Of a DNA stretch of 64,000 nt, positions 1 to 64,000 are shown piece by piece. The DNA lies in the sequence record SRR31156797_5325, one strand, 5' to 3'. The notes beneath the pieces are model-generated. The model saw only the letters and a program-made list of their open reading frames with translations. It searched no databases and was not told where the DNA came from. Positions within the stretch are counted from its first letter, which is position 1, and each line of letters opens with the position of its first letter. Position numbers and translations under genes: made by a program.

Positions 1-91
1 GCTGCATGTGAGAGTTGATTGTAAGTAGTTTGTAATTTCGAGGGCTTTTTTACTTTTTTCAAATTCCTTCTCCTAGCGCGAAAGAGAGCAT

Positions 92-118
92 AAAAATGCC
101 CGCTACAGTGGCGGGCAT
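92..118 (-). terminator. Rho-independent terminator downstream of malQ
   Basis: Minus strand ATGCCCGC-cactgta-GCGGGCAT followed by TTTT. Confidence 0.7.
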
Positions 119-230
119 ACTAGCGTTAGTTCATCTTACAGAACTCAGGTAGGAGTTAGAGTGACATAACTTAAATTTCTTAGTGTAAATATAAGAAACC
201 ACTAAAATTACCCCCTGGTTTTAAGCTCTA

Positions 231-2411
231 TTATTTGCTGACTTTAGCTCGAGTTTCCGTTAAGCGAGCGGAAATACGGTTAACATCTTCACGTGCGAAG
301 AGCTCATCTAAGTTCATTGACAACTTACGACGCCAGTTTGGATACTCATCAACTGTACCCGGAATGTTTACCGGCTTGTCCATCTCCAACCAGTCTTCTA
401 ACTGAACACTTAACAAAGATGATGAACCTGCGGCCACATGTAACTGTAGTGCTTCACTTAAGTAAGAGTCCATAGGAACTAAGCTCGCATCACGTCCGAC
501 ACCTTCTGGCAGATAACCATGCCATGCCACAGAATCCAAGATGCCCTGTTTACACTTCAAACGATCATCAAATAGCGTCGCTAACTGTTCTTTATCTGGA
601 TAAAGACCAATTTCACCACCCATTTTCAAGTCATCACAATGCCAGAAACCGCGCAGTGTTGGCATATCATGCGTACATAACGCCGCCATTGACTGCGGCG
701 CATAATGTTCAGGAGAGATGAAACCGCCGTCTTTTTTTGATGTTTCGAAGAAGAACACCTTGTATGAGTGCACGCCAGCATCACGCAGTAAATCCACGAT
801 TTCATCCGGAACCGTACCCAAATCTTCACCAATAACGCTACATTGATGACGATGAGATTCAAGTGCCAGAATCGCTAACATATCTTTTACTGGGTAGTAG
901 ATGTATGCACCTTCAGTCGCGCTTTCACCTTTTGGAATCCACCATAAACGCAACAGGCCGAGTACATGGTCAATTCGCAATGAGCCACAGTGTTTCATGT
1001 TGGCTCTTAGAAGCTTAATGAACGCATCATAACCCGTTGCTCGCAACACTTGTGGGTTGAGTGGTGGTAAGCCCCAGTTTTGCCCTAGTGGGCCAAGAAT
1101 ATCTGGCGGTGCACCAATGCTGGCATCCAGAATCAAGTTGCCATCATCAGCCCAGGTTTCAGAACCGGAATCCGCGACGCCAACCGCTAAATCACGGTAC
1201 AAACCCACAGACATGCCTTTTTCTTCAGCCAATGCCTGCGCTTCGTTGATTTGCGCATCAGCAACCCATTGTAAGTACATATATAGATGTACTAAGTCCT
1301 GATTGTCTTCAATGAACTTCTGTACTGCTGCGTTTTCAAAGCGGCGGTATTTTTCAGGGAACACCGGCCAACCCCAAACATTGCTGTCTTCTTTATGTAG
1401 TGTTGCGTGCAATGCGTCAAATGTTGCTTGATGAAGCAGGCTATCTCCACCTTCTTCAACAAAATCCAAGAACGCACGAGCACGATCACTGTTTTTATCT
1501 AAATGACGGTGTTTGAACTCATTAAATAACAGAGGCAGTACACTCATCTTCATCTGAGCAACTTCAGTGTAATTTACCCAGTGAGATTCGCGTGCTTTTT
1601 GCAGACGTTGTTGGAACTCAGCGCTGCCCACTTGCTGCTGTGCTTCAGCACTTAATGCAAATTCAGGTACTGAACTGACATCAATATATAAAATGTTTAA
1701 CCAGCGGCGTGAAGATGGGCTATATGGGCTCGCTCCCTCAGGGTTTGCAGGGAACAATGAATGAATTGGGTTAAGTCCGACAAAATCACCACCACGAGAA
1801 GCAATGTCCGCCACCAACTGTTTCAAGTCACCAAAATCACCGATTCCCCAGTTATGCTGAGTACGTAGTGTGTAAAGCTGGACGCTTGGACCCCACAACT
1901 TTTTGCCTTGCGCTAATGCCGGTTGCTTGTAACATGCTGCAGGCGTGACGATGACCGTCATTTCGTACGGTGCTTTACGACGTTTGCGCGAAACGAATAG
2001 TTTGTGATACCCCAACGCGAGATCGTTAGGTAAAGCAAATACCAGTGGGCCGCCTTCTGCTCGCTCATCACGTACAATCTGTGATTGTAAGTAACCCTCT
2101 AGCACTTCGCCTTGTTCGGTTTCTAAACGCCAGTCGAACTCACTTTCTCTCGCGCTGGTGCCTAAATTTAGCTCAACTTCAATTGCTTGACCTTGGTTTA
2201 CTACCAACACTGGCTCTAGTACATCCGCTTTGTGCTTTTTCTCCGCTGATTTTAGCAAAGCGTCATCACTGCTGGTATCGTAGCCTAAAGAAGCCAGCAA
2301 GCGACGAATCGTTTCATCATCCACTTTTGCTTCATCGCCCCAAGCGCTCACATAGCTGTCGGCAATTTTTGCCATTTCAGCGACTTGTTTTAATGCATTT
2401 TGTTCTTTCAT
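231..2411 (-). CDS. malQ: 4-alpha-glucanotransferase (amylomaltase, GH77)
   Basis: 726 aa; GH77 motifs SPYSPSSR, YRDLAVG, GAPPD, LRIDHVLG, IGEDLG, THDMPT; directly downstream of malP. Confidence 0.97.
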   Translation of the reverse strand: MKEQNALKQVAEMAKIADSYVSAWGDEAKVDDETIRRLLASLGYDTSSDDALLKSAEKKHKADVLEPVLVVNQGQAIEVELNLGTSARESEFDWRLETEQGEVLEGYLQSQIVRDERAEGGPLVFALPNDLALGYHKLFVSRKRRKAPYEMTVIVTPAACYKQPALAQGKKLWGPSVQLYTLRTQHNWGIGDFGDLKQLVADIASRGGDFVGLNPIHSLFPANPEGASPYSPSSRRWLNILYIDVSSVPEFALSAEAQQQVGSAEFQQRLQKARESHWVNYTEVAQMKMSVLPLLFNEFKHRHLDKNSDRARAFLDFVEEGGDSLLHQATFDALHATLHKEDSNVWGWPVFPEKYRRFENAAVQKFIEDNQDLVHLYMYLQWVADAQINEAQALAEEKGMSVGLYRDLAVGVADSGSETWADDGNLILDASIGAPPDILGPLGQNWGLPPLNPQVLRATGYDAFIKLLRANMKHCGSLRIDHVLGLLRLWWIPKGESATEGAYIYYPVKDMLAILALESHRHQCSVIGEDLGTVPDEIVDLLRDAGVHSYKVFFFETSKKDGGFISPEHYAPQSMAALCTHDMPTLRGFWHCDDLKMGGEIGLYPDKEQLATLFDDRLKCKQGILDSVAWHGYLPEGVGRDASLVPMDSYLSEALQLHVAAGSSSLLSVQLEDWLEMDKPVNIPGTVDEYPNWRRKLSMNLDELFAREDVNRISARLTETRAKVSK

Positions 2412-2505
2412 CGCTCTCTCCGAAGGGACTACTTAACCCTTCAAATCGTGTAAGTTGTGTAGGGTGTAATTAGTTTTTGCTGTGTAATTTGATTTAAAAG
2501 CCATT

Positions 2506-2529
2506 CAGCCAAGGCTTTCGCCTTGGCTG
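2506..2529 (-). other. Intercistronic stem-loop between malP and malQ (mRNA stabiliser or partial terminator)
   Basis: Minus strand CAGCCAAGGC-GAAA-GCCTTGGCTG: perfect 10-bp stem with GNRA loop and no immediate U-tract. Confidence 0.6.
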
Positions 2530-2544
2530 TTTGGTGTCACGACA

Positions 2545-4998
2545 TTAACGGTGAACCGGCTCTAACTGCCAAATGTTGTTCACGTAATCGCGAATACTGC
2601 GGTCGGAACTGAATTTACCCACCAAAGCGGTATTGAGAATGGCTTTTTTAGCCCAGCCCGCTTGATCTCGGTACTGCTTATCCATGTCTTCATGCGCTTT
2701 CACGTAAGAAGCAAAATCCGCCAGTACTAAGTAAGGGTCACCACCATCGAGCAAGCTGTCATAGGTTGCTCGTAACTTGGCAGGTTCACCTGGAGTAAAT
2801 TCATCAGTCATCAATAGATCCATGGATGCTTTAAGCAGTGGATCTGCGTGGTAGTAATCGTATGGGTTGTAACCACTTGCTTTCAGTGATTCAACACCGT
2901 CAACTTCAAGGCCGAAGATGTAGATGTTTTCGTCACCCACCTCTTCGCGAATCTCAACGTTCGCACCATCCATCGTACCGATAGTCAATGCACCGTTAAG
3001 CGCCATTTTCATGTTACCTGTACCTGATGCTTCTTTACCTGCAGTAGAGATTTGCTCGGAAACATCGGCTGCTGGGATGATGATCTCTGCCATGCTTACA
3101 CGGTAGTCAGGAACGAATACCACTTTAAGCTTGTTGCCCACACGAGGATCGTTATTCACTTTCTCGGCAATCTTGTTAAGTGCATAGATGATCTCTTTCG
3201 CTAGGTGGTAACCCGGTGCTGCTTTCGCTGCAAAGAACACTACGCGAGGATGCACATCGAAAGATGGATCATTAATGATGCGGTGGTACAGAGACAGAAT
3301 GTGCAGCATATTTAGGTGCTGACGTTTGTACTCGTGCAGACATTTGATTTGAACATCAAAGATTGCATTGGTATCCAACTCAATACCCATGTTCTCTTTT
3401 ACCCAATCTGCCAGACGCTGTTTGTTCTCTTTCTTCACAGCCATGAACTGTTTCTGGAACTTAGCATCACCCGCATACTGAGAAATTGCTTCAAGCTGGT
3501 CCAAGTGTGCTGGCCACTCATCACCAATTTTCTCAGAGATTAGGTTAGACAAACCTGGGTTACAGAACTTCAACCAACGACGAGGTGTAATACCATTGGT
3601 CACGTTTTGTAGACGAGTTGGATACAGTTCGTGGAACTCAGGGAACAAGTCACGTTTCACCAAATCAGAGTGAAGTGCCGCTACACCGTTAACTGCGTAT
3701 GAGCCGACAACACTGAGGTTTGCCATACGAACCATACGGTGGAAGCCTTCTTCGATAATCGATAGCTTCTGTTGTTTCGCAACGTCACCCGGCCACTTAG
3801 CGCGAACTTCTTGCAAGAAGCGGTGGTTGATCTCGTAGATGATTTCCATATGACGAGGAAGCAGACGCTGAATCAAAGATTCGCTCCATGTTTCCAACGC
3901 TTCTGGTAGCAATGTGTGGTTTGTGTAAGCAAATGTCTTAGAGCTGATACCCCAAGCTTCTTCCCAAGATAAACCGCGCTCATCCACCAAAATACGCATC
4001 AACTCAGGAATAGCGATAGTTGGGTGAGTGTCGTTTAGCTGAATCGTTTCTTGCTTAGGAAGATCCGCTAGCGAGAAACCTGCGCCTTCGTGGCGACGTA
4101 GAATATCGCGTACCGATGCAGCACTGTGGAAGTACTGTTGCATCAAGCGTAGTGTTTTACCTTTCTCGTGGTTATCGTTCGGGTAAAGGACTTTAGTGAT
4201 GTTGCCTGCATCGATTAACGAGTGCTGAGCTTCAAAGTAGTTACCGTTGTTAAAGCTTTCCAGAGAGAAAGGAGCAATAGCGCGACATTCCCACAAACGC
4301 AGCGGATAAACCGTTTCACTTTGGTAGCCAACGATAGGTAAATCCCACGGCATTGCTTGAACAACCATGCCAGGAACCCATTTACGGAATTCTTTTCCGT
4401 TTTCGTTGACCACTTCAACGTGACCGTAGAAACCGATTTCCTGTTTCAATTCAGGACGCGCGATCTCCCAAGGGTAACCTTCAACGCCACACCATGCGTC
4501 AGGTGCTTCTTTCTGATGGCCTTGCTCAAAAGACTGTTTGAATAAGCCGTACTCGTAGTGCAGACCGTAACCGACGGTTGGGTATTCTTGCGCGGCACAT
4601 GAGTCCATAAAACATGCAGCTAAACGACCTAAACCACCGTTACCTAGTGAAGGGTCACGTTCTTCTTCAAGAAGATCGGTTAGGTTCTGGCCCAGTTCAG
4701 ACATTGCTTCCGAGATTTGCTCGTATAAGCCCATGCTGATTAGGTTATTACCCGTTAAACGACCAATCAGGAATTCAAGAGACAAGTAGTTCAAACTTTT
4801 TGCGTTTACGATGCGCTCGTCCTGCTCTGTTTCAAGCATGTCGAACGTAGTTAATTCTGCTAGAGCGTGACCCATGGCTAAATACCAAGTACGGCTTGAA
4901 GCGTGTTCAACCGTGGTCGCATAAGTCGCTGTAAGGTTGCGTTTTACGTTCGCTTGGAACGCTGCCTTATCAAACTTTTTTTGTTGCGTAGGTTTCAT
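2545..4998 (-). CDS. malP: Maltodextrin phosphorylase (GT35)
   Basis: 817 aa; LGNGGLGRLAACF, QLNDTHP, NGITPRRW, EASGTGNMK (PLP lysine); the conserved KRLHEYKRQ motif reads KCLHEYKRQ here. Confidence 0.97.
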   Translation of the reverse strand: MKPTQQKKFDKAAFQANVKRNLTATYATTVEHASSRTWYLAMGHALAELTTFDMLETEQDERIVNAKSLNYLSLEFLIGRLTGNNLISMGLYEQISEAMSELGQNLTDLLEEERDPSLGNGGLGRLAACFMDSCAAQEYPTVGYGLHYEYGLFKQSFEQGHQKEAPDAWCGVEGYPWEIARPELKQEIGFYGHVEVVNENGKEFRKWVPGMVVQAMPWDLPIVGYQSETVYPLRLWECRAIAPFSLESFNNGNYFEAQHSLIDAGNITKVLYPNDNHEKGKTLRLMQQYFHSAASVRDILRRHEGAGFSLADLPKQETIQLNDTHPTIAIPELMRILVDERGLSWEEAWGISSKTFAYTNHTLLPEALETWSESLIQRLLPRHMEIIYEINHRFLQEVRAKWPGDVAKQQKLSIIEEGFHRMVRMANLSVVGSYAVNGVAALHSDLVKRDLFPEFHELYPTRLQNVTNGITPRRWLKFCNPGLSNLISEKIGDEWPAHLDQLEAISQYAGDAKFQKQFMAVKKENKQRLADWVKENMGIELDTNAIFDVQIKCLHEYKRQHLNMLHILSLYHRIINDPSFDVHPRVVFFAAKAAPGYHLAKEIIYALNKIAEKVNNDPRVGNKLKVVFVPDYRVSMAEIIIPAADVSEQISTAGKEASGTGNMKMALNGALTIGTMDGANVEIREEVGDENIYIFGLEVDGVESLKASGYNPYDYYHADPLLKASMDLLMTDEFTPGEPAKLRATYDSLLDGGDPYLVLADFASYVKAHEDMDKQYRDQAGWAKKAILNTALVGKFSSDRSIRDYVNNIWQLEPVHR

Positions 4999-5064
4999 CG
5001 AGAAATCTCACTTATCGGTTCTAATCCATCTGAGACATATCCTGCCCCGACAATGCAATGTGAA

Positions 5065-5100
5065 CATCCTCCTATCAGCAGCTGAATTTAGGAGGAGGAG
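5065..5100. promoter_or_regulatory. MalT boxes (GGAKGA) upstream of malP
   Basis: GGAGGA on the minus strand at 5067-5072 and GGAGGAGGAG on the plus strand at 5091-5100, 70-100 bp upstream of the malP start and next to malT. Confidence 0.6.
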
Positions 5101-5132
5101 TTAGGGCGTAGAAGGTGTAACACGGAAGTTGT

Positions 5133-5190
5133 AGTGATCTATCTCTCATTGCTCAACAGTAGACAACAGCTATCAGTGATTATGATCACA
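5133..5190. promoter_or_regulatory. Two CRP-like sites in the malP-malT intergenic region
   Basis: AGTGA-tctatc-TCTCA (5133-5148) and AGTGA-ttatga-TCACA (5175-5190) versus consensus TGTGA-N6-TCACA. Confidence 0.6.
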
Positions 5191-5358
5191 GCACCACCCT
5201 CAATAACCTTAGTCTTTGAATATTGAACCCGTTATTACACCCCCACTTTCTTTTACTCATATTGCATGATTGATCACATTTTTTATTCATCTGTTACTCA
5301 ATTTTCACCATTTCTCGTATACCCCTTAGGTTTAGAGCGCTAACCAACTGCGAGTTTT

Positions 5359-5374
5359 ATTGATCTAGTTCACA
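5359..5374. promoter_or_regulatory. CRP-like site upstream of malT
   Basis: ATTGA-tctagt-TCACA; malT is CRP-activated in E. coli. Confidence 0.5.
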
Positions 5375-5528
5375 TTTTTAGGGCGTAGTTGGCTAGATAG
5401 TGTGAATGATGTGAAATTCGAGAAAACGATCAATAAACGTAGTGAAATACATCATGTAACATCTTCGCCACAAAGGTGACAGAGATCTCTGTTTAAACCG
5501 CAAATAAGAAATTGAAGGAAAGTCGAGA

Positions 5529-8237
5529 ATGTGGATACCTTCTAAACTGACGCGCCCCGGCCGTCTACATAACGCCATTGTGCGTCCAAGAGTGTTAGAT
5601 ATTTTACACAATGCGACTTGCTATAAGCTGGTACTTTTCCGTTCGCCTGCTGGCTATGGGAAAACCACCATGGCAGCACAATGGTTAGCAGATAAGCCCA
5701 ATGTCGGCTGGTATAGCATCGATGACAGTGACAATGATCCTTTCCGCTTTCTGAACTATTTCCTGCAAGCCATTAACAAAGCGACCGATCAAAGTTGCCC
5801 GAATGCGCAAAAGTTAGTGGAGAAACGCCAGTTTTCTACTATCCACTCTCTGTTTAGCGAAGTATTTACTGAGATGGCTGACTATCACCAAGAATGCTAC
5901 GTCGTTCTTGATGACTACCATGTACTGTCTGATGATGAAATCCACGAAGCGATGCGTTTTTTCATCAAGCATATGCCAGACAATATGACTCTGGTGGTAA
6001 CCAGCCGTGCCGCGCCACCATTGGGTACCGCCAACCTGCGTGTACGGGACTTGATGATCGAAATCGGCAATGAACTTCTCGCCTTTGATACCGAAGAAAC
6101 CACACGTTTCTTTAACCAGCGAGTTACCGATGGCGTCGATGATATCACTGCCAATAGCTTGCGTGACTATGTTGAAGGTTGGCCTTCAGCTCTGCAACTG
6201 ATTACTCTTCAAGCTCAATATCAAAAAAGAACCTTAGAGCAAAGTGCAGAGTCCGTTTCTCACTTTAACCATGCGCACCTGTGGGACTACTTAGTTGAAG
6301 AGGTATTCGACCTAATAGACAGAGAAACCCGCCACTTTCTAATGCAATGTTCGGTACTTGAACACTTTAACGATTCGTTAGTCGCAACACTGACCAAACG
6401 CGATGATGCATTAAGCATGATTGAGTCTCTCAATCGTTTTGGCCTGTTTATTTACCCCCTGGAAGGCGAACAAAACTGGTATCGTTTCCATAATTTATTT
6501 GGTGAATTCCTTGCCCACCAGCGTCTCGCCCGAATTCCACAACAAGAACACGACTTACACCGTGAAGCGGCTCATGCTTGGTTAGAGATGAATAACCCTC
6601 ATCAAGCATTGCGCCATTCTAAAATCGCTCAAGACACTGAACTGTTAACAAAGATTTTAAGCCTGCACGGATGGAAGATGTTCAACCAGGGTGAACTGGA
6701 CATGTTGGAGTCTTCTATCAATCTCCTTGATCCAAGTCAGCTCTACCGCGAACCTAAACTCTGTATGTTGCAGGCTTGGTTAGCACAAAGCCAGCACCGA
6801 TATAATGATGTGGGTGACTTATTGGCGAAGGCGGATGAAGAGATGGCGAAACTCAACGTCGAGCTAACCAGTAAAGAGCAAGGTGAGTTCAATGCACTTC
6901 GTGCGCAGGTAGCGATCAACAAAAACGAACCAGAAAAAGCCCTGGAGTTAGCAGAGTTAGCCTTAAGCCAACTGGATACGACCATTTACAGAAGCAGAAT
7001 CGTGTCGACCTCGGTCGTCGGTGAAGTTAACCATGTATTAGGTCAACTCAGCCGAGCACTGCCGATGATGCAGCAAACTGAAAAGCTGGCGCGCCAGTAT
7101 CAGGTCTACCATCAAGCCCTTTGGGCTCTGCTGCAACAAAGCGAAATTTTGATTGCGCAAGGTTATGTTCAAGCCGCTTATGAAGTTCAAGACAACGCAT
7201 TTAAACTGATCGACGAGCATCAGTTACATCAAGTGCCACTGCACGAGTTTTTGCTGCGGATCCGCGCCCAGATCTTGTGGTGCTGGAACCGTTTAGACGA
7301 AGCAGAAGAGTGTGCTTACAAGGGACTGGATGTGCTGGGTAACCACTCTCCAAGTAAACACCTGCACAGTTACTCAATGCTGGCGCGTATTTCAGTAGGC
7401 CGAGGCGAGCTGGATAAAGCCAGCCGCTTCATCGAACAAATTCTCCATTTGATGAAACAGTCCAGCTATCACGTTGACTGGACCGCGAATGCTTCTCTAT
7501 CGCTGCTGCTCTATTGGCAGGCTCGTGGTGATACCGATGCTATTCAAAGTTGGTTAACCACCTCTATTCGCCCTGAGAAAGCGTGTAACCACTTTTCTCA
7601 ACTGCAATGGCGAAACATCGCGCGCGCGCAAATCAACTTAGGCCAACTGGACGAAGCTCAACACACACTTGAGTTTATGCAGCAAGAAGCCAAACAGTAT
7701 GAGCTACTGACTGATATGAACCGTAACCTGATTGTCGAGTCCATTCTTGCGACCACATTCGGTGACGAACAGAAAGCAAGCGAAAAGTTGAAAGAGGCGT
7801 TAACGCTGACTAACCAAACCGGTATGGTGGGTAATTTCCTCATTGACGGTGCAAAAATTGGCAATGTCCTTGAAAAATTGATTCACCGAGGCGAACTGGG
7901 TGATTTAGAACGTCATCGCGCACAACAACTGATGAAAGAAATTTCGACAACACAACGCAGCCGTTCGGTTCACTTTGATGAAGAATTTGTCGAGAAATTG
8001 GTGAATCACCCTAACATTCCGGAGTTAGTACGCACTAGCCCTCTAACCCAACGTGAATGGCAGGTACTGGGATTAATTTATTCTGGATTCAGTAACGAAC
8101 AGATTGCCCAAGAGCTAGATGTTGCAGGAACAACGATTAAAACTCACATCCGTAACCTGTACCAAAAACTCAATATTGCCAACCGCAAAGAAGCGGTACA
8201 TACCGCTGAAAATTTATTGCAGCTGATGGGATATTAA
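5529..8237 (+). CDS. malT: Maltose regulon activator MalT (STAND ATPase with LuxR HTH)
   Basis: 902 aa; [10 protein letters not shown] start, SPAGYGKTT Walker A, LDDYH, C-terminal [16 protein letters not shown] LuxR HTH; divergent from malPQ. Confidence 0.97.
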
Positions 8238-8240
8238 GTA

Positions 8241-8270
8241 AAAAATGCCGCTCCTGAGAAGCGGCATTTT
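8241..8270. terminator. Bidirectional terminator shared by malT and the convergent FtsK/WXG100 operon
   Basis: AAAATGCCGCT-cctgaga-AGCGGCATTTT. Confidence 0.85.
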
Positions 8271-8273
8271 CCA

Positions 8274-10673
8274 TTAACCTCTGTTTATATTCACTTGATG
8301 CTTGGTGTTGTCTTTACCATGAGAGACCCACAGACGCTTGGTTTGATACCCCGGAGCACTCACCTGAACATCGTAGTTCCCCGCCGGCAACATCATTCCA
8401 GGCTCATAACGTGGCTTGATGTTCATTACTCTGATCGTCGCCTGTTTAGCGTTAGTTAACACCTCAAATGGCATATCTTTCAGCTGACCGGTTTTGCTAA
8501 TGGCTTGCTTTTGCTCTTCAAATCCTTTGCGCATTTCAGCCGAAGCTAACGCTTTAGGTGGATTCAGTTTAGCCATCACATGCTTATCTAACTCACCAAT
8601 TGAATGCTCTAACGTATTCTTAAATAACTGGGTAATCATCATGTTTTGATCGAGCTTAGCGCCGACGGGTTGCACTATCGGTTGAGTATGTAGCACCCAT
8701 TTGAGCGCAATAGAGCCGACGGGAGAGACCGTTTCATCAAACTTATCTAAGAAGTACGATGTGGTTGATTTCTCCTCGGTAAATTTTGAGCTTCCAACCA
8801 GAAGAGGAACCGCAAATACCGCAGCAATAAGTAGGGCTGATAACACAGGGCCAATGTACTTCTCTGCTGGATGTTGCTGCTCAGAAAAGTCTTTATCGTA
8901 GTCAATTAACGCCCAGAACTTAAATGGCAATTTCACCACTGTAAGCAGTACTAGCAGCAAAGAGAGCGACATCGAAATCGGTGGAACAATAATTGAACGC
9001 AGCGCCGATTTACCATTTTCAGCTAATGGTGCACCATCTTCAAACTGAGAGCGAGCCGATTCAATATAACGAAGCCAGTACTCTGTCTCGCGCTGGATAT
9101 TAACCTTGATAACTTTGTCATGGAACTGACGGTTGTTCCAATCAGCCATCATTGGCTTCACATAGTTACGCTCCCCCATTTTCGCCAGAATACGTTCCTG
9201 AATCTGAGGATGTCTTTGGAACTGACGCCAAGAAAGGTTCGGTTTTAGATCTAAACCTCGTTGGACCATTTCCACTTTCCACTGGCGTTTGGTCTCTTCT
9301 CTTACTCGACTTCTCACCGCCTGTTTAAACTTGGTGATTTGTGCAACCTGCCAGTTTGACGGAAGCTTGATACCTTTACTGGCAACGCGCTTACGCACTT
9401 TGCTTGCGGTCGTTGGGTGTGAACGGAAAGTTTGGATTCGGTCTATCCCCATTGGGTAGCCAGTTTCCTTTTGAAATTTATCTTTCCACAACACCAGAAT
9501 GCGAGGGCGATATTCCGCTACATCATCGGTGTAAACCATGCGAATATTTTGTTCGCCTCCTTGGCCTGTCACCAGCTCTAAACCAGCAACCACAGCCGAA
9601 AGCCCAAGGCTCCAAGCGGTATCAGACAAGGTTGTGGTTCCTTTGGTTCTGCCCACTTCACGAACCAACCAGTAATCCATTTCCTTGTATGGTAAACCGG
9701 CGTTCTTTAACGTTTTAACATATCTTTTCTCAACGTCGGTAATACAACGATTCAAACGCTCTTGTCTGTTTTTCTTGCCACCGTAGCGATCAATACATTT
9801 GTTTCTCTTTTCAAAATGATTGAAGATTTTTGGTGCAATTTTTTGTGCTCTAGCTTCCGCTCGAGCCATATAGGATTTTTCAGCGTTTTTATAGTCTTTC
9901 CAACCTTGAGAAATCTGCGTTTCGACGTCTTCCCATGCTTTGTTTGCTCTTGATGAAGCACTGTTCATCGAAGCGTTATAACGATCAACACCAGTCATGT
10001 ATTGCTTATAAGAGTCCGCAATTTGAACCCGCATTTTCTTATAATCATTAAAATAATCATCAAACTGCGAGTTCGCTTTGTTCTCAATATAGCGACTTAA
10101 GATATCGCGCTTTTTAGACTCGACATGCTGAATGAACTCATCATTGGCATACACAAGCCCGCCCATCATCGCAAGAAACGTCATTTCACTCGGAGAAGAA
10201 GCATAATCAGACTGATACGGAATCCCTTTAATTTGAACCGCGTTAGCAGCCAAACTGGAGCGCAGCACGGAGGCAAAAAAGGCTTCTTGCCGCTGCTGTG
10301 AAGTCGACGGTTCAACCAACCATTTGTCGATCAGTAGTTTCTGCCCGAAGAACACCGTAGGCCAAACAAGAATGGCCACCAAAATAAAGCTACCAATGGC
10401 TCTTGGTGCGGTGCTCACCAACTTACCTTTAAGCAGTAAATCGGCAATCAACAGTGTGACGCCCAAACCGGAAATTGAGCGTCCAAATAACTCAATCAAG
10501 TGGAGTGTTTGATCATCAACATTCGCGCCACCAGCCACTTCAACTAACTTGGCATTGAACACCATCTCTGGAACAAGATAGACAAGAGACAACACAAACA
10601 AGGTAATGGCAAACCATTTCGGTTTTGGCCGAGTCGCTATCGAAGTAGCGGTTTTTTTATTGCTTTCTGACAT
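8274..10673 (-). CDS. Large polytopic membrane protein with a long basic soluble domain and a C-terminal PEGA-like beta domain; function unknown
   Basis: 799 aa; hydrophobic segments near the N-terminus and at about aa 560-630; C-terminal IRVMNIKPRYEPGMMLPAGNYDVQVSAPGYQTKRLWV resembles PEGA/carboxypeptidase-regulatory-like domains; last gene of the operon. Confidence 0.7.
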   Translation of the reverse strand: MSESNKKTATSIATRPKPKWFAITLFVLSLVYLVPEMVFNAKLVEVAGGANVDDQTLHLIELFGRSISGLGVTLLIADLLLKGKLVSTAPRAIGSFILVAILVWPTVFFGQKLLIDKWLVEPSTSQQRQEAFFASVLRSSLAANAVQIKGIPYQSDYASSPSEMTFLAMMGGLVYANDEFIQHVESKKRDILSRYIENKANSQFDDYFNDYKKMRVQIADSYKQYMTGVDRYNASMNSASSRANKAWEDVETQISQGWKDYKNAEKSYMARAEARAQKIAPKIFNHFEKRNKCIDRYGGKKNRQERLNRCITDVEKRYVKTLKNAGLPYKEMDYWLVREVGRTKGTTTLSDTAWSLGLSAVVAGLELVTGQGGEQNIRMVYTDDVAEYRPRILVLWKDKFQKETGYPMGIDRIQTFRSHPTTASKVRKRVASKGIKLPSNWQVAQITKFKQAVRSRVREETKRQWKVEMVQRGLDLKPNLSWRQFQRHPQIQERILAKMGERNYVKPMMADWNNRQFHDKVIKVNIQRETEYWLRYIESARSQFEDGAPLAENGKSALRSIIVPPISMSLSLLLVLLTVVKLPFKFWALIDYDKDFSEQQHPAEKYIGPVLSALLIAAVFAVPLLVGSSKFTEEKSTTSYFLDKFDETVSPVGSIALKWVLHTQPIVQPVGAKLDQNMMITQLFKNTLEHSIGELDKHVMAKLNPPKALASAEMRKGFEEQKQAISKTGQLKDMPFEVLTNAKQATIRVMNIKPRYEPGMMLPAGNYDVQVSAPGYQTKRLWVSHGKDNTKHQVNINRG

Positions 10674-10683
10674 TATTAAATAC

Positions 10684-19070: not shown

Positions 19071-19156
19071 TATCTTTCAAGAAAGATACTTGATCTAAAC
19101 TCAAACACCAATTACTTTATAAAAAGTATCTTACGTAAAAGATACTTTTTATAAAG
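19071..19156. promoter_or_regulatory. Two PecS-type operators TATCTT-N6-AAGATA
   Basis: 19071-19088 TATCTT-tcaaga-AAGATA and 19127-19144 TATCTT-acgtaa-AAGATA; the second lies within a perfect 18-bp inverted repeat (19115-19156). Confidence 0.85.
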
Positions 19157-19173
19157 ATTAATAAGGCGTAAAC

Positions 19174-20076
19174 ATGAAAAGATTACATCAGCTAACAACC
19201 ATAGGTTTAACCGCAGTCGCGCCTATCGTGTGGGGAAGCACTTATATAGTAACGACTGAGTTACTCCCACCAGAGAGCCCATTACTGGCATCGACCCTAA
19301 GGGCTCTGCCCGCAGGCCTGTTACTGGTATTGATGAGCAAAACGCTACCCAACGGAAAATGGTTAATACGGCTTGCACTGCTGGGGCTTTTAAACATAGG
19401 TTTGTTCTTCTACTGCCTGTTCTTTGCTGCAACGTATCTACCCGGCGGTACCGCATCGATGGTGATGTCGCTTCAACCCATTGTTGTCATCCTACTCAGT
19501 TGGAAGTGGCTTAACTCCGACCTGTCATTTCACCACTGGATAGCCAGTGGAACCGGGATACTAGGTATCGTTTTGCTGGTCACGAGCGGCTCTGCTCAAC
19601 TTAATTTTGTGGGAATCGTGGTCGCAGTGATTGGTACCTTGAGCATGGCCAGTGGTGTAGTACTCACCAAAAAATGGGGACGACCACCGCAAATGACATT
19701 ACTGGCCTTTACTGGTTGGCAGCTGCTTTTTGGTGGAATGCTATTACTGCCTATCGCGCTATCGGTTGAAGGATTGCCTGATCATTTAAGTTTGCCCAAC
19801 TACCTCGGTTATCTGTACCTAAGTGTTATTGGAGCAATCGTTGGCTACTCGTTGTGGTTTCGTGGCATCGAAAAACTCCCACCGATTACGGTGTCGTTTC
19901 TTGGTTTTTTAAGCAGTATTTCAGCTTGTGTGCTGGGCTACATCGTACTCGATCAAACGCTGACTTGGCTGCAGATTGTCGGTGCGGTCTTTGTCTTAAT
20001 CGCTATCGTCCTTGCGGCTCCTCGCATAACTCAACCACCCAAAAAACAAACAACCCAATCTCTTTCTACACTTTAA
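19174..20076 (+). CDS. pecM: EamA/DMT family exporter, PecM-like
   Basis: 300 aa, about 10 TM; TAVAPIVWGSTYIVTTELLP, RALPAG, LTKKWGRP; divergent from pecS. Confidence 0.8.
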   Translation: MKRLHQLTTIGLTAVAPIVWGSTYIVTTELLPPESPLLASTLRALPAGLLLVLMSKTLPNGKWLIRLALLGLLNIGLFFYCLFFAATYLPGGTASMVMSLQPIVVILLSWKWLNSDLSFHHWIASGTGILGIVLLVTSGSAQLNFVGIVVAVIGTLSMASGVVLTKKWGRPPQMTLLAFTGWQLLFGGMLLLPIALSVEGLPDHLSLPNYLGYLYLSVIGAIVGYSLWFRGIEKLPPITVSFLGFLSSISACVLGYIVLDQTLTWLQIVGAVFVLIAIVLAAPRITQPPKKQTTQSLSTL

Positions 20077-20091
20077 ATAGGAACTCATACT

Positions 20092-20685
20092 ATGAAAATT
20101 ACCATTGTCTCTGGAAGCCAACGTTCAAACTCGCAAAGTCTATCTGTGGCTCGCTATTTAAAGTCACTGTGTTCGACACCTTTTGATACCGTCAACATTC
20201 TTGATTTGTACGAGCTTAACCTACCATTCTGGAATGAAGGCGTTTGGCAAAATACCGAAGAGTGGCAACAATGGACGCCAATTTCTGAGTTACTCAAACA
20301 ATCAGACGCTGTGGTTCTGATAACCCCCGAGTGGCATGGTATGGCCACGCCAGTACTGAAAAACTTTCTGCTACTTACGACAGATGAAGAACTCGCTCAC
20401 AAACCCGTGCTACTGGTCAGTGTCTCGGCAAGCGTGAATGGCGTTTACCCTATTAGCGAACTGCGTATGACAGGCAACAAAAACAACCACGCTTGTTTTT
20501 TACCGGATCACCTTATATTTCGTAATGTCGATCAGTTGCTAACAGATAACAATCAGTGTACGGATTCCCATATGCATGAGCGAAGCCAATACACTATCGA
20601 TTTACTGGCTAGTTACGCACAAGCTCTCGCTCCGGTACACCGTGATATGGTTTCCGTTGGTAAACCGTTTCGTTACGGTATGTAG
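20092..20685 (+). CDS. NADPH-dependent FMN reductase family protein
   Basis: 197 aa; SGSQRSNSQS phosphate loop, ITPEWHG...LKN flavodoxin-fold motif; 15 nt after pecM. Confidence 0.85.
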   Translation: MKITIVSGSQRSNSQSLSVARYLKSLCSTPFDTVNILDLYELNLPFWNEGVWQNTEEWQQWTPISELLKQSDAVVLITPEWHGMATPVLKNFLLLTTDEELAHKPVLLVSVSASVNGVYPISELRMTGNKNNHACFLPDHLIFRNVDQLLTDNNQCTDSHMHERSQYTIDLLASYAQALAPVHRDMVSVGKPFRYGM

Positions 20686-21222
20686 CGACTGCGGCTTAAG
20701 GCATTATCTATTTTTTCTAGCTGACTTTTCTTGGCTTCCCACACTGGGTAAGTTCAGATAAGTCAGCCAGCCATAGTTAGCCACGTTTTTGCATTATCAG
20801 TCGTAAAAAAGCAAAGAGAAGAAGCTGGCTACACAAAATCTATGCATTCACAGAATCAACTCATTCACAATCTCAGCACATTCTCGGCAAACTCGGTTTC
20901 AAACCATGTGGTTCAGGAGAATATCAAAACATGCCAGTGAACTACTTTATAAAAATTCTCTAATTGTATTAGGGCTTTAGATTACGATGCTAAAGCCCTA
21001 ACCCTACCAATTAAAAACACTGCGTTGATAATCACTCAACATTTCCCTAATTGTTTCGAACTGCGAGTAAGGTAATAATTACATCACAGCGAAAGAGCTG
21101 CTAGAAATTAAACAGGAAAGGAAATAAATAATTTATTTTCGTCCAAATTAAAAATTTAATTGTAAGTCATAAAGCCTAAATTAAATTTCAAAACTAAATA
21201 AATATTTTAAAAGGAAACTATC

Positions 21223-21564
21223 ATGAAAAAATTAATCGCTCTAACTGCAGGTCTATTACTCACAACTTCTGCATTTGCTTCTACTTTTACTGTTAGCCAA
21301 AACAGCACAATTAAGACCGACAGTTTTCAAACTAAAGCGGAAGCCTATAACGCAGGGTTTGACTTAACAGATGCTCTAAAAGAAATGGAAAACTCACAAC
21401 TTCGTAAAGAACTTTCTTTATGGGCATACAACTCGGTAAACGATATCACTATTGATGATAGCCAAGTGGTGATTCAAGAGACGGCAACAGAACGTGGCAA
21501 CATTGAATACCGTGCAATTATTAACCTTGGTTACCACTTCAATGCACACGAAAGCAGAAACTAA
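21223..21564 (+). CDS. Exported small protein, DUF3316-like (copy 1)
   Basis: 113 aa; Sec signal ending SAFA; TKAEAY..G motif and C-terminal YRAIINLGYHF beta strand; AAGGAA RBS. Confidence 0.65.
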   Translation: MKKLIALTAGLLLTTSAFASTFTVSQNSTIKTDSFQTKAEAYNAGFDLTDALKEMENSQLRKELSLWAYNSVNDITIDDSQVVIQETATERGNIEYRAIINLGYHFNAHESRN

Positions 21565-21861
21565 GTGTTATTGATTATGCGATCTATCATCCGACGTTGA
21601 ATGTACAGGTTTACCAAATATTAACTCTGTGCATTCATGTCTGATGCACTTTACAAAAAACCAAACTAAATCAGGTTGATGTAAATAATAAAAGTCACCA
21701 TGCTGATTGATTGGATATTTATATGTCTCTTTGTATTAATAGTTAATGTTCAAGAGGGAATATATAAATATCCAGATAATTAGCCAACAAGATAAAAATA
21801 AAGTAGTCAGACTTAAAATCAAATTAAAACTATCAAGTTATAAATTCAAAAGGAAACTATC

Positions 21862-22203
21862 ATGAAAAAATTAATCACTCTAGCAACAGGCCTATTATTA
21901 GCAACATCTGTGTTCGCTTCAACAACCACAGTGACCCAAACTAAATCTTTTAAAACAGACGGCTACCAAACAAAATCTGAAGCATACGACGCAGGATTCG
22001 ATTTAACAGACGCTCTAAAAGGCATGGACAACTCACAGCTTCGTAGCGAACTGTCTTTATGGGCATACAACTCTGTCAATGGCATTGTTATTGACGGTAG
22101 CCAAGTCACAGTGCAGGAAACGGCGACCGAGTTAGGTAAAATCGAATACCGCGCCGTTGTTAATCTCGATTACCACTTTAATGCTCACGAGAGCCGTAAC
22201 TGA
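21862..22203 (+). CDS. Exported small protein, DUF3316-like (copy 2)
   Basis: 113 aa; ungapped paralogue of 21223-21564 (85/113 identical by manual count); same AAAAGGAAACTATC-ATG leader. Confidence 0.65.
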   Translation: MKKLITLATGLLLATSVFASTTTVTQTKSFKTDGYQTKSEAYDAGFDLTDALKGMDNSQLRSELSLWAYNSVNGIVIDGSQVTVQETATELGKIEYRAVVNLDYHFNAHESRN

Positions 22204-22307
22204 TTGATATTGATCGCCCCCTGAATACGCAGATTGCGCTCAACACCCATTCTGCGTATTCGCTCTGTCTCTGCAATAACAGTCATCGCTTCGCTTGCTG
22301 GTTATTT

Positions 22308-22877
22308 ATGGATATCTTCATGCAAATGGTAAACGATAAAATCTGGATAAATTCCGAAACAATATTTGATGTCGAACGACGCACTTTAATCAATAAAGAG
22401 AACCAAAAATGCACATTAGGTGAGAATGAGTTCAGAATTCTACAGTTAATGGCAACAAAGCCAAACAGAGTGATTACCCGGGACGAGATACACCACCACG
22501 TATGGAAACGCAGAGGTGCAAACGTTGACGATTCCAGCCTGACCCAAGCAATTTCCTCCTTAAGAAAATGCCTCGGCGATTCTCCTAAAAAGCCCAGATA
22601 CATAGTGACGGAACCCAGAGTCGGCTACAAATTCATTGGTAAACTGAATTCAGCTGAAGACTTTGAGCATTCTTCAATTGATCCACTTAACGAAAAAACA
22701 CAAGTGCCCACTTCCCACCGATTAAACACAAATCGGTTCCAAGCTTTACAGCAGAAAAACTGGTATTACATCATCGCATCATCTTTACTGGCACTAACAG
22801 CATCTTTAGTTCTGCTTAATGTAGACGACTCGCAAGCCACACTATTATATTTATCCAAAAAGATCAGTTTGTTTTAA
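22308..22877 (+). CDS. ToxR/CadC-like membrane-anchored winged-helix transcription regulator
   Basis: 189 aa; LGENEFRIL, SLTQAISSLRKCLGDS, IVTEPRVGYKF wHTH; one TM near the C-terminus; almost no periplasmic domain. Confidence 0.85.
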   Translation: MDIFMQMVNDKIWINSETIFDVERRTLINKENQKCTLGENEFRILQLMATKPNRVITRDEIHHHVWKRRGANVDDSSLTQAISSLRKCLGDSPKKPRYIVTEPRVGYKFIGKLNSAEDFEHSSIDPLNEKTQVPTSHRLNTNRFQALQQKNWYYIIASSLLALTASLVLLNVDDSQATLLYLSKKISLF

Positions 22878-22892
22878 TCAATAACTATGAAT

Positions 22893-22917
22893 ATAGCACC
22901 ACTAATGTGGTGCTATT
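22893..22917. terminator. Terminator hairpin between convergent genes
   Basis: ATAGCACCAC-taat-GTGGTGCTAT. Confidence 0.7.
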
Positions 22918-23011
22918 TACAATGACTTCCTTTGTTGGAGTCGATTATCGCAGATACATTGATACTGTGTTAACTCTATAACTAAGCCATTTGGATGGCT
23001 AAATTTGTAAC

Positions 23012-24127
23012 TTAAAATGTGTCACTATAAACTTTTATAAGATCATCAAGTGAAAGTTTCACATAACTGTTCTTTATTAATTTTTGTTGATTATCTACAA
23101 CACTATTAGCAAATTCGACAATTTCATTTTCAACCATCCCAAAAGAAGTTAACTTCTGCTTCTTCCAGATACAGTTAAATAATTCATCTAATTCAGAATA
23201 AACATCGTTTTCATCAACATTTAATATCGAAGCAATCAATTTATTAAAAGCTTTAATTTTTCCTTCAGGCGCTTTCTCACTGTATATTTTAAATACCGGT
23301 GTGAAAAACTCGTAATTACACTCTCCATGTGCAACGTGATATTTTGTTCCAAGCGGGTATGCAAGTCCGTGAACGACACCGACTCCGGCATTACCAAAGG
23401 CAATTCCGGCGTAGTTACTGCCAATTAAGAAATCTTCGATTATCTCTGAATAATATTCAGTACCTTTTTCTTTTAAAGTCATAAAACCTTGCAATATGAG
23501 CTCTATGGCTTTTTCAGAAAATAATTCCGTATATGGGTTGGCGTTAGGCGCAACATAAGATTCTGCCGCATGAACCAGCGCATCAATGGTGCTGAATGCG
23601 AAAACCTTATAAGGCATATCTTTCAATAATTCGGGAATCAAGACAGCGTGGTCAGGCAAAAACTCAGGAATAGCCGTACCCATTTTTGTGCCTTTAGACG
23701 TAATCTCAGCCACTGAAATCGCGGTTACTTCACTACCGGTCCCACACGTTGTTGGAATGGCAATAAACTCTCTGGTCTTATTGAAATCGATTTTATTTTC
23801 AAATACTTCAAGACAATCATTCAAGCCCTCAAGAACCAAAAACTTCGCGATATCCATAACAGCACCGCCGCCAATCGCGACAACTCTGTCATAGTCATAT
23901 TGAGCAGCTTCTTTGATAACACTGTTAATGATCTCGTCAGACGGTTCACCTGTACCATATTTTTTAGGTGAAATAACAATGCTCTTCAGATTTAACTGGC
24001 TGATAAACGGTGCATAAGTGGAATTATTGACGACCAGAATGTCTTTCTCACCAAGTTTAAACTCGGACGCAAATTCACTAAATTTATCAAATCTATGAAT
24101 TGTCGGTTGGAGTGTGATTAATTTCAT
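23012..24127 (-). CDS. Iron-containing alcohol dehydrogenase, 4-hydroxybutyrate dehydrogenase-like
   Basis: 371 aa; GEPSD, AIGGGAVMDIAK, PTTCGTGSEVT, DALVHAAES, VHGLAYPLG..YHVAHGE; length and N-terminus resemble clostridial 4HbD. Confidence 0.8.
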   Translation of the reverse strand: MKLITLQPTIHRFDKFSEFASEFKLGEKDILVVNNSTYAPFISQLNLKSIVISPKKYGTGEPSDEIINSVIKEAAQYDYDRVVAIGGGAVMDIAKFLVLEGLNDCLEVFENKIDFNKTREFIAIPTTCGTGSEVTAISVAEITSKGTKMGTAIPEFLPDHAVLIPELLKDMPYKVFAFSTIDALVHAAESYVAPNANPYTELFSEKAIELILQGFMTLKEKGTEYYSEIIEDFLIGSNYAGIAFGNAGVGVVHGLAYPLGTKYHVAHGECNYEFFTPVFKIYSEKAPEGKIKAFNKLIASILNVDENDVYSELDELFNCIWKKQKLTSFGMVENEIVEFANSVVDNQQKLIKNSYVKLSLDDLIKVYSDTF

Positions 24128-24142
24128 AATATCCCTGTCTGC

Positions 24143-25477
24143 TTACAACAATTCATTTAACACTTCTTCAAGTGCGTTGAGGAAAATAGCGGCATGTTCC
24201 TGACCAAACGGAAGCGGTGGACGAATTTTAAGAACGTTACCATCAGGCCCGGAAGCACTGATAAGCACGCGCTTCTGACGCAATGCATTCACAACTTGAA
24301 TCGCCAATTCACCATCAGGCTCTTCTGTCTCTTTGTCCTTAACGAATTCTAATCCGAGAAATAACCCAACACCCCGCACATCACCGATGACAGAGAACTG
24401 CTGTTGCAATCGACGCATACCTTCGAGCATATGACACCCCGTCGCATGCGCATTTTCCATCAGTTTCTCGTCCTGAATAATATCCAGCACAGCAGACGCA
24501 GCCGCTAAAGAAACGTGGTTGCCACCAAACGTATTGAAATAACGAACCAGATTACCGAAGCGATCCTGAATATCAGCCTTCATAACTGCAGCAGCAATCG
24601 GAAGACCATTACCCATAGGTTTACCCATTACCGCGATGTCAGGCACAATGCCATGTCGCTGGAAGCCCCACATATGTTCGCCTGTGCGCCCAAATCCGGG
24701 CTGAACTTCATCGGCAATATAAAGCGCTCCGGCTTTATGTACCACTTCCACTGTTTTTTGTAAGAAACCGGCAGGATCAGCGAAAATGCCATCAGTGGAA
24801 AAAATACCATCAGCGATAAATGCCGCAGGTTTAATACCATGCCGGATCATAGTGTTAATGGCGTGCTCTACATGCTCAGCCAGCACCTCTCCCACATCTC
24901 GGCCATTAGCCTGACGAACATCTGGTGCCGGGACAGTAAACACATGCTGCCCGATAGGGACACTCGGCCCAATCGACGGTGATATTTCAGCAGAAGCCGC
25001 CGTAACGCCATGATAAGCGTTCTCGGTAATGATAACCCCCGTGCCACCGGTATAGTGTTTGGCCACACGAAGAGCCAGATCTACCGCTTCACTGCCCGTA
25101 CATGTGTACATCACTCGCTCTAATTCCGGCGGAAATGTTGCCAGTAACCGTTCGGAGTAGTTAAGAATATTTTCATCAAGATAACGCGTATGTGTATTCA
25201 GTATTGCTGCTTGTTTCGCAACGGCCTCCACCACTCTAGGATGGCAGTGCCCCGCTGACGGAACATTGTTATACACATCTAGATAGGCGTTATCTTGCTC
25301 ATCATAAAGCCATACCCCTTCCGCTCTGACCGGGTGGAATGGTTCTTGATAAAAAAGACGATAAGCAGGCCCCAGTATTGACTGACGTCGCTCTATTAAT
25401 GCCCGGTCTTGTTGCGACAAATTGGCTGAATTTGCCGGATCAAAGCCATTTATCATCCCGGAACTGGACTTAGCCAT
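24143..25477 (-). CDS. Class III PLP enzyme, ETNPPL/PHYKPL (phospholyase)-like
   Basis: 444 aa; YLDVYNNVPSAGHCHP, LNTHTRYL, IADEVQPGFGRTG, MGKPMGNG, YFNTFGGN, LKIRPPL; 1-nt overlap with the kinase gene. Confidence 0.85.
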   Translation of the reverse strand: MAKSSSGMINGFDPANSANLSQQDRALIERRQSILGPAYRLFYQEPFHPVRAEGVWLYDEQDNAYLDVYNNVPSAGHCHPRVVEAVAKQAAILNTHTRYLDENILNYSERLLATFPPELERVMYTCTGSEAVDLALRVAKHYTGGTGVIITENAYHGVTAASAEISPSIGPSVPIGQHVFTVPAPDVRQANGRDVGEVLAEHVEHAINTMIRHGIKPAAFIADGIFSTDGIFADPAGFLQKTVEVVHKAGALYIADEVQPGFGRTGEHMWGFQRHGIVPDIAVMGKPMGNGLPIAAAVMKADIQDRFGNLVRYFNTFGGNHVSLAAASAVLDIIQDEKLMENAHATGCHMLEGMRRLQQQFSVIGDVRGVGLFLGLEFVKDKETEEPDGELAIQVVNALRQKRVLISASGPDGNVLKIRPPLPFGQEHAAIFLNALEEVLNELL

Positions 25478-26556
25478 TATAGTGCCTCCTTGCTAAAAAT
25501 TTCCGCAAAACGCGCGGTCGCTTTATCGCGTCCGACCGCTTCAATTAAATCTAATTGAGTAGCCAGTGTTGGCCAGTAGCGAGTCAGGTGTTCACGCTGA
25601 TCAGGGAAGATGCTCGAACGCCAGGCTGCAATGGTATAACGCATTACAATACGCATAATTATGGCTGGATAAAGGAGGTTAATTTCCAACGGAGTCAGCT
25701 GCTTAAGGGAGGCATATCCTTGTAAACAATCACACGCTTCATCAAGCCAGTTCTCATCTGTACCAATCTGATAAGAGACGGCGACAGCCAGGTCGAATAA
25801 GGCAGGGGCTTTAACCATGTCGCCAAAGTCAATAATTCCGCATATTTCCTCTGGATTCGCTTCATCAATAAGAATGTTATTGGGATTAAAATCGTTATGA
25901 ATAACCTGTGTTGGTAGCTCCTCCATCACGGGTACAATATCGCTTTCGAAAGTACTAATTGCGCTTTCAAGACGTGAGCGCATAGTAAGATCATCGACAT
26001 GCGGCAAAAACTCTCGCATCACCGCGGAATGTTGCATATCCCAAATGATAGGCGGAAGCAGCGAATCGTATTTAAAACCTTCCAGTGCCAACTGCAAACG
26101 AGCAAGCATTTGAACAGCGTTATAGCGCTGCTTAGAGGAGGATTCTGAATCTGTCTGAGCATTTCCGGGAACGAAAGTCACCAAACGAACACTTCGCTCC
26201 TGCCCTGCACTGTCAGTTATACGAAAATCGGCTTCACCATCCAGTGACGGAATGACCCGCTGAAGCGGTATACCAGAATCTTTCTGTTCGACTTCCAGTA
26301 ATGCCTGACTGTGAAAACGAGTCACAACCGACGATTCGCCTGGATTCAAAATCTTCAGCAAATAGTGAGTACCATCCGCCAGTGTGAGTTGATAATTGGA
26401 GTCTTTCTCTCCCCACAACCATTCCGCACGCCCTTCAAGCCCATATTTCTCAAGAGCGATGGCTTCAGCTTCCTCTGGTTGAACAATAACGGCATCGGTT
26501 TTTAACTCCGCTCCGAACTGTTCTAAATCGAGCGATTGAGCAGCTAGTATCGTCAT
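25477..26556 (-). CDS. Aminoglycoside-phosphotransferase-fold kinase, hydroxylysine kinase (HYKK/AGPHD1)-like
   Basis: 359 aa; GEKDSNY, YLLKI, VRLVTFVPG, QVIHNDFNPNNIL, GIIDFGDM. Confidence 0.85.
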   Translation of the reverse strand: MTILAAQSLDLEQFGAELKTDAVIVQPEEAEAIALEKYGLEGRAEWLWGEKDSNYQLTLADGTHYLLKILNPGESSVVTRFHSQALLEVEQKDSGIPLQRVIPSLDGEADFRITDSAGQERSVRLVTFVPGNAQTDSESSSKQRYNAVQMLARLQLALEGFKYDSLLPPIIWDMQHSAVMREFLPHVDDLTMRSRLESAISTFESDIVPVMEELPTQVIHNDFNPNNILIDEANPEEICGIIDFGDMVKAPALFDLAVAVSYQIGTDENWLDEACDCLQGYASLKQLTPLEINLLYPAIIMRIVMRYTIAAWRSSIFPDQREHLTRYWPTLATQLDLIEAVGRDKATARFAEIFSKEAL

Positions 26557-26624
26557 GATTATCTTTCCTTTGAATATAACTTGTACTTAGATTTCCCCGG
26601 GAGCAAACCGGGAAGAAATCAAAT

Positions 26625-28055
26625 TTACTTAGGCTGAACCGGAACAAGAGGGAATTTCTCCGGATACGCATTCTGATAAGCTGCAGCAAGACGTAATACG
26701 ATGTCATCACGGTAGCTTGGACCGACAAACTGTAAACCGATAGGCAAACCAGCTTGGTCAAAACCACACGGAACAGAAATAGCAGGCTGCTCTGTCATGT
26801 TGAATGGGTAAGTAAAAGGTGACCAGTCTGACCAATCCTTACCTTCAATACCTCCAGGGAAATCCACACCAGCTTCGATGGCTGTTAACGGCATGGTTGG
26901 CAACATTAATGCGTCGTACTTCTCATGGAAAAGTGCCATTTTGACTTTCAAATCAGCTCGAACCTGCTCGGCATCAATATATTCACTCGCGGTGATCAGG
27001 CGTCCTTTTTCACAAATACTGAGTAAACCGGGATCCATCAGTTTGAGTTGTTCGTCTGTTGGCCCTGCTAAGTCAATCGTACGCGCTTCAGCGGCATACC
27101 ATAGTGTCAGCAACGCATCCTGAGGATTTGAAAATCCAGGATCGATTTCTTCGACAATCGCCCCCATATCAGCAAGTCTCTTTGCCGCTCTTTCAACCGC
27201 CGCCGCAACCGCTGGTTGCACCTGTGCGTAACCTAAATTGCGGCTATAGCCAATTTTCATTCCTTTTACAGAATTCGTTTTCAAAGCAGAATGCCAGTCA
27301 GGTACTGCTGACGGACAGTAACCATAACGTGATGTAACGGCAGGCCCTGTTGTTGCGTTCATGAACAAAGCAGAATCTTCAACAGTACGTGTTATCGGGC
27401 CTCGGTGAGCCAGTTCAAACAAAGGTGTTGGTGTATCAAAAGGAATCCAGCCATAAGTCGGCTTGATACCAACCACACCGCAGAAAGAAGCCGGAATACG
27501 AATGGAGCCAGCGCCATCAGAACCTTCGTGCAACACCCCCATATTCAATGCAGCAGCAACAGCCGCACCGCCTGAAGAACCACCTGAAGCTCGATCTGTT
27601 CCCCATGGGTTTACTGTGTTGCCAAAGGCCGGACCATGTGTCACCCCTTTCCAAGCAAACTCAGGAGCAGTTGTTGTTCCCAATACAGTCACACCAGCAC
27701 CCCGAAGGCGGTTCATGATCAGGAATTCCTGCGTTGCCGGCTCTGTCTGTCCCAATACAGAACCACGACGTGTCGGTACCCCCTTCACAGGTGTCATCTC
27801 TTTAATCGTAGTCGGAATACCATCAATCGGGCTTAAAGGAGCCCCCTTACGCCAGCGGGCCTCAGAAGCACGAGCCTCTGCCATCGCCAGCTCCGGCACA
27901 ACATGCGCAAACGCATTCACTTCAGGGTTAAAACGTTCAATACGCTCCAGTGAAGCTTTCGCCGCTTCTACCGGAGATGCTTCGCCTGAAGCATAAAGGG
28001 TGGATAACTCTACAGCGGTCATCTCGCCGAGATCTGTTTGTACCAAAGTATCCAT
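26625..28055 (-). CDS. Amidase signature family enzyme
   Basis: 476 aa; GIPTTIKE, SGGSSGGAA, GSDGAGSIRIPAS (Ser-cisSer-Lys triad). Confidence 0.92.
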   Translation of the reverse strand: MDTLVQTDLGEMTAVELSTLYASGEASPVEAAKASLERIERFNPEVNAFAHVVPELAMAEARASEARWRKGAPLSPIDGIPTTIKEMTPVKGVPTRRGSVLGQTEPATQEFLIMNRLRGAGVTVLGTTTAPEFAWKGVTHGPAFGNTVNPWGTDRASGGSSGGAAVAAALNMGVLHEGSDGAGSIRIPASFCGVVGIKPTYGWIPFDTPTPLFELAHRGPITRTVEDSALFMNATTGPAVTSRYGYCPSAVPDWHSALKTNSVKGMKIGYSRNLGYAQVQPAVAAAVERAAKRLADMGAIVEEIDPGFSNPQDALLTLWYAAEARTIDLAGPTDEQLKLMDPGLLSICEKGRLITASEYIDAEQVRADLKVKMALFHEKYDALMLPTMPLTAIEAGVDFPGGIEGKDWSDWSPFTYPFNMTEQPAISVPCGFDQAGLPIGLQFVGPSYRDDIVLRLAAAYQNAYPEKFPLVPVQPK

Positions 28056-28111
28056 GAGTATTCCTCTAATTTAATATTCTGTTTTTATTGCGTTTCCGCA
28101 AAAGCACATGC

Positions 28112-29782
28112 TCATCCATGCATGCGCGCTTCTGATAACCGGCCCGGTATCGCATCAATTAGGCTCTTGGTATAAAAGTCCTGAGGCGTATCGAAGATTT
28201 CAGATCCGGTTCCCATCTCAACAACTTCACCTTTTTTCATCACCATCACTCGGTCACAAATCTGAGCAGCAACACGCAGGTCGTGAGTGATAAAAATCAG
28301 CGATAAATTGAGCTCTATTTTGAGTTTGTTCAACAACTCAAGAACCTGAGCCTGAATGGATACATCAAGCGCTGAAACCGCTTCATCAGCAATGATGATA
28401 TCGGGCTTAAGAGCCAGCGCCCGGGCAATACCAATACGTTGTCGCTGACCACCGGAAAACTCATGGGGGAATCGATCAATCGCTTTAGGATCAAGCCCCA
28501 CCAGCCCCATCAATTCAGCCGCATCTGCCAGTGCTTTGTTCTCATCTTCACCGTAAGCGATAGGACCATCCGCAATAATGCGCCCGACTTTTGCTCTTGG
28601 ATTAAGCGAAGCAAACGGGTCCTGAAATATCATCTGAATATTTCGCCGAGATTGTCTTAGAGCCTCACCTTTCAGGTTGGCCATATCCGTGTCGCCTAAC
28701 AGAACACGCCCAGTATCCGGATCCTGCAAGCGCACTAAGCAGCGCCCTACCGAGGATTTACCAGACCCACTTTCGCCAACAATGCCAAGAGTCTCACCTC
28801 TACCCAAGTTAAAACTGACCCCTTTCACCGCGTGTACCGGCTCTTGCTTTGAGAACAATCCGCCACTACGGCGATAAGTTTTGGTCAGGTTTTCCACCTT
28901 AAGAATGGTTTCACGCTCCGGTTGTTCGGCTTTGCCGCTAAGAAGTCTGGGAATTGCTGAAATCAGTTTCTGGGTGTATTCATGTTTAGGGGAATAAAGC
29001 ACCTCTTCAGCGGTGCCCGCCTCAACAATGCGGCCAAGCTGCATCACAGTGACATAGTCAGCAATCTCGGCAACGACGCCAAAATCGTGAGTGATAAACA
29101 TCACCGCCATGTTTCTCTCGATCTGCAACTTCTGAATAAGCTTAAGAATCTGCTTCTGAGTGGTTACATCCAGAGCTGTTGTTGGTTCATCTGCGATGAG
29201 TACTTGCGGCTCAAGTGCAAGCGCCATTGCGATAACGACACGTTGACGCTGACCACCTGATAACTGGAACGGGTATGACTCAGCAACGCGTGGTGGATCA
29301 GGTAAACCGACTTCAGTAAGCAATTCTATCGCTCTGGCTTTGCGCTCTTTCGGAGTTAAAAGTCCATGCGCTTCAAATACTTCCTCTATTTGCTTAGAGA
29401 CTTTCATAAGAGGATTCAGTGCCGACATAGGCTCCTGGAAAATCATCGCAACCCGGCGTCCCCGTACTCCGTAAAACTCTTCAGGTGACATCGTCAGTAA
29501 GTTCTTGTCCTCTAACATGATACGCCCTTCAGCAACTCGAACTGCATCAGGTAGTAATCCCATTAAGGCGTTAGCTGACATTGATTTACCAGAGCCAGAT
29601 TCACCAACAACACATAACATTTTCCCTGCGTACAAGTTGAGGTTAACTCGCTCTACCGCAAACGGGCGATCAGCGCCATCAGGCAGTGCTATCGAGAGTT
29701 TCGATATTTCCACCACAGGCTGAGCTTCTTCTTTCATAAAATCCACCACATTTGTAGGGAACTCAGAATACATTTCCGTCAT
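28112..29782 (-). CDS. Peptide/opine-type ABC transporter, fused double ATPase
   Basis: 556 aa; two GESGSGKS Walker A motifs, LSGGQRQR and FSGGQRQR signatures. Confidence 0.92.
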   Translation of the reverse strand: MTEMYSEFPTNVVDFMKEEAQPVVEISKLSIALPDGADRPFAVERVNLNLYAGKMLCVVGESGSGKSMSANALMGLLPDAVRVAEGRIMLEDKNLLTMSPEEFYGVRGRRVAMIFQEPMSALNPLMKVSKQIEEVFEAHGLLTPKERKARAIELLTEVGLPDPPRVAESYPFQLSGGQRQRVVIAMALALEPQVLIADEPTTALDVTTQKQILKLIQKLQIERNMAVMFITHDFGVVAEIADYVTVMQLGRIVEAGTAEEVLYSPKHEYTQKLISAIPRLLSGKAEQPERETILKVENLTKTYRRSGGLFSKQEPVHAVKGVSFNLGRGETLGIVGESGSGKSSVGRCLVRLQDPDTGRVLLGDTDMANLKGEALRQSRRNIQMIFQDPFASLNPRAKVGRIIADGPIAYGEDENKALADAAELMGLVGLDPKAIDRFPHEFSGGQRQRIGIARALALKPDIIIADEAVSALDVSIQAQVLELLNKLKIELNLSLIFITHDLRVAAQICDRVMVMKKGEVVEMGTGSEIFDTPQDFYTKSLIDAIPGRLSEARMHG

Positions 29783-29793
29783 GACGAATCTCC

Positions 29794-30633
29794 TTATTTT
29801 CCGCTACGGGACAGGCGTGGATTTAGCGCGTCATTCAGACCTTCGCCAATCAAATTCAACGCCAATACAGTGAACATAATCGCGATGCCAGGGAAGAAAC
29901 TGATCCACCATGCGTGACGAATCGCAGTACGACCGGCACCAATGATGTATCCCCATGACATAACATCAGGAGCACCAAGCCCAAGGAAAGAAAGAGAACT
30001 TTCAATAAGAATTGCTGCGGCAACCATCATTGAAGCAAGGACAATGATTGGAGAAACGGTATTAGGCAGAATTTGACGCCAAATAATGGTTTTGTGTCTC
30101 TGACCAGACAATACCGCCGCTTCAACAAATTCACGAGATCTCAAAGCCATCACTTCCCCGCGTAAAAGACGAGCAACCGGAGGCCAGGAAACAATGCCAA
30201 TAGAGATGACGATTGAATAAAGCGATGGCTGGAAAATAGCAACGAGTACAATGGCAAGTGCGAAACTAGGAACAGATTGAAACAGTTCAGTGAATCGCAT
30301 CAGTGCGTCATCAATCTTCCCACCGAAATAGCCTGCAACCGCACCAATAGGGATACCAATAAGCAGTGACACTAAGGTTGAAATCAATCCAACCAACAAA
30401 GAAACCCGTGCTCCATGCGCTAACTCTGCAGCGATATCACGCCCCATAGTGTCTGTACCAAGGATAAACCCAGGCATAGTAAATGGTGCAAGAAATGGTC
30501 TTTGGACCATTGCCCAAGGAGATTTAGGGAATAAGAACGGGGCACTCACTGACAGAAGTACAACCGCAGCAATAATGATAAGCCCAAACATCGCAGCACG
30601 ATTTTGAGAAAAGCGTTTCCAAAATTCAGTCAT
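29794..30633 (-). CDS. ABC transporter permease (DppC/OppC-like)
   Basis: 279 aa; LGTDTMGRD, EFVEAAVLSG EAA loop. Confidence 0.92.
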   Translation of the reverse strand: MTEFWKRFSQNRAAMFGLIIIAAVVLLSVSAPFLFPKSPWAMVQRPFLAPFTMPGFILGTDTMGRDIAAELAHGARVSLLVGLISTLVSLLIGIPIGAVAGYFGGKIDDALMRFTELFQSVPSFALAIVLVAIFQPSLYSIVISIGIVSWPPVARLLRGEVMALRSREFVEAAVLSGQRHKTIIWRQILPNTVSPIIVLASMMVAAAILIESSLSFLGLGAPDVMSWGYIIGAGRTAIRHAWWISFFPGIAIMFTVLALNLIGEGLNDALNPRLSRSGK

Positions 30634-31602
30634 TTACGCCTCCTTAATTCTTGGATCAACCAAGCGATATAGAACGTCGGTAATCAAGTTAAACAGCAAA
30701 ACCATCGCCGCCGAGACCATAAACACACCAAGCAGTAGATTGTAATCACGTTGTGACAAAGCATCGAACATCAGACGACCAATTCCCGGCCAGGCAAACA
30801 CGGTTTCGATTAATACCGCACCGCTAACCAATTGCCCTGCCTGCAAACCAGCCAGAGTCACAACGGGTAATAAGGCGTTGCGTAGTACGTGTCTTCTTTG
30901 GATAACCGCAGGACGTAAACCTTTTGCTTTCGCTGTTTTGACGAAATCCAGCTGATTCACTTCCAACATCGATGCTCGGGTCATGCGTACATAGACGGCC
31001 ATGAAAAACAGACCAAGAGTCATTGAAGGCAACGCAAGGTGGTGGAGAATATCCAGTATTCGATCCATTCCCGTATAGTCCGCACCAACTGTTTCATAGC
31101 CGAACCCCGGCAACCAGTTAAGTTGAACTGAAAATAGCAGTACTCCCATCAGCGCCAACCAGAAAAGAGGCGTGGCGTAAAAGATAAGCGCAACAAAAGA
31201 AATCGCCATGTCACTGAGTTTTCCCTGACGTGCTGAAGCAATAGCCCCACCCAATACGCCAAGTCCTAACGAAATGACAAAAGCAGAAAGTGACAGCAGT
31301 AAAGTCGCTGGTAATCGGTCACCGATCAAATCAACAACCGGAAGTGACTGACGATAGGAAAAGCCTAAATCAAGCTGAACTATCGACGAAATATAAATCC
31401 AAAGCTGTACATAAAGTGGCTGATCAAGGCCAAAGCGTTCACGTAGTTGTTGAAGGAAAATCGGGTCTGTGTCACCGGCCTCACCCGCCATTACTGCAGC
31501 TGGGTCACCTGGTGCCATATGAATGAGCAAGAAGTTAAATACAGCGATACACAGTAAAATGATAATTGCCCGTACAAGCCGTCCTGAGATAAAACGAATC
31601 AT
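30634..31602 (-). CDS. ABC transporter permease (DppB/OppB-like)
   Basis: 322 aa; PGDPA, FVKTAKAKGL, ETVFAWPGIGRL. Confidence 0.92.
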   Translation of the reverse strand: MIRFISGRLVRAIIILLCIAVFNFLLIHMAPGDPAAVMAGEAGDTDPIFLQQLRERFGLDQPLYVQLWIYISSIVQLDLGFSYRQSLPVVDLIGDRLPATLLLSLSAFVISLGLGVLGGAIASARQGKLSDMAISFVALIFYATPLFWLALMGVLLFSVQLNWLPGFGYETVGADYTGMDRILDILHHLALPSMTLGLFFMAVYVRMTRASMLEVNQLDFVKTAKAKGLRPAVIQRRHVLRNALLPVVTLAGLQAGQLVSGAVLIETVFAWPGIGRLMFDALSQRDYNLLLGVFMVSAAMVLLFNLITDVLYRLVDPRIKEA

Positions 31603-31636
31603 GATCTTCTCCGGAGATGTGTAGATAAAGCGTGGA

Positions 31637-31661
31637 GTGCGAGGGAGCTATTCCCTCGCAC
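31637..31661 (-). other. Intercistronic stem-loop after the solute-binding protein gene
   Basis: GTGCGAGGGA-gctat-TCCCTCGCAC; typical position for stabilising SBP mRNA. Confidence 0.55.
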
Positions 31662-31670
31662 CAGGTATGA

Positions 31671-33269
31671 TCAGTGTTTGATCCAAGTATCACGTAACGA
31701 GTCAGAAAGACCATTAGCCGTGGTGACTGCTTTCTGGAATTTGCAGTTGTAGATAGTCGGGAAATGAAGGTCAAGCAACCAAGCTACAGGAACATCCTTT
31801 TGCAGCTTCTCCTGAACCTGATCGTAAATTTTCTGACGCTCTGAAGCCGGGAAAGCAACTGAGGCCTGGTCAAATAAAGTATCTACTTCAGGGTTGCTGT
31901 AGCCTGCAACGTTAGTCCAAGGTGAACCTTTAGGAATTTGACTGGTACGGTAGTTACGTTCCACACCAATCGCCGGGTCACCATTCTGATACATGTAAGT
32001 AAACGCAATATCGTAATCGCGGTTTGCATTGCGCTGGTTCCAGCCAGCCACATCCGTCGCTTCGATGCTAACAGCAATACCCACCTCTTCGAGGTTCTGT
32101 TTCACAGCCTCAGCCCAACGCTGCCAGGTCTCTCCATATGGCAACGGAAGTAAGCGAAGCGGCTCACCTTTTTCATAACCGATCTCTTTTAGCAATGCTT
32201 TTGCTTTTTCAGGGTTATGTTCGTAAGTTGGTTTCTGCTCACTGTAGAAAGGCAAACGCTGCGAGAAAGGACCCGTTGCAATCTCACCGTGACCATTCCA
32301 TAAAACATCCAGAGCGAACTGTCGATCCAGCGCATACATAACAGCCTGACGGAATTTAGGATTATCCATTGGTGCGACAGTATTATTCATCCACAACCAT
32401 GACAATGGTGATGTATATTCCCAGCCTTTTTCTGTCAGACAGGTATTTGGTAAATCAGACAAACGGGCAATATCAAAGTTTTCAACAGTGCCACCAGGAA
32501 GCGCATCTAAAACTCCCGTTTCATAAGCAACAGCTCGAGAAGCGGCGTCAGGAATAATGTGATAAATAACTTCATCAAGGTATGGCTTACCTGCCATATA
32601 ATAATCTTCATTTTTGACTAACTTAATAAAGTTACCACGTTGCCATTCCGAAAATTTAAACGGTCCGGTACCAATGGGCTTATCATTATTTGGATTATTA
32701 CTGTAATCGGTTCCAGCATAAAGGTGCTTAGGAATAATAGGCATTTTGCTGAAGTTAAATGAACGAATAAAAGCCTCAAATGGCTGGCTCAGTTTAAAAA
32801 CAACGGTATTAGCATCAGGTGCCGTTACTGAATCAACGTGACTCATAATAAGGCGTTGGAATGGCTGCGTTTTAACCAGAAAATCACTCACACTAAACAC
32901 CACATCTTCAGATGTCATCGCGACACCATCATGAAACTTGACGTTCTCTTGCAGGTGGAACGTGTAAGTCAGTCCATCATCCGAGATTTCCCATGACTTA
33001 GCCAGAGATGGATGAGGCTGCAACTTATCATCGTAACGCAACAGTCCTTCGTAAATATTACCGCCAACAGCCTGACTTGATGCATTACTGATAACACCAA
33101 GCATCAAAGATGGTGGCTCAGGAATGACCGTTAAATTGATTTTTCCGCCTGGTTCAGGTGTGTCACTTGCAACAGCAACACCAGTGGCTGAACCCGCAGC
33201 CATAATTGCCATCAGACAATGCGAAGCAATTGATATTTTGGGCGATTTCCATTGTTTGATAAAACTCAT
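31671..33269 (-). CDS. ABC transporter solute-binding protein, family 5
   Basis: 532 aa; signal peptide, LAKSWEISDDGLTYTFHL, PIGTGPF. Confidence 0.92.
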   Translation of the reverse strand: MSFIKQWKSPKISIASHCLMAIMAAGSATGVAVASDTPEPGGKINLTVIPEPPSLMLGVISNASSQAVGGNIYEGLLRYDDKLQPHPSLAKSWEISDDGLTYTFHLQENVKFHDGVAMTSEDVVFSVSDFLVKTQPFQRLIMSHVDSVTAPDANTVVFKLSQPFEAFIRSFNFSKMPIIPKHLYAGTDYSNNPNNDKPIGTGPFKFSEWQRGNFIKLVKNEDYYMAGKPYLDEVIYHIIPDAASRAVAYETGVLDALPGGTVENFDIARLSDLPNTCLTEKGWEYTSPLSWLWMNNTVAPMDNPKFRQAVMYALDRQFALDVLWNGHGEIATGPFSQRLPFYSEQKPTYEHNPEKAKALLKEIGYEKGEPLRLLPLPYGETWQRWAEAVKQNLEEVGIAVSIEATDVAGWNQRNANRDYDIAFTYMYQNGDPAIGVERNYRTSQIPKGSPWTNVAGYSNPEVDTLFDQASVAFPASERQKIYDQVQEKLQKDVPVAWLLDLHFPTIYNCKFQKAVTTANGLSDSLRDTWIKH

Positions 33270-33714
33270 ACAACACTTCCTTGTGATTGTTATTTAACCG
33301 ATATATCAATATATAGCATGCCGAAAAATATGATTTCAAGCGTTTTTATTTGCCCCAAGAACTGTTTTTATTTTCACCAAAAATGGGCGTTTTTTTGCCC
33401 CAATCTGGACATCAGACACACTCCTAACGCAAGTTGATAAAAAATAAGAAATCTTTATCTAGAAAACGATAGGCAATCAGTCACCTAAACAGTGACTGAC
33501 ATCGATATCTGAGATAAAACAATCAAGATTGGTGCAAAAAAAATATTAGAGCTTTAAATCTAGTTTTTGACTAAAAGGAACTAGCCGCGATAAATTGAAG
33601 ATGCAGACTAAAAGCAAAGACAGTATCAGCCTTTAGTGACTATATTTCATGACGTCATTGGGGGGAAATGAACGCAGGCAAGTCGCCCGCGTCTTCTTCT
33701 GTGGAAAGTATCGG

Positions 33715-34461
33715 TTACTCCTGAGGGATAACCAATGCATTAAGAATATCCATATCCTCTTCCTGGATAACGATATTAGGGTTTTCTTCGACAACCAGAG
33801 ACAACATTCTGGCAATGTCGTCAAGGTGGCTTCGAATCAGTTCGCAAGCCAAATCCTCATCATTTGCACGAATAGCATCATAAATCGCCCGATGCTCATT
33901 AACCATTGCATCAAAGTAGCCCGACTTAGGAAACGCCCGATAGCGAACCCGGTCAAGCTGCCCAATAGAGCTATGAATGGTCTGCCAGACATTGGGGAAT
34001 CCGGCCACTTTACAAATCAACTGATGAAAAGAGTTATCTATAGAGAAAGCTTCATCATAGTCTTCCCTCTCTGCGGTATCAGACTGAAGAAACATGAGCA
34101 ACTGAAATTCTTTATCAAACACCGAGTTGTATTTACGGGCAGCTAAGCGCACCATCCTCATCTCAAGACTTGATCGTACAATTTGTCCTTCAATCACACT
34201 GCGCACAGAAATTTTGCTGACAAAGGTACCGTCGCCAGGAACGATGTTAATTAACCCCTCCTGAGCAAGGCGAAGAACCGCCTCCCGGACAGGTGTTCGC
34301 GAGATATTGAAATTAGCGCATATCTCTTTCTCACTCAGAATTGCACCAGGTTCAAGCTCCATTTTTATGATGGCATCCCGAATTCCGTTATAAGCCAAAA
34401 CAGCCTTGGGCTGGCCACCGCTACTTGGTCTTGAATCAGACCACTTTGTAAATGAATTCAC
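33715..34461 (-). CDS. GntR family (FCD domain) transcription regulator
   Basis: 248 aa, GTG start; ISRTPVREA HTH; DNSFH, EHRAI, HL metal-site motifs. Confidence 0.9.
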   Translation of the reverse strand: MNSFTKWSDSRPSSGGQPKAVLAYNGIRDAIIKMELEPGAILSEKEICANFNISRTPVREAVLRLAQEGLINIVPGDGTFVSKISVRSVIEGQIVRSSLEMRMVRLAARKYNSVFDKEFQLLMFLQSDTAEREDYDEAFSIDNSFHQLICKVAGFPNVWQTIHSSIGQLDRVRYRAFPKSGYFDAMVNEHRAIYDAIRANDEDLACELIRSHLDDIARMLSLVVEENPNIVIQEEDMDILNALVIPQE

Positions 34462-34906
34462 TCGCTATGCTCTCCCTATACCTCAAAGGAAATAGACTCA
34501 AACCAATGGATTTGGATAGGCAGGTTTAAGTATTTATTAATTGTTCATAACTCATTTATATACGTCTGAGCCATTCTGATATTGATGTATCATGATTCTG
34601 TTTTTTGTCAAAATCAAGCTGATTAATTTTTATAAGATAGAAAAATTAATATATAAACTTTAACGTCCTAAATATTACAATCCAAATCAAACTAAAAATA
34701 ACGAATAGATATTAAAAATTAAAACTTCAGATTATTTTTAACTTTACGGCCTGACTTAAATAGAAACCCAAGTATTCACGACAATAATTTATAAAAATCA
34801 ATATTATTGTTAATACAAACAGCTCGGTATTAAACACTATTCCAGATATTAAAAACACCCACATTAATCTCGCTTATTCTAGAGTAAGAACCTCTGACAC
34901 CAATAC

Positions 34907-34936
34907 AAAAAAAGGCACCACATATGTGATGCCTTT
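34907..34936 (-). terminator. Terminator of the cyo operon
   Basis: Minus strand AAAGGCATCACATATGTGGTGCCTTTTTTT. Confidence 0.75.
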
Positions 34937-34968
34937 CAGCTTGTGACGGAGTTTTCAAAAATGAAAAC

Positions 34969-35841
34969 TTAGATCAAAATAGGGATGAACAGCTCGACAC
35001 CCAATACGGTACTGATGCCCATGACAACCAGTAACGACACTTTGAATACGGCTTTTGACCATTCAACATAATTTTCTTCAGTGACTTTTTTGAACGTCAC
35101 TTGTGTCCACATAAAACAGACACCTGCCGCAACAACCAAGTACTCGTAACCGCCATTTCCTAACAGAAACAGACCCAACGCGACTAGGTTAAATGCAACG
35201 ACATAAGCCATCATGTGCTTGCGCGCTTTTTCGATACCAGATACCACCGGTAATACAGGAATGCCGGCATTTTTATAATCTTGCATACGAAACATTGCAA
35301 TGGCATAGGAATGTGGCATCTGCCATAGGCTGAACAAAGCAAACAGCAACACGGCTTCCAAGCTGATGTAGTTGGTTACTGCTAAGTAACCAACCAGCGG
35401 AGGCACAGCGCCAGAGACGCTGCCGACCAGAGTTCCATATACTGAATTGCGCTTGTACCACATGGTGTAGAAGAAGACGTAGAACACGTAACCCAATAAC
35501 ACCATAACAGCCGAAAGCGGGTTCGCCATGCGATAGAGAAGCCCTGTCCCCATTAACAGCAGTACAATGGCAAATACAAAAGCATGATCAATATTGATAT
35601 CGCCTTGCGCCAATACACGTCCGCGAGTTCGATCCATTTTTAAATCGATATCACGGTCAAAAATATTGTTTACCACGCAACCCGAAGCAATCACCATAGC
35701 TACCCCAGCCAATGTGTAGAGTAACAATAGTCCATCCGCAGCCTCTGATTTAGCTGCGAGGAAATACCCCGCAGCCACAGAGATTAAGTTGCCGATGATA
35801 ATGCCCGGCTTAGTAATTGATAGGTAACCTCTGATCATCAT
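34969..35841 (-). CDS. cyoE: Heme o synthase (protoheme IX farnesyltransferase)
   Basis: TKPGII, NNIFDRDIDLKMDRTRGR, WQMPHSYAIA. Confidence 0.95.
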   Translation of the reverse strand: MMIRGYLSITKPGIIIGNLISVAAGYFLAAKSEAADGLLLLYTLAGVAMVIASGCVVNNIFDRDIDLKMDRTRGRVLAQGDINIDHAFVFAIVLLLMGTGLLYRMANPLSAVMVLLGYVFYVFFYTMWYKRNSVYGTLVGSVSGAVPPLVGYLAVTNYISLEAVLLFALFSLWQMPHSYAIAMFRMQDYKNAGIPVLPVVSGIEKARKHMMAYVVAFNLVALGLFLLGNGGYEYLVVAAGVCFMWTQVTFKKVTEENYVEWSKAVFKVSLLVVMGISTVLGVELFIPILI

Positions 35842-35844
35842 GGC

Positions 35845-36159
35845 CTACATCATCATATTGACGTTAAGGTTCCACATGATCCAGACAGAACCAGCAATCA
35901 GAATCAACACAACCAAAGCGGTAAACATCAGAGAAACAAAGTTCCACTTGCCCTCTTCCGTTTTTAGTTCCATGTGCAGGAAGTAAACGAAATGAACAAT
36001 CACCTGAACAATGGCGCAGCCAAACATCACCGCATAAGTCATGTCTTTTGGCAGGCTTTGCGTTGCGACAAAGTAAAACGGGATAATGGTCAGTATGAGT
36101 GACGCAATAAAGCCCTTAATGTAATCACTCTTCGCTGTGTCTAAATGTTGGTTGCTCAT
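35845..36159 (-). CDS. cyoD: Cytochrome bo3 ubiquinol oxidase subunit IV
   Basis: Start set to MSNQH at 36159 (TAATG overlap with cyoC); LTIIPF, QVIVHFVYFLH, GSVWIM. Confidence 0.92.
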   Translation of the reverse strand: MSNQHLDTAKSDYIKGFIASLILTIIPFYFVATQSLPKDMTYAVMFGCAIVQVIVHFVYFLHMELKTEEGKWNFVSLMFTALVVLILIAGSVWIMWNLNVNMMM

Positions 36160-36752
36160 TACATGACCCCCATTAAGTAAACGATGGTAAATACACAGAT
36201 CCAAACGATGTCAAGGAAGTGCCAGAACAAGCTTAAGCAGTTAAAGCGTGTTTCCATCATCTCGTTCAAGCCTTTCGTTGATAGCTGCCAGTAACCGACT
36301 GCTAACCAAATCAAACCAAAGCTCACGTGTAGACCATGTGTACCAACCAGAGTAAAGAACGCTGACAAGAAAGCACTGCGCTGTGGGCTTGCACCTTCAG
36401 CAATCAGGTGGTGGAACTCATAAAGTTCCATCGCGATAAAGCCAGCACCCAACAGGAATGTCACCGCTAACCAGCGTTTCAGGCCCGCAATGTCTTTACG
36501 CTTCATGGCAATCATACCGAAACCGAAAGTGATACTACTGAATAGCAGCATCATGGTTTCAGCAAATACGAATGGCAGTTCGAACAGCTCTTTCGCATCC
36601 GGTCCACCAGCAGTCGCGTTAGCCAGTACTGCGTATGTTGCGAACAAGCTCGCAAACAACACACAGTCACTCATCAGGTAAATCCAGAAACCGAACAGTT
36701 TCAGACCACCGGTATCGTGGTGATCATGTGCATCATGAGTATTAGCGTGCAT
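36159..36752 (-). CDS. cyoC: Cytochrome bo3 ubiquinol oxidase subunit III
   Basis: [27 protein letters not shown]. Confidence 0.95.
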
Positions 36753-38778
36753 AGTCCACCTCCATATCGTTGTCGTCTTCGTTCTGAGCCGGTACTTGAC
36801 CTCTTGCTTCTAGAACACGCTTACGGTGCGCTTCTTCAATTGCTTTGATTTCATCAGGTTGCACGTAGTAATCAATATCTTCGTTGAAGCTATGCTTGAT
36901 AGCTGTCACAACCACACCGATGAAGCCAACGGCTGCTAACCACCAGATGTACCAAATCATGGCGAAACCAAAAATAAGAGCAAAGGCAGAAATATACATA
37001 CCTGTTGCCGTGTTCTTCGGCATATGAATGGGTGCGTATTCAACGTCTTTAGTGATGTCGTGTTCGCCACGCTCTTTCTGATACCAGAACGCATCTAGCT
37101 CATCCCCTTTAGGGATCACTGCAAAGTTGTAGAATGGTGGTGGAGAAGACGTTGCCCACTCAAATGTTCGACCATCCCACGGGTCACCAGTAACGTCAGG
37201 GTTAAGGTGACGATCACGGATACTGACGTAGAACTGAATGAACTGGCACAGTACGCCAAGTGCGATAATCGCAGTACCGAACGCAGCCACGGCAAGAAGC
37301 GGGAAGAATTCAGGATCCAGATTTTGGCTGATACGACGAGTCATACCCATAAAGCCAAGCGCGTAAAGTGGCAGGAATGCCAGAATGAAACCGGTGATCC
37401 AACACCAGAACGCACGTTTACCCCAGCTTTCATTTAGCATGAAGCCTGTTGCTTTCGGGAACCAGTAGGCAATCGCGGCAAAACAACCGAATACCACACC
37501 ACCGATGATGACATTGTGGAAGTGTGCGATCAGGAATACAGAGTTATGAAGAACAAAATCTGCCCCCGGTACCGCCATCAGTACGCCTGTCATACCACCG
37601 ATAGTGAATGAAATCAGGAAGCCAACCGTCCACATCATAGGCGTTGTGAAACGAATACGACCACGGTACATAGTGAACAACCAGTTGAAGATCTTAACCC
37701 CAGTCGGAATCGAGATAATCATGGTTGCAATACCAAAGAAAGCGTTTACGTTTGCACCCGCACCCATAGTGAAGAAGTGGTGTAACCAAACGACGAAAGC
37801 CAGGATTGTGATCACAATCGTTGCCCAAACCAGTGAGGTGTAACCGAACAGTTTCTTACGAGAGAACGTCGCTGTGACTTCAGAGAAAACACCGAAGACA
37901 GGAAGAACAAGGATGTATACCTCAGGGTGACCCCATGCCCAAATCAGGTTGACATACATCATCATGTTGCCGCCCATATCATTGGTGAAGAAGTGCATTC
38001 CTAAGTAACGATCTAATGTTAGAAGCGCGATGGTAACCGTTAAGATTGGGAACGAAATAATAATCAAAATGTTTGAACACAGCGATGCCCAAGTGAAGAC
38101 AGGCATCTTCATCAATGGCATTGTAGGTGCACGCATACGCAGAATCGTCGCGAAGAAGTTCACGCCTGATAATGTCGTACCCACACCGGATATTTGCAGC
38201 GCCCATATCCAATAATCGACCCCGACTCCCGGACTGGCATCAATGCCAGACAGCGGTGGATATGCAAGCCAGCCAGTACGGCCGAACTCACCCACTGCGA
38301 GAGACATGTTGGTTAAAATAATACCAACAACGAACAACCAAAAACTTAAGTTGTTCAAAAACGGATACGCAACATCGCGAGCACCAATTTGCAGTGGGAC
38401 AATAATGTTCATCAAACCAATGACGAGCGGCATTGCCACAAAGAAAATCATGATCACGCCATGCGCGGTAAAGATTTGGTCGTAGTGGTGCTGTGGCAGG
38501 TAACCTGCTTCACCCGCTGACGACAATAGCTGTTGGCTACGCATCATCACCGCATCGGCAAAACCACGAATTAACATGATCATTGCTGCAGCAATATACA
38601 TAAAGCCTAATTTTTTGTGGTCTACTGATGTAAACCATTCACTCCAAAGATATTGCCACTTGCCCATACGCGTAATTGTCGCAACAACAGCAATACCAAC
38701 AATCGCAATCATAGCCATAGTGATCATGATAATTGGCTCATGGTATGGAATGGAGTCTAATGTGAGTCTTCCAAACAT
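36742..38778 (-). CDS. cyoB: Cytochrome bo3 ubiquinol oxidase subunit I
   Basis: 678 aa; RGFADA, GHPEVY, WLHHFF, AHFH heme-copper motifs. Confidence 0.97.
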
Positions 38779-38784
38779 CGTCTG

Positions 38785-39699
38785 TTACCCTTTGTGTTCT
38801 GCCATGTCCATGTGTCCATGCTCTTCACCTTCGTCACTCATATTGAGTGAACCCATATGTTGCATAACAACAGACTCGAATAAGTCATGAGGGATCTGAG
38901 AATAGTAAGTCACAGGAACGTCTTCGCTTGGCTGAGCAAGCGTTTGGTAGTCTTCGAAACCATTTAGCGTTAGAGGTTTCTGTTTCACACTGGCTACCCA
39001 TTGATCAAAACTCTGTTGATCAGGCAATGCGTTCGCTTTGAACTTCATGTGTGAGAAACCTTCGCCGCTGTAGCTTGACGAAATACCTTTGTACTCCCCT
39101 TCATGGTTCGCGATCAGGTGCAGACGTGTCACCATGCCTGGCATAGCGTAAATTTGACTACCTAATCGTGGAATGAAGAAAGAGTTCATGATGTTGTCAG
39201 AAGTCACTTTAAACGTAACAGGAACATCTTTAGGGAAGGCAACATAGTTTACCGTCGCTATCTTCTGCTCTGGGTAGATGAAGAGCCATTTCCAGTCCAG
39301 TGATACGACTTCAATCGTAATGGGGTCGACATCACTTTGCAGTGGAACAGACGGTTCTAGTTCATGAGTTGAGCGCCAGGTAATCACCGCTAAAATTGCG
39401 ATGATGATGATTGGAACAGTCCAAACCACCAACTCAATTTTAGTTGAGTGAGACCACTCCGGAGTGTATTCAACGTCGGTATTGCTAGCTCGGTATTTAT
39501 AAGAGAAGTAAATTGTCATTAAAATCACAGGGATAACAACAACCAACATCAAGAGAAGAGAGGTGATGATCAACTCTTTCTCACGCACTCCTACTAGTCC
39601 CTTGGGATCCAGCAAAGCAGATTGACATCCTGACAGGAGCAAAATTGCACAGAACAATCCCGCTCGCGACAAGATGCTTTTATATCTTGAGGCTTCCAT
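38785..39699 (-). CDS. cyoA: Cytochrome bo3 ubiquinol oxidase subunit II (lipoprotein)
   Basis: LSGC lipobox, [15 protein letters not shown], no CuA ligands. Confidence 0.95.
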
Positions 39700-40052
39700 T
39701 GACTTTCTCGATTATGTTTACGGTGTTCCACAACAAAAGTTGGCACTTTAGGAACCCGCGTTAGATTTATATGTTTTTTATGGTGTTGAGCGTGTAGCAA
39801 AGGAACGGGAAGAAATTGAGTGTATTAAAGTCGGCAGATCAGTGAGTTACACAATCAGAACGATAAATATACTAAAAAGTTACAACCAGAAACACTTTGT
39901 TACATCCGGCGCATTATGCTTACATTGAACAGGCTTTCACAGTGGATCAAAATGGAATCTAACCTTACAAAAATGAAATTACTTATAAAAATTAACCACT
40001 TATAAAAAGAGGTTAATACAGTAACCTTTTGTAATCCTAGTGTTTATATTTA

Positions 40053-40066
40053 TTGATCCAAATCAA
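40053..40066. promoter_or_regulatory. FNR box
   Basis: Perfect TTGAT-ccaa-ATCAA, extended to a 9-bp inverted repeat (40049-40070), between divergent cyoA and MCP. Confidence 0.7.
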
Positions 40067-40356
40067 TAAAACTCTACTTTTACCGACAAAACTCCCACCA
40101 ACAGCATCGAATTTATTTTTTAATATTGACAACTTGCACTTTTTTAAGATTTGAATATCTAATGGCGATAAGTTTTTATGCAATGGATTCCAATGTTTCA
40201 TTCTAACTAAGCTCCATGGCAAAAAAGCTGATCAAACAAGAGACAAATGGAAGTAGAAATACGGAGTTTCTACAACTTCTGAACTAGTCTTGTAAAGAAC
40301 AACAATAACAACTACCAAACTGTTTTATTTTGGTCTTCGACTAAAGGGATCTAGCC

Positions 40357-42018
40357 ATGAACCTAACCATTCGTTCTAGACTTTATATTCTGTCCATTGT
40401 GCCAGTACTTCTTATCGCTGCCAGCTTGATGTTTATGAATTTCACTCAGTCCACAAACCTGAATGAACAACAAATGGCTTCCACCCATAAATACATGATG
40501 TCGATGAAACGAGCGGAACTTAAATCATACCTAGAGATAGCCGAAACCGCGTTAATTCCGCTCAAAAACAGCAATGCTTCATTAGATCAGGCGCTGGAAG
40601 TGCTCAAGCAGATCCAATTTGGTCAAAGCGGTTATATCTTTGGTTATGATTCCAAAGGTACACGTCTGCTTCTAGGAAAAAGCACTGCGGGTTTAGGAGA
40701 TAATTTTTGGAATCTCCAAGATACCCAAGGTAATTATTTGGTTCAGGATATAATCCGCAACTCAAAGACTAAAGAATTCACCACTTACTACTTTCCTAAA
40801 CCCGGTGAAACAACCGCGTTACCCAAACTAAGCTACTCGGTTTATTTGGCTCAGTGGGATCTCGTCATTGGTACAGGTTTTTACACTGACGATATTGATG
40901 CTGAAATTGCGGTGATGAATAAAACAGCCCATGAGCAGTTAATGAAAAGTATATGGTACTTAACCACGGTAACAGTCGTTATCATTATTGTGGTGGGCAT
41001 CATTACGCTATTTTTTAATCGTACTATCATGCGTCCAATCGAAACTCTCGATACATCCATTCGTTCCTTTGCCAGTGGAGATGCCGATTTAACCGCCCGA
41101 ATGGAAACCTTTACCGTTCCTGAATTTGCAGAGCTAAGCAAAAACTTCAACACCTTCGTCGCCAGCTTGCAAGAGATCATAAAACAAGTAAACGGTACTG
41201 GTCTTCAAGTTGTCGATGAGACCAATTCGATGTCAGAACGCGCGGCAAAAGTCGATGAGTTAGCCATGAAACAACGGGGCGAAACAGAGCAAGTTGCAAC
41301 GGCGATGACGGAAATGACTACGACAGCGAACGAAATTTCGAACAATGCTCATCAAGCAGCAAGCTCAGCGAAAGAAGCGGATGACAACGCATTAGAAGCG
41401 CATACTATCGTTGATTCTGCCGCCCAATCTGTCGAAGCTTTAGCGCAAGAAGTCGCACAAGCAAGCGATGTCATTTCTCAGTTAGAGGGAGATGTGAAGA
41501 ATATTTCGGTTTCACTTGAGGTCATTCAAGATATCGCCGAACAGACTAACTTGCTCGCCCTTAACGCTGCGATAGAAGCCGCTCGAGCTGGCGACCAAGG
41601 CCGTGGATTTGCCGTCGTGGCAGATGAAGTGCGTAAACTCGCCAGCCGCACTCAGCAAAGTACCGGTGAAATACACGCAGTAATAGACCAGCTCAAAAAG
41701 GCCTCAGACGCAGCGGTTCAAGCCATGAACTCGAGCCAAAGTCGGAGCGAATCTGCAGTGAATGAAGCCAATGCAGCAGCTAAAGCACTGGAAAAAATAC
41801 AGCAGTCTATCAGTATGATTATGGACATGAACTCCCTCATTGCCACAGCAACAGAAGAGCAAAGCATTGTCGGACAGGAAATTTCTGAGCGTATTGTGGT
41901 TATCTCAGATCAAAGTAGCGAATCGGCGGGCTTAGCCAATGAAAACCGTCAAGGCAGCCAAAGCTTAAATGGGCGAGCACGAGAGCTGTATGACTTAGTG
42001 GCAAGATTTAAGGTTTAG
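40357..42018 (+). CDS. Methyl-accepting chemotaxis protein, single Cache sensor
   Basis: 553 aa; two TMs, GYIFGY..PKLSY..IGTGFY sCache motifs, [24 protein letters not shown]. Confidence 0.93.
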
Positions 42019-42021
42019 AAA

Positions 42022-42034
42022 TTTACACTGTAAA
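42022..42034. other. parS2 centromere site
   Basis: TTTACA-c-TGTAAA, matching the Vibrio chr2 parS2 consensus. Confidence 0.85.
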
Positions 42035-42188
42035 CAGGAATTAATCGCTCATCGTACAATGCCGAATACGGTAGCTTTTAAGGTAACAATATAAGAATAT
42101 CCATACGAGATGCCATTCTTAATTATAAAGAATGGCTCTTGGCTTGATGTTAAAGCCATTGAACCACTCATTTCACAAAGGTCCATCT

Positions 42189-44075
42189 ATGTTTAAAAAT
42201 CTATCTCTAAAAAACAAACTTGCGATATCAGCAAGTACCGCAATCATTCTTGGCGGGGTATTGGTAGAAGCCCTGTCTTTTAATGCGGCTCTGGACCGGC
42301 TAGATATAGAAGTAGAACAGCGACTACAAAGTTCCACATCATCTTATAACCAGTATGTGAATGATTGGCTGGTTTCAAAAGAGCGAGCTTTGACCGCTCT
42401 TTCAGAAGAATCAGAAAAAAACGCGATCGTTACCCATCTTAAACAAGTGCGTGATTCTGCCAGTTTTGACAACGTATTCTTAGCCTACCCAGATGGTTCC
42501 CAGGACAACGCAAATGGTGTCATACTTCCTCCGGGTAACAATGATCCTCGTAAATGGGGCTGGTACATCAACGCTAAAAAAAATCCTGATAAAGTGTTTA
42601 TGGATAACCCAACCACTGCCGCAGCAACGGGTGCGAACGTCGTATCACTAGGGAAAGCGCTGAACCTTTATGGACAGCACGTTGTCCTAGGAGCGGATGT
42701 TGAAATCACAGACATTGTGAACAACATAAAGCAAGTTATCTTGCCTGGTGAAGGATACATGTTCATCGCTAACGAGCAAGGTAACGTCTTTACTCACAGT
42801 GATACCAAACTACTTAATAAAAGCGTCTCTGAGTTGGGAATAAACTACGCAGATGTTCAAAAAGCGATGAAAGAGCAGACTGATCTCACCGTTTCAATCA
42901 ACGGTGAAGAGTATGTGCTTTACGCAAGAAAAATCGGTGATACCAGATTAACCACAATCACGGTTGTCAACTATGAATCGTTAGTCAGACCTCTATTTGA
43001 TGCGATTCTGGGTCAATTGTTAGTCACAGCAATTGTCGTCGTTCTTTGTACCGTTCTGTTCAATCTCCTTTGTAATATCCTTTTCCGTCCGCTTAATAAT
43101 GTCTCCGCTGCACTGGCACAAATGGCTAACGGTAATGGTGATTTAACTCAAAAGATTGAAGTAGAAAACCACGATGAAGTCGGTGAGCTGGCTAATAATT
43201 TCAACACATTTTTAGGTAGTCTTCGTGCGCTGATCGAGCATATTCGTCAACAAGCTATCAATCTATCTGAACAATCAGAGCAAGGAACACTTCGTGCAAA
43301 CCATTCAGCCTCAGAGCTTAATCAGCAGCATCAGGAAGTTGTTATGGTCGCCACAGCCGTGACCGAAATGGCATCTGCGACACAAGAAATTGCGTCACAC
43401 GCAGAACAAACAGCGCATGCCGCTCAAGACTCTGCAACTAGTACCAATAATGGTCATGCACTCGTAATTAAGACGAAAGAGTCAATTAATAGCCTAGCGG
43501 ATTCAGTAACCGAAGCTAGCAACGTCATTTCAGCACTTAACCAACATGCTCTTGAAATATCAACCGTATTGGCAACTATCCAAGGTATTGCTGAACAGAC
43601 CAACTTGTTAGCACTCAATGCTGCAATCGAAGCCGCTAGAGCAGGAGAACAAGGACGAGGGTTCGCCGTGGTTGCAGATGAAGTACGCGTGCTCTCTCAA
43701 CGCACTCACGCGTCTACAGAAGAAATTAAAGCAACCATTAATACGTTACAAGATACCACCAAACGTGCAGTTAGCCTGATGGAGAATAGCTCCACATTAG
43801 CAGCAAACTCTGTAACAGATGCTGACCAAGCTTCTGCGGCTCTTGAGGAGATCAATTCTGCTGTTGCACTAATCAGTGATATGGCAACACAAATAGCCAC
43901 AGCAGCTGAAGAGCAAACTCATGTAACAAGTGAGATCACTCAAAACGTAACTTCGATTAAAGATGTAACGGATCAATTGGTTGTAGGATCGGAAGAAAGC
44001 TTAAGCCAATCTAACGAGTTAAAACATCAGGCAAGTGAACTCAGTGCGAAAGTATCAACATTCAAACTCAACTAA
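42189..44075 (+). CDS. Methyl-accepting chemotaxis protein, double Cache sensor
   Basis: Start set to MFKNLSLK at 42189; DPRKWGWY dCache motif, HAMP, MCP signalling hairpin. Confidence 0.93.
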
Positions 44076-44093
44076 TTAAACTCGCACGTTAAC

Positions 44094-44126
44094 AAAAAGC
44101 CGAGCCCACATCGGTGAACTCGGCTT
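44094..44126. terminator. Terminator between the convergent MCP and dehydrogenase genes
   Basis: AAAAAGCCGAG...CTCGGCTT. Confidence 0.65.
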
Positions 44127-44147
44127 GTTCATTTTAAATAGTCTAAC

Positions 44148-45023
44148 TTATTGCTCAGCTTCCGCTTTTATCGCCTTAAACAAAATAGAAGTATCCATAC
44201 GGCCATTACCTTGATCAGAAAGCGATTGATATGCCTTGATCGTTTTCTCTGTCATTGGCAGTTTGACACCTTGGCGATCAGCTTCATCAAGACAGAAACC
44301 AAGATCTTTGATCATCCAGTCAATCGCAAAACCAAAATCAAACTTGTTTTGAGCCATGGTCGATGCTCGGTTCTCCATCTGCCAAGATCCGGCTGCGCCA
44401 TTCTTCAAACAAGAAACCAATGTTTCAACATCCAAGCCCGCTTTTTCCGCTAAAATTAAACCTTCGGAAATGCCTGTTAGCGCACCAGCAATGCAGATCT
44501 GGTTGACCATTTTCGCACGCTGGCCCTGCCCTACTTTGCCCATTAATACCGATGAACGGCCGTAAGCATTAAATACGGGTTGAAGCTTATCGAAGTCCTC
44601 CTGACGACCACCGCACATAATCGTCAGTACGCCATTTTCAGCCCCCGCTTGTCCACCAGATACTGGCGCATCCATAAAGCTTACTCCAACAGCTTGAGCC
44701 GCTTCTGAGAGCTCTTCTGCTAAGTGAGCAGAAGTCGTTGTATGGTCAACCAGCAATGCCCCGTTTTTCATGAATGCTAATGCACCAGTTTCGCTGGTGG
44801 TCATACTGCGCACATCATCATCGTTGCCTACGCAGACCAAAACAACATCGGCTTCTTTTACACAGTCGGCAACGGTTGATGCATACGAGCCTGCATACTC
44901 TTCAGCCCAAGCTTGAGCTTTTGCTGTTGTGCGGTTAAACACCGTGACTTCGAAACCGGCTTTAACCAAATGCCCAGCCATAGGGTAGCCCATGACACCT
45001 AAACCAATAAAACTGACTTTCAT
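44148..45023 (-). CDS. NAD(P)-dependent beta-hydroxyacid dehydrogenase (3-hydroxyisobutyrate dehydrogenase family)
   Basis: Start set to MKVSFIGLGVMG at 45023; DAPVSGG, KMVNQ, KDL. Confidence 0.9.
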   Translation of the reverse strand: MKVSFIGLGVMGYPMAGHLVKAGFEVTVFNRTTAKAQAWAEEYAGSYASTVADCVKEADVVLVCVGNDDDVRSMTTSETGALAFMKNGALLVDHTTTSAHLAEELSEAAQAVGVSFMDAPVSGGQAGAENGVLTIMCGGRQEDFDKLQPVFNAYGRSSVLMGKVGQGQRAKMVNQICIAGALTGISEGLILAEKAGLDVETLVSCLKNGAAGSWQMENRASTMAQNKFDFGFAIDWMIKDLGFCLDEADRQGVKLPMTEKTIKAYQSLSDQGNGRMDTSILFKAIKAEAEQ

Positions 45024-45024
45024 T

Positions 45025-45936
45025 TTAATCTCCTTTAACAACGGGCTTTCCATCTCTGAGCTGAGCTGACGCTTTCAACAAAGCCTCAACCAGCAAGGTC
45101 AGTGCCCTAGGCTGATATTTGCGTTCTTTGTAGACTAAGAACGCTTGTTTATCACTGCGATGATACTGAGGAAGAACTTGCTCAACTCTCATCTCTTTAG
45201 AAATATGTCTATAGGGTAACGATGCAACCCCCAAACCTCGAATAACAGCACCGGCAATCGCGTTAATGTCATTGATCACTAAATTGGGTTTTATGTGTAG
45301 CATCTGAATGAAGTCATCCCCCTGATAAATCGGGACTTCTTTTTGGCGGTCGGCAGAAAGCCAGTCAAGTCGCTGTAACTGCTCAAGAGTTTCTACCGGC
45401 CCGACTTTTTCCAAATATTCAGGACTAGCAAAAAAGCCGTGATGCGCTTGAAAAAGAGGCCTGGCTACCATGCCTTCCAAACCGGTTAGGTCAAAGGTCA
45501 TCAACAGATCACGATTCGTTTCTGGCAGTGATTGATCCTGACTTAGCGCGAGTTCAATGTTTACCTTAGGATGAAGACGAATAAACTCTTCAACCACTTC
45601 ACCAACGAAAGCACGATAGAAATTGTGCGGAATAGCCAGACGCAACTGACCTGCCACTTCTTCACTGTGCGTCATAATCTGATTGAAACTGAGCTCAATG
45701 TTTTCCATTCCACTACGAATAATCTGAAATGTCTCTCTTCCAGACTGAGTCGCAACCAACTCCCTCCCCTTCTTTTCTAATAAACGTAAGTTCAATCTCG
45801 ACTCAAGCGCAGACAAACGCCGGGACATCGTCGAAGGTGGAAGTTTCAGTTTCTTTGATGCGGAAAGTAGCGATCCCTCTTCAACCACACAAAAAAACAG
45901 GTACAGATCATCAACGTTTCCATATATGGAATTCAT
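45025..45936 (-). CDS. LysR family transcription regulator
   Basis: 303 aa; VVEEGSLLSAS..PPSTMSRRLSALESRL HTH and LysR substrate domain. Confidence 0.9.
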   Translation of the reverse strand: MNSIYGNVDDLYLFFCVVEEGSLLSASKKLKLPPSTMSRRLSALESRLNLRLLEKKGRELVATQSGRETFQIIRSGMENIELSFNQIMTHSEEVAGQLRLAIPHNFYRAFVGEVVEEFIRLHPKVNIELALSQDQSLPETNRDLLMTFDLTGLEGMVARPLFQAHHGFFASPEYLEKVGPVETLEQLQRLDWLSADRQKEVPIYQGDDFIQMLHIKPNLVINDINAIAGAVIRGLGVASLPYRHISKEMRVEQVLPQYHRSDKQAFLVYKERKYQPRALTLLVEALLKASAQLRDGKPVVKGD

Positions 45937-46018
45937 AGTTCTTTTCTTGGTGCTATTTTTCAGTTCTAGACAGTTATATCCTGATTGTTAGATTTAAGAA
46001 ACAGCTTGATAACAATTT

Positions 46019-46291
46019 ATGAATAAAAAACAGTTTTGGCTTACGGCCTTGCTTGGTTCATTCATCATGGCATTGATTATGTCGGGTGTACTGTCTGGAT
46101 ACAAAATCGGGTTTAGCGCAGAATGGCCTGGGAGATGGTTTGAGAGCTTTTTGGTTGCTTGGCCACTGGCACTCCTTCTGAACCTAACCGTGCTTCCACA
46201 AGTCCGTAGGTTGGCATTTTGGCTGGCAGAACCAAGGGTTGAGAAAACGTTAGGGAAAGTTAACTTAACACAAACAAAAAACCGAGCTTAA
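46019..46291 (+). CDS. Small membrane protein, DUF2798-like
   Basis: 90 aa; MALIMSG...W..SFLVAWPLA pattern; divergent from the LysR gene. Confidence 0.65.
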   Translation: MNKKQFWLTALLGSFIMALIMSGVLSGYKIGFSAEWPGRWFESFLVAWPLALLLNLTVLPQVRRLAFWLAEPRVEKTLGKVNLTQTKNRA

Positions 46292-46304
46292 AGCTCGGTT
46301 TTTT
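46276..46304. terminator. Bidirectional terminator
   Basis: AAAAAACCGAGCT-taa-AGCTCGGTTTTTT. Confidence 0.85.
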
Positions 46305-46317
46305 ATCGTCATCAGAC

Positions 46318-47037
46318 TTATTGGATTTCAGCGTTATGGTAAACCTGCTGAACATCGTCACAGTCGTCCAACATATCCAAGAATTTTTGGAATTTCTCTG
46401 CATCTTCGCCAGAGATTGGGCTTTGGTTCTGAGGAACGAAAGTGATCTCTTCAACGTCAATAGTTAAGTCAGGGAAAGCTGCAGCTAGTGCTGTTTTCAC
46501 TTTAAAGAACTCAGTATTTGGTGCAAATACAGTGATCACACCATCTTCAAGTTCAATATCAGTAACGTCAGCGTCTTCCATCATTAGAGCTTCAAGTACC
46601 GCTTCTTCGTCTTCACCTTTGAACTGGAATACAGCTTGGTGATCGAACATGTGTGCTACCACACCAGGCGTACCAATTTTAGCACCCGTTTTAACGAAAC
46701 ATTGGCGTACATCTTGGAAAGTACGGTTACCGTTATCCGTTAAACAGTCAACGATTACGCTTACACCGCCAGGTCCAAAACCTTCGTAACGCGCTGGTTG
46801 GTAATCTTCACCACCACCACCGCTTGCTTTATCAATCGCTTTATCGATAACGTGTGCAGGTACCTGATCTTTTTTCGCTTTGCTGATTAGGTGACGAAGC
46901 GACAAGTTCATGTCTGGGTCAGAACCACCGTTCTTCGCACACATGTAAATTTCTTTACCGTATTTTGAGTAAACTTTGATTTTTGCGCCTTGAGTTTTCG
47001 CCATAGAGGCTTTGCGCACTTCGAAACTTCTTCCCAT
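46318..47037 (-). CDS. YebC/PmpR family protein (YeeN-type)
   Basis: 239 aa; [26 protein letters not shown]. Confidence 0.93.
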
Positions 47038-47106
47038 CGGGATGTTCTCTCTAGTTCAATTTAATGCGACGGATGTGCTGGAAGATTCATTCCGCACAGA
47101 GCTGAG

Positions 47107-47316
47107 CTACATTACGCCCATGACTCTTTTATATTTGTCCACCGACTGTTGAAACCATTCTTTATCTTCTTCAGAAGCAAGACTGGTTAGCTGCTTAGTA
47201 ATCTCTTCCGGGCCACCTTTTGCCTGCTTCATCTTCCAAACCAAAAAAGAAGCCTGTTTATCCAGTTCTATTTTGTTTTTTTCATTTACATCAAGCAGAG
47301 CAAGGTTGAAAGACAT
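47107..47316 (-). CDS. Small Vibrio protein, DUF3283-like
   Basis: Start set to MSFNLALLD at 47316 (69 aa); EKNKIELDKQAS and WFQQSVDKYK. Confidence 0.65.
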   Translation of the reverse strand: MSFNLALLDVNEKNKIELDKQASFLVWKMKQAKGGPEEITKQLTSLASEEDKEWFQQSVDKYKRVMGVM

Positions 47317-47471
47317 TAGTAAGCCCACAGTCGGTAAAAACATGGTGCGAAATATAGCATAGGAATGGACAAAATTAAGCGTCTAAATGTGGGTTTCTGG
47401 CACTTTCATGACTTAATCGTGTTCCAGACAAGGAGATGCTCATTACTTGAGCAGAAAATAAATCGGTGAAC

Positions 47472-47504
47472 AAAAACAGAAAGGGTGGCTATGGCCACCC
47501 TTTC
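47472..47504 (-). terminator. Terminator downstream of the 47527-47724 gene
   Basis: GAAAGGGTGGC-tatg-GCCACCCTTTC with a minus-strand TGTTTTT tail. Confidence 0.7.
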
Positions 47505-47526
47505 GAAACGACTAAAATGAGTTATC

Positions 47527-47724
47527 TTAATGAAGAAGGCCGAGTTCCTTCGCCTCTTCAATGGACAAGCCACTTTCGCGGATCTCTCTTAATGCTTCAA
47601 TACGACGACGAGCTTCCGCTGATTTTTGTTTACTCACTGGAGCCTGTGTTTCAACTTCTTCTCTGAAGTCCCACTTCTCAGTGATGCCAGTGATTTCATC
47701 ATGGTTAATAGAATTAATGGACAT
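47527..47724 (-). CDS. Small conserved protein (PA3496-like)
   Basis: Start set to MSINSI at 47724 with GGAGG RBS; ARRRIEALRE motif. Confidence 0.6.
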   Translation of the reverse strand: MSINSINHDEITGITEKWDFREEVETQAPVSKQKSAEARRRIEALREIRESGLSIEEAKELGLLH

Positions 47725-48071
47725 TGTAACCTCCGAACAAACCATGCAAAGGACAGCTAATCTGTAACAAAGGTCCAAACCCATGTTAAGCATATTTGAG
47801 CAAGAATGTGATTCAAACGATGATTCAGAAATCTAAATTACAATTGACTCAATTATCTTTTGAACAAGCCAGAAAGTAGAAGTACATTTAAAAGATTCAC
47901 CGTAAAAAAACCAACCTGATCTAGCTCAACTTTTCTCAGCCCTATCCCACGTCGCTTCTAGCTTGTAAGCATTTTAGCTCTCAATTCAATTTAAGCGTCT
48001 CATAGATAAAATAAATCGTTATACATCAGTATATTTTGGCGGTTTGTCATTAAAGAAAGGAACAATTGCGG

Positions 48072-48115
48072 AACAATGATCAAGGAACACCGCTTTTGTA
48101 CGAAAGCATGATCAT
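48072..48115. repeat. Two RctB 12-mer iterons downstream of rctB
   Basis: AACAATGATCAA (48072-48083) and AAGCATGATCAT (48104-48115); the second is identical to ori2 iterons. Confidence 0.7.
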
Positions 48116-48328
48116 GGAGCGGATCGATATTTGACGAATTTTAGATAAAAAAAATCGAGTCCTTGGGGAGAACTCGATAAAAATTCAGAATGAATGTAAC
48201 AATATGAGCCAATCTTTAAATTAATCAGATAGGACAAAAGGTTGTCTATTCGGGATTAACTTTAACCAACCAGCGGGACTGCAATGTCAGAAAGATGTCA
48301 GCGTTATGTTCAATGTTTGTTTATTGAT

Positions 48329-50305
48329 TTAAACACCAATAGCAACTTCATCTAACGCTCGAAATACCGATTCATCTAAGTGCCCATCGAACACCTGCTT
48401 ACACACCTTCCTACGAACAGCCAGACCAGAGATCAATCTTTCAATCGATAAATGTTTGTTTTGATTTTGTGAATTATACAGCTCGATCAATTTACTCAAT
48501 GTCTCATACGGAATGACTTGATCATCAACACGAAGCCAATCAAGCTTGTCAATGAGCTCTACGCACTCTTCTCTGATCGATGAAGGGGCATGTCCGGTCA
48601 TAGCCGCTAAAGCCGTTATACTGCGTTCTAGAGCCTCTGAGGATGTATATTTAGATAGGGTGATCGTAATTTCATCTGCATTGATCTCAACTAAGTGTTT
48701 ACGCAGCTTCACTCGACGACCTAACTTGCCTCTTGGTGACGGCGATTTACGTTGAATAGGTTCAAACTCACCATCGATGATCTCGGACAGTTCCGCCAGC
48801 TTCTGCTTGGATACCATCTCGTGTCTCAGAGGGTTAGGTAAGGTCGGCGCCATATTACGCTTACCCGCATTGGTCATTTTGGCTCGCGAGTATCGTAGAA
48901 CTTCTTCAGCATCACATTTAATATCAACTTGGTAATCGACGATTTTCCCTTTCTCAACCAAAGTCGTGATCGTTAAGTGATATCCCCAAAGGTTCACCAC
49001 AAAGAGATCTTCACTACCTTTTCCATCGGAAAGTCGTTTCAGCTCTCGGATAAGATCCATCGAGAAACGACGCCATTCGATATTACGAGCAAGTTTCTGG
49101 TTGAGTTCACTAAGCATCATCACATCAGTGTGTCGACGTGACATACGGCTGCGGAAGTAAGAATACAATTGGAATACTAGCGTATGCTGCTTCAGTATTT
49201 CTGGCGGGAACAAGAAGAAATAATCTCGAGTCATCAGTTCTTCGAAGAATGAAGGTTCCCAAACCAAAATGTACAAATTAGGTTTGATCTTGATTTCACC
49301 ATCGCTGCCTTCAGTGGGTGCTTCTTCAGACGCCGTGATCGTTCTTGCTAGAAAACGAAAACGATCACTTTTAAAGCCTTCAGGCATATTTTCACTCAAC
49401 CAACGGCCTGTCAGTTCATGTAACTGAAAGTCCGTAAATTCAATACGATCAATACTGTCGCGAATGGAGTCTCGTGCAGGGCCACTGTCTTTCTTCCCGC
49501 GCAAGGAAAGAATATCCGTGATGTATAACGGTGTTTTATTGGGAACCTGACTAGCGTTAAGTTGGTAATCTTCATGATGATGATCATGGTACTGAACTGT
49601 TAGCGTAAACAGAGCGAACAGGGTCATGAGATCATCAACGGTCATAATGTTTTTTGAGGATCGAGTTTCAATGACAGCCCGTGTACCGGAAATAGACACC
49701 ATTGATTTCTGATAGTTCTTTCTGGTTCTCGGAGGAGCTAACGCTTGATCTATAATACCAGCCCAGTTTGTTGGAGAGACAATAAACTGTTCAGCTTCAT
49801 CTTTCATCGCTGGTGGTGTATTTAATCCATGTTCATTCAACAAACGCTTGTTAACTTGAGTTTGAGCCAAAGCTTTTGAGCGTTTACGTTTTTCTGTTTG
49901 CTTAACAGATTCTGTCACCAAGCTGGTGGAACCTAAGGCAGAAATTAATTGGTTTGGGTTAATAAAACTATGCAGCATCGTTTTGCCTGCAAGGCCTTCT
50001 TCAAACCGAACTGGTATTTGCTTGAATAACCCGATATTTACTGCAGCTCTTAGACGCTGCTGAATAGCTGCTCGGGTTAGTTGACCGTCAGTGGCGTCAA
50101 TCAATTCTGTGGTTGATACCAGTCCATCTTTACTGCTGAATCCTCGTAATGAAATAAGATTCAATAATTCGATGATGCTTTTTGTCACACCTTTAAAGTG
50201 CTGGTATTGTTCAATCCAATCGATTGCAGATTCAGAAACAGCAAAAAGATGTCCATCTTTATGGCTTCTGGGTGCCTTGATCAATATTTTTTCTTCTGAA
50301 GCCAT
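48329..50305 (-). CDS. rctB: Chromosome 2 replication initiator RctB
   Basis: 658 aa; KILIKAPRSHKDGHLF N-terminus; flanked by an iteron origin and parAB. Confidence 0.97.
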   Translation of the reverse strand: MASEEKILIKAPRSHKDGHLFAVSESAIDWIEQYQHFKGVTKSIIELLNLISLRGFSSKDGLVSTTELIDATDGQLTRAAIQQRLRAAVNIGLFKQIPVRFEEGLAGKTMLHSFINPNQLISALGSTSLVTESVKQTEKRKRSKALAQTQVNKRLLNEHGLNTPPAMKDEAEQFIVSPTNWAGIIDQALAPPRTRKNYQKSMVSISGTRAVIETRSSKNIMTVDDLMTLFALFTLTVQYHDHHHEDYQLNASQVPNKTPLYITDILSLRGKKDSGPARDSIRDSIDRIEFTDFQLHELTGRWLSENMPEGFKSDRFRFLARTITASEEAPTEGSDGEIKIKPNLYILVWEPSFFEELMTRDYFFLFPPEILKQHTLVFQLYSYFRSRMSRRHTDVMMLSELNQKLARNIEWRRFSMDLIRELKRLSDGKGSEDLFVVNLWGYHLTITTLVEKGKIVDYQVDIKCDAEEVLRYSRAKMTNAGKRNMAPTLPNPLRHEMVSKQKLAELSEIIDGEFEPIQRKSPSPRGKLGRRVKLRKHLVEINADEITITLSKYTSSEALERSITALAAMTGHAPSSIREECVELIDKLDWLRVDDQVIPYETLSKLIELYNSQNQNKHLSIERLISGLAVRRKVCKQVFDGHLDESVFRALDEVAIGV

Positions 50306-50321
50306 TTCTAGATCTGTCTCA

Positions 50322-50350
50322 CACTAACCGTAATATTGCTATAGTTCCAA
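50322..50350 (-). promoter_or_regulatory. RctB 29-mer autorepression operator at the rctB promoter
   Basis: Minus strand TTGGAACTATAGCAATATTACGGTTAGTG; shares GGAA and ATTACGG boxes with the 39-mers, with a spacer 10 bp shorter. Confidence 0.8.
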
Positions 50351-50515
50351 AAGAATAAAGAAAAAAAGATCATAAATAAAGAAAAAGTTGTTGCTCTTAA
50401 ATAACTGATCTTTTTGATTATAATGATTAATAGTGATTAGAGTGATCTAATGATCAGGGCAGAAAAATCCCTGTAACCAACTGTTTTTGTTTGCTTTATT
50501 TTTTTTCGCTGTCAG
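50351..50515. other. ori2 AT-rich DNA unwinding element with six TGAT/ATCA repeats and a probable IHF site
   Basis: TGAT at 50406, 50415, 50424, 50434, 50443, 50451 (8-10 bp period); IHF-like AACCAActgtTTT near 50475. Confidence 0.75.
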
Positions 50516-50641
50516 AAGCATGATCATGCAACTTCCGAAACTATGATCATTAACTTATTGAAAGCATGATCAATATTATCAAGAACGATGATCATCAAAA
50601 CACTGAAACCATGATCAAAAGTTTCTCATAAGCATGATCAA
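50516..50641. repeat. ori2 array of six 12-mer iterons (GATC-containing RctB sites)
   Basis: AAnnATGATCAW at 50516, 50539, 50562, 50584, 50607, 50630; period 22-23 bp. Confidence 0.95.
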
Positions 50642-50655
50642 GGTACTTACACAAC

Positions 50656-50664
50656 TTATCCACA
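50656..50664 (+). promoter_or_regulatory. DnaA box of ori2
   Basis: TTATCCACA immediately beyond the iteron array. Confidence 0.92.
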
Positions 50665-50728
50665 GTTGCGGTTAAGTTTAAGAAATTAAATAACTCTTCT
50701 TGGTTCACTTTTTCTTTATTTAATCAGG

Positions 50729-51143
50729 AAGCATGATCATGATGTTTCCATTTTTCACGTTGAGCCGTTTACTATTTGCACAAATTGAATTTTCAACCAC
50801 AATAATGATGCTAAGTCGTTACTAGGTCTTATGCCGATAGTTTTTCGAAAGCATGATCATGGTGGTTAAGAGAAACTTTGATTTAGTCATGAATAGACAT
50901 TGTTATATTGATATTTTCGTCAAATTTGGCTCTATCCCCTATTACATCTAACATGTACCGTAATTTGGTCGTCTATTTACATGCTTCCGGTGAAGAGTTA
51001 TCTCTTGATCATTGATCCGTTTAATGATCATTAGATCGATAGCCAGTTTTTCTTACAAGTAACGGTAATTTACCTTGATCATTGTTCCTATTTATCAAAA
51101 TCGGTTCGGAACTATGATCATGATACACTCCTTGATCATGTTT
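50729..51143. repeat. incII region: dispersed 11/12-mer iterons
   Basis: AAGCATGATCAT at 50729 and 50849; CTCTTGATCAT at 51002; TTGATCATTGTT at 51075; AACTATGATCAT at 51110; TTGATCATGTTT at 51132. Confidence 0.85.
50951..50989 (-). promoter_or_regulatory. RctB 39-mer inhibitory site
   Basis: Minus strand CGGAAGCATGTAAAT-agacgacc-AAATTACGGTACATG. Confidence 0.8.
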
Positions 51144-51228
51144 CCAATTGGCTACATTGATATTCTTGGTTTCCTATTGTTAGTGATAAGCTGTTTTTAA
51201 AACAATGAACTCATTAATAGTCAAAATG

Positions 51229-51267
51229 ACACGCTCCGTAATTTATCGAGTGAAGTTAATCGTTCCG
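51229..51267 (-). promoter_or_regulatory. Second RctB 39-mer (rctA-type)
   Basis: CCGTAATTT-N10-GTTAATCGTTCCG aligns without gaps to the first 39-mer core CCGTAATTT-N10-TTACATGCTTCCG; about 40 bp from a parS2. Confidence 0.7.
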
Positions 51268-51309
51268 ACTAAAAATTCTTTTTAATTTGCGTTTATTATT
51301 CAACGAGTG

Positions 51310-51322
51310 TTTACATTGTAAA
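51310..51322. other. parS2 site next to the rctA-type 39-mer, upstream of parA2
   Basis: TTTACA-t-TGTAAA. Confidence 0.85.
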
Positions 51323-51536
51323 TAAGTGACACTGTAATATTTTAATTCTAGGTTAGTTTGCTATGGATAAGTTTAATATTTCTAAAGTGTTTTTTTACCT
51401 ATTTTTTGTGTAATTCATTTAAATGATATTTAAATTTCAATTTAATGTGATTTTTATCTAAAAGTGAATGTTCACCTTTTTATTGTAAATGGTTATTAAT
51501 GCTGTACAATGTTGGACAATAAACTAATAACGGAAA

Positions 51537-52760
51537 TTGGCAATGAAAAGAGAACAAACGATAGATAATCTCTACAAACTCGCCGAGCAGACTCAGCAGG
51601 TTCAGTCCGATCGTATAGAGATTGTTTTGGAAGAGCGTCGTGATGAACACTTCCCTCCTATGTCTAAAGCTTTAATGGAAACGCGTTCGGGATTAACACG
51701 ACGTAAACTTGATGAAGCTATAGCGAAAATGGAAGCTGCAGGCCATCAGTTTACTAAGAATAATGCTAACCATTACTCGATTTCATTATCAGAAGCTCAT
51801 ATGTTGATGGATGCGGCGGGGTTACCGAAGTTTCATGAACGTAAGAAAAACTCAGATAATAAGCCTTGGATTATCAACGTACAGAACCAAAAGGGTGGTA
51901 CGGGTAAATCAATGACAGCTGTACATTTAGCCGCTTGTCTTGCTTTGAATCTTGATAAACGCTATCGCATTTGTTTGATTGACTTAGACCCTCAAGGCTC
52001 ACTACGTCTGTTCTTAAACCCTCAGATTAGTGTGGCTGAACACAGTAATATTTATTCTGCAGTAGACGTTATGTTGGATAACGTACCCGAAGAGGTAGAA
52101 GTCGATACAGAGTTTCTACGTAAGAACGTACTGTTACCAACTCAATATCCGAACCTTAAAACAATTTCTGCATTCCCAGAAGACGCGATGTTCAACGCTG
52201 AAGCATGGCAATATTTGTCGCAAAATCAGTCATTAGACATTGTTCGTCTGCTTAAAGAGAAGCTGATTGACAAAATCGCGGACGATTTCGACGTGATCAT
52301 GATTGATACTGGCCCTCACGTTGATCCATTAGTATGGAATGCAATGTATGCCTCAAACGCTTTGTTGATTCCTTGTGCTGCTAAACGTCTTGACTGGGCT
52401 TCAACGGTTAACTTTTTCCAGCACCTACCAACGGTGTACGAAATGTTCCCAGAAGATTGGAAAGGTCTAGAGTTTGTTCGTCTAATGCCAACCATGTTTG
52501 AAGATGACAACAAGAAGCAGGTTTCTGTACTGACTGAAATGAACTATCTGTTGGGTGACCAGGTGATGATGGCAACGATTCCTCGTAGCCGAGCATTTGA
52601 AACCTGTGCAGATACCTACAGCACAGTGTTTGATTTGACCACCAGCGATTTTGAGGGTGGTAAGAAAACATTGGCAACAGCGCAAGATTCAGTACAAAAG
52701 AGCGCGTTGGAGCTGGAGCGAGTGCTTCATAGTCATTGGAATTCATTAAATCAGGGGTAA
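51537..52760 (+). CDS. parA2: Chromosome 2 partition ATPase ParA2 (type Ia)
   Basis: 407 aa (TTG start; ATG at 51543 also possible); NQKGGTGKS, IDLDPQGS, IDTGP. Confidence 0.95.
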   Translation: MAMKREQTIDNLYKLAEQTQQVQSDRIEIVLEERRDEHFPPMSKALMETRSGLTRRKLDEAIAKMEAAGHQFTKNNANHYSISLSEAHMLMDAAGLPKFHERKKNSDNKPWIINVQNQKGGTGKSMTAVHLAACLALNLDKRYRICLIDLDPQGSLRLFLNPQISVAEHSNIYSAVDVMLDNVPEEVEVDTEFLRKNVLLPTQYPNLKTISAFPEDAMFNAEAWQYLSQNQSLDIVRLLKEKLIDKIADDFDVIMIDTGPHVDPLVWNAMYASNALLIPCAAKRLDWASTVNFFQHLPTVYEMFPEDWKGLEFVRLMPTMFEDDNKKQVSVLTEMNYLLGDQVMMATIPRSRAFETCADTYSTVFDLTTSDFEGGKKTLATAQDSVQKSALELERVLHSHWNSLNQG

Positions 52761-52767
52761 GTAAGTT

Positions 52768-53739
52768 ATGGCAATTAAGACATCTGATCTGAATGCAAAA
52801 TTATTTGGCAAAGTGGATAAGCGCCGTGCAACTACGCCTAAAGAAGCGCAATCCGCAGCAAAAGAGCAGGCTCAGGTTATTGAGCTGGCTGTCGCTGGCG
52901 AGCAAGTGGTTACATTCGAATTATTGCGTATCCCTGCTGACGAAGTTGCTGAGCAAACGTCTGTATTCGCAGCAAACGCACGTGAACAAAGTTTCCTTAA
53001 TGAACATGCGCTATCTGACGTATTAAGTACACTGCGCGACAGAGGCCAGCAATACCCTGCTGTTGGTCGTCGTACCGCTGATGGCACGATTGAAGTGCTT
53101 GATGGTAGCCGTCGTCGAATGTCGTGTATTCTGGCGAATAGAGAGTTCCTGGTTTACGTAGCCGATGATATCAATGCTGAACATGCAAAGTTTTTGTCTG
53201 ATGTTGCTAATGCTCATAAGCCTCTTTCTTTGTATGAGAAAGGCAAAGAGATGCAAGCTAAGCTGGATAGTGGTGAAGCTGAAGATCAGAAAGCACTGGC
53301 CAAAATGTTCCAATGCAGCGAAGCGCTTGTCAGTGGTGCTTTGAAAGCGGCAGCGTTGCCACTAGAACTGCTACAAGCTTATCCAAATGTTGTAGAACTG
53401 GGACGCCCAACCATCGTTAAACTGCATAAACAGTTTAATGAATTGGATGATAAGCAGCGTACTGCGTTACTGAATAAGTGTCACGAAGCCGATGGTTTCG
53501 TGTGGCAGCGTTGCCATTCTCAAGGTGTTGCGCGAATCACTAAGGAAGTGACAGAAACGATTGAAGAGTGGATTCATGATCTGGTTCCACCTAAGCGTAC
53601 GGTTTCAAACAAAGTTGACCTTGTTAAAGGACGAGTCTCTTATGCTCGCAAAGGAAGTAACTTAACGCTTAATTTGAAAAAGGTTGATGATGCTTTAATG
53701 AAAGATATTCTCGAGTATCTGGAAAGTAAAATAGACTAA
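52768..53739 (+). CDS. parB2: Chromosome 2 partition protein ParB2
   Basis: 323 aa; GQQYPAVG, DGSRRR CTPase motif, HTH. Confidence 0.95.
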   Translation: MAIKTSDLNAKLFGKVDKRRATTPKEAQSAAKEQAQVIELAVAGEQVVTFELLRIPADEVAEQTSVFAANAREQSFLNEHALSDVLSTLRDRGQQYPAVGRRTADGTIEVLDGSRRRMSCILANREFLVYVADDINAEHAKFLSDVANAHKPLSLYEKGKEMQAKLDSGEAEDQKALAKMFQCSEALVSGALKAAALPLELLQAYPNVVELGRPTIVKLHKQFNELDDKQRTALLNKCHEADGFVWQRCHSQGVARITKEVTETIEEWIHDLVPPKRTVSNKVDLVKGRVSYARKGSNLTLNLKKVDDALMKDILEYLESKID

Positions 53740-53760
53740 TTTTTCTGTGGTTAAAGAGTA

Positions 53761-53789
53761 AAAAATCCCGCGATTAACGCGGGATTTTT
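53761..53789. terminator. Bidirectional terminator
   Basis: AAAAATCCCGCG-attaa-CGCGGGATTTTT. Confidence 0.88.
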
Positions 53790-53794
53790 GTATG

Positions 53795-54826
53795 TTAGTT
53801 TCTTAAACGCTGCCAGTACTTTTCGTAGATAGCTAGTGCTTCTGGCCCAACATCATTGATGAATTCACCATTGGCAATATCTTCATCTGTCGGGAAGATA
53901 GTGGTGTTATTGCGTAATTCATCGGGTAGCAATGCTCTACCTGTGGTGGTCGCTGACGCATAGCCAAGACTGTTAACGATTTCCGCTTGGTTTTCTGCCT
54001 GATACATAAAGTTAATGAACTTGTGTGCTAATGCTTTATGTTCACTGCCTGATGGAATCGTAAAATTGTCCATCCATAATACGGAACCTTCTGCCGGGAA
54101 AACAAACTTTAGCTCTGGCATATCTACCTGACCTTGGTAGGCGTTACCATTCCACTGCATTCCTAAAGCAGCTTCACCAGACACATACGGAACGTGTGGC
54201 GCATCAGAGTTATACAGTAATACGTTGTCTTTTAATTCAACGAGCGACTGGTATGCTTTTTCAATTTCTTGTTCATTTTTGCTATTGATGCTGAATCCGT
54301 TAAGTTTTAAAGCCATGCCGAACACGTCACGGATATCATCAATAAGCATTACTTGCTGCTCGTATTTCTTATCCCATAAATCAGCCCAGCGTGTCATTCC
54401 TTCAGGAATCATCGCTTCGTTATAACTCATGCCGGTTACACCAAAGATGTACGGTAGTGAGTATTTGTTTTGTGGATCGTGAGCCTGACCTAGTAGCGCC
54501 GGCAAAGTATCTTTCATATTCGGAATTTGGTTGTGGTCGAGTTCAGCAAGTAACCCTTCACGCCCCATTTTTTCGATGAAGTATGCTGAAGCAAATACCA
54601 CATCATAACCTGTACCTTTTAGAAGTTTGAGTTTGGTATACATCGACTCATTGTTTTCAAAAGTAGAGTAGTTAATGGTCACGCCTTGTTGATCTTCAAA
54701 TTGCTTGAGTGATGACTCTGGTAAGTAGCCACCCCATGCGTAGACGTTCAGAGTTGGGCTTTCTGCATAGACTTGTGCCGATGCAATCGTTGCTGATAGA
54801 ACCAATCCTTTGATGAAAGTTTTCAT
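53795..54826 (-). CDS. Orphan polyamine-type (PotD/PotF-like) periplasmic binding protein
   Basis: 343 aa; signal peptide, VYAWGGY, FENNESMYTKL, DPQNKYSLPY, WNG, EGSVLWMD. Confidence 0.85.
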   Translation of the reverse strand: MKTFIKGLVLSATIASAQVYAESPTLNVYAWGGYLPESSLKQFEDQQGVTINYSTFENNESMYTKLKLLKGTGYDVVFASAYFIEKMGREGLLAELDHNQIPNMKDTLPALLGQAHDPQNKYSLPYIFGVTGMSYNEAMIPEGMTRWADLWDKKYEQQVMLIDDIRDVFGMALKLNGFSINSKNEQEIEKAYQSLVELKDNVLLYNSDAPHVPYVSGEAALGMQWNGNAYQGQVDMPELKFVFPAEGSVLWMDNFTIPSGSEHKALAHKFINFMYQAENQAEIVNSLGYASATTTGRALLPDELRNNTTIFPTDEDIANGEFINDVGPEALAIYEKYWQRLRN

Positions 54827-55032
54827 TAAATGTTTTTACCTTATTTATGTCCAGTTGGGGATCGGCAAAATAATTAGGCAAATTGGTTGTTCAATAAAGC
54901 AAATTTAATTTGTCGTCAGGGAAAAAGATTTTGACCTTCAGAGTCAACACACAAGCTAGCAAGAGTTGTTAAATATATTCTGGTTGTTTGGCTGTGGTAA
55001 CATATTGTCATTGACCCTAAAAGCGTAAATCT

Positions 55033-57060
55033 ATGAGCTCTCAATCCAAATACTTCTTGCCCTATTTTTCCTCTCTTCGCCAACTCGCTGCTCAGCAGAA
55101 GTATCGCTATGGCGTTGTGTTAGAGGGGCAGGAACTGTGGAATAAACAAGTATGTCAACGTTGGATCGCTAGCCTACCAAGCAGTACGGTATTTCAACTT
55201 GGCGGCGAACCATTGTCGACAACGCGTTATGTCACATTTAAACAAGGTCAGCAGCTCTTAGGACAAGAGTGTGAACTACTGATCTGTGATTTTAGTGATG
55301 GTTGGGATGCAAACAGTTTTAGTGCCGCATTAGGTACCGTTGTTGGTGGTGGTATCGTCGTCATACTTGGTTTTTCAGCAGATGTTAGTAATCATGCAGA
55401 TCAATGGATGGAACGCGCACTTAAACAGCTTATTCGCTTATCGGAAAACAGCACTTCTGAATTGTCGTCGGTCTGTTGTGAGAGTTCTGATATCGACTTC
55501 TCTCAACAACATCTCGCGATTGAAAATATTGTTCGAGTGGTCGAAGGCCATCGTAAACGTCCACTAGTGCTAACCGCAGACAGAGGACGAGGCAAAAGTA
55601 GTTCGTTGGGGTTGGCGGCCGCAAAGCTGATGAAACAACGAGACATCAACATACTGGTCACAGCACCTAACTTATCTGCGGTTAAGCCGGTATTTCAGTT
55701 TGCAGAGCATTCATTAGTTGACGCGGTAGTTAAGCGGGGAAGTGTCGAGACTCAATCATCCAGTCTACGATTTATTGCTCCAGATGAGTTACTTTTACAG
55801 CGGCCAGAATGTGATTTACTGTTAGTCGATGAAGCGGCATCAATACCATTACCCATGCTCGAAGCTATGGTTGAGAATTATCACCGTACTGTCTTTTCTT
55901 CGACGATTAATGGTTATGAAGGTTGTGGTCGAGGTTTTACTTTAAAGTTCCAACACTGGTTGAAGTCTGTTAGAACGGGCAGCAAGTTTCAAAATATTTC
56001 GCAGCCAATTCGCTGGAACCTAGGTGATCCGCTGGAAGCATGGCATCGCGATAGCTTTTTACTTGATTTTGAATTTGAATCTATCGAGCAGAAAATTGAT
56101 ACCGCCAATATCGAATACCGAATGGTTGATAAGGATGAGTTAGTCGCCAAACCGGATCTGACACATCACATCTTTAGTTTACTTGTTAACGCTCATTATC
56201 AGACTTCTCCTAATGACCTATTTCATTTGCTGAGTGACCCATCGATTAACGTTCATATTGCGATTGGTGACGGTCGCGTCGTTGCCTGCATACTCTCTGT
56301 TGCAGAAGGTAATCTGGATGATGAGTTGATCGTAGCGATTCAAAATGGAGAGCGTCGCCCAAGAGGGCATTTAACTCCAGTGACATTAGCCAACCAGTTG
56401 GGTTTCGCAAAAGCGGCTAAACAATCAAGCTCCCGTATTATGCGAATAGCCGTTCATCCTGACTTGCAGAATATGGGGATTGGTGGTCAGTTTGTTGATT
56501 GGTTTGTTGGTCAGCAAGCTTGTGACTATGTGTCTACTTGTTTTGGTGCAACAGCGTCTCTCGTGAAGTTCTGGCAAAAGTGTGGATTCCACGCGGTTAA
56601 AATCGGATCTCAGCGAGACCAATCGAGCGGATGTTTTTCACTGGTGATGGTTAAAGGCGAGGCTCTTGAATGGTTAGCTGATGCAACAACACACTTCTTC
56701 GCACATTTTGTTCACGAGCTTCCCGATTCTTTAAAACTTATTGAATTTGATCTGGTTAAGGTGTTACTTGCTCAGTTGCGAATCGCAAACCCAAACCTAC
56801 CGCTGAAGTTACTAGAGCAATATTCTCGCGGCGGTGCAAACTACGAGTCTATTGCTGTTTGGCTACACCAGTTCTTACTATCCTTACCAACAGACCATTT
56901 TAATCACGTTTCGGATTTAATGATGGGTAAAGTGTTACTTCGAATGTCATGGACACAGTGCGCGCAGAAGTTTCATTTGGCGGGGAGAAAACAAATAGAA
57001 AATACGATGAAGCGGGAGTTAGCAGAGTTAATTTACAATTTACACTGTAAAACAACTTAG
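55033..57060 (+). CDS. tmcA: tRNA(Met) cytidine acetyltransferase TmcA
   Basis: 675 aa; TADRGRGKSS, VDEAA, STINGYEGCGRGF, AHYQTSPNDL, RIAVHP GNAT. Confidence 0.9.
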   Translation: MSSQSKYFLPYFSSLRQLAAQQKYRYGVVLEGQELWNKQVCQRWIASLPSSTVFQLGGEPLSTTRYVTFKQGQQLLGQECELLICDFSDGWDANSFSAALGTVVGGGIVVILGFSADVSNHADQWMERALKQLIRLSENSTSELSSVCCESSDIDFSQQHLAIENIVRVVEGHRKRPLVLTADRGRGKSSSLGLAAAKLMKQRDINILVTAPNLSAVKPVFQFAEHSLVDAVVKRGSVETQSSSLRFIAPDELLLQRPECDLLLVDEAASIPLPMLEAMVENYHRTVFSSTINGYEGCGRGFTLKFQHWLKSVRTGSKFQNISQPIRWNLGDPLEAWHRDSFLLDFEFESIEQKIDTANIEYRMVDKDELVAKPDLTHHIFSLLVNAHYQTSPNDLFHLLSDPSINVHIAIGDGRVVACILSVAEGNLDDELIVAIQNGERRPRGHLTPVTLANQLGFAKAAKQSSSRIMRIAVHPDLQNMGIGGQFVDWFVGQQACDYVSTCFGATASLVKFWQKCGFHAVKIGSQRDQSSGCFSLVMVKGEALEWLADATTHFFAHFVHELPDSLKLIEFDLVKVLLAQLRIANPNLPLKLLEQYSRGGANYESIAVWLHQFLLSLPTDHFNHVSDLMMGKVLLRMSWTQCAQKFHLAGRKQIENTMKRELAELIYNLHCKTT

Positions 57061-57085
57061 TCTATGTTGGTGTTTACACTGTAAA
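57039..57085. other. Pair of parS2 sites, one inside the tmcA 3' end
   Basis: TTTACACTGTAAA at 57039-57051 and 57073-57085. Confidence 0.85.
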
Positions 57086-57151
57086 TCGAGTTTATATTTG
57101 GGGTGTTTTTTATATTTTTCAGTGGTTTATATTTTCTTAGCTTGAGTAAAT

Positions 57152-58828
57152 TTACACCATGCACTTTATTCGAAAGTGACTGGTATTGGAAACGTTGAGC
57201 GCGTGTTCTTCGGAGAGCGGCTTAGAAATATAGTAGCCTTGGTAAGCCGAAGCGTTAACGGATGACAGTTCAATAATCATATCCAAAGTTTCAATACCTT
57301 CAATTGTCATACTCATATTTTTACTCGTACAAAGAGAAGATAAGTACTGAATATATCCCAATGCTTCTTTTTCCGTTAGCGCTTGATTGGTTAACTCTTT
57401 ATCTATTTTAAGGATATTAAAAGGCAGTTTAAACAGTGAGGTTACTGAACTGTAGCCTGCGCCAAAATCATCCATCGCGAGAGGAAATCCCATGTCTGCG
57501 AGAATGGTCAGTCTTTCATTGACTTGTTGATTGTTATCGATCAGTACTGACTCTGTCAGTTCAATGACGATTTGCTCAGGTTTCACGTTTTTCTCTCTTG
57601 CTATTTGTTGCAAGCATCGTGGAAATGAATCATCAAGAAGTTGTAATGCGGAGATATTGACATGAACTTTGGTATTACTGCTCCACTTGTTATTGTACTT
57701 AACAATGAAGTCGGCAGACTTTTCAAACACCTTTTTACCTAGCTTTGATATTAGGCCTAATCTTTCCGCAACAGGGATGAACTCATCTGGGCGAATAAAA
57801 CCAAATTGAGCTGTGTTCCATCTTGCCAATGCTTCAAAGGAAATTAGCTGCATGGTATGCACATCGATAATAGGCTGCAAATAAATGGAGATGTCGTTAT
57901 CTTCAATGGCTTGTTTAATGTTGTTTTCAACGTAAAAGTATCGCTCAATTTCTGGCTTTACCTGGTCGTTGTAGATTACCCAGTTTTGAGAAGATTGCTC
58001 AAACGCGTATTCGCAGGTTTGATATGAAGAGTTAATAATATTTTCCGGTGTCTCTTCTTTATCAGTACTGGCGTAAATCCCCAAGTAGACATCGCCAAAG
58101 TAGGAAATGGTATTTTCAGTGTTGCGGTTAAATGCCTCAATAAACTGAGTTGCTAATAAAGCCAGTTCGCTATCTGGAAGAGTATCAAGAATTAACAGTG
58201 TGAACGTGTCTAATGACGTGCGGTAGCAGCGGCTGTTGTGGCTTTCAAACACATCGAAACAGGATAGAAAGTTGTCTACAAAATCCGTCAGAATAAACTC
58301 GCTGTACTGACTGATATAAGATTTTACACTCGTCGCATGAACCGTGATTAGGGTGACGTTCGTAGAGCGATAAGATAAATCTGACTTGAGTTTTTCTCTG
58401 TTAGGTAAGTTCGTGTATTTATCGTAGTAGGCAAGGTGACGAATGGAGTTTTCCAGTTCTTTTTGTTCGGTAATGTCTCTATGGTTGCCAACCATATATT
58501 CCCCGTCACCATCAACTTTGTTAATCCCTGTGGCTTCTATCCAGATATAACTGCCGTCTTTGTTCTTTACTCGATACTGGGTAATGACGCGAGTTTCATC
58601 TCCAACCGCTTTGACATGGGAGTTAACGTTAGTAGCAAAAGGGTTTTTGTCTTCTGGGTGTATTAAGTCAATCCAGTGATCCAAAGTTGTGTTGGTCTCT
58701 GGTAAATCAAATTGTTGATAGAAACTTTGGTTATAAAATGCAACCTTTAGATCAGGTGTCATTATCCATAACCCCTCAACTGCGGAGACGAATATGCTCT
58801 CAATTCGGCGCTGGATCAGCTTGTCCAT
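57152..58828 (-). CDS. PAS - degenerate GGDEF - EAL c-di-GMP phosphodiesterase
   Basis: 558 aa; IHPED PAS, YDKYTNLPNR, GGDEF replaced by SLDTF; intact EAL, ELTES, DDFGAG, KIDK, EGIE. Confidence 0.88.
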   Translation of the reverse strand: MDKLIQRRIESIFVSAVEGLWIMTPDLKVAFYNQSFYQQFDLPETNTTLDHWIDLIHPEDKNPFATNVNSHVKAVGDETRVITQYRVKNKDGSYIWIEATGINKVDGDGEYMVGNHRDITEQKELENSIRHLAYYDKYTNLPNREKLKSDLSYRSTNVTLITVHATSVKSYISQYSEFILTDFVDNFLSCFDVFESHNSRCYRTSLDTFTLLILDTLPDSELALLATQFIEAFNRNTENTISYFGDVYLGIYASTDKEETPENIINSSYQTCEYAFEQSSQNWVIYNDQVKPEIERYFYVENNIKQAIEDNDISIYLQPIIDVHTMQLISFEALARWNTAQFGFIRPDEFIPVAERLGLISKLGKKVFEKSADFIVKYNNKWSSNTKVHVNISALQLLDDSFPRCLQQIAREKNVKPEQIVIELTESVLIDNNQQVNERLTILADMGFPLAMDDFGAGYSSVTSLFKLPFNILKIDKELTNQALTEKEALGYIQYLSSLCTSKNMSMTIEGIETLDMIIELSSVNASAYQGYYISKPLSEEHALNVSNTSHFRIKCMV

Positions 58829-59041
58829 ATCAATGAATTTCCTTATCTCACTGATTTATTCAATTTACCGTACGAAAAACTAGACCATATATGCGCATTT
58901 TTGTCCATCTATAGGCCTGTTTTTTGCTAGAAACTTTAAGCCAACAACAATGTTTTTGCCGTTATAAGGCAAACGGTATAAATGGCCTTATATGGTATAG
59001 CTGCTGGTAATGTTTAAATCGCCGCTAGTTTACCTAGCCTA

Positions 59042-59054
59042 TTTACACTGTAAA
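59042..59054. other. parS2 site
   Basis: TTTACACTGTAAA. Confidence 0.85.
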
Positions 59055-59175
59055 GTGGTATTTATCTTGAAAGTTGTTTGATAAAGTGACCAAAGCCAGA
59101 ATTTAAACAGAGAATTATTTGGTGTATGTCTCATGTTCGATACACTGAGTAATCAATGATGCGTGCCGTTAGGGT

Positions 59176-64000: not shown

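Follow-up and report, generated by a model that had tools for sequence, protein, structure and literature searches.

Close to the origin of chromosome 2, a Vibrio-like bacterium (Vibrionaceae) carries a nine-gene operon that appears, on balance, to import a small amide compound, to split it and to remove the nitrogen of an amino alcohol through phosphorylation followed by elimination of the phosphate. The operon was analysed within a 64,000-nucleotide stretch of DNA (the window). Gene order, homology and conserved residues point to a GntR-controlled catabolic, nitrogen-scavenging function. The terminal alcohol dehydrogenase of the operon appears to be a later addition.

Gene content and boundaries of the operon

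ORF positions placed nine co-oriented genes, from a GntR/FCD regulator through an iron-type alcohol dehydrogenase (Fe-ADH, below ADH), on the minus strand from 34461 to 23012. The features of the locus are as follows.

34910..34937, minus strand: terminator 3' of cyoE (12-pair stem, then a T run), upstream operon boundary
33715..34461, minus strand: GntR/FCD regulator of the FadR subfamily (Pfam GntR 8.9e-18, FCD 2.9e-21)
33478..33498, no strand assigned: inverted repeat CAGTCAC-N7-GTGACTG, perfect 7+7, candidate operator
31671..33269, minus strand: periplasmic substrate-binding protein (SBP) of cluster C type (peptide/opine/nickel; SBP_bac_5 4e-92, signal peptide)
30634..31602, minus strand: ABC permease, DppB/OppB type (Pfam BPD_transp_1 and BPD_transp_1_N)
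29794..30633, minus strand: ABC permease, DppC/OppC type (Pfam BPD_transp_1 and OppC_N)
28112..29782, minus strand: fused double ATPase, DppD-DppF-like, single chain (two ABC_tran stretches and oligo_HPY)
26625..28055, minus strand: amidase-signature amidase (Pfam Amidase 2.2e-93)
25477..26556, minus strand: APH-family small-molecule kinase (Pfam APH 3.9e-23)
24143..25477, minus strand: class-III PLP enzyme, phospho-lyase branch (Pfam Aminotran_3 2.3e-74)
23012..24127, minus strand: Fe-ADH of the clostridial 4-hydroxybutyrate dehydrogenase (4HbD) family (Pfam Fe-ADH and ADH_Fe_C)
22893..22916, minus strand: hairpin with a 10-bp stem, where the ADH gene and a ToxR-like gene converge, likely transcript end

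The start codon of the GntR gene is uncertain, and its coordinate is the GTG of the longest ORF. A preliminary description of this DNA had listed the same nine genes in one orientation, with a 1-nt overlap of kinase and PLP enzyme. The list was borne out by ORF positions and by Pfam and NCBIfam matches, and the overlap is real since base 25477 belongs both to the stop codon of the kinase gene and to the start codon of the PLP gene. ATPase and amidase genes are 56 nt apart. The gap between the PLP gene and the ADH gene measures 15 nt, and a minus-strand terminator scan gave no terminator-like site in it; the nearest sites listed, 24962-24948 and 25517-25503, both lie within coding sequence. The ADH stop is followed by two hairpins, the region 22878-23011 folding at -35 kcal/mol with a z-score of -4.13.

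Kinase and PLP enzyme

In a PDB search the characterised phospho-lyases ranked above every transaminase, decarboxylase and racemase as relatives of the PLP enzyme. The closest relatives were 5g4i (3e-105, 356 bits) and human ETNPPL, 6tor (2e-103, 350 bits), and the third match was a dialkylglycine decarboxylase (8e-57, 196 bits), a step of ~48 orders of magnitude in E-value between the two phospho-lyases and the next family. This ranking agrees with the phospholyase-type enzyme proposed earlier. PLP-binding Lys286 (GKPMGNG) and Asp256 (DEVQ) are present and invariant in an 11-sequence alignment. Other kinase-linked bacterial lyases matched 5g4i at 2e-105 (Paenarthrobacter) and 4e-99 (Thioclava); because these and the window's enzyme score much alike, none of the lyases tested can be called the 5g4i orthologue. 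[quoted passage not shown]

The kinase has an APH fold with intact Brenner (HNDFNPNN, residue 220) and DFG (residue 243) motifs, the HxDxxxxN/DFG pattern of hydroxylysine-kinase-type APH kinases, a match that places it in the APH family and no more narrowly. It may be related to HYKK. Its only PDB match was weak (6ef6, E 3e-5), and in the ESM Atlas it fell into clusters labelled no more specifically than 'phosphotransferase'. Kinase and PLP enzyme both match a single fused NCBIfam profile of 1015 aa, NF004799, at positions 7-307 and 573-1010 respectively. The kinase gene immediately precedes the PLP gene in 66 of 80 related loci, and it does so in 12 of 12 amidase-type loci. With the 1-nt overlap, these features give the PLP enzyme the dedicated kinase expected of a phospho-lyase and support the pairing made in the preliminary description. 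The kinase would phosphorylate a hydroxyl beside a terminal amine, and the PLP enzyme would form an aldehyde by eliminating phosphate and ammonia.

Importer, amidase and regulator

The transport genes have the architecture of Dpp/Opp/Nik-type importers (Pfam), with an SBP_bac_5 protein, two BPD_transp_1 permeases and an ATPase with an oligo_HPY tail. Against the NCBIfam specificity models (GsiB, NikA, DppA, OppA, CntA and others) the SBP scored far below every cutoff, the best being GsiB with 175.7 against 594, so its ligand cannot be read from homology. The best solved relative of the SBP was AgaA (6hlx, 5e-54), which we take to bind agropinic acid. The fused ATPase resembles YejF and GsiA (NCBIfam) and carries one Walker A motif at residue 60 and another at 336.

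The amidase passed the NCBIfam cutoff of NF004815/PRK06169 (572.7 bits vs 506) with its GGSSGG signature intact at residue 158, and is predicted to hydrolyse the amide linkage in the compound taken up. The family itself has no assigned substrate.

The GntR/FCD protein is probably the repressor of the operon; it reached none of the NCBIfam equivalog cutoffs. The repeat CAGTCAC-N7-GTGACTG sits in the 445-nt spacer between the GntR and SBP genes and was matched once in the window and never in 100 shuffles. It is a candidate operator.

Terminal alcohol dehydrogenase

Homology places the ADH squarely within the clostridial 4-hydroxybutyrate dehydrogenase family. It matched Cvir-Hbd2 (PDB 30sm) at 1.6e-100, is 51% identical to the Clostridium kluyveri 4HbD (P0228) and 79% identical to a Vibrio salinus protein. 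Cvir-Hbd2 residues named in PMC13495136 were mapped by hand on a HMMER alignment to 30sm; N34, D181, H185, H252, H266, Y256 and N270 are kept in the ADH. The columns of the His3Asp metal site, Y256 and N270 are invariant in a 10-sequence ADH alignment. These matches and metal ligands back the earlier 4HbD label. The ADH reached 103.8 bits against the Cupriavidus-type 4HbD model NF058672 (cutoff 500), which represents a different 4HbD lineage. At the position of Cvir-Hbd2 Arg348, a tunnel-mouth Arg that recruits the substrate carboxylate, the ADH of the window and two further sequences (P0121, P0126) have Lys and the remaining 7 of 10 have Arg, the charge being kept.

The ADH gene has a GC content of 0.368 and a GC3 of 0.333, against a GC content of 0.44-0.50 in the other eight genes, and it was found in 0 of 12 orthologous clusters. 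Composition and distribution mark it as a low-GC addition specific to this Vibrio lineage.

Related clusters

The other eight genes have orthologues, at about 51-86% identity, in a cluster conserved across 12 high-GC loci, of which those named come from Rhizobiaceae and Thioclava. Synteny in these loci extends across the amidase, the importer and the kinase-lyase genes. Identities to the window are 60-75% for the SBP, 72-87% for the DppB/OppB-type and 71-82% for the DppC/OppC-type permease, and 66-82% for the amidase, which lies directly upstream of the kinase-PLP pair in 12/12 amidase-type loci; a GntR 55-70% identical to that of the window is present in 10/12. For plasmid p_1 of Rhizobium lusitanum (L081) the values are SBP 75%, permeases 74 and 81%, ATPase 80%, amidase about 80-81%, kinase 51%, lyase 75% and GntR 68%.

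The order SBP-permease-permease-ATPase-amidase-kinase-lyase is common to the window and the high-GC cluster. The high-GC cluster, regarded as the ancestral form, carries in addition an omega-transaminase between ATPase and amidase (11/12 loci) and, behind the lyase, an M20 hydrolase (8/12), and has its GntR gene at the back, whereas the window has GntR at the front, the ADH as an extra gene, and no homologue of the omega-transaminase, the M20 hydrolase or an HDAC-like protein within its 64 kb. The nearest solved relatives of the omega-transaminase are omega-amine:pyruvate enzymes, and 4-aminobutyrate transaminases are also among its solved relatives. Literature searches found no published description of a cluster combining ABC importer, omega-transaminase, amidase, kinase, lyase, M20 hydrolase and GntR.

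The kinase-lyase pair of the Thioclava cluster belongs to a different lineage. Since monophyly of the amidase-linked lyases was rejected (p-AU 7e-5), the amidase and kinase-lyase modules were joined at least twice. A further 11 loci combine an orthologous importer (present in 11/11) and kinase-lyase pair with an HDAC-like deacylase in place of the amidase; by this repetition, import, de-amidation, phosphorylation and elimination look like a recurring design.

Proposed pathway and alternative readings

In the proposed pathway the Dpp/Opp-type ABC importer would take in a small peptide- or opine-like compound bearing an amide bond. The amidase would hydrolyse the amide, freeing or completing a vicinal amino alcohol that ends in CH2-NH2, the APH-type kinase would phosphorylate the neighbouring hydroxyl, and the class-III PLP enzyme would eliminate phosphate and ammonia. 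The resulting aldehyde, at best guess an omega-oxo acid (succinic semialdehyde, for example), would be reduced with NADH by the 4HbD-type ADH, which seems to have joined the cluster in this Vibrio lineage alone. Because reduction of an aldehyde to an alcohol yields neither carbon nor energy, such an operon could serve only as a nitrogen or fermentative route. All catalytic steps are predictions, as are the substrate and the direction in which the ADH works. The preliminary description had proposed the same phosphorylation and elimination on an amino alcohol, and that chemistry is plausible.

Some observations stand against the scheme. The omega-transaminase and M20 hydrolase of the high-GC cluster, both absent from the window, have no clear place in it; the carboxylate-contacting Arg348 of Cvir-Hbd2 is replaced by Lys; and the SBP fits no model of known specificity.

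The preliminary description had further named an amide or N-acyl conjugate of 4-amino-3-hydroxybutyrate as the imported compound, from which the lyase would form succinic semialdehyde and the ADH 4-hydroxybutyrate. The gene families, the lyase relatives and the 4HbD family on which that proposal drew were recovered; the substrate specificity was not. Membership of the ADH in a selective 4-hydroxybutyrate dehydrogenase family favours it, as do the 4-aminobutyrate transaminases among the relatives of the omega-transaminase, which fit a C4 omega-amino-acid theme, and the abt-hbd gene neighbourhood of C. viride, which meets the same succinic semialdehyde node (PMC13495136). The proposal is weakened because it depends almost wholly on one non-conserved gene, the ADH, as the sole pointer to succinic semialdehyde, and in that gene and its two closest relatives the Arg348 position is Lys. 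A natural, widespread amide of 4-amino-3-hydroxybutyrate was not found, and we know of none. PLP enzymes 60-68% identical to that of the window (tblastn) adjoin lysine/arginine/ornithine-type amino-acid importers, and these near kinase-lyase relatives therefore indicate other amino alcohols. We consider this conjugate unlikely as the specific answer, and 4-amino-3-hydroxybutyrate one possible substrate among several. The same relatives, which occur with GntR, kinase and importer on plasmids of Mesorhizobium, Agrobacterium and Klebsiella, would suit a basic, 5-hydroxylysine-like amino acid as the amino alcohol, taken up as an N-acyl or peptide conjugate and converted by the lyase to 2-aminoadipate semialdehyde, as by HYKK/PHYKPL, and the omega-transaminase could handle a non-hydroxylated analogue in parallel. 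However, the Mesorhizobium and Agrobacterium loci also hold sugar-acid enzymes, suggesting other substrates, and a 4HbD-type ADH would be an odd partner for an alpha-amino semialdehyde; we regard this substrate as distinctly improbable.

Being absent from 12/12 clusters and foreign in composition, the ADH is perhaps unrelated to the pathway or acts on the acyl half of the substrate. It may have landed behind an acquired eight-gene cluster, be co-transcribed with it and serve the 4-aminobutyrate, succinate or 4-hydroxybutyrate metabolism of the host. In line with this, Vibrio salinus and V. viridaestus have ADH homologues of 75-79% identity, and neither species was among the best 120 of 8000 PLP-enzyme matches. 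The short gap free of terminator-like sites speaks against it, as does a relative whose PLP enzyme (85%) and ADH (71%) gave the same longest contig of 62,899 nt, a hint that linkage was kept across divergence; the Lys349 variant, moreover, occurs in the 10-sequence alignment only in the window's ADH and in its two closest relatives, P0121 and P0126. We hold such a passenger role to be improbable. Service to the acyl half would mean that the amidase releases an omega-substituted short acid besides the amino alcohol: here 4-hydroxybutyrate, oxidised by the ADH to succinic semialdehyde, and in the high-GC clusters a 4-aminobutyrate-like acid, taken to the same semialdehyde by the omega-transaminase. 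This would explain the exchange of the omega-transaminase for a 4HbD-type ADH in the window, both enzyme types yielding succinic semialdehyde from isosteric C4 acids, and it suits the kinship of that transaminase with omega-amine:pyruvate enzymes. Yet the SBP and amidase identities between the window and R. lusitanum argue for the same ligand, a matching natural amide was not identified, and clostridial 4HbD enzymes normally work reductively, as PMC13495136 indicates in general terms; the idea seems quite unlikely. That the PLP enzyme is instead an ordinary omega-transaminase, with the kinase acting elsewhere and no phosphate eliminated, agrees with database labels that read aspartate or 4-aminobutyrate aminotransferase-like. 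Against it stand the wide lead of the two solved phospho-lyases, the adjacent and profile-fused kinase, and the separate true omega-transaminase already present in the high-GC cluster, only ~26% identical to the PLP enzyme, and we judge it very improbable indeed. Import, amide cleavage, phosphorylation and elimination thus remain the preferred reading.

Comparison with known systems

The importer shares its architecture with opine/peptide importers of the SBP_bac_5 class (AgaA 6hlx, HbpA, GsiB, DppA). Like the clostridial abt-hbd clusters (C. viride, C. kluyveri 4HbD), the window has a class-III PLP gene beside a 4HbD-type Fe-ADH; in C. viride, according to PMC13495136, class-III aminotransferase genes adjoin hbd genes in 4-aminobutyrate fermentation. 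Unlike those clusters, the window has no 4-hydroxybutyryl-CoA dehydratase or CoA transferase among its annotated ORFs and its PLP partner is lyase-type, and its ADH differs from Cvir-Hbd2 by R348 to K and Y36 to S.

The mycobacterial kinase 6ef6 is presumably the kinase of an aminoacetone/1-amino-2-propanol microcompartment and, as proposed for that of the window, an APH-family amino-alcohol kinase that works with a class-III enzyme; the window lacks microcompartment genes, however, and the kinase similarity is very weak. In animals, HYKK and PHYKPL together convert 5-hydroxylysine to 2-aminoadipate semialdehyde. The window resembles HYKK/PHYKPL, ETNPPL and the bacterial phospholyase A1RDF1 (5g4i) in its APH-type kinase and class-III PLP enzyme, and the same chemistry would be expected, with phosphorylation of a hydroxyl near a terminal amine and elimination of phosphate and ammonia. 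In contrast to those systems, the kinase-lyase pair of the window is embedded in an importer-amidase operon.

Operon organisation and genomic setting

Nine ORFs in a head-to-tail array were mapped on the minus strand (34461-23012) and identified with Pfam and NCBIfam, which bore out the nine-gene co-oriented operon and the gene calls of the preliminary description:

34461-33715, minus strand, GntR regulator with FCD domain
33269-31671, minus strand, SBP_bac_5 binding protein (SBP)
31602-30634, minus strand, first Dpp/Opp-type permease
30633-29794, minus strand, second Dpp/Opp-type permease
29782-28112, minus strand, fused double ATPase with oligo_HPY tail
28055-26625, minus strand, amidase-signature amidase (NF004815, 572.7 bits against a cutoff of 506)
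26556-25477, minus strand, APH-family kinase
25477-24143, minus strand, class-III PLP enzyme (lyase)
24127-23012, minus strand, Fe-alcohol dehydrogenase (ADH)

The kinase and lyase genes overlap by one base, and 15 nt separate the lyase from the ADH. Catalytic motifs were intact in all operon enzymes (motif check). The unit is bounded upstream by a strong terminator 3' of cyoE (34937-34910) and downstream by two hairpins past the ADH stop codon (fold z-score -4.1); site numbers in the promoter and terminator scans were no higher than in shuffles. An inverted-repeat scan of the two promoter spacers returned only AT-rich, low-quality pairs, and an Rfam search of the window matched no RNA family. 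GC-rich stem-loops were seen by eye in the SBP-permease (31603-31670) and amidase-kinase (26557-26624) spacers and may stabilise or attenuate the mRNA; hairpins of this kind are common 3' of binding-protein genes.

The operon is flanked by the cyoABCDE genes on one side and a ToxR-like/DUF3316 group on the other, ∼14-25 kb from a chromosome-2 origin region. The origin region comprises:

48329-53739, whole region, with RctB, low GC, ParA-like gene and skew turn
50-52 kb, stretch of 34% GC
51537-52760, ParA-like gene
52768-53739, 323-aa ORF, no family given

RctB, the Vibrionales chromosome-2 initiator, was matched at 741 bits. Together with the adjoining ParA-type partition gene, the low-GC stretch and a turn in cumulative GC skew near 50 kb, it identifies the host as a member of the Vibrionaceae.

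Other genes of the window were also catalogued. Convergent to the operon, 21223-22877 holds a tandem pair of DUF3316 genes, both of 113 aa, and then a gene for a ToxR-like protein of 189 aa whose winged-helix domain is Trans_reg_C. A minus-strand ORF run at 8274-17698, with few or no Pfam assignments, may be a mobile or defence-type island; its products are of 799 aa (none), 486 aa (GDPD), 150 aa (none), 339 aa (none), 958 aa (an FtsK/SpoIIIE ATPase stretch only) and 212 aa (none). Maltodextrin genes occupy 231-8237 (MalQ-like 4-alpha-glucanotransferase, glycogen/maltodextrin phosphorylase, MalT-like regulator). An oxidoreductase of the 3-hydroxyisobutyrate-dehydrogenase family, which includes semialdehyde reductases, lies outside the operon with a LysR regulator (44148-45936).

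Kinase, lyase and binding protein

The best solved relatives of the lyase are a bacterial phospholyase (5g4i, 3e-105) and human ethanolamine-phosphate phospho-lyase (6tor, 2e-103), followed by dialkylglycine decarboxylase (8e-57), with true transaminases lower still. The kinase and lyase match opposite ends of one fused 1015-residue NCBIfam profile (NF004799). In those features that sequence can test, the lyase agrees with the phospho-lyase branch, to which it is assigned as a predicted member. [quoted passage not shown] Membership of PbfA was ruled out (219.9 bits against a cutoff of 525). An ESM Atlas search with the kinase returned generic APH clusters only.

Ethanolamine as substrate does not follow from these matches, because the window lyase and two other kinase-linked lyases score alike against the ethanolamine-phosphate enzymes. 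Paenarthrobacter loci were considered as orthologues of A1RDF1 (5g4i) and rejected, their E value of 2e-105 being about that of the window lyase; ethanolamine therefore cannot be read from the tree position of the Thioclava lyase described below either.

The closest solved relative of the SBP is the opine-binding protein AgaA (5e-54), and no specificity cutoff was reached. The importer is of the Dpp/Opp class and matched no named specificity.

Related clusters in other genomes

Genomes were scanned with an alignment of the PLP enzyme, giving 80 loci; 66 of these have a co-oriented kinase homologue immediately 5' of the lyase. Twelve amidase-type loci were assembled from amidase searches of plasmids and metagenomes plus one genome locus. 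Their amidases are 66-82% identical to that of the window and the loci have a GC content of 56-63%; three have named origins (a Rhizobiaceae MAG, a Rhizobium lusitanum plasmid and a Thioclava plasmid). The common order is SBP, permease, permease, ATPase, omega-transaminase, amidase, kinase, lyase, often M20 hydrolase, and GntR.

Gene content of the amidase-type loci
Kinase directly upstream of lyase: 12/12
Omega-transaminase: 11/12, the twelfth being cut off upstream
M20 hydrolase: 8/12, or 8/10 of those with room downstream
GntR: 10/12
4-hydroxybutyrate dehydrogenase (4HbD)-type ADH: 0/12, ten having at least 1.6 kb past the lyase

The omega-transaminase of these loci reaches PRK06105 in NCBIfam, and the solved proteins nearest to it are omega-amine:pyruvate transaminases. 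No homologue of the omega-transaminase, the M20 hydrolase or the HDAC-like deacylase described below was found in the 64-kb window.

In a tree of 105 lyases the window protein forms a supported clade with two proteins 93% and 85% identical to it and with Vibrio nitrifigilis. The sister of this clade in the unrooted tree is dominated by Rhizobiaceae and contains 11 of the 12 amidase-type loci. As the tree is unrooted, any direction of transfer between the lineages is one that we infer.

In the Thioclava cluster the importer, omega-transaminase and amidase genes are orthologous (60-72% identity), with a kinase 30% and a lyase 50% identical to those of the window, the lyase falling in another region of the tree. 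When all amidase-linked lyases were constrained to a single clade, a group chosen post hoc from the first tree already seen, the cost was 93.5 log-likelihood units (p-AU 7e-5). The divergent Thioclava pair and the rejection of a single clade indicate that the amidase module and a kinase-lyase pair were joined at least twice.

An HDAC-like deacylase (PF00850) accompanies the kinase-lyase pair in 11 of the 80 loci (L063, 4981-11323; L056, 3781-11281; L025, L045, L049, L061, L069, L073, L078, L003 and L004), all 11 of which carry the orthologous importer (SBP 52-60%, permeases 62-73%). These loci often hold an M20 hydrolase, omega-transaminase, TPP enzyme or aldehyde dehydrogenase as well, and some a 2-hydroxyacid dehydrogenase; among the hosts are Roseobacter-group bacteria, Bradyrhizobium, Microvirga, Variovorax, Acidovorax and Achromobacter. 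That two unrelated amide hydrolases fill the same slot argues that the design serves to take off an acyl or amide group ahead of phosphorylation.

Lyases 60-68% identical to that of the window (tblastn) adjoin GntR, kinase and lysine/arginine/ornithine-type amino-acid importer genes in Mesorhizobium loti, Agrobacterium cucumeris and Klebsiella plasmids. Klebsiella supplied 42 of the 269 plasmid records matching the window lyase, and each Klebsiella or Enterobacter lyase among the matches listed is about 60% identical; surroundings were read for one, L113 on Klebsiella pneumoniae plasmid pM186-2. In this locus (3913-11218) the lyase (61%) and kinase are accompanied by GntR, a lysine/arginine/ornithine-type ABC importer and an EamA exporter; IS elements flank the cluster, and yersiniabactin genes lie nearby. 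On Mesorhizobium loti pML2037 (L112) and Agrobacterium cucumeris pO132a (L114), GntR, kinase, lyase (66-68%) and an amino-acid-type ABC importer are followed by an oxidoreductase, an enolase-superfamily enzyme, an HpcH-type aldolase and a hydrolase, with a dehydratase, an amidohydrolase and a Gfo/Idh/MocA dehydrogenase in the vicinity. These two loci look like a route for an amino-polyol or amino sugar acid.

Origin and role of the alcohol dehydrogenase

The ADH matched Cvir-Hbd2 (PDB 30sm) at 1.6e-100 and shares 51% identity with the C. kluyveri enzyme. Cvir-Hbd2 is shown in PMC13495136 to be a selective 4-hydroxybutyrate dehydrogenase. The four metal ligands and N34, Y256 and N270 (Cvir-Hbd2 numbering) are kept, with R348 replaced by Lys (Lys349 in the window protein) and Y36 by Ser. 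Apart from the Arg-to-Lys change, the features tested are those of the clostridial 4HbD group, of which it is a putative member.

The gene has a GC content of 0.368 (GC3 0.333), against 0.44-0.50 in the other eight genes. The closest relatives of known origin come from Vibrio salinus (79%), V. viridaestus (75%), Ilyobacter (68%) and clostridia (about 50-55%). At E ≤ 1e-80 the ADH had no match in a sample of 401 Gammaproteobacteria; CyoB, in a like class-level search of 401 genomes, reached 73% identity at best. The genome with the Rhizobiaceae locus L001 had no close homologue (best 29%). From the GC contrast and these relatives, the operon is composed of eight genes common to the high-GC clusters and one low-GC gene of clostridial/fusobacterial type.

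Contigs of four DNA runs were compared with the window over 21800-35600. Run X2 matches 30/30 bins at roughly 99% identity and includes a 1025-nt contig spanning the 3' end of the ADH gene along with the ToxR-like gene; run X8 covers 28/30 bins at about 93-96% identity. The run contigs add nothing on lyase-ADH linkage, since no piece among those listed bridges the junction.

On one reading the ADH reduces the aldehyde produced by the lyase, which would suit a facultative anaerobe using the compound for nitrogen only. On another it oxidises a 4-hydroxybutyrate-like acid freed by the amidase, and would then be the counterpart of the omega-transaminase in the high-GC clusters. The ADH could also be read as a passenger, given its foreign composition and its absence from all orthologous clusters. 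Against a passenger, and in favour of a functional link, are the 15-nt spacing and the lack of a terminator-like site in the gap. The Lys349 variant, common in the alignment only to the window ADH and its two closest relatives, also speaks against a passenger, as does, by way of a hint only, the longest contig of 62,899 nt given for both an 85% lyase relative (P0002) and a 71% ADH relative (P0126).

Substrate and significance

A general scheme in which the operon imports, de-amidates, phosphorylates and eliminates is slightly favoured. The mechanism proposed in the preliminary description is plausible in outline; its named substrate, a conjugate of 4-amino-3-hydroxybutyrate, loses weight because the ADH is not conserved in the cluster, and this version of the scheme is improbable. 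A C4 theme fits the ADH family and the 4-aminobutyrate transaminases among the solved relatives of the omega-transaminase; along such a route 4-amino-3-hydroxybutyrate, or 2-hydroxyputrescine via 4-aminobutyrate, would yield succinic semialdehyde. The basic amino-acid importers beside neighbouring lyase clades suggest hydroxylated basic amino acids, and the sugar-acid enzymes at the Mesorhizobium and Agrobacterium loci suggest another substrate again.

More tentatively, the four steps could form a widespread, so far undescribed bacterial route for amide-masked vicinal amino alcohols, with candidate substrates among acylated hydroxy-polyamines, hydroxy-omega-amino acids and hydroxy-diamino acids. 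Under this rather doubtful reading, amidase-signature, HDAC-like and M20 hydrolases would be interchangeable non-homologous front ends of a kinase/phospho-lyase core that moves among Alpha-, Beta- and Gammaproteobacteria, and a Vibrio lineage would have re-tooled the route for fermentative life by adding a clostridial-type semialdehyde reductase.

A literature search covering main texts and few subscription journals found no paper on a bacterial amidase-kinase-phospholyase or HDAC-linked cluster. What is undescribed is the architecture of the operon, its spread and its re-tooling in Vibrio; the chemistry is already known. Kinase and phospho-lyase chemistry is documented biochemically for very few enzymes, and the pair appears as the core of conserved, mobile operons across many Proteobacteria, where the annotation is invariably 'aminotransferase' and 'phosphotransferase'. 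Identification of the substrate would correct much annotation and account for the related modules on rhizobial, agrobacterial and Klebsiella plasmids; bacteria of soil, rhizosphere and sea would be credited with a further route of nitrogen scavenging. The window mosaic, eight genes of alphaproteobacterial-cluster type with a low-GC clostridial-type dehydrogenase, is a tidy case of post-transfer operon re-tooling.

By a weakly tested analogy, the operon core may be likened to the mycobacterial aminopropanol kinase system. In mode of action it would resemble the animal HYKK/PHYKPL and ETNPPL systems.
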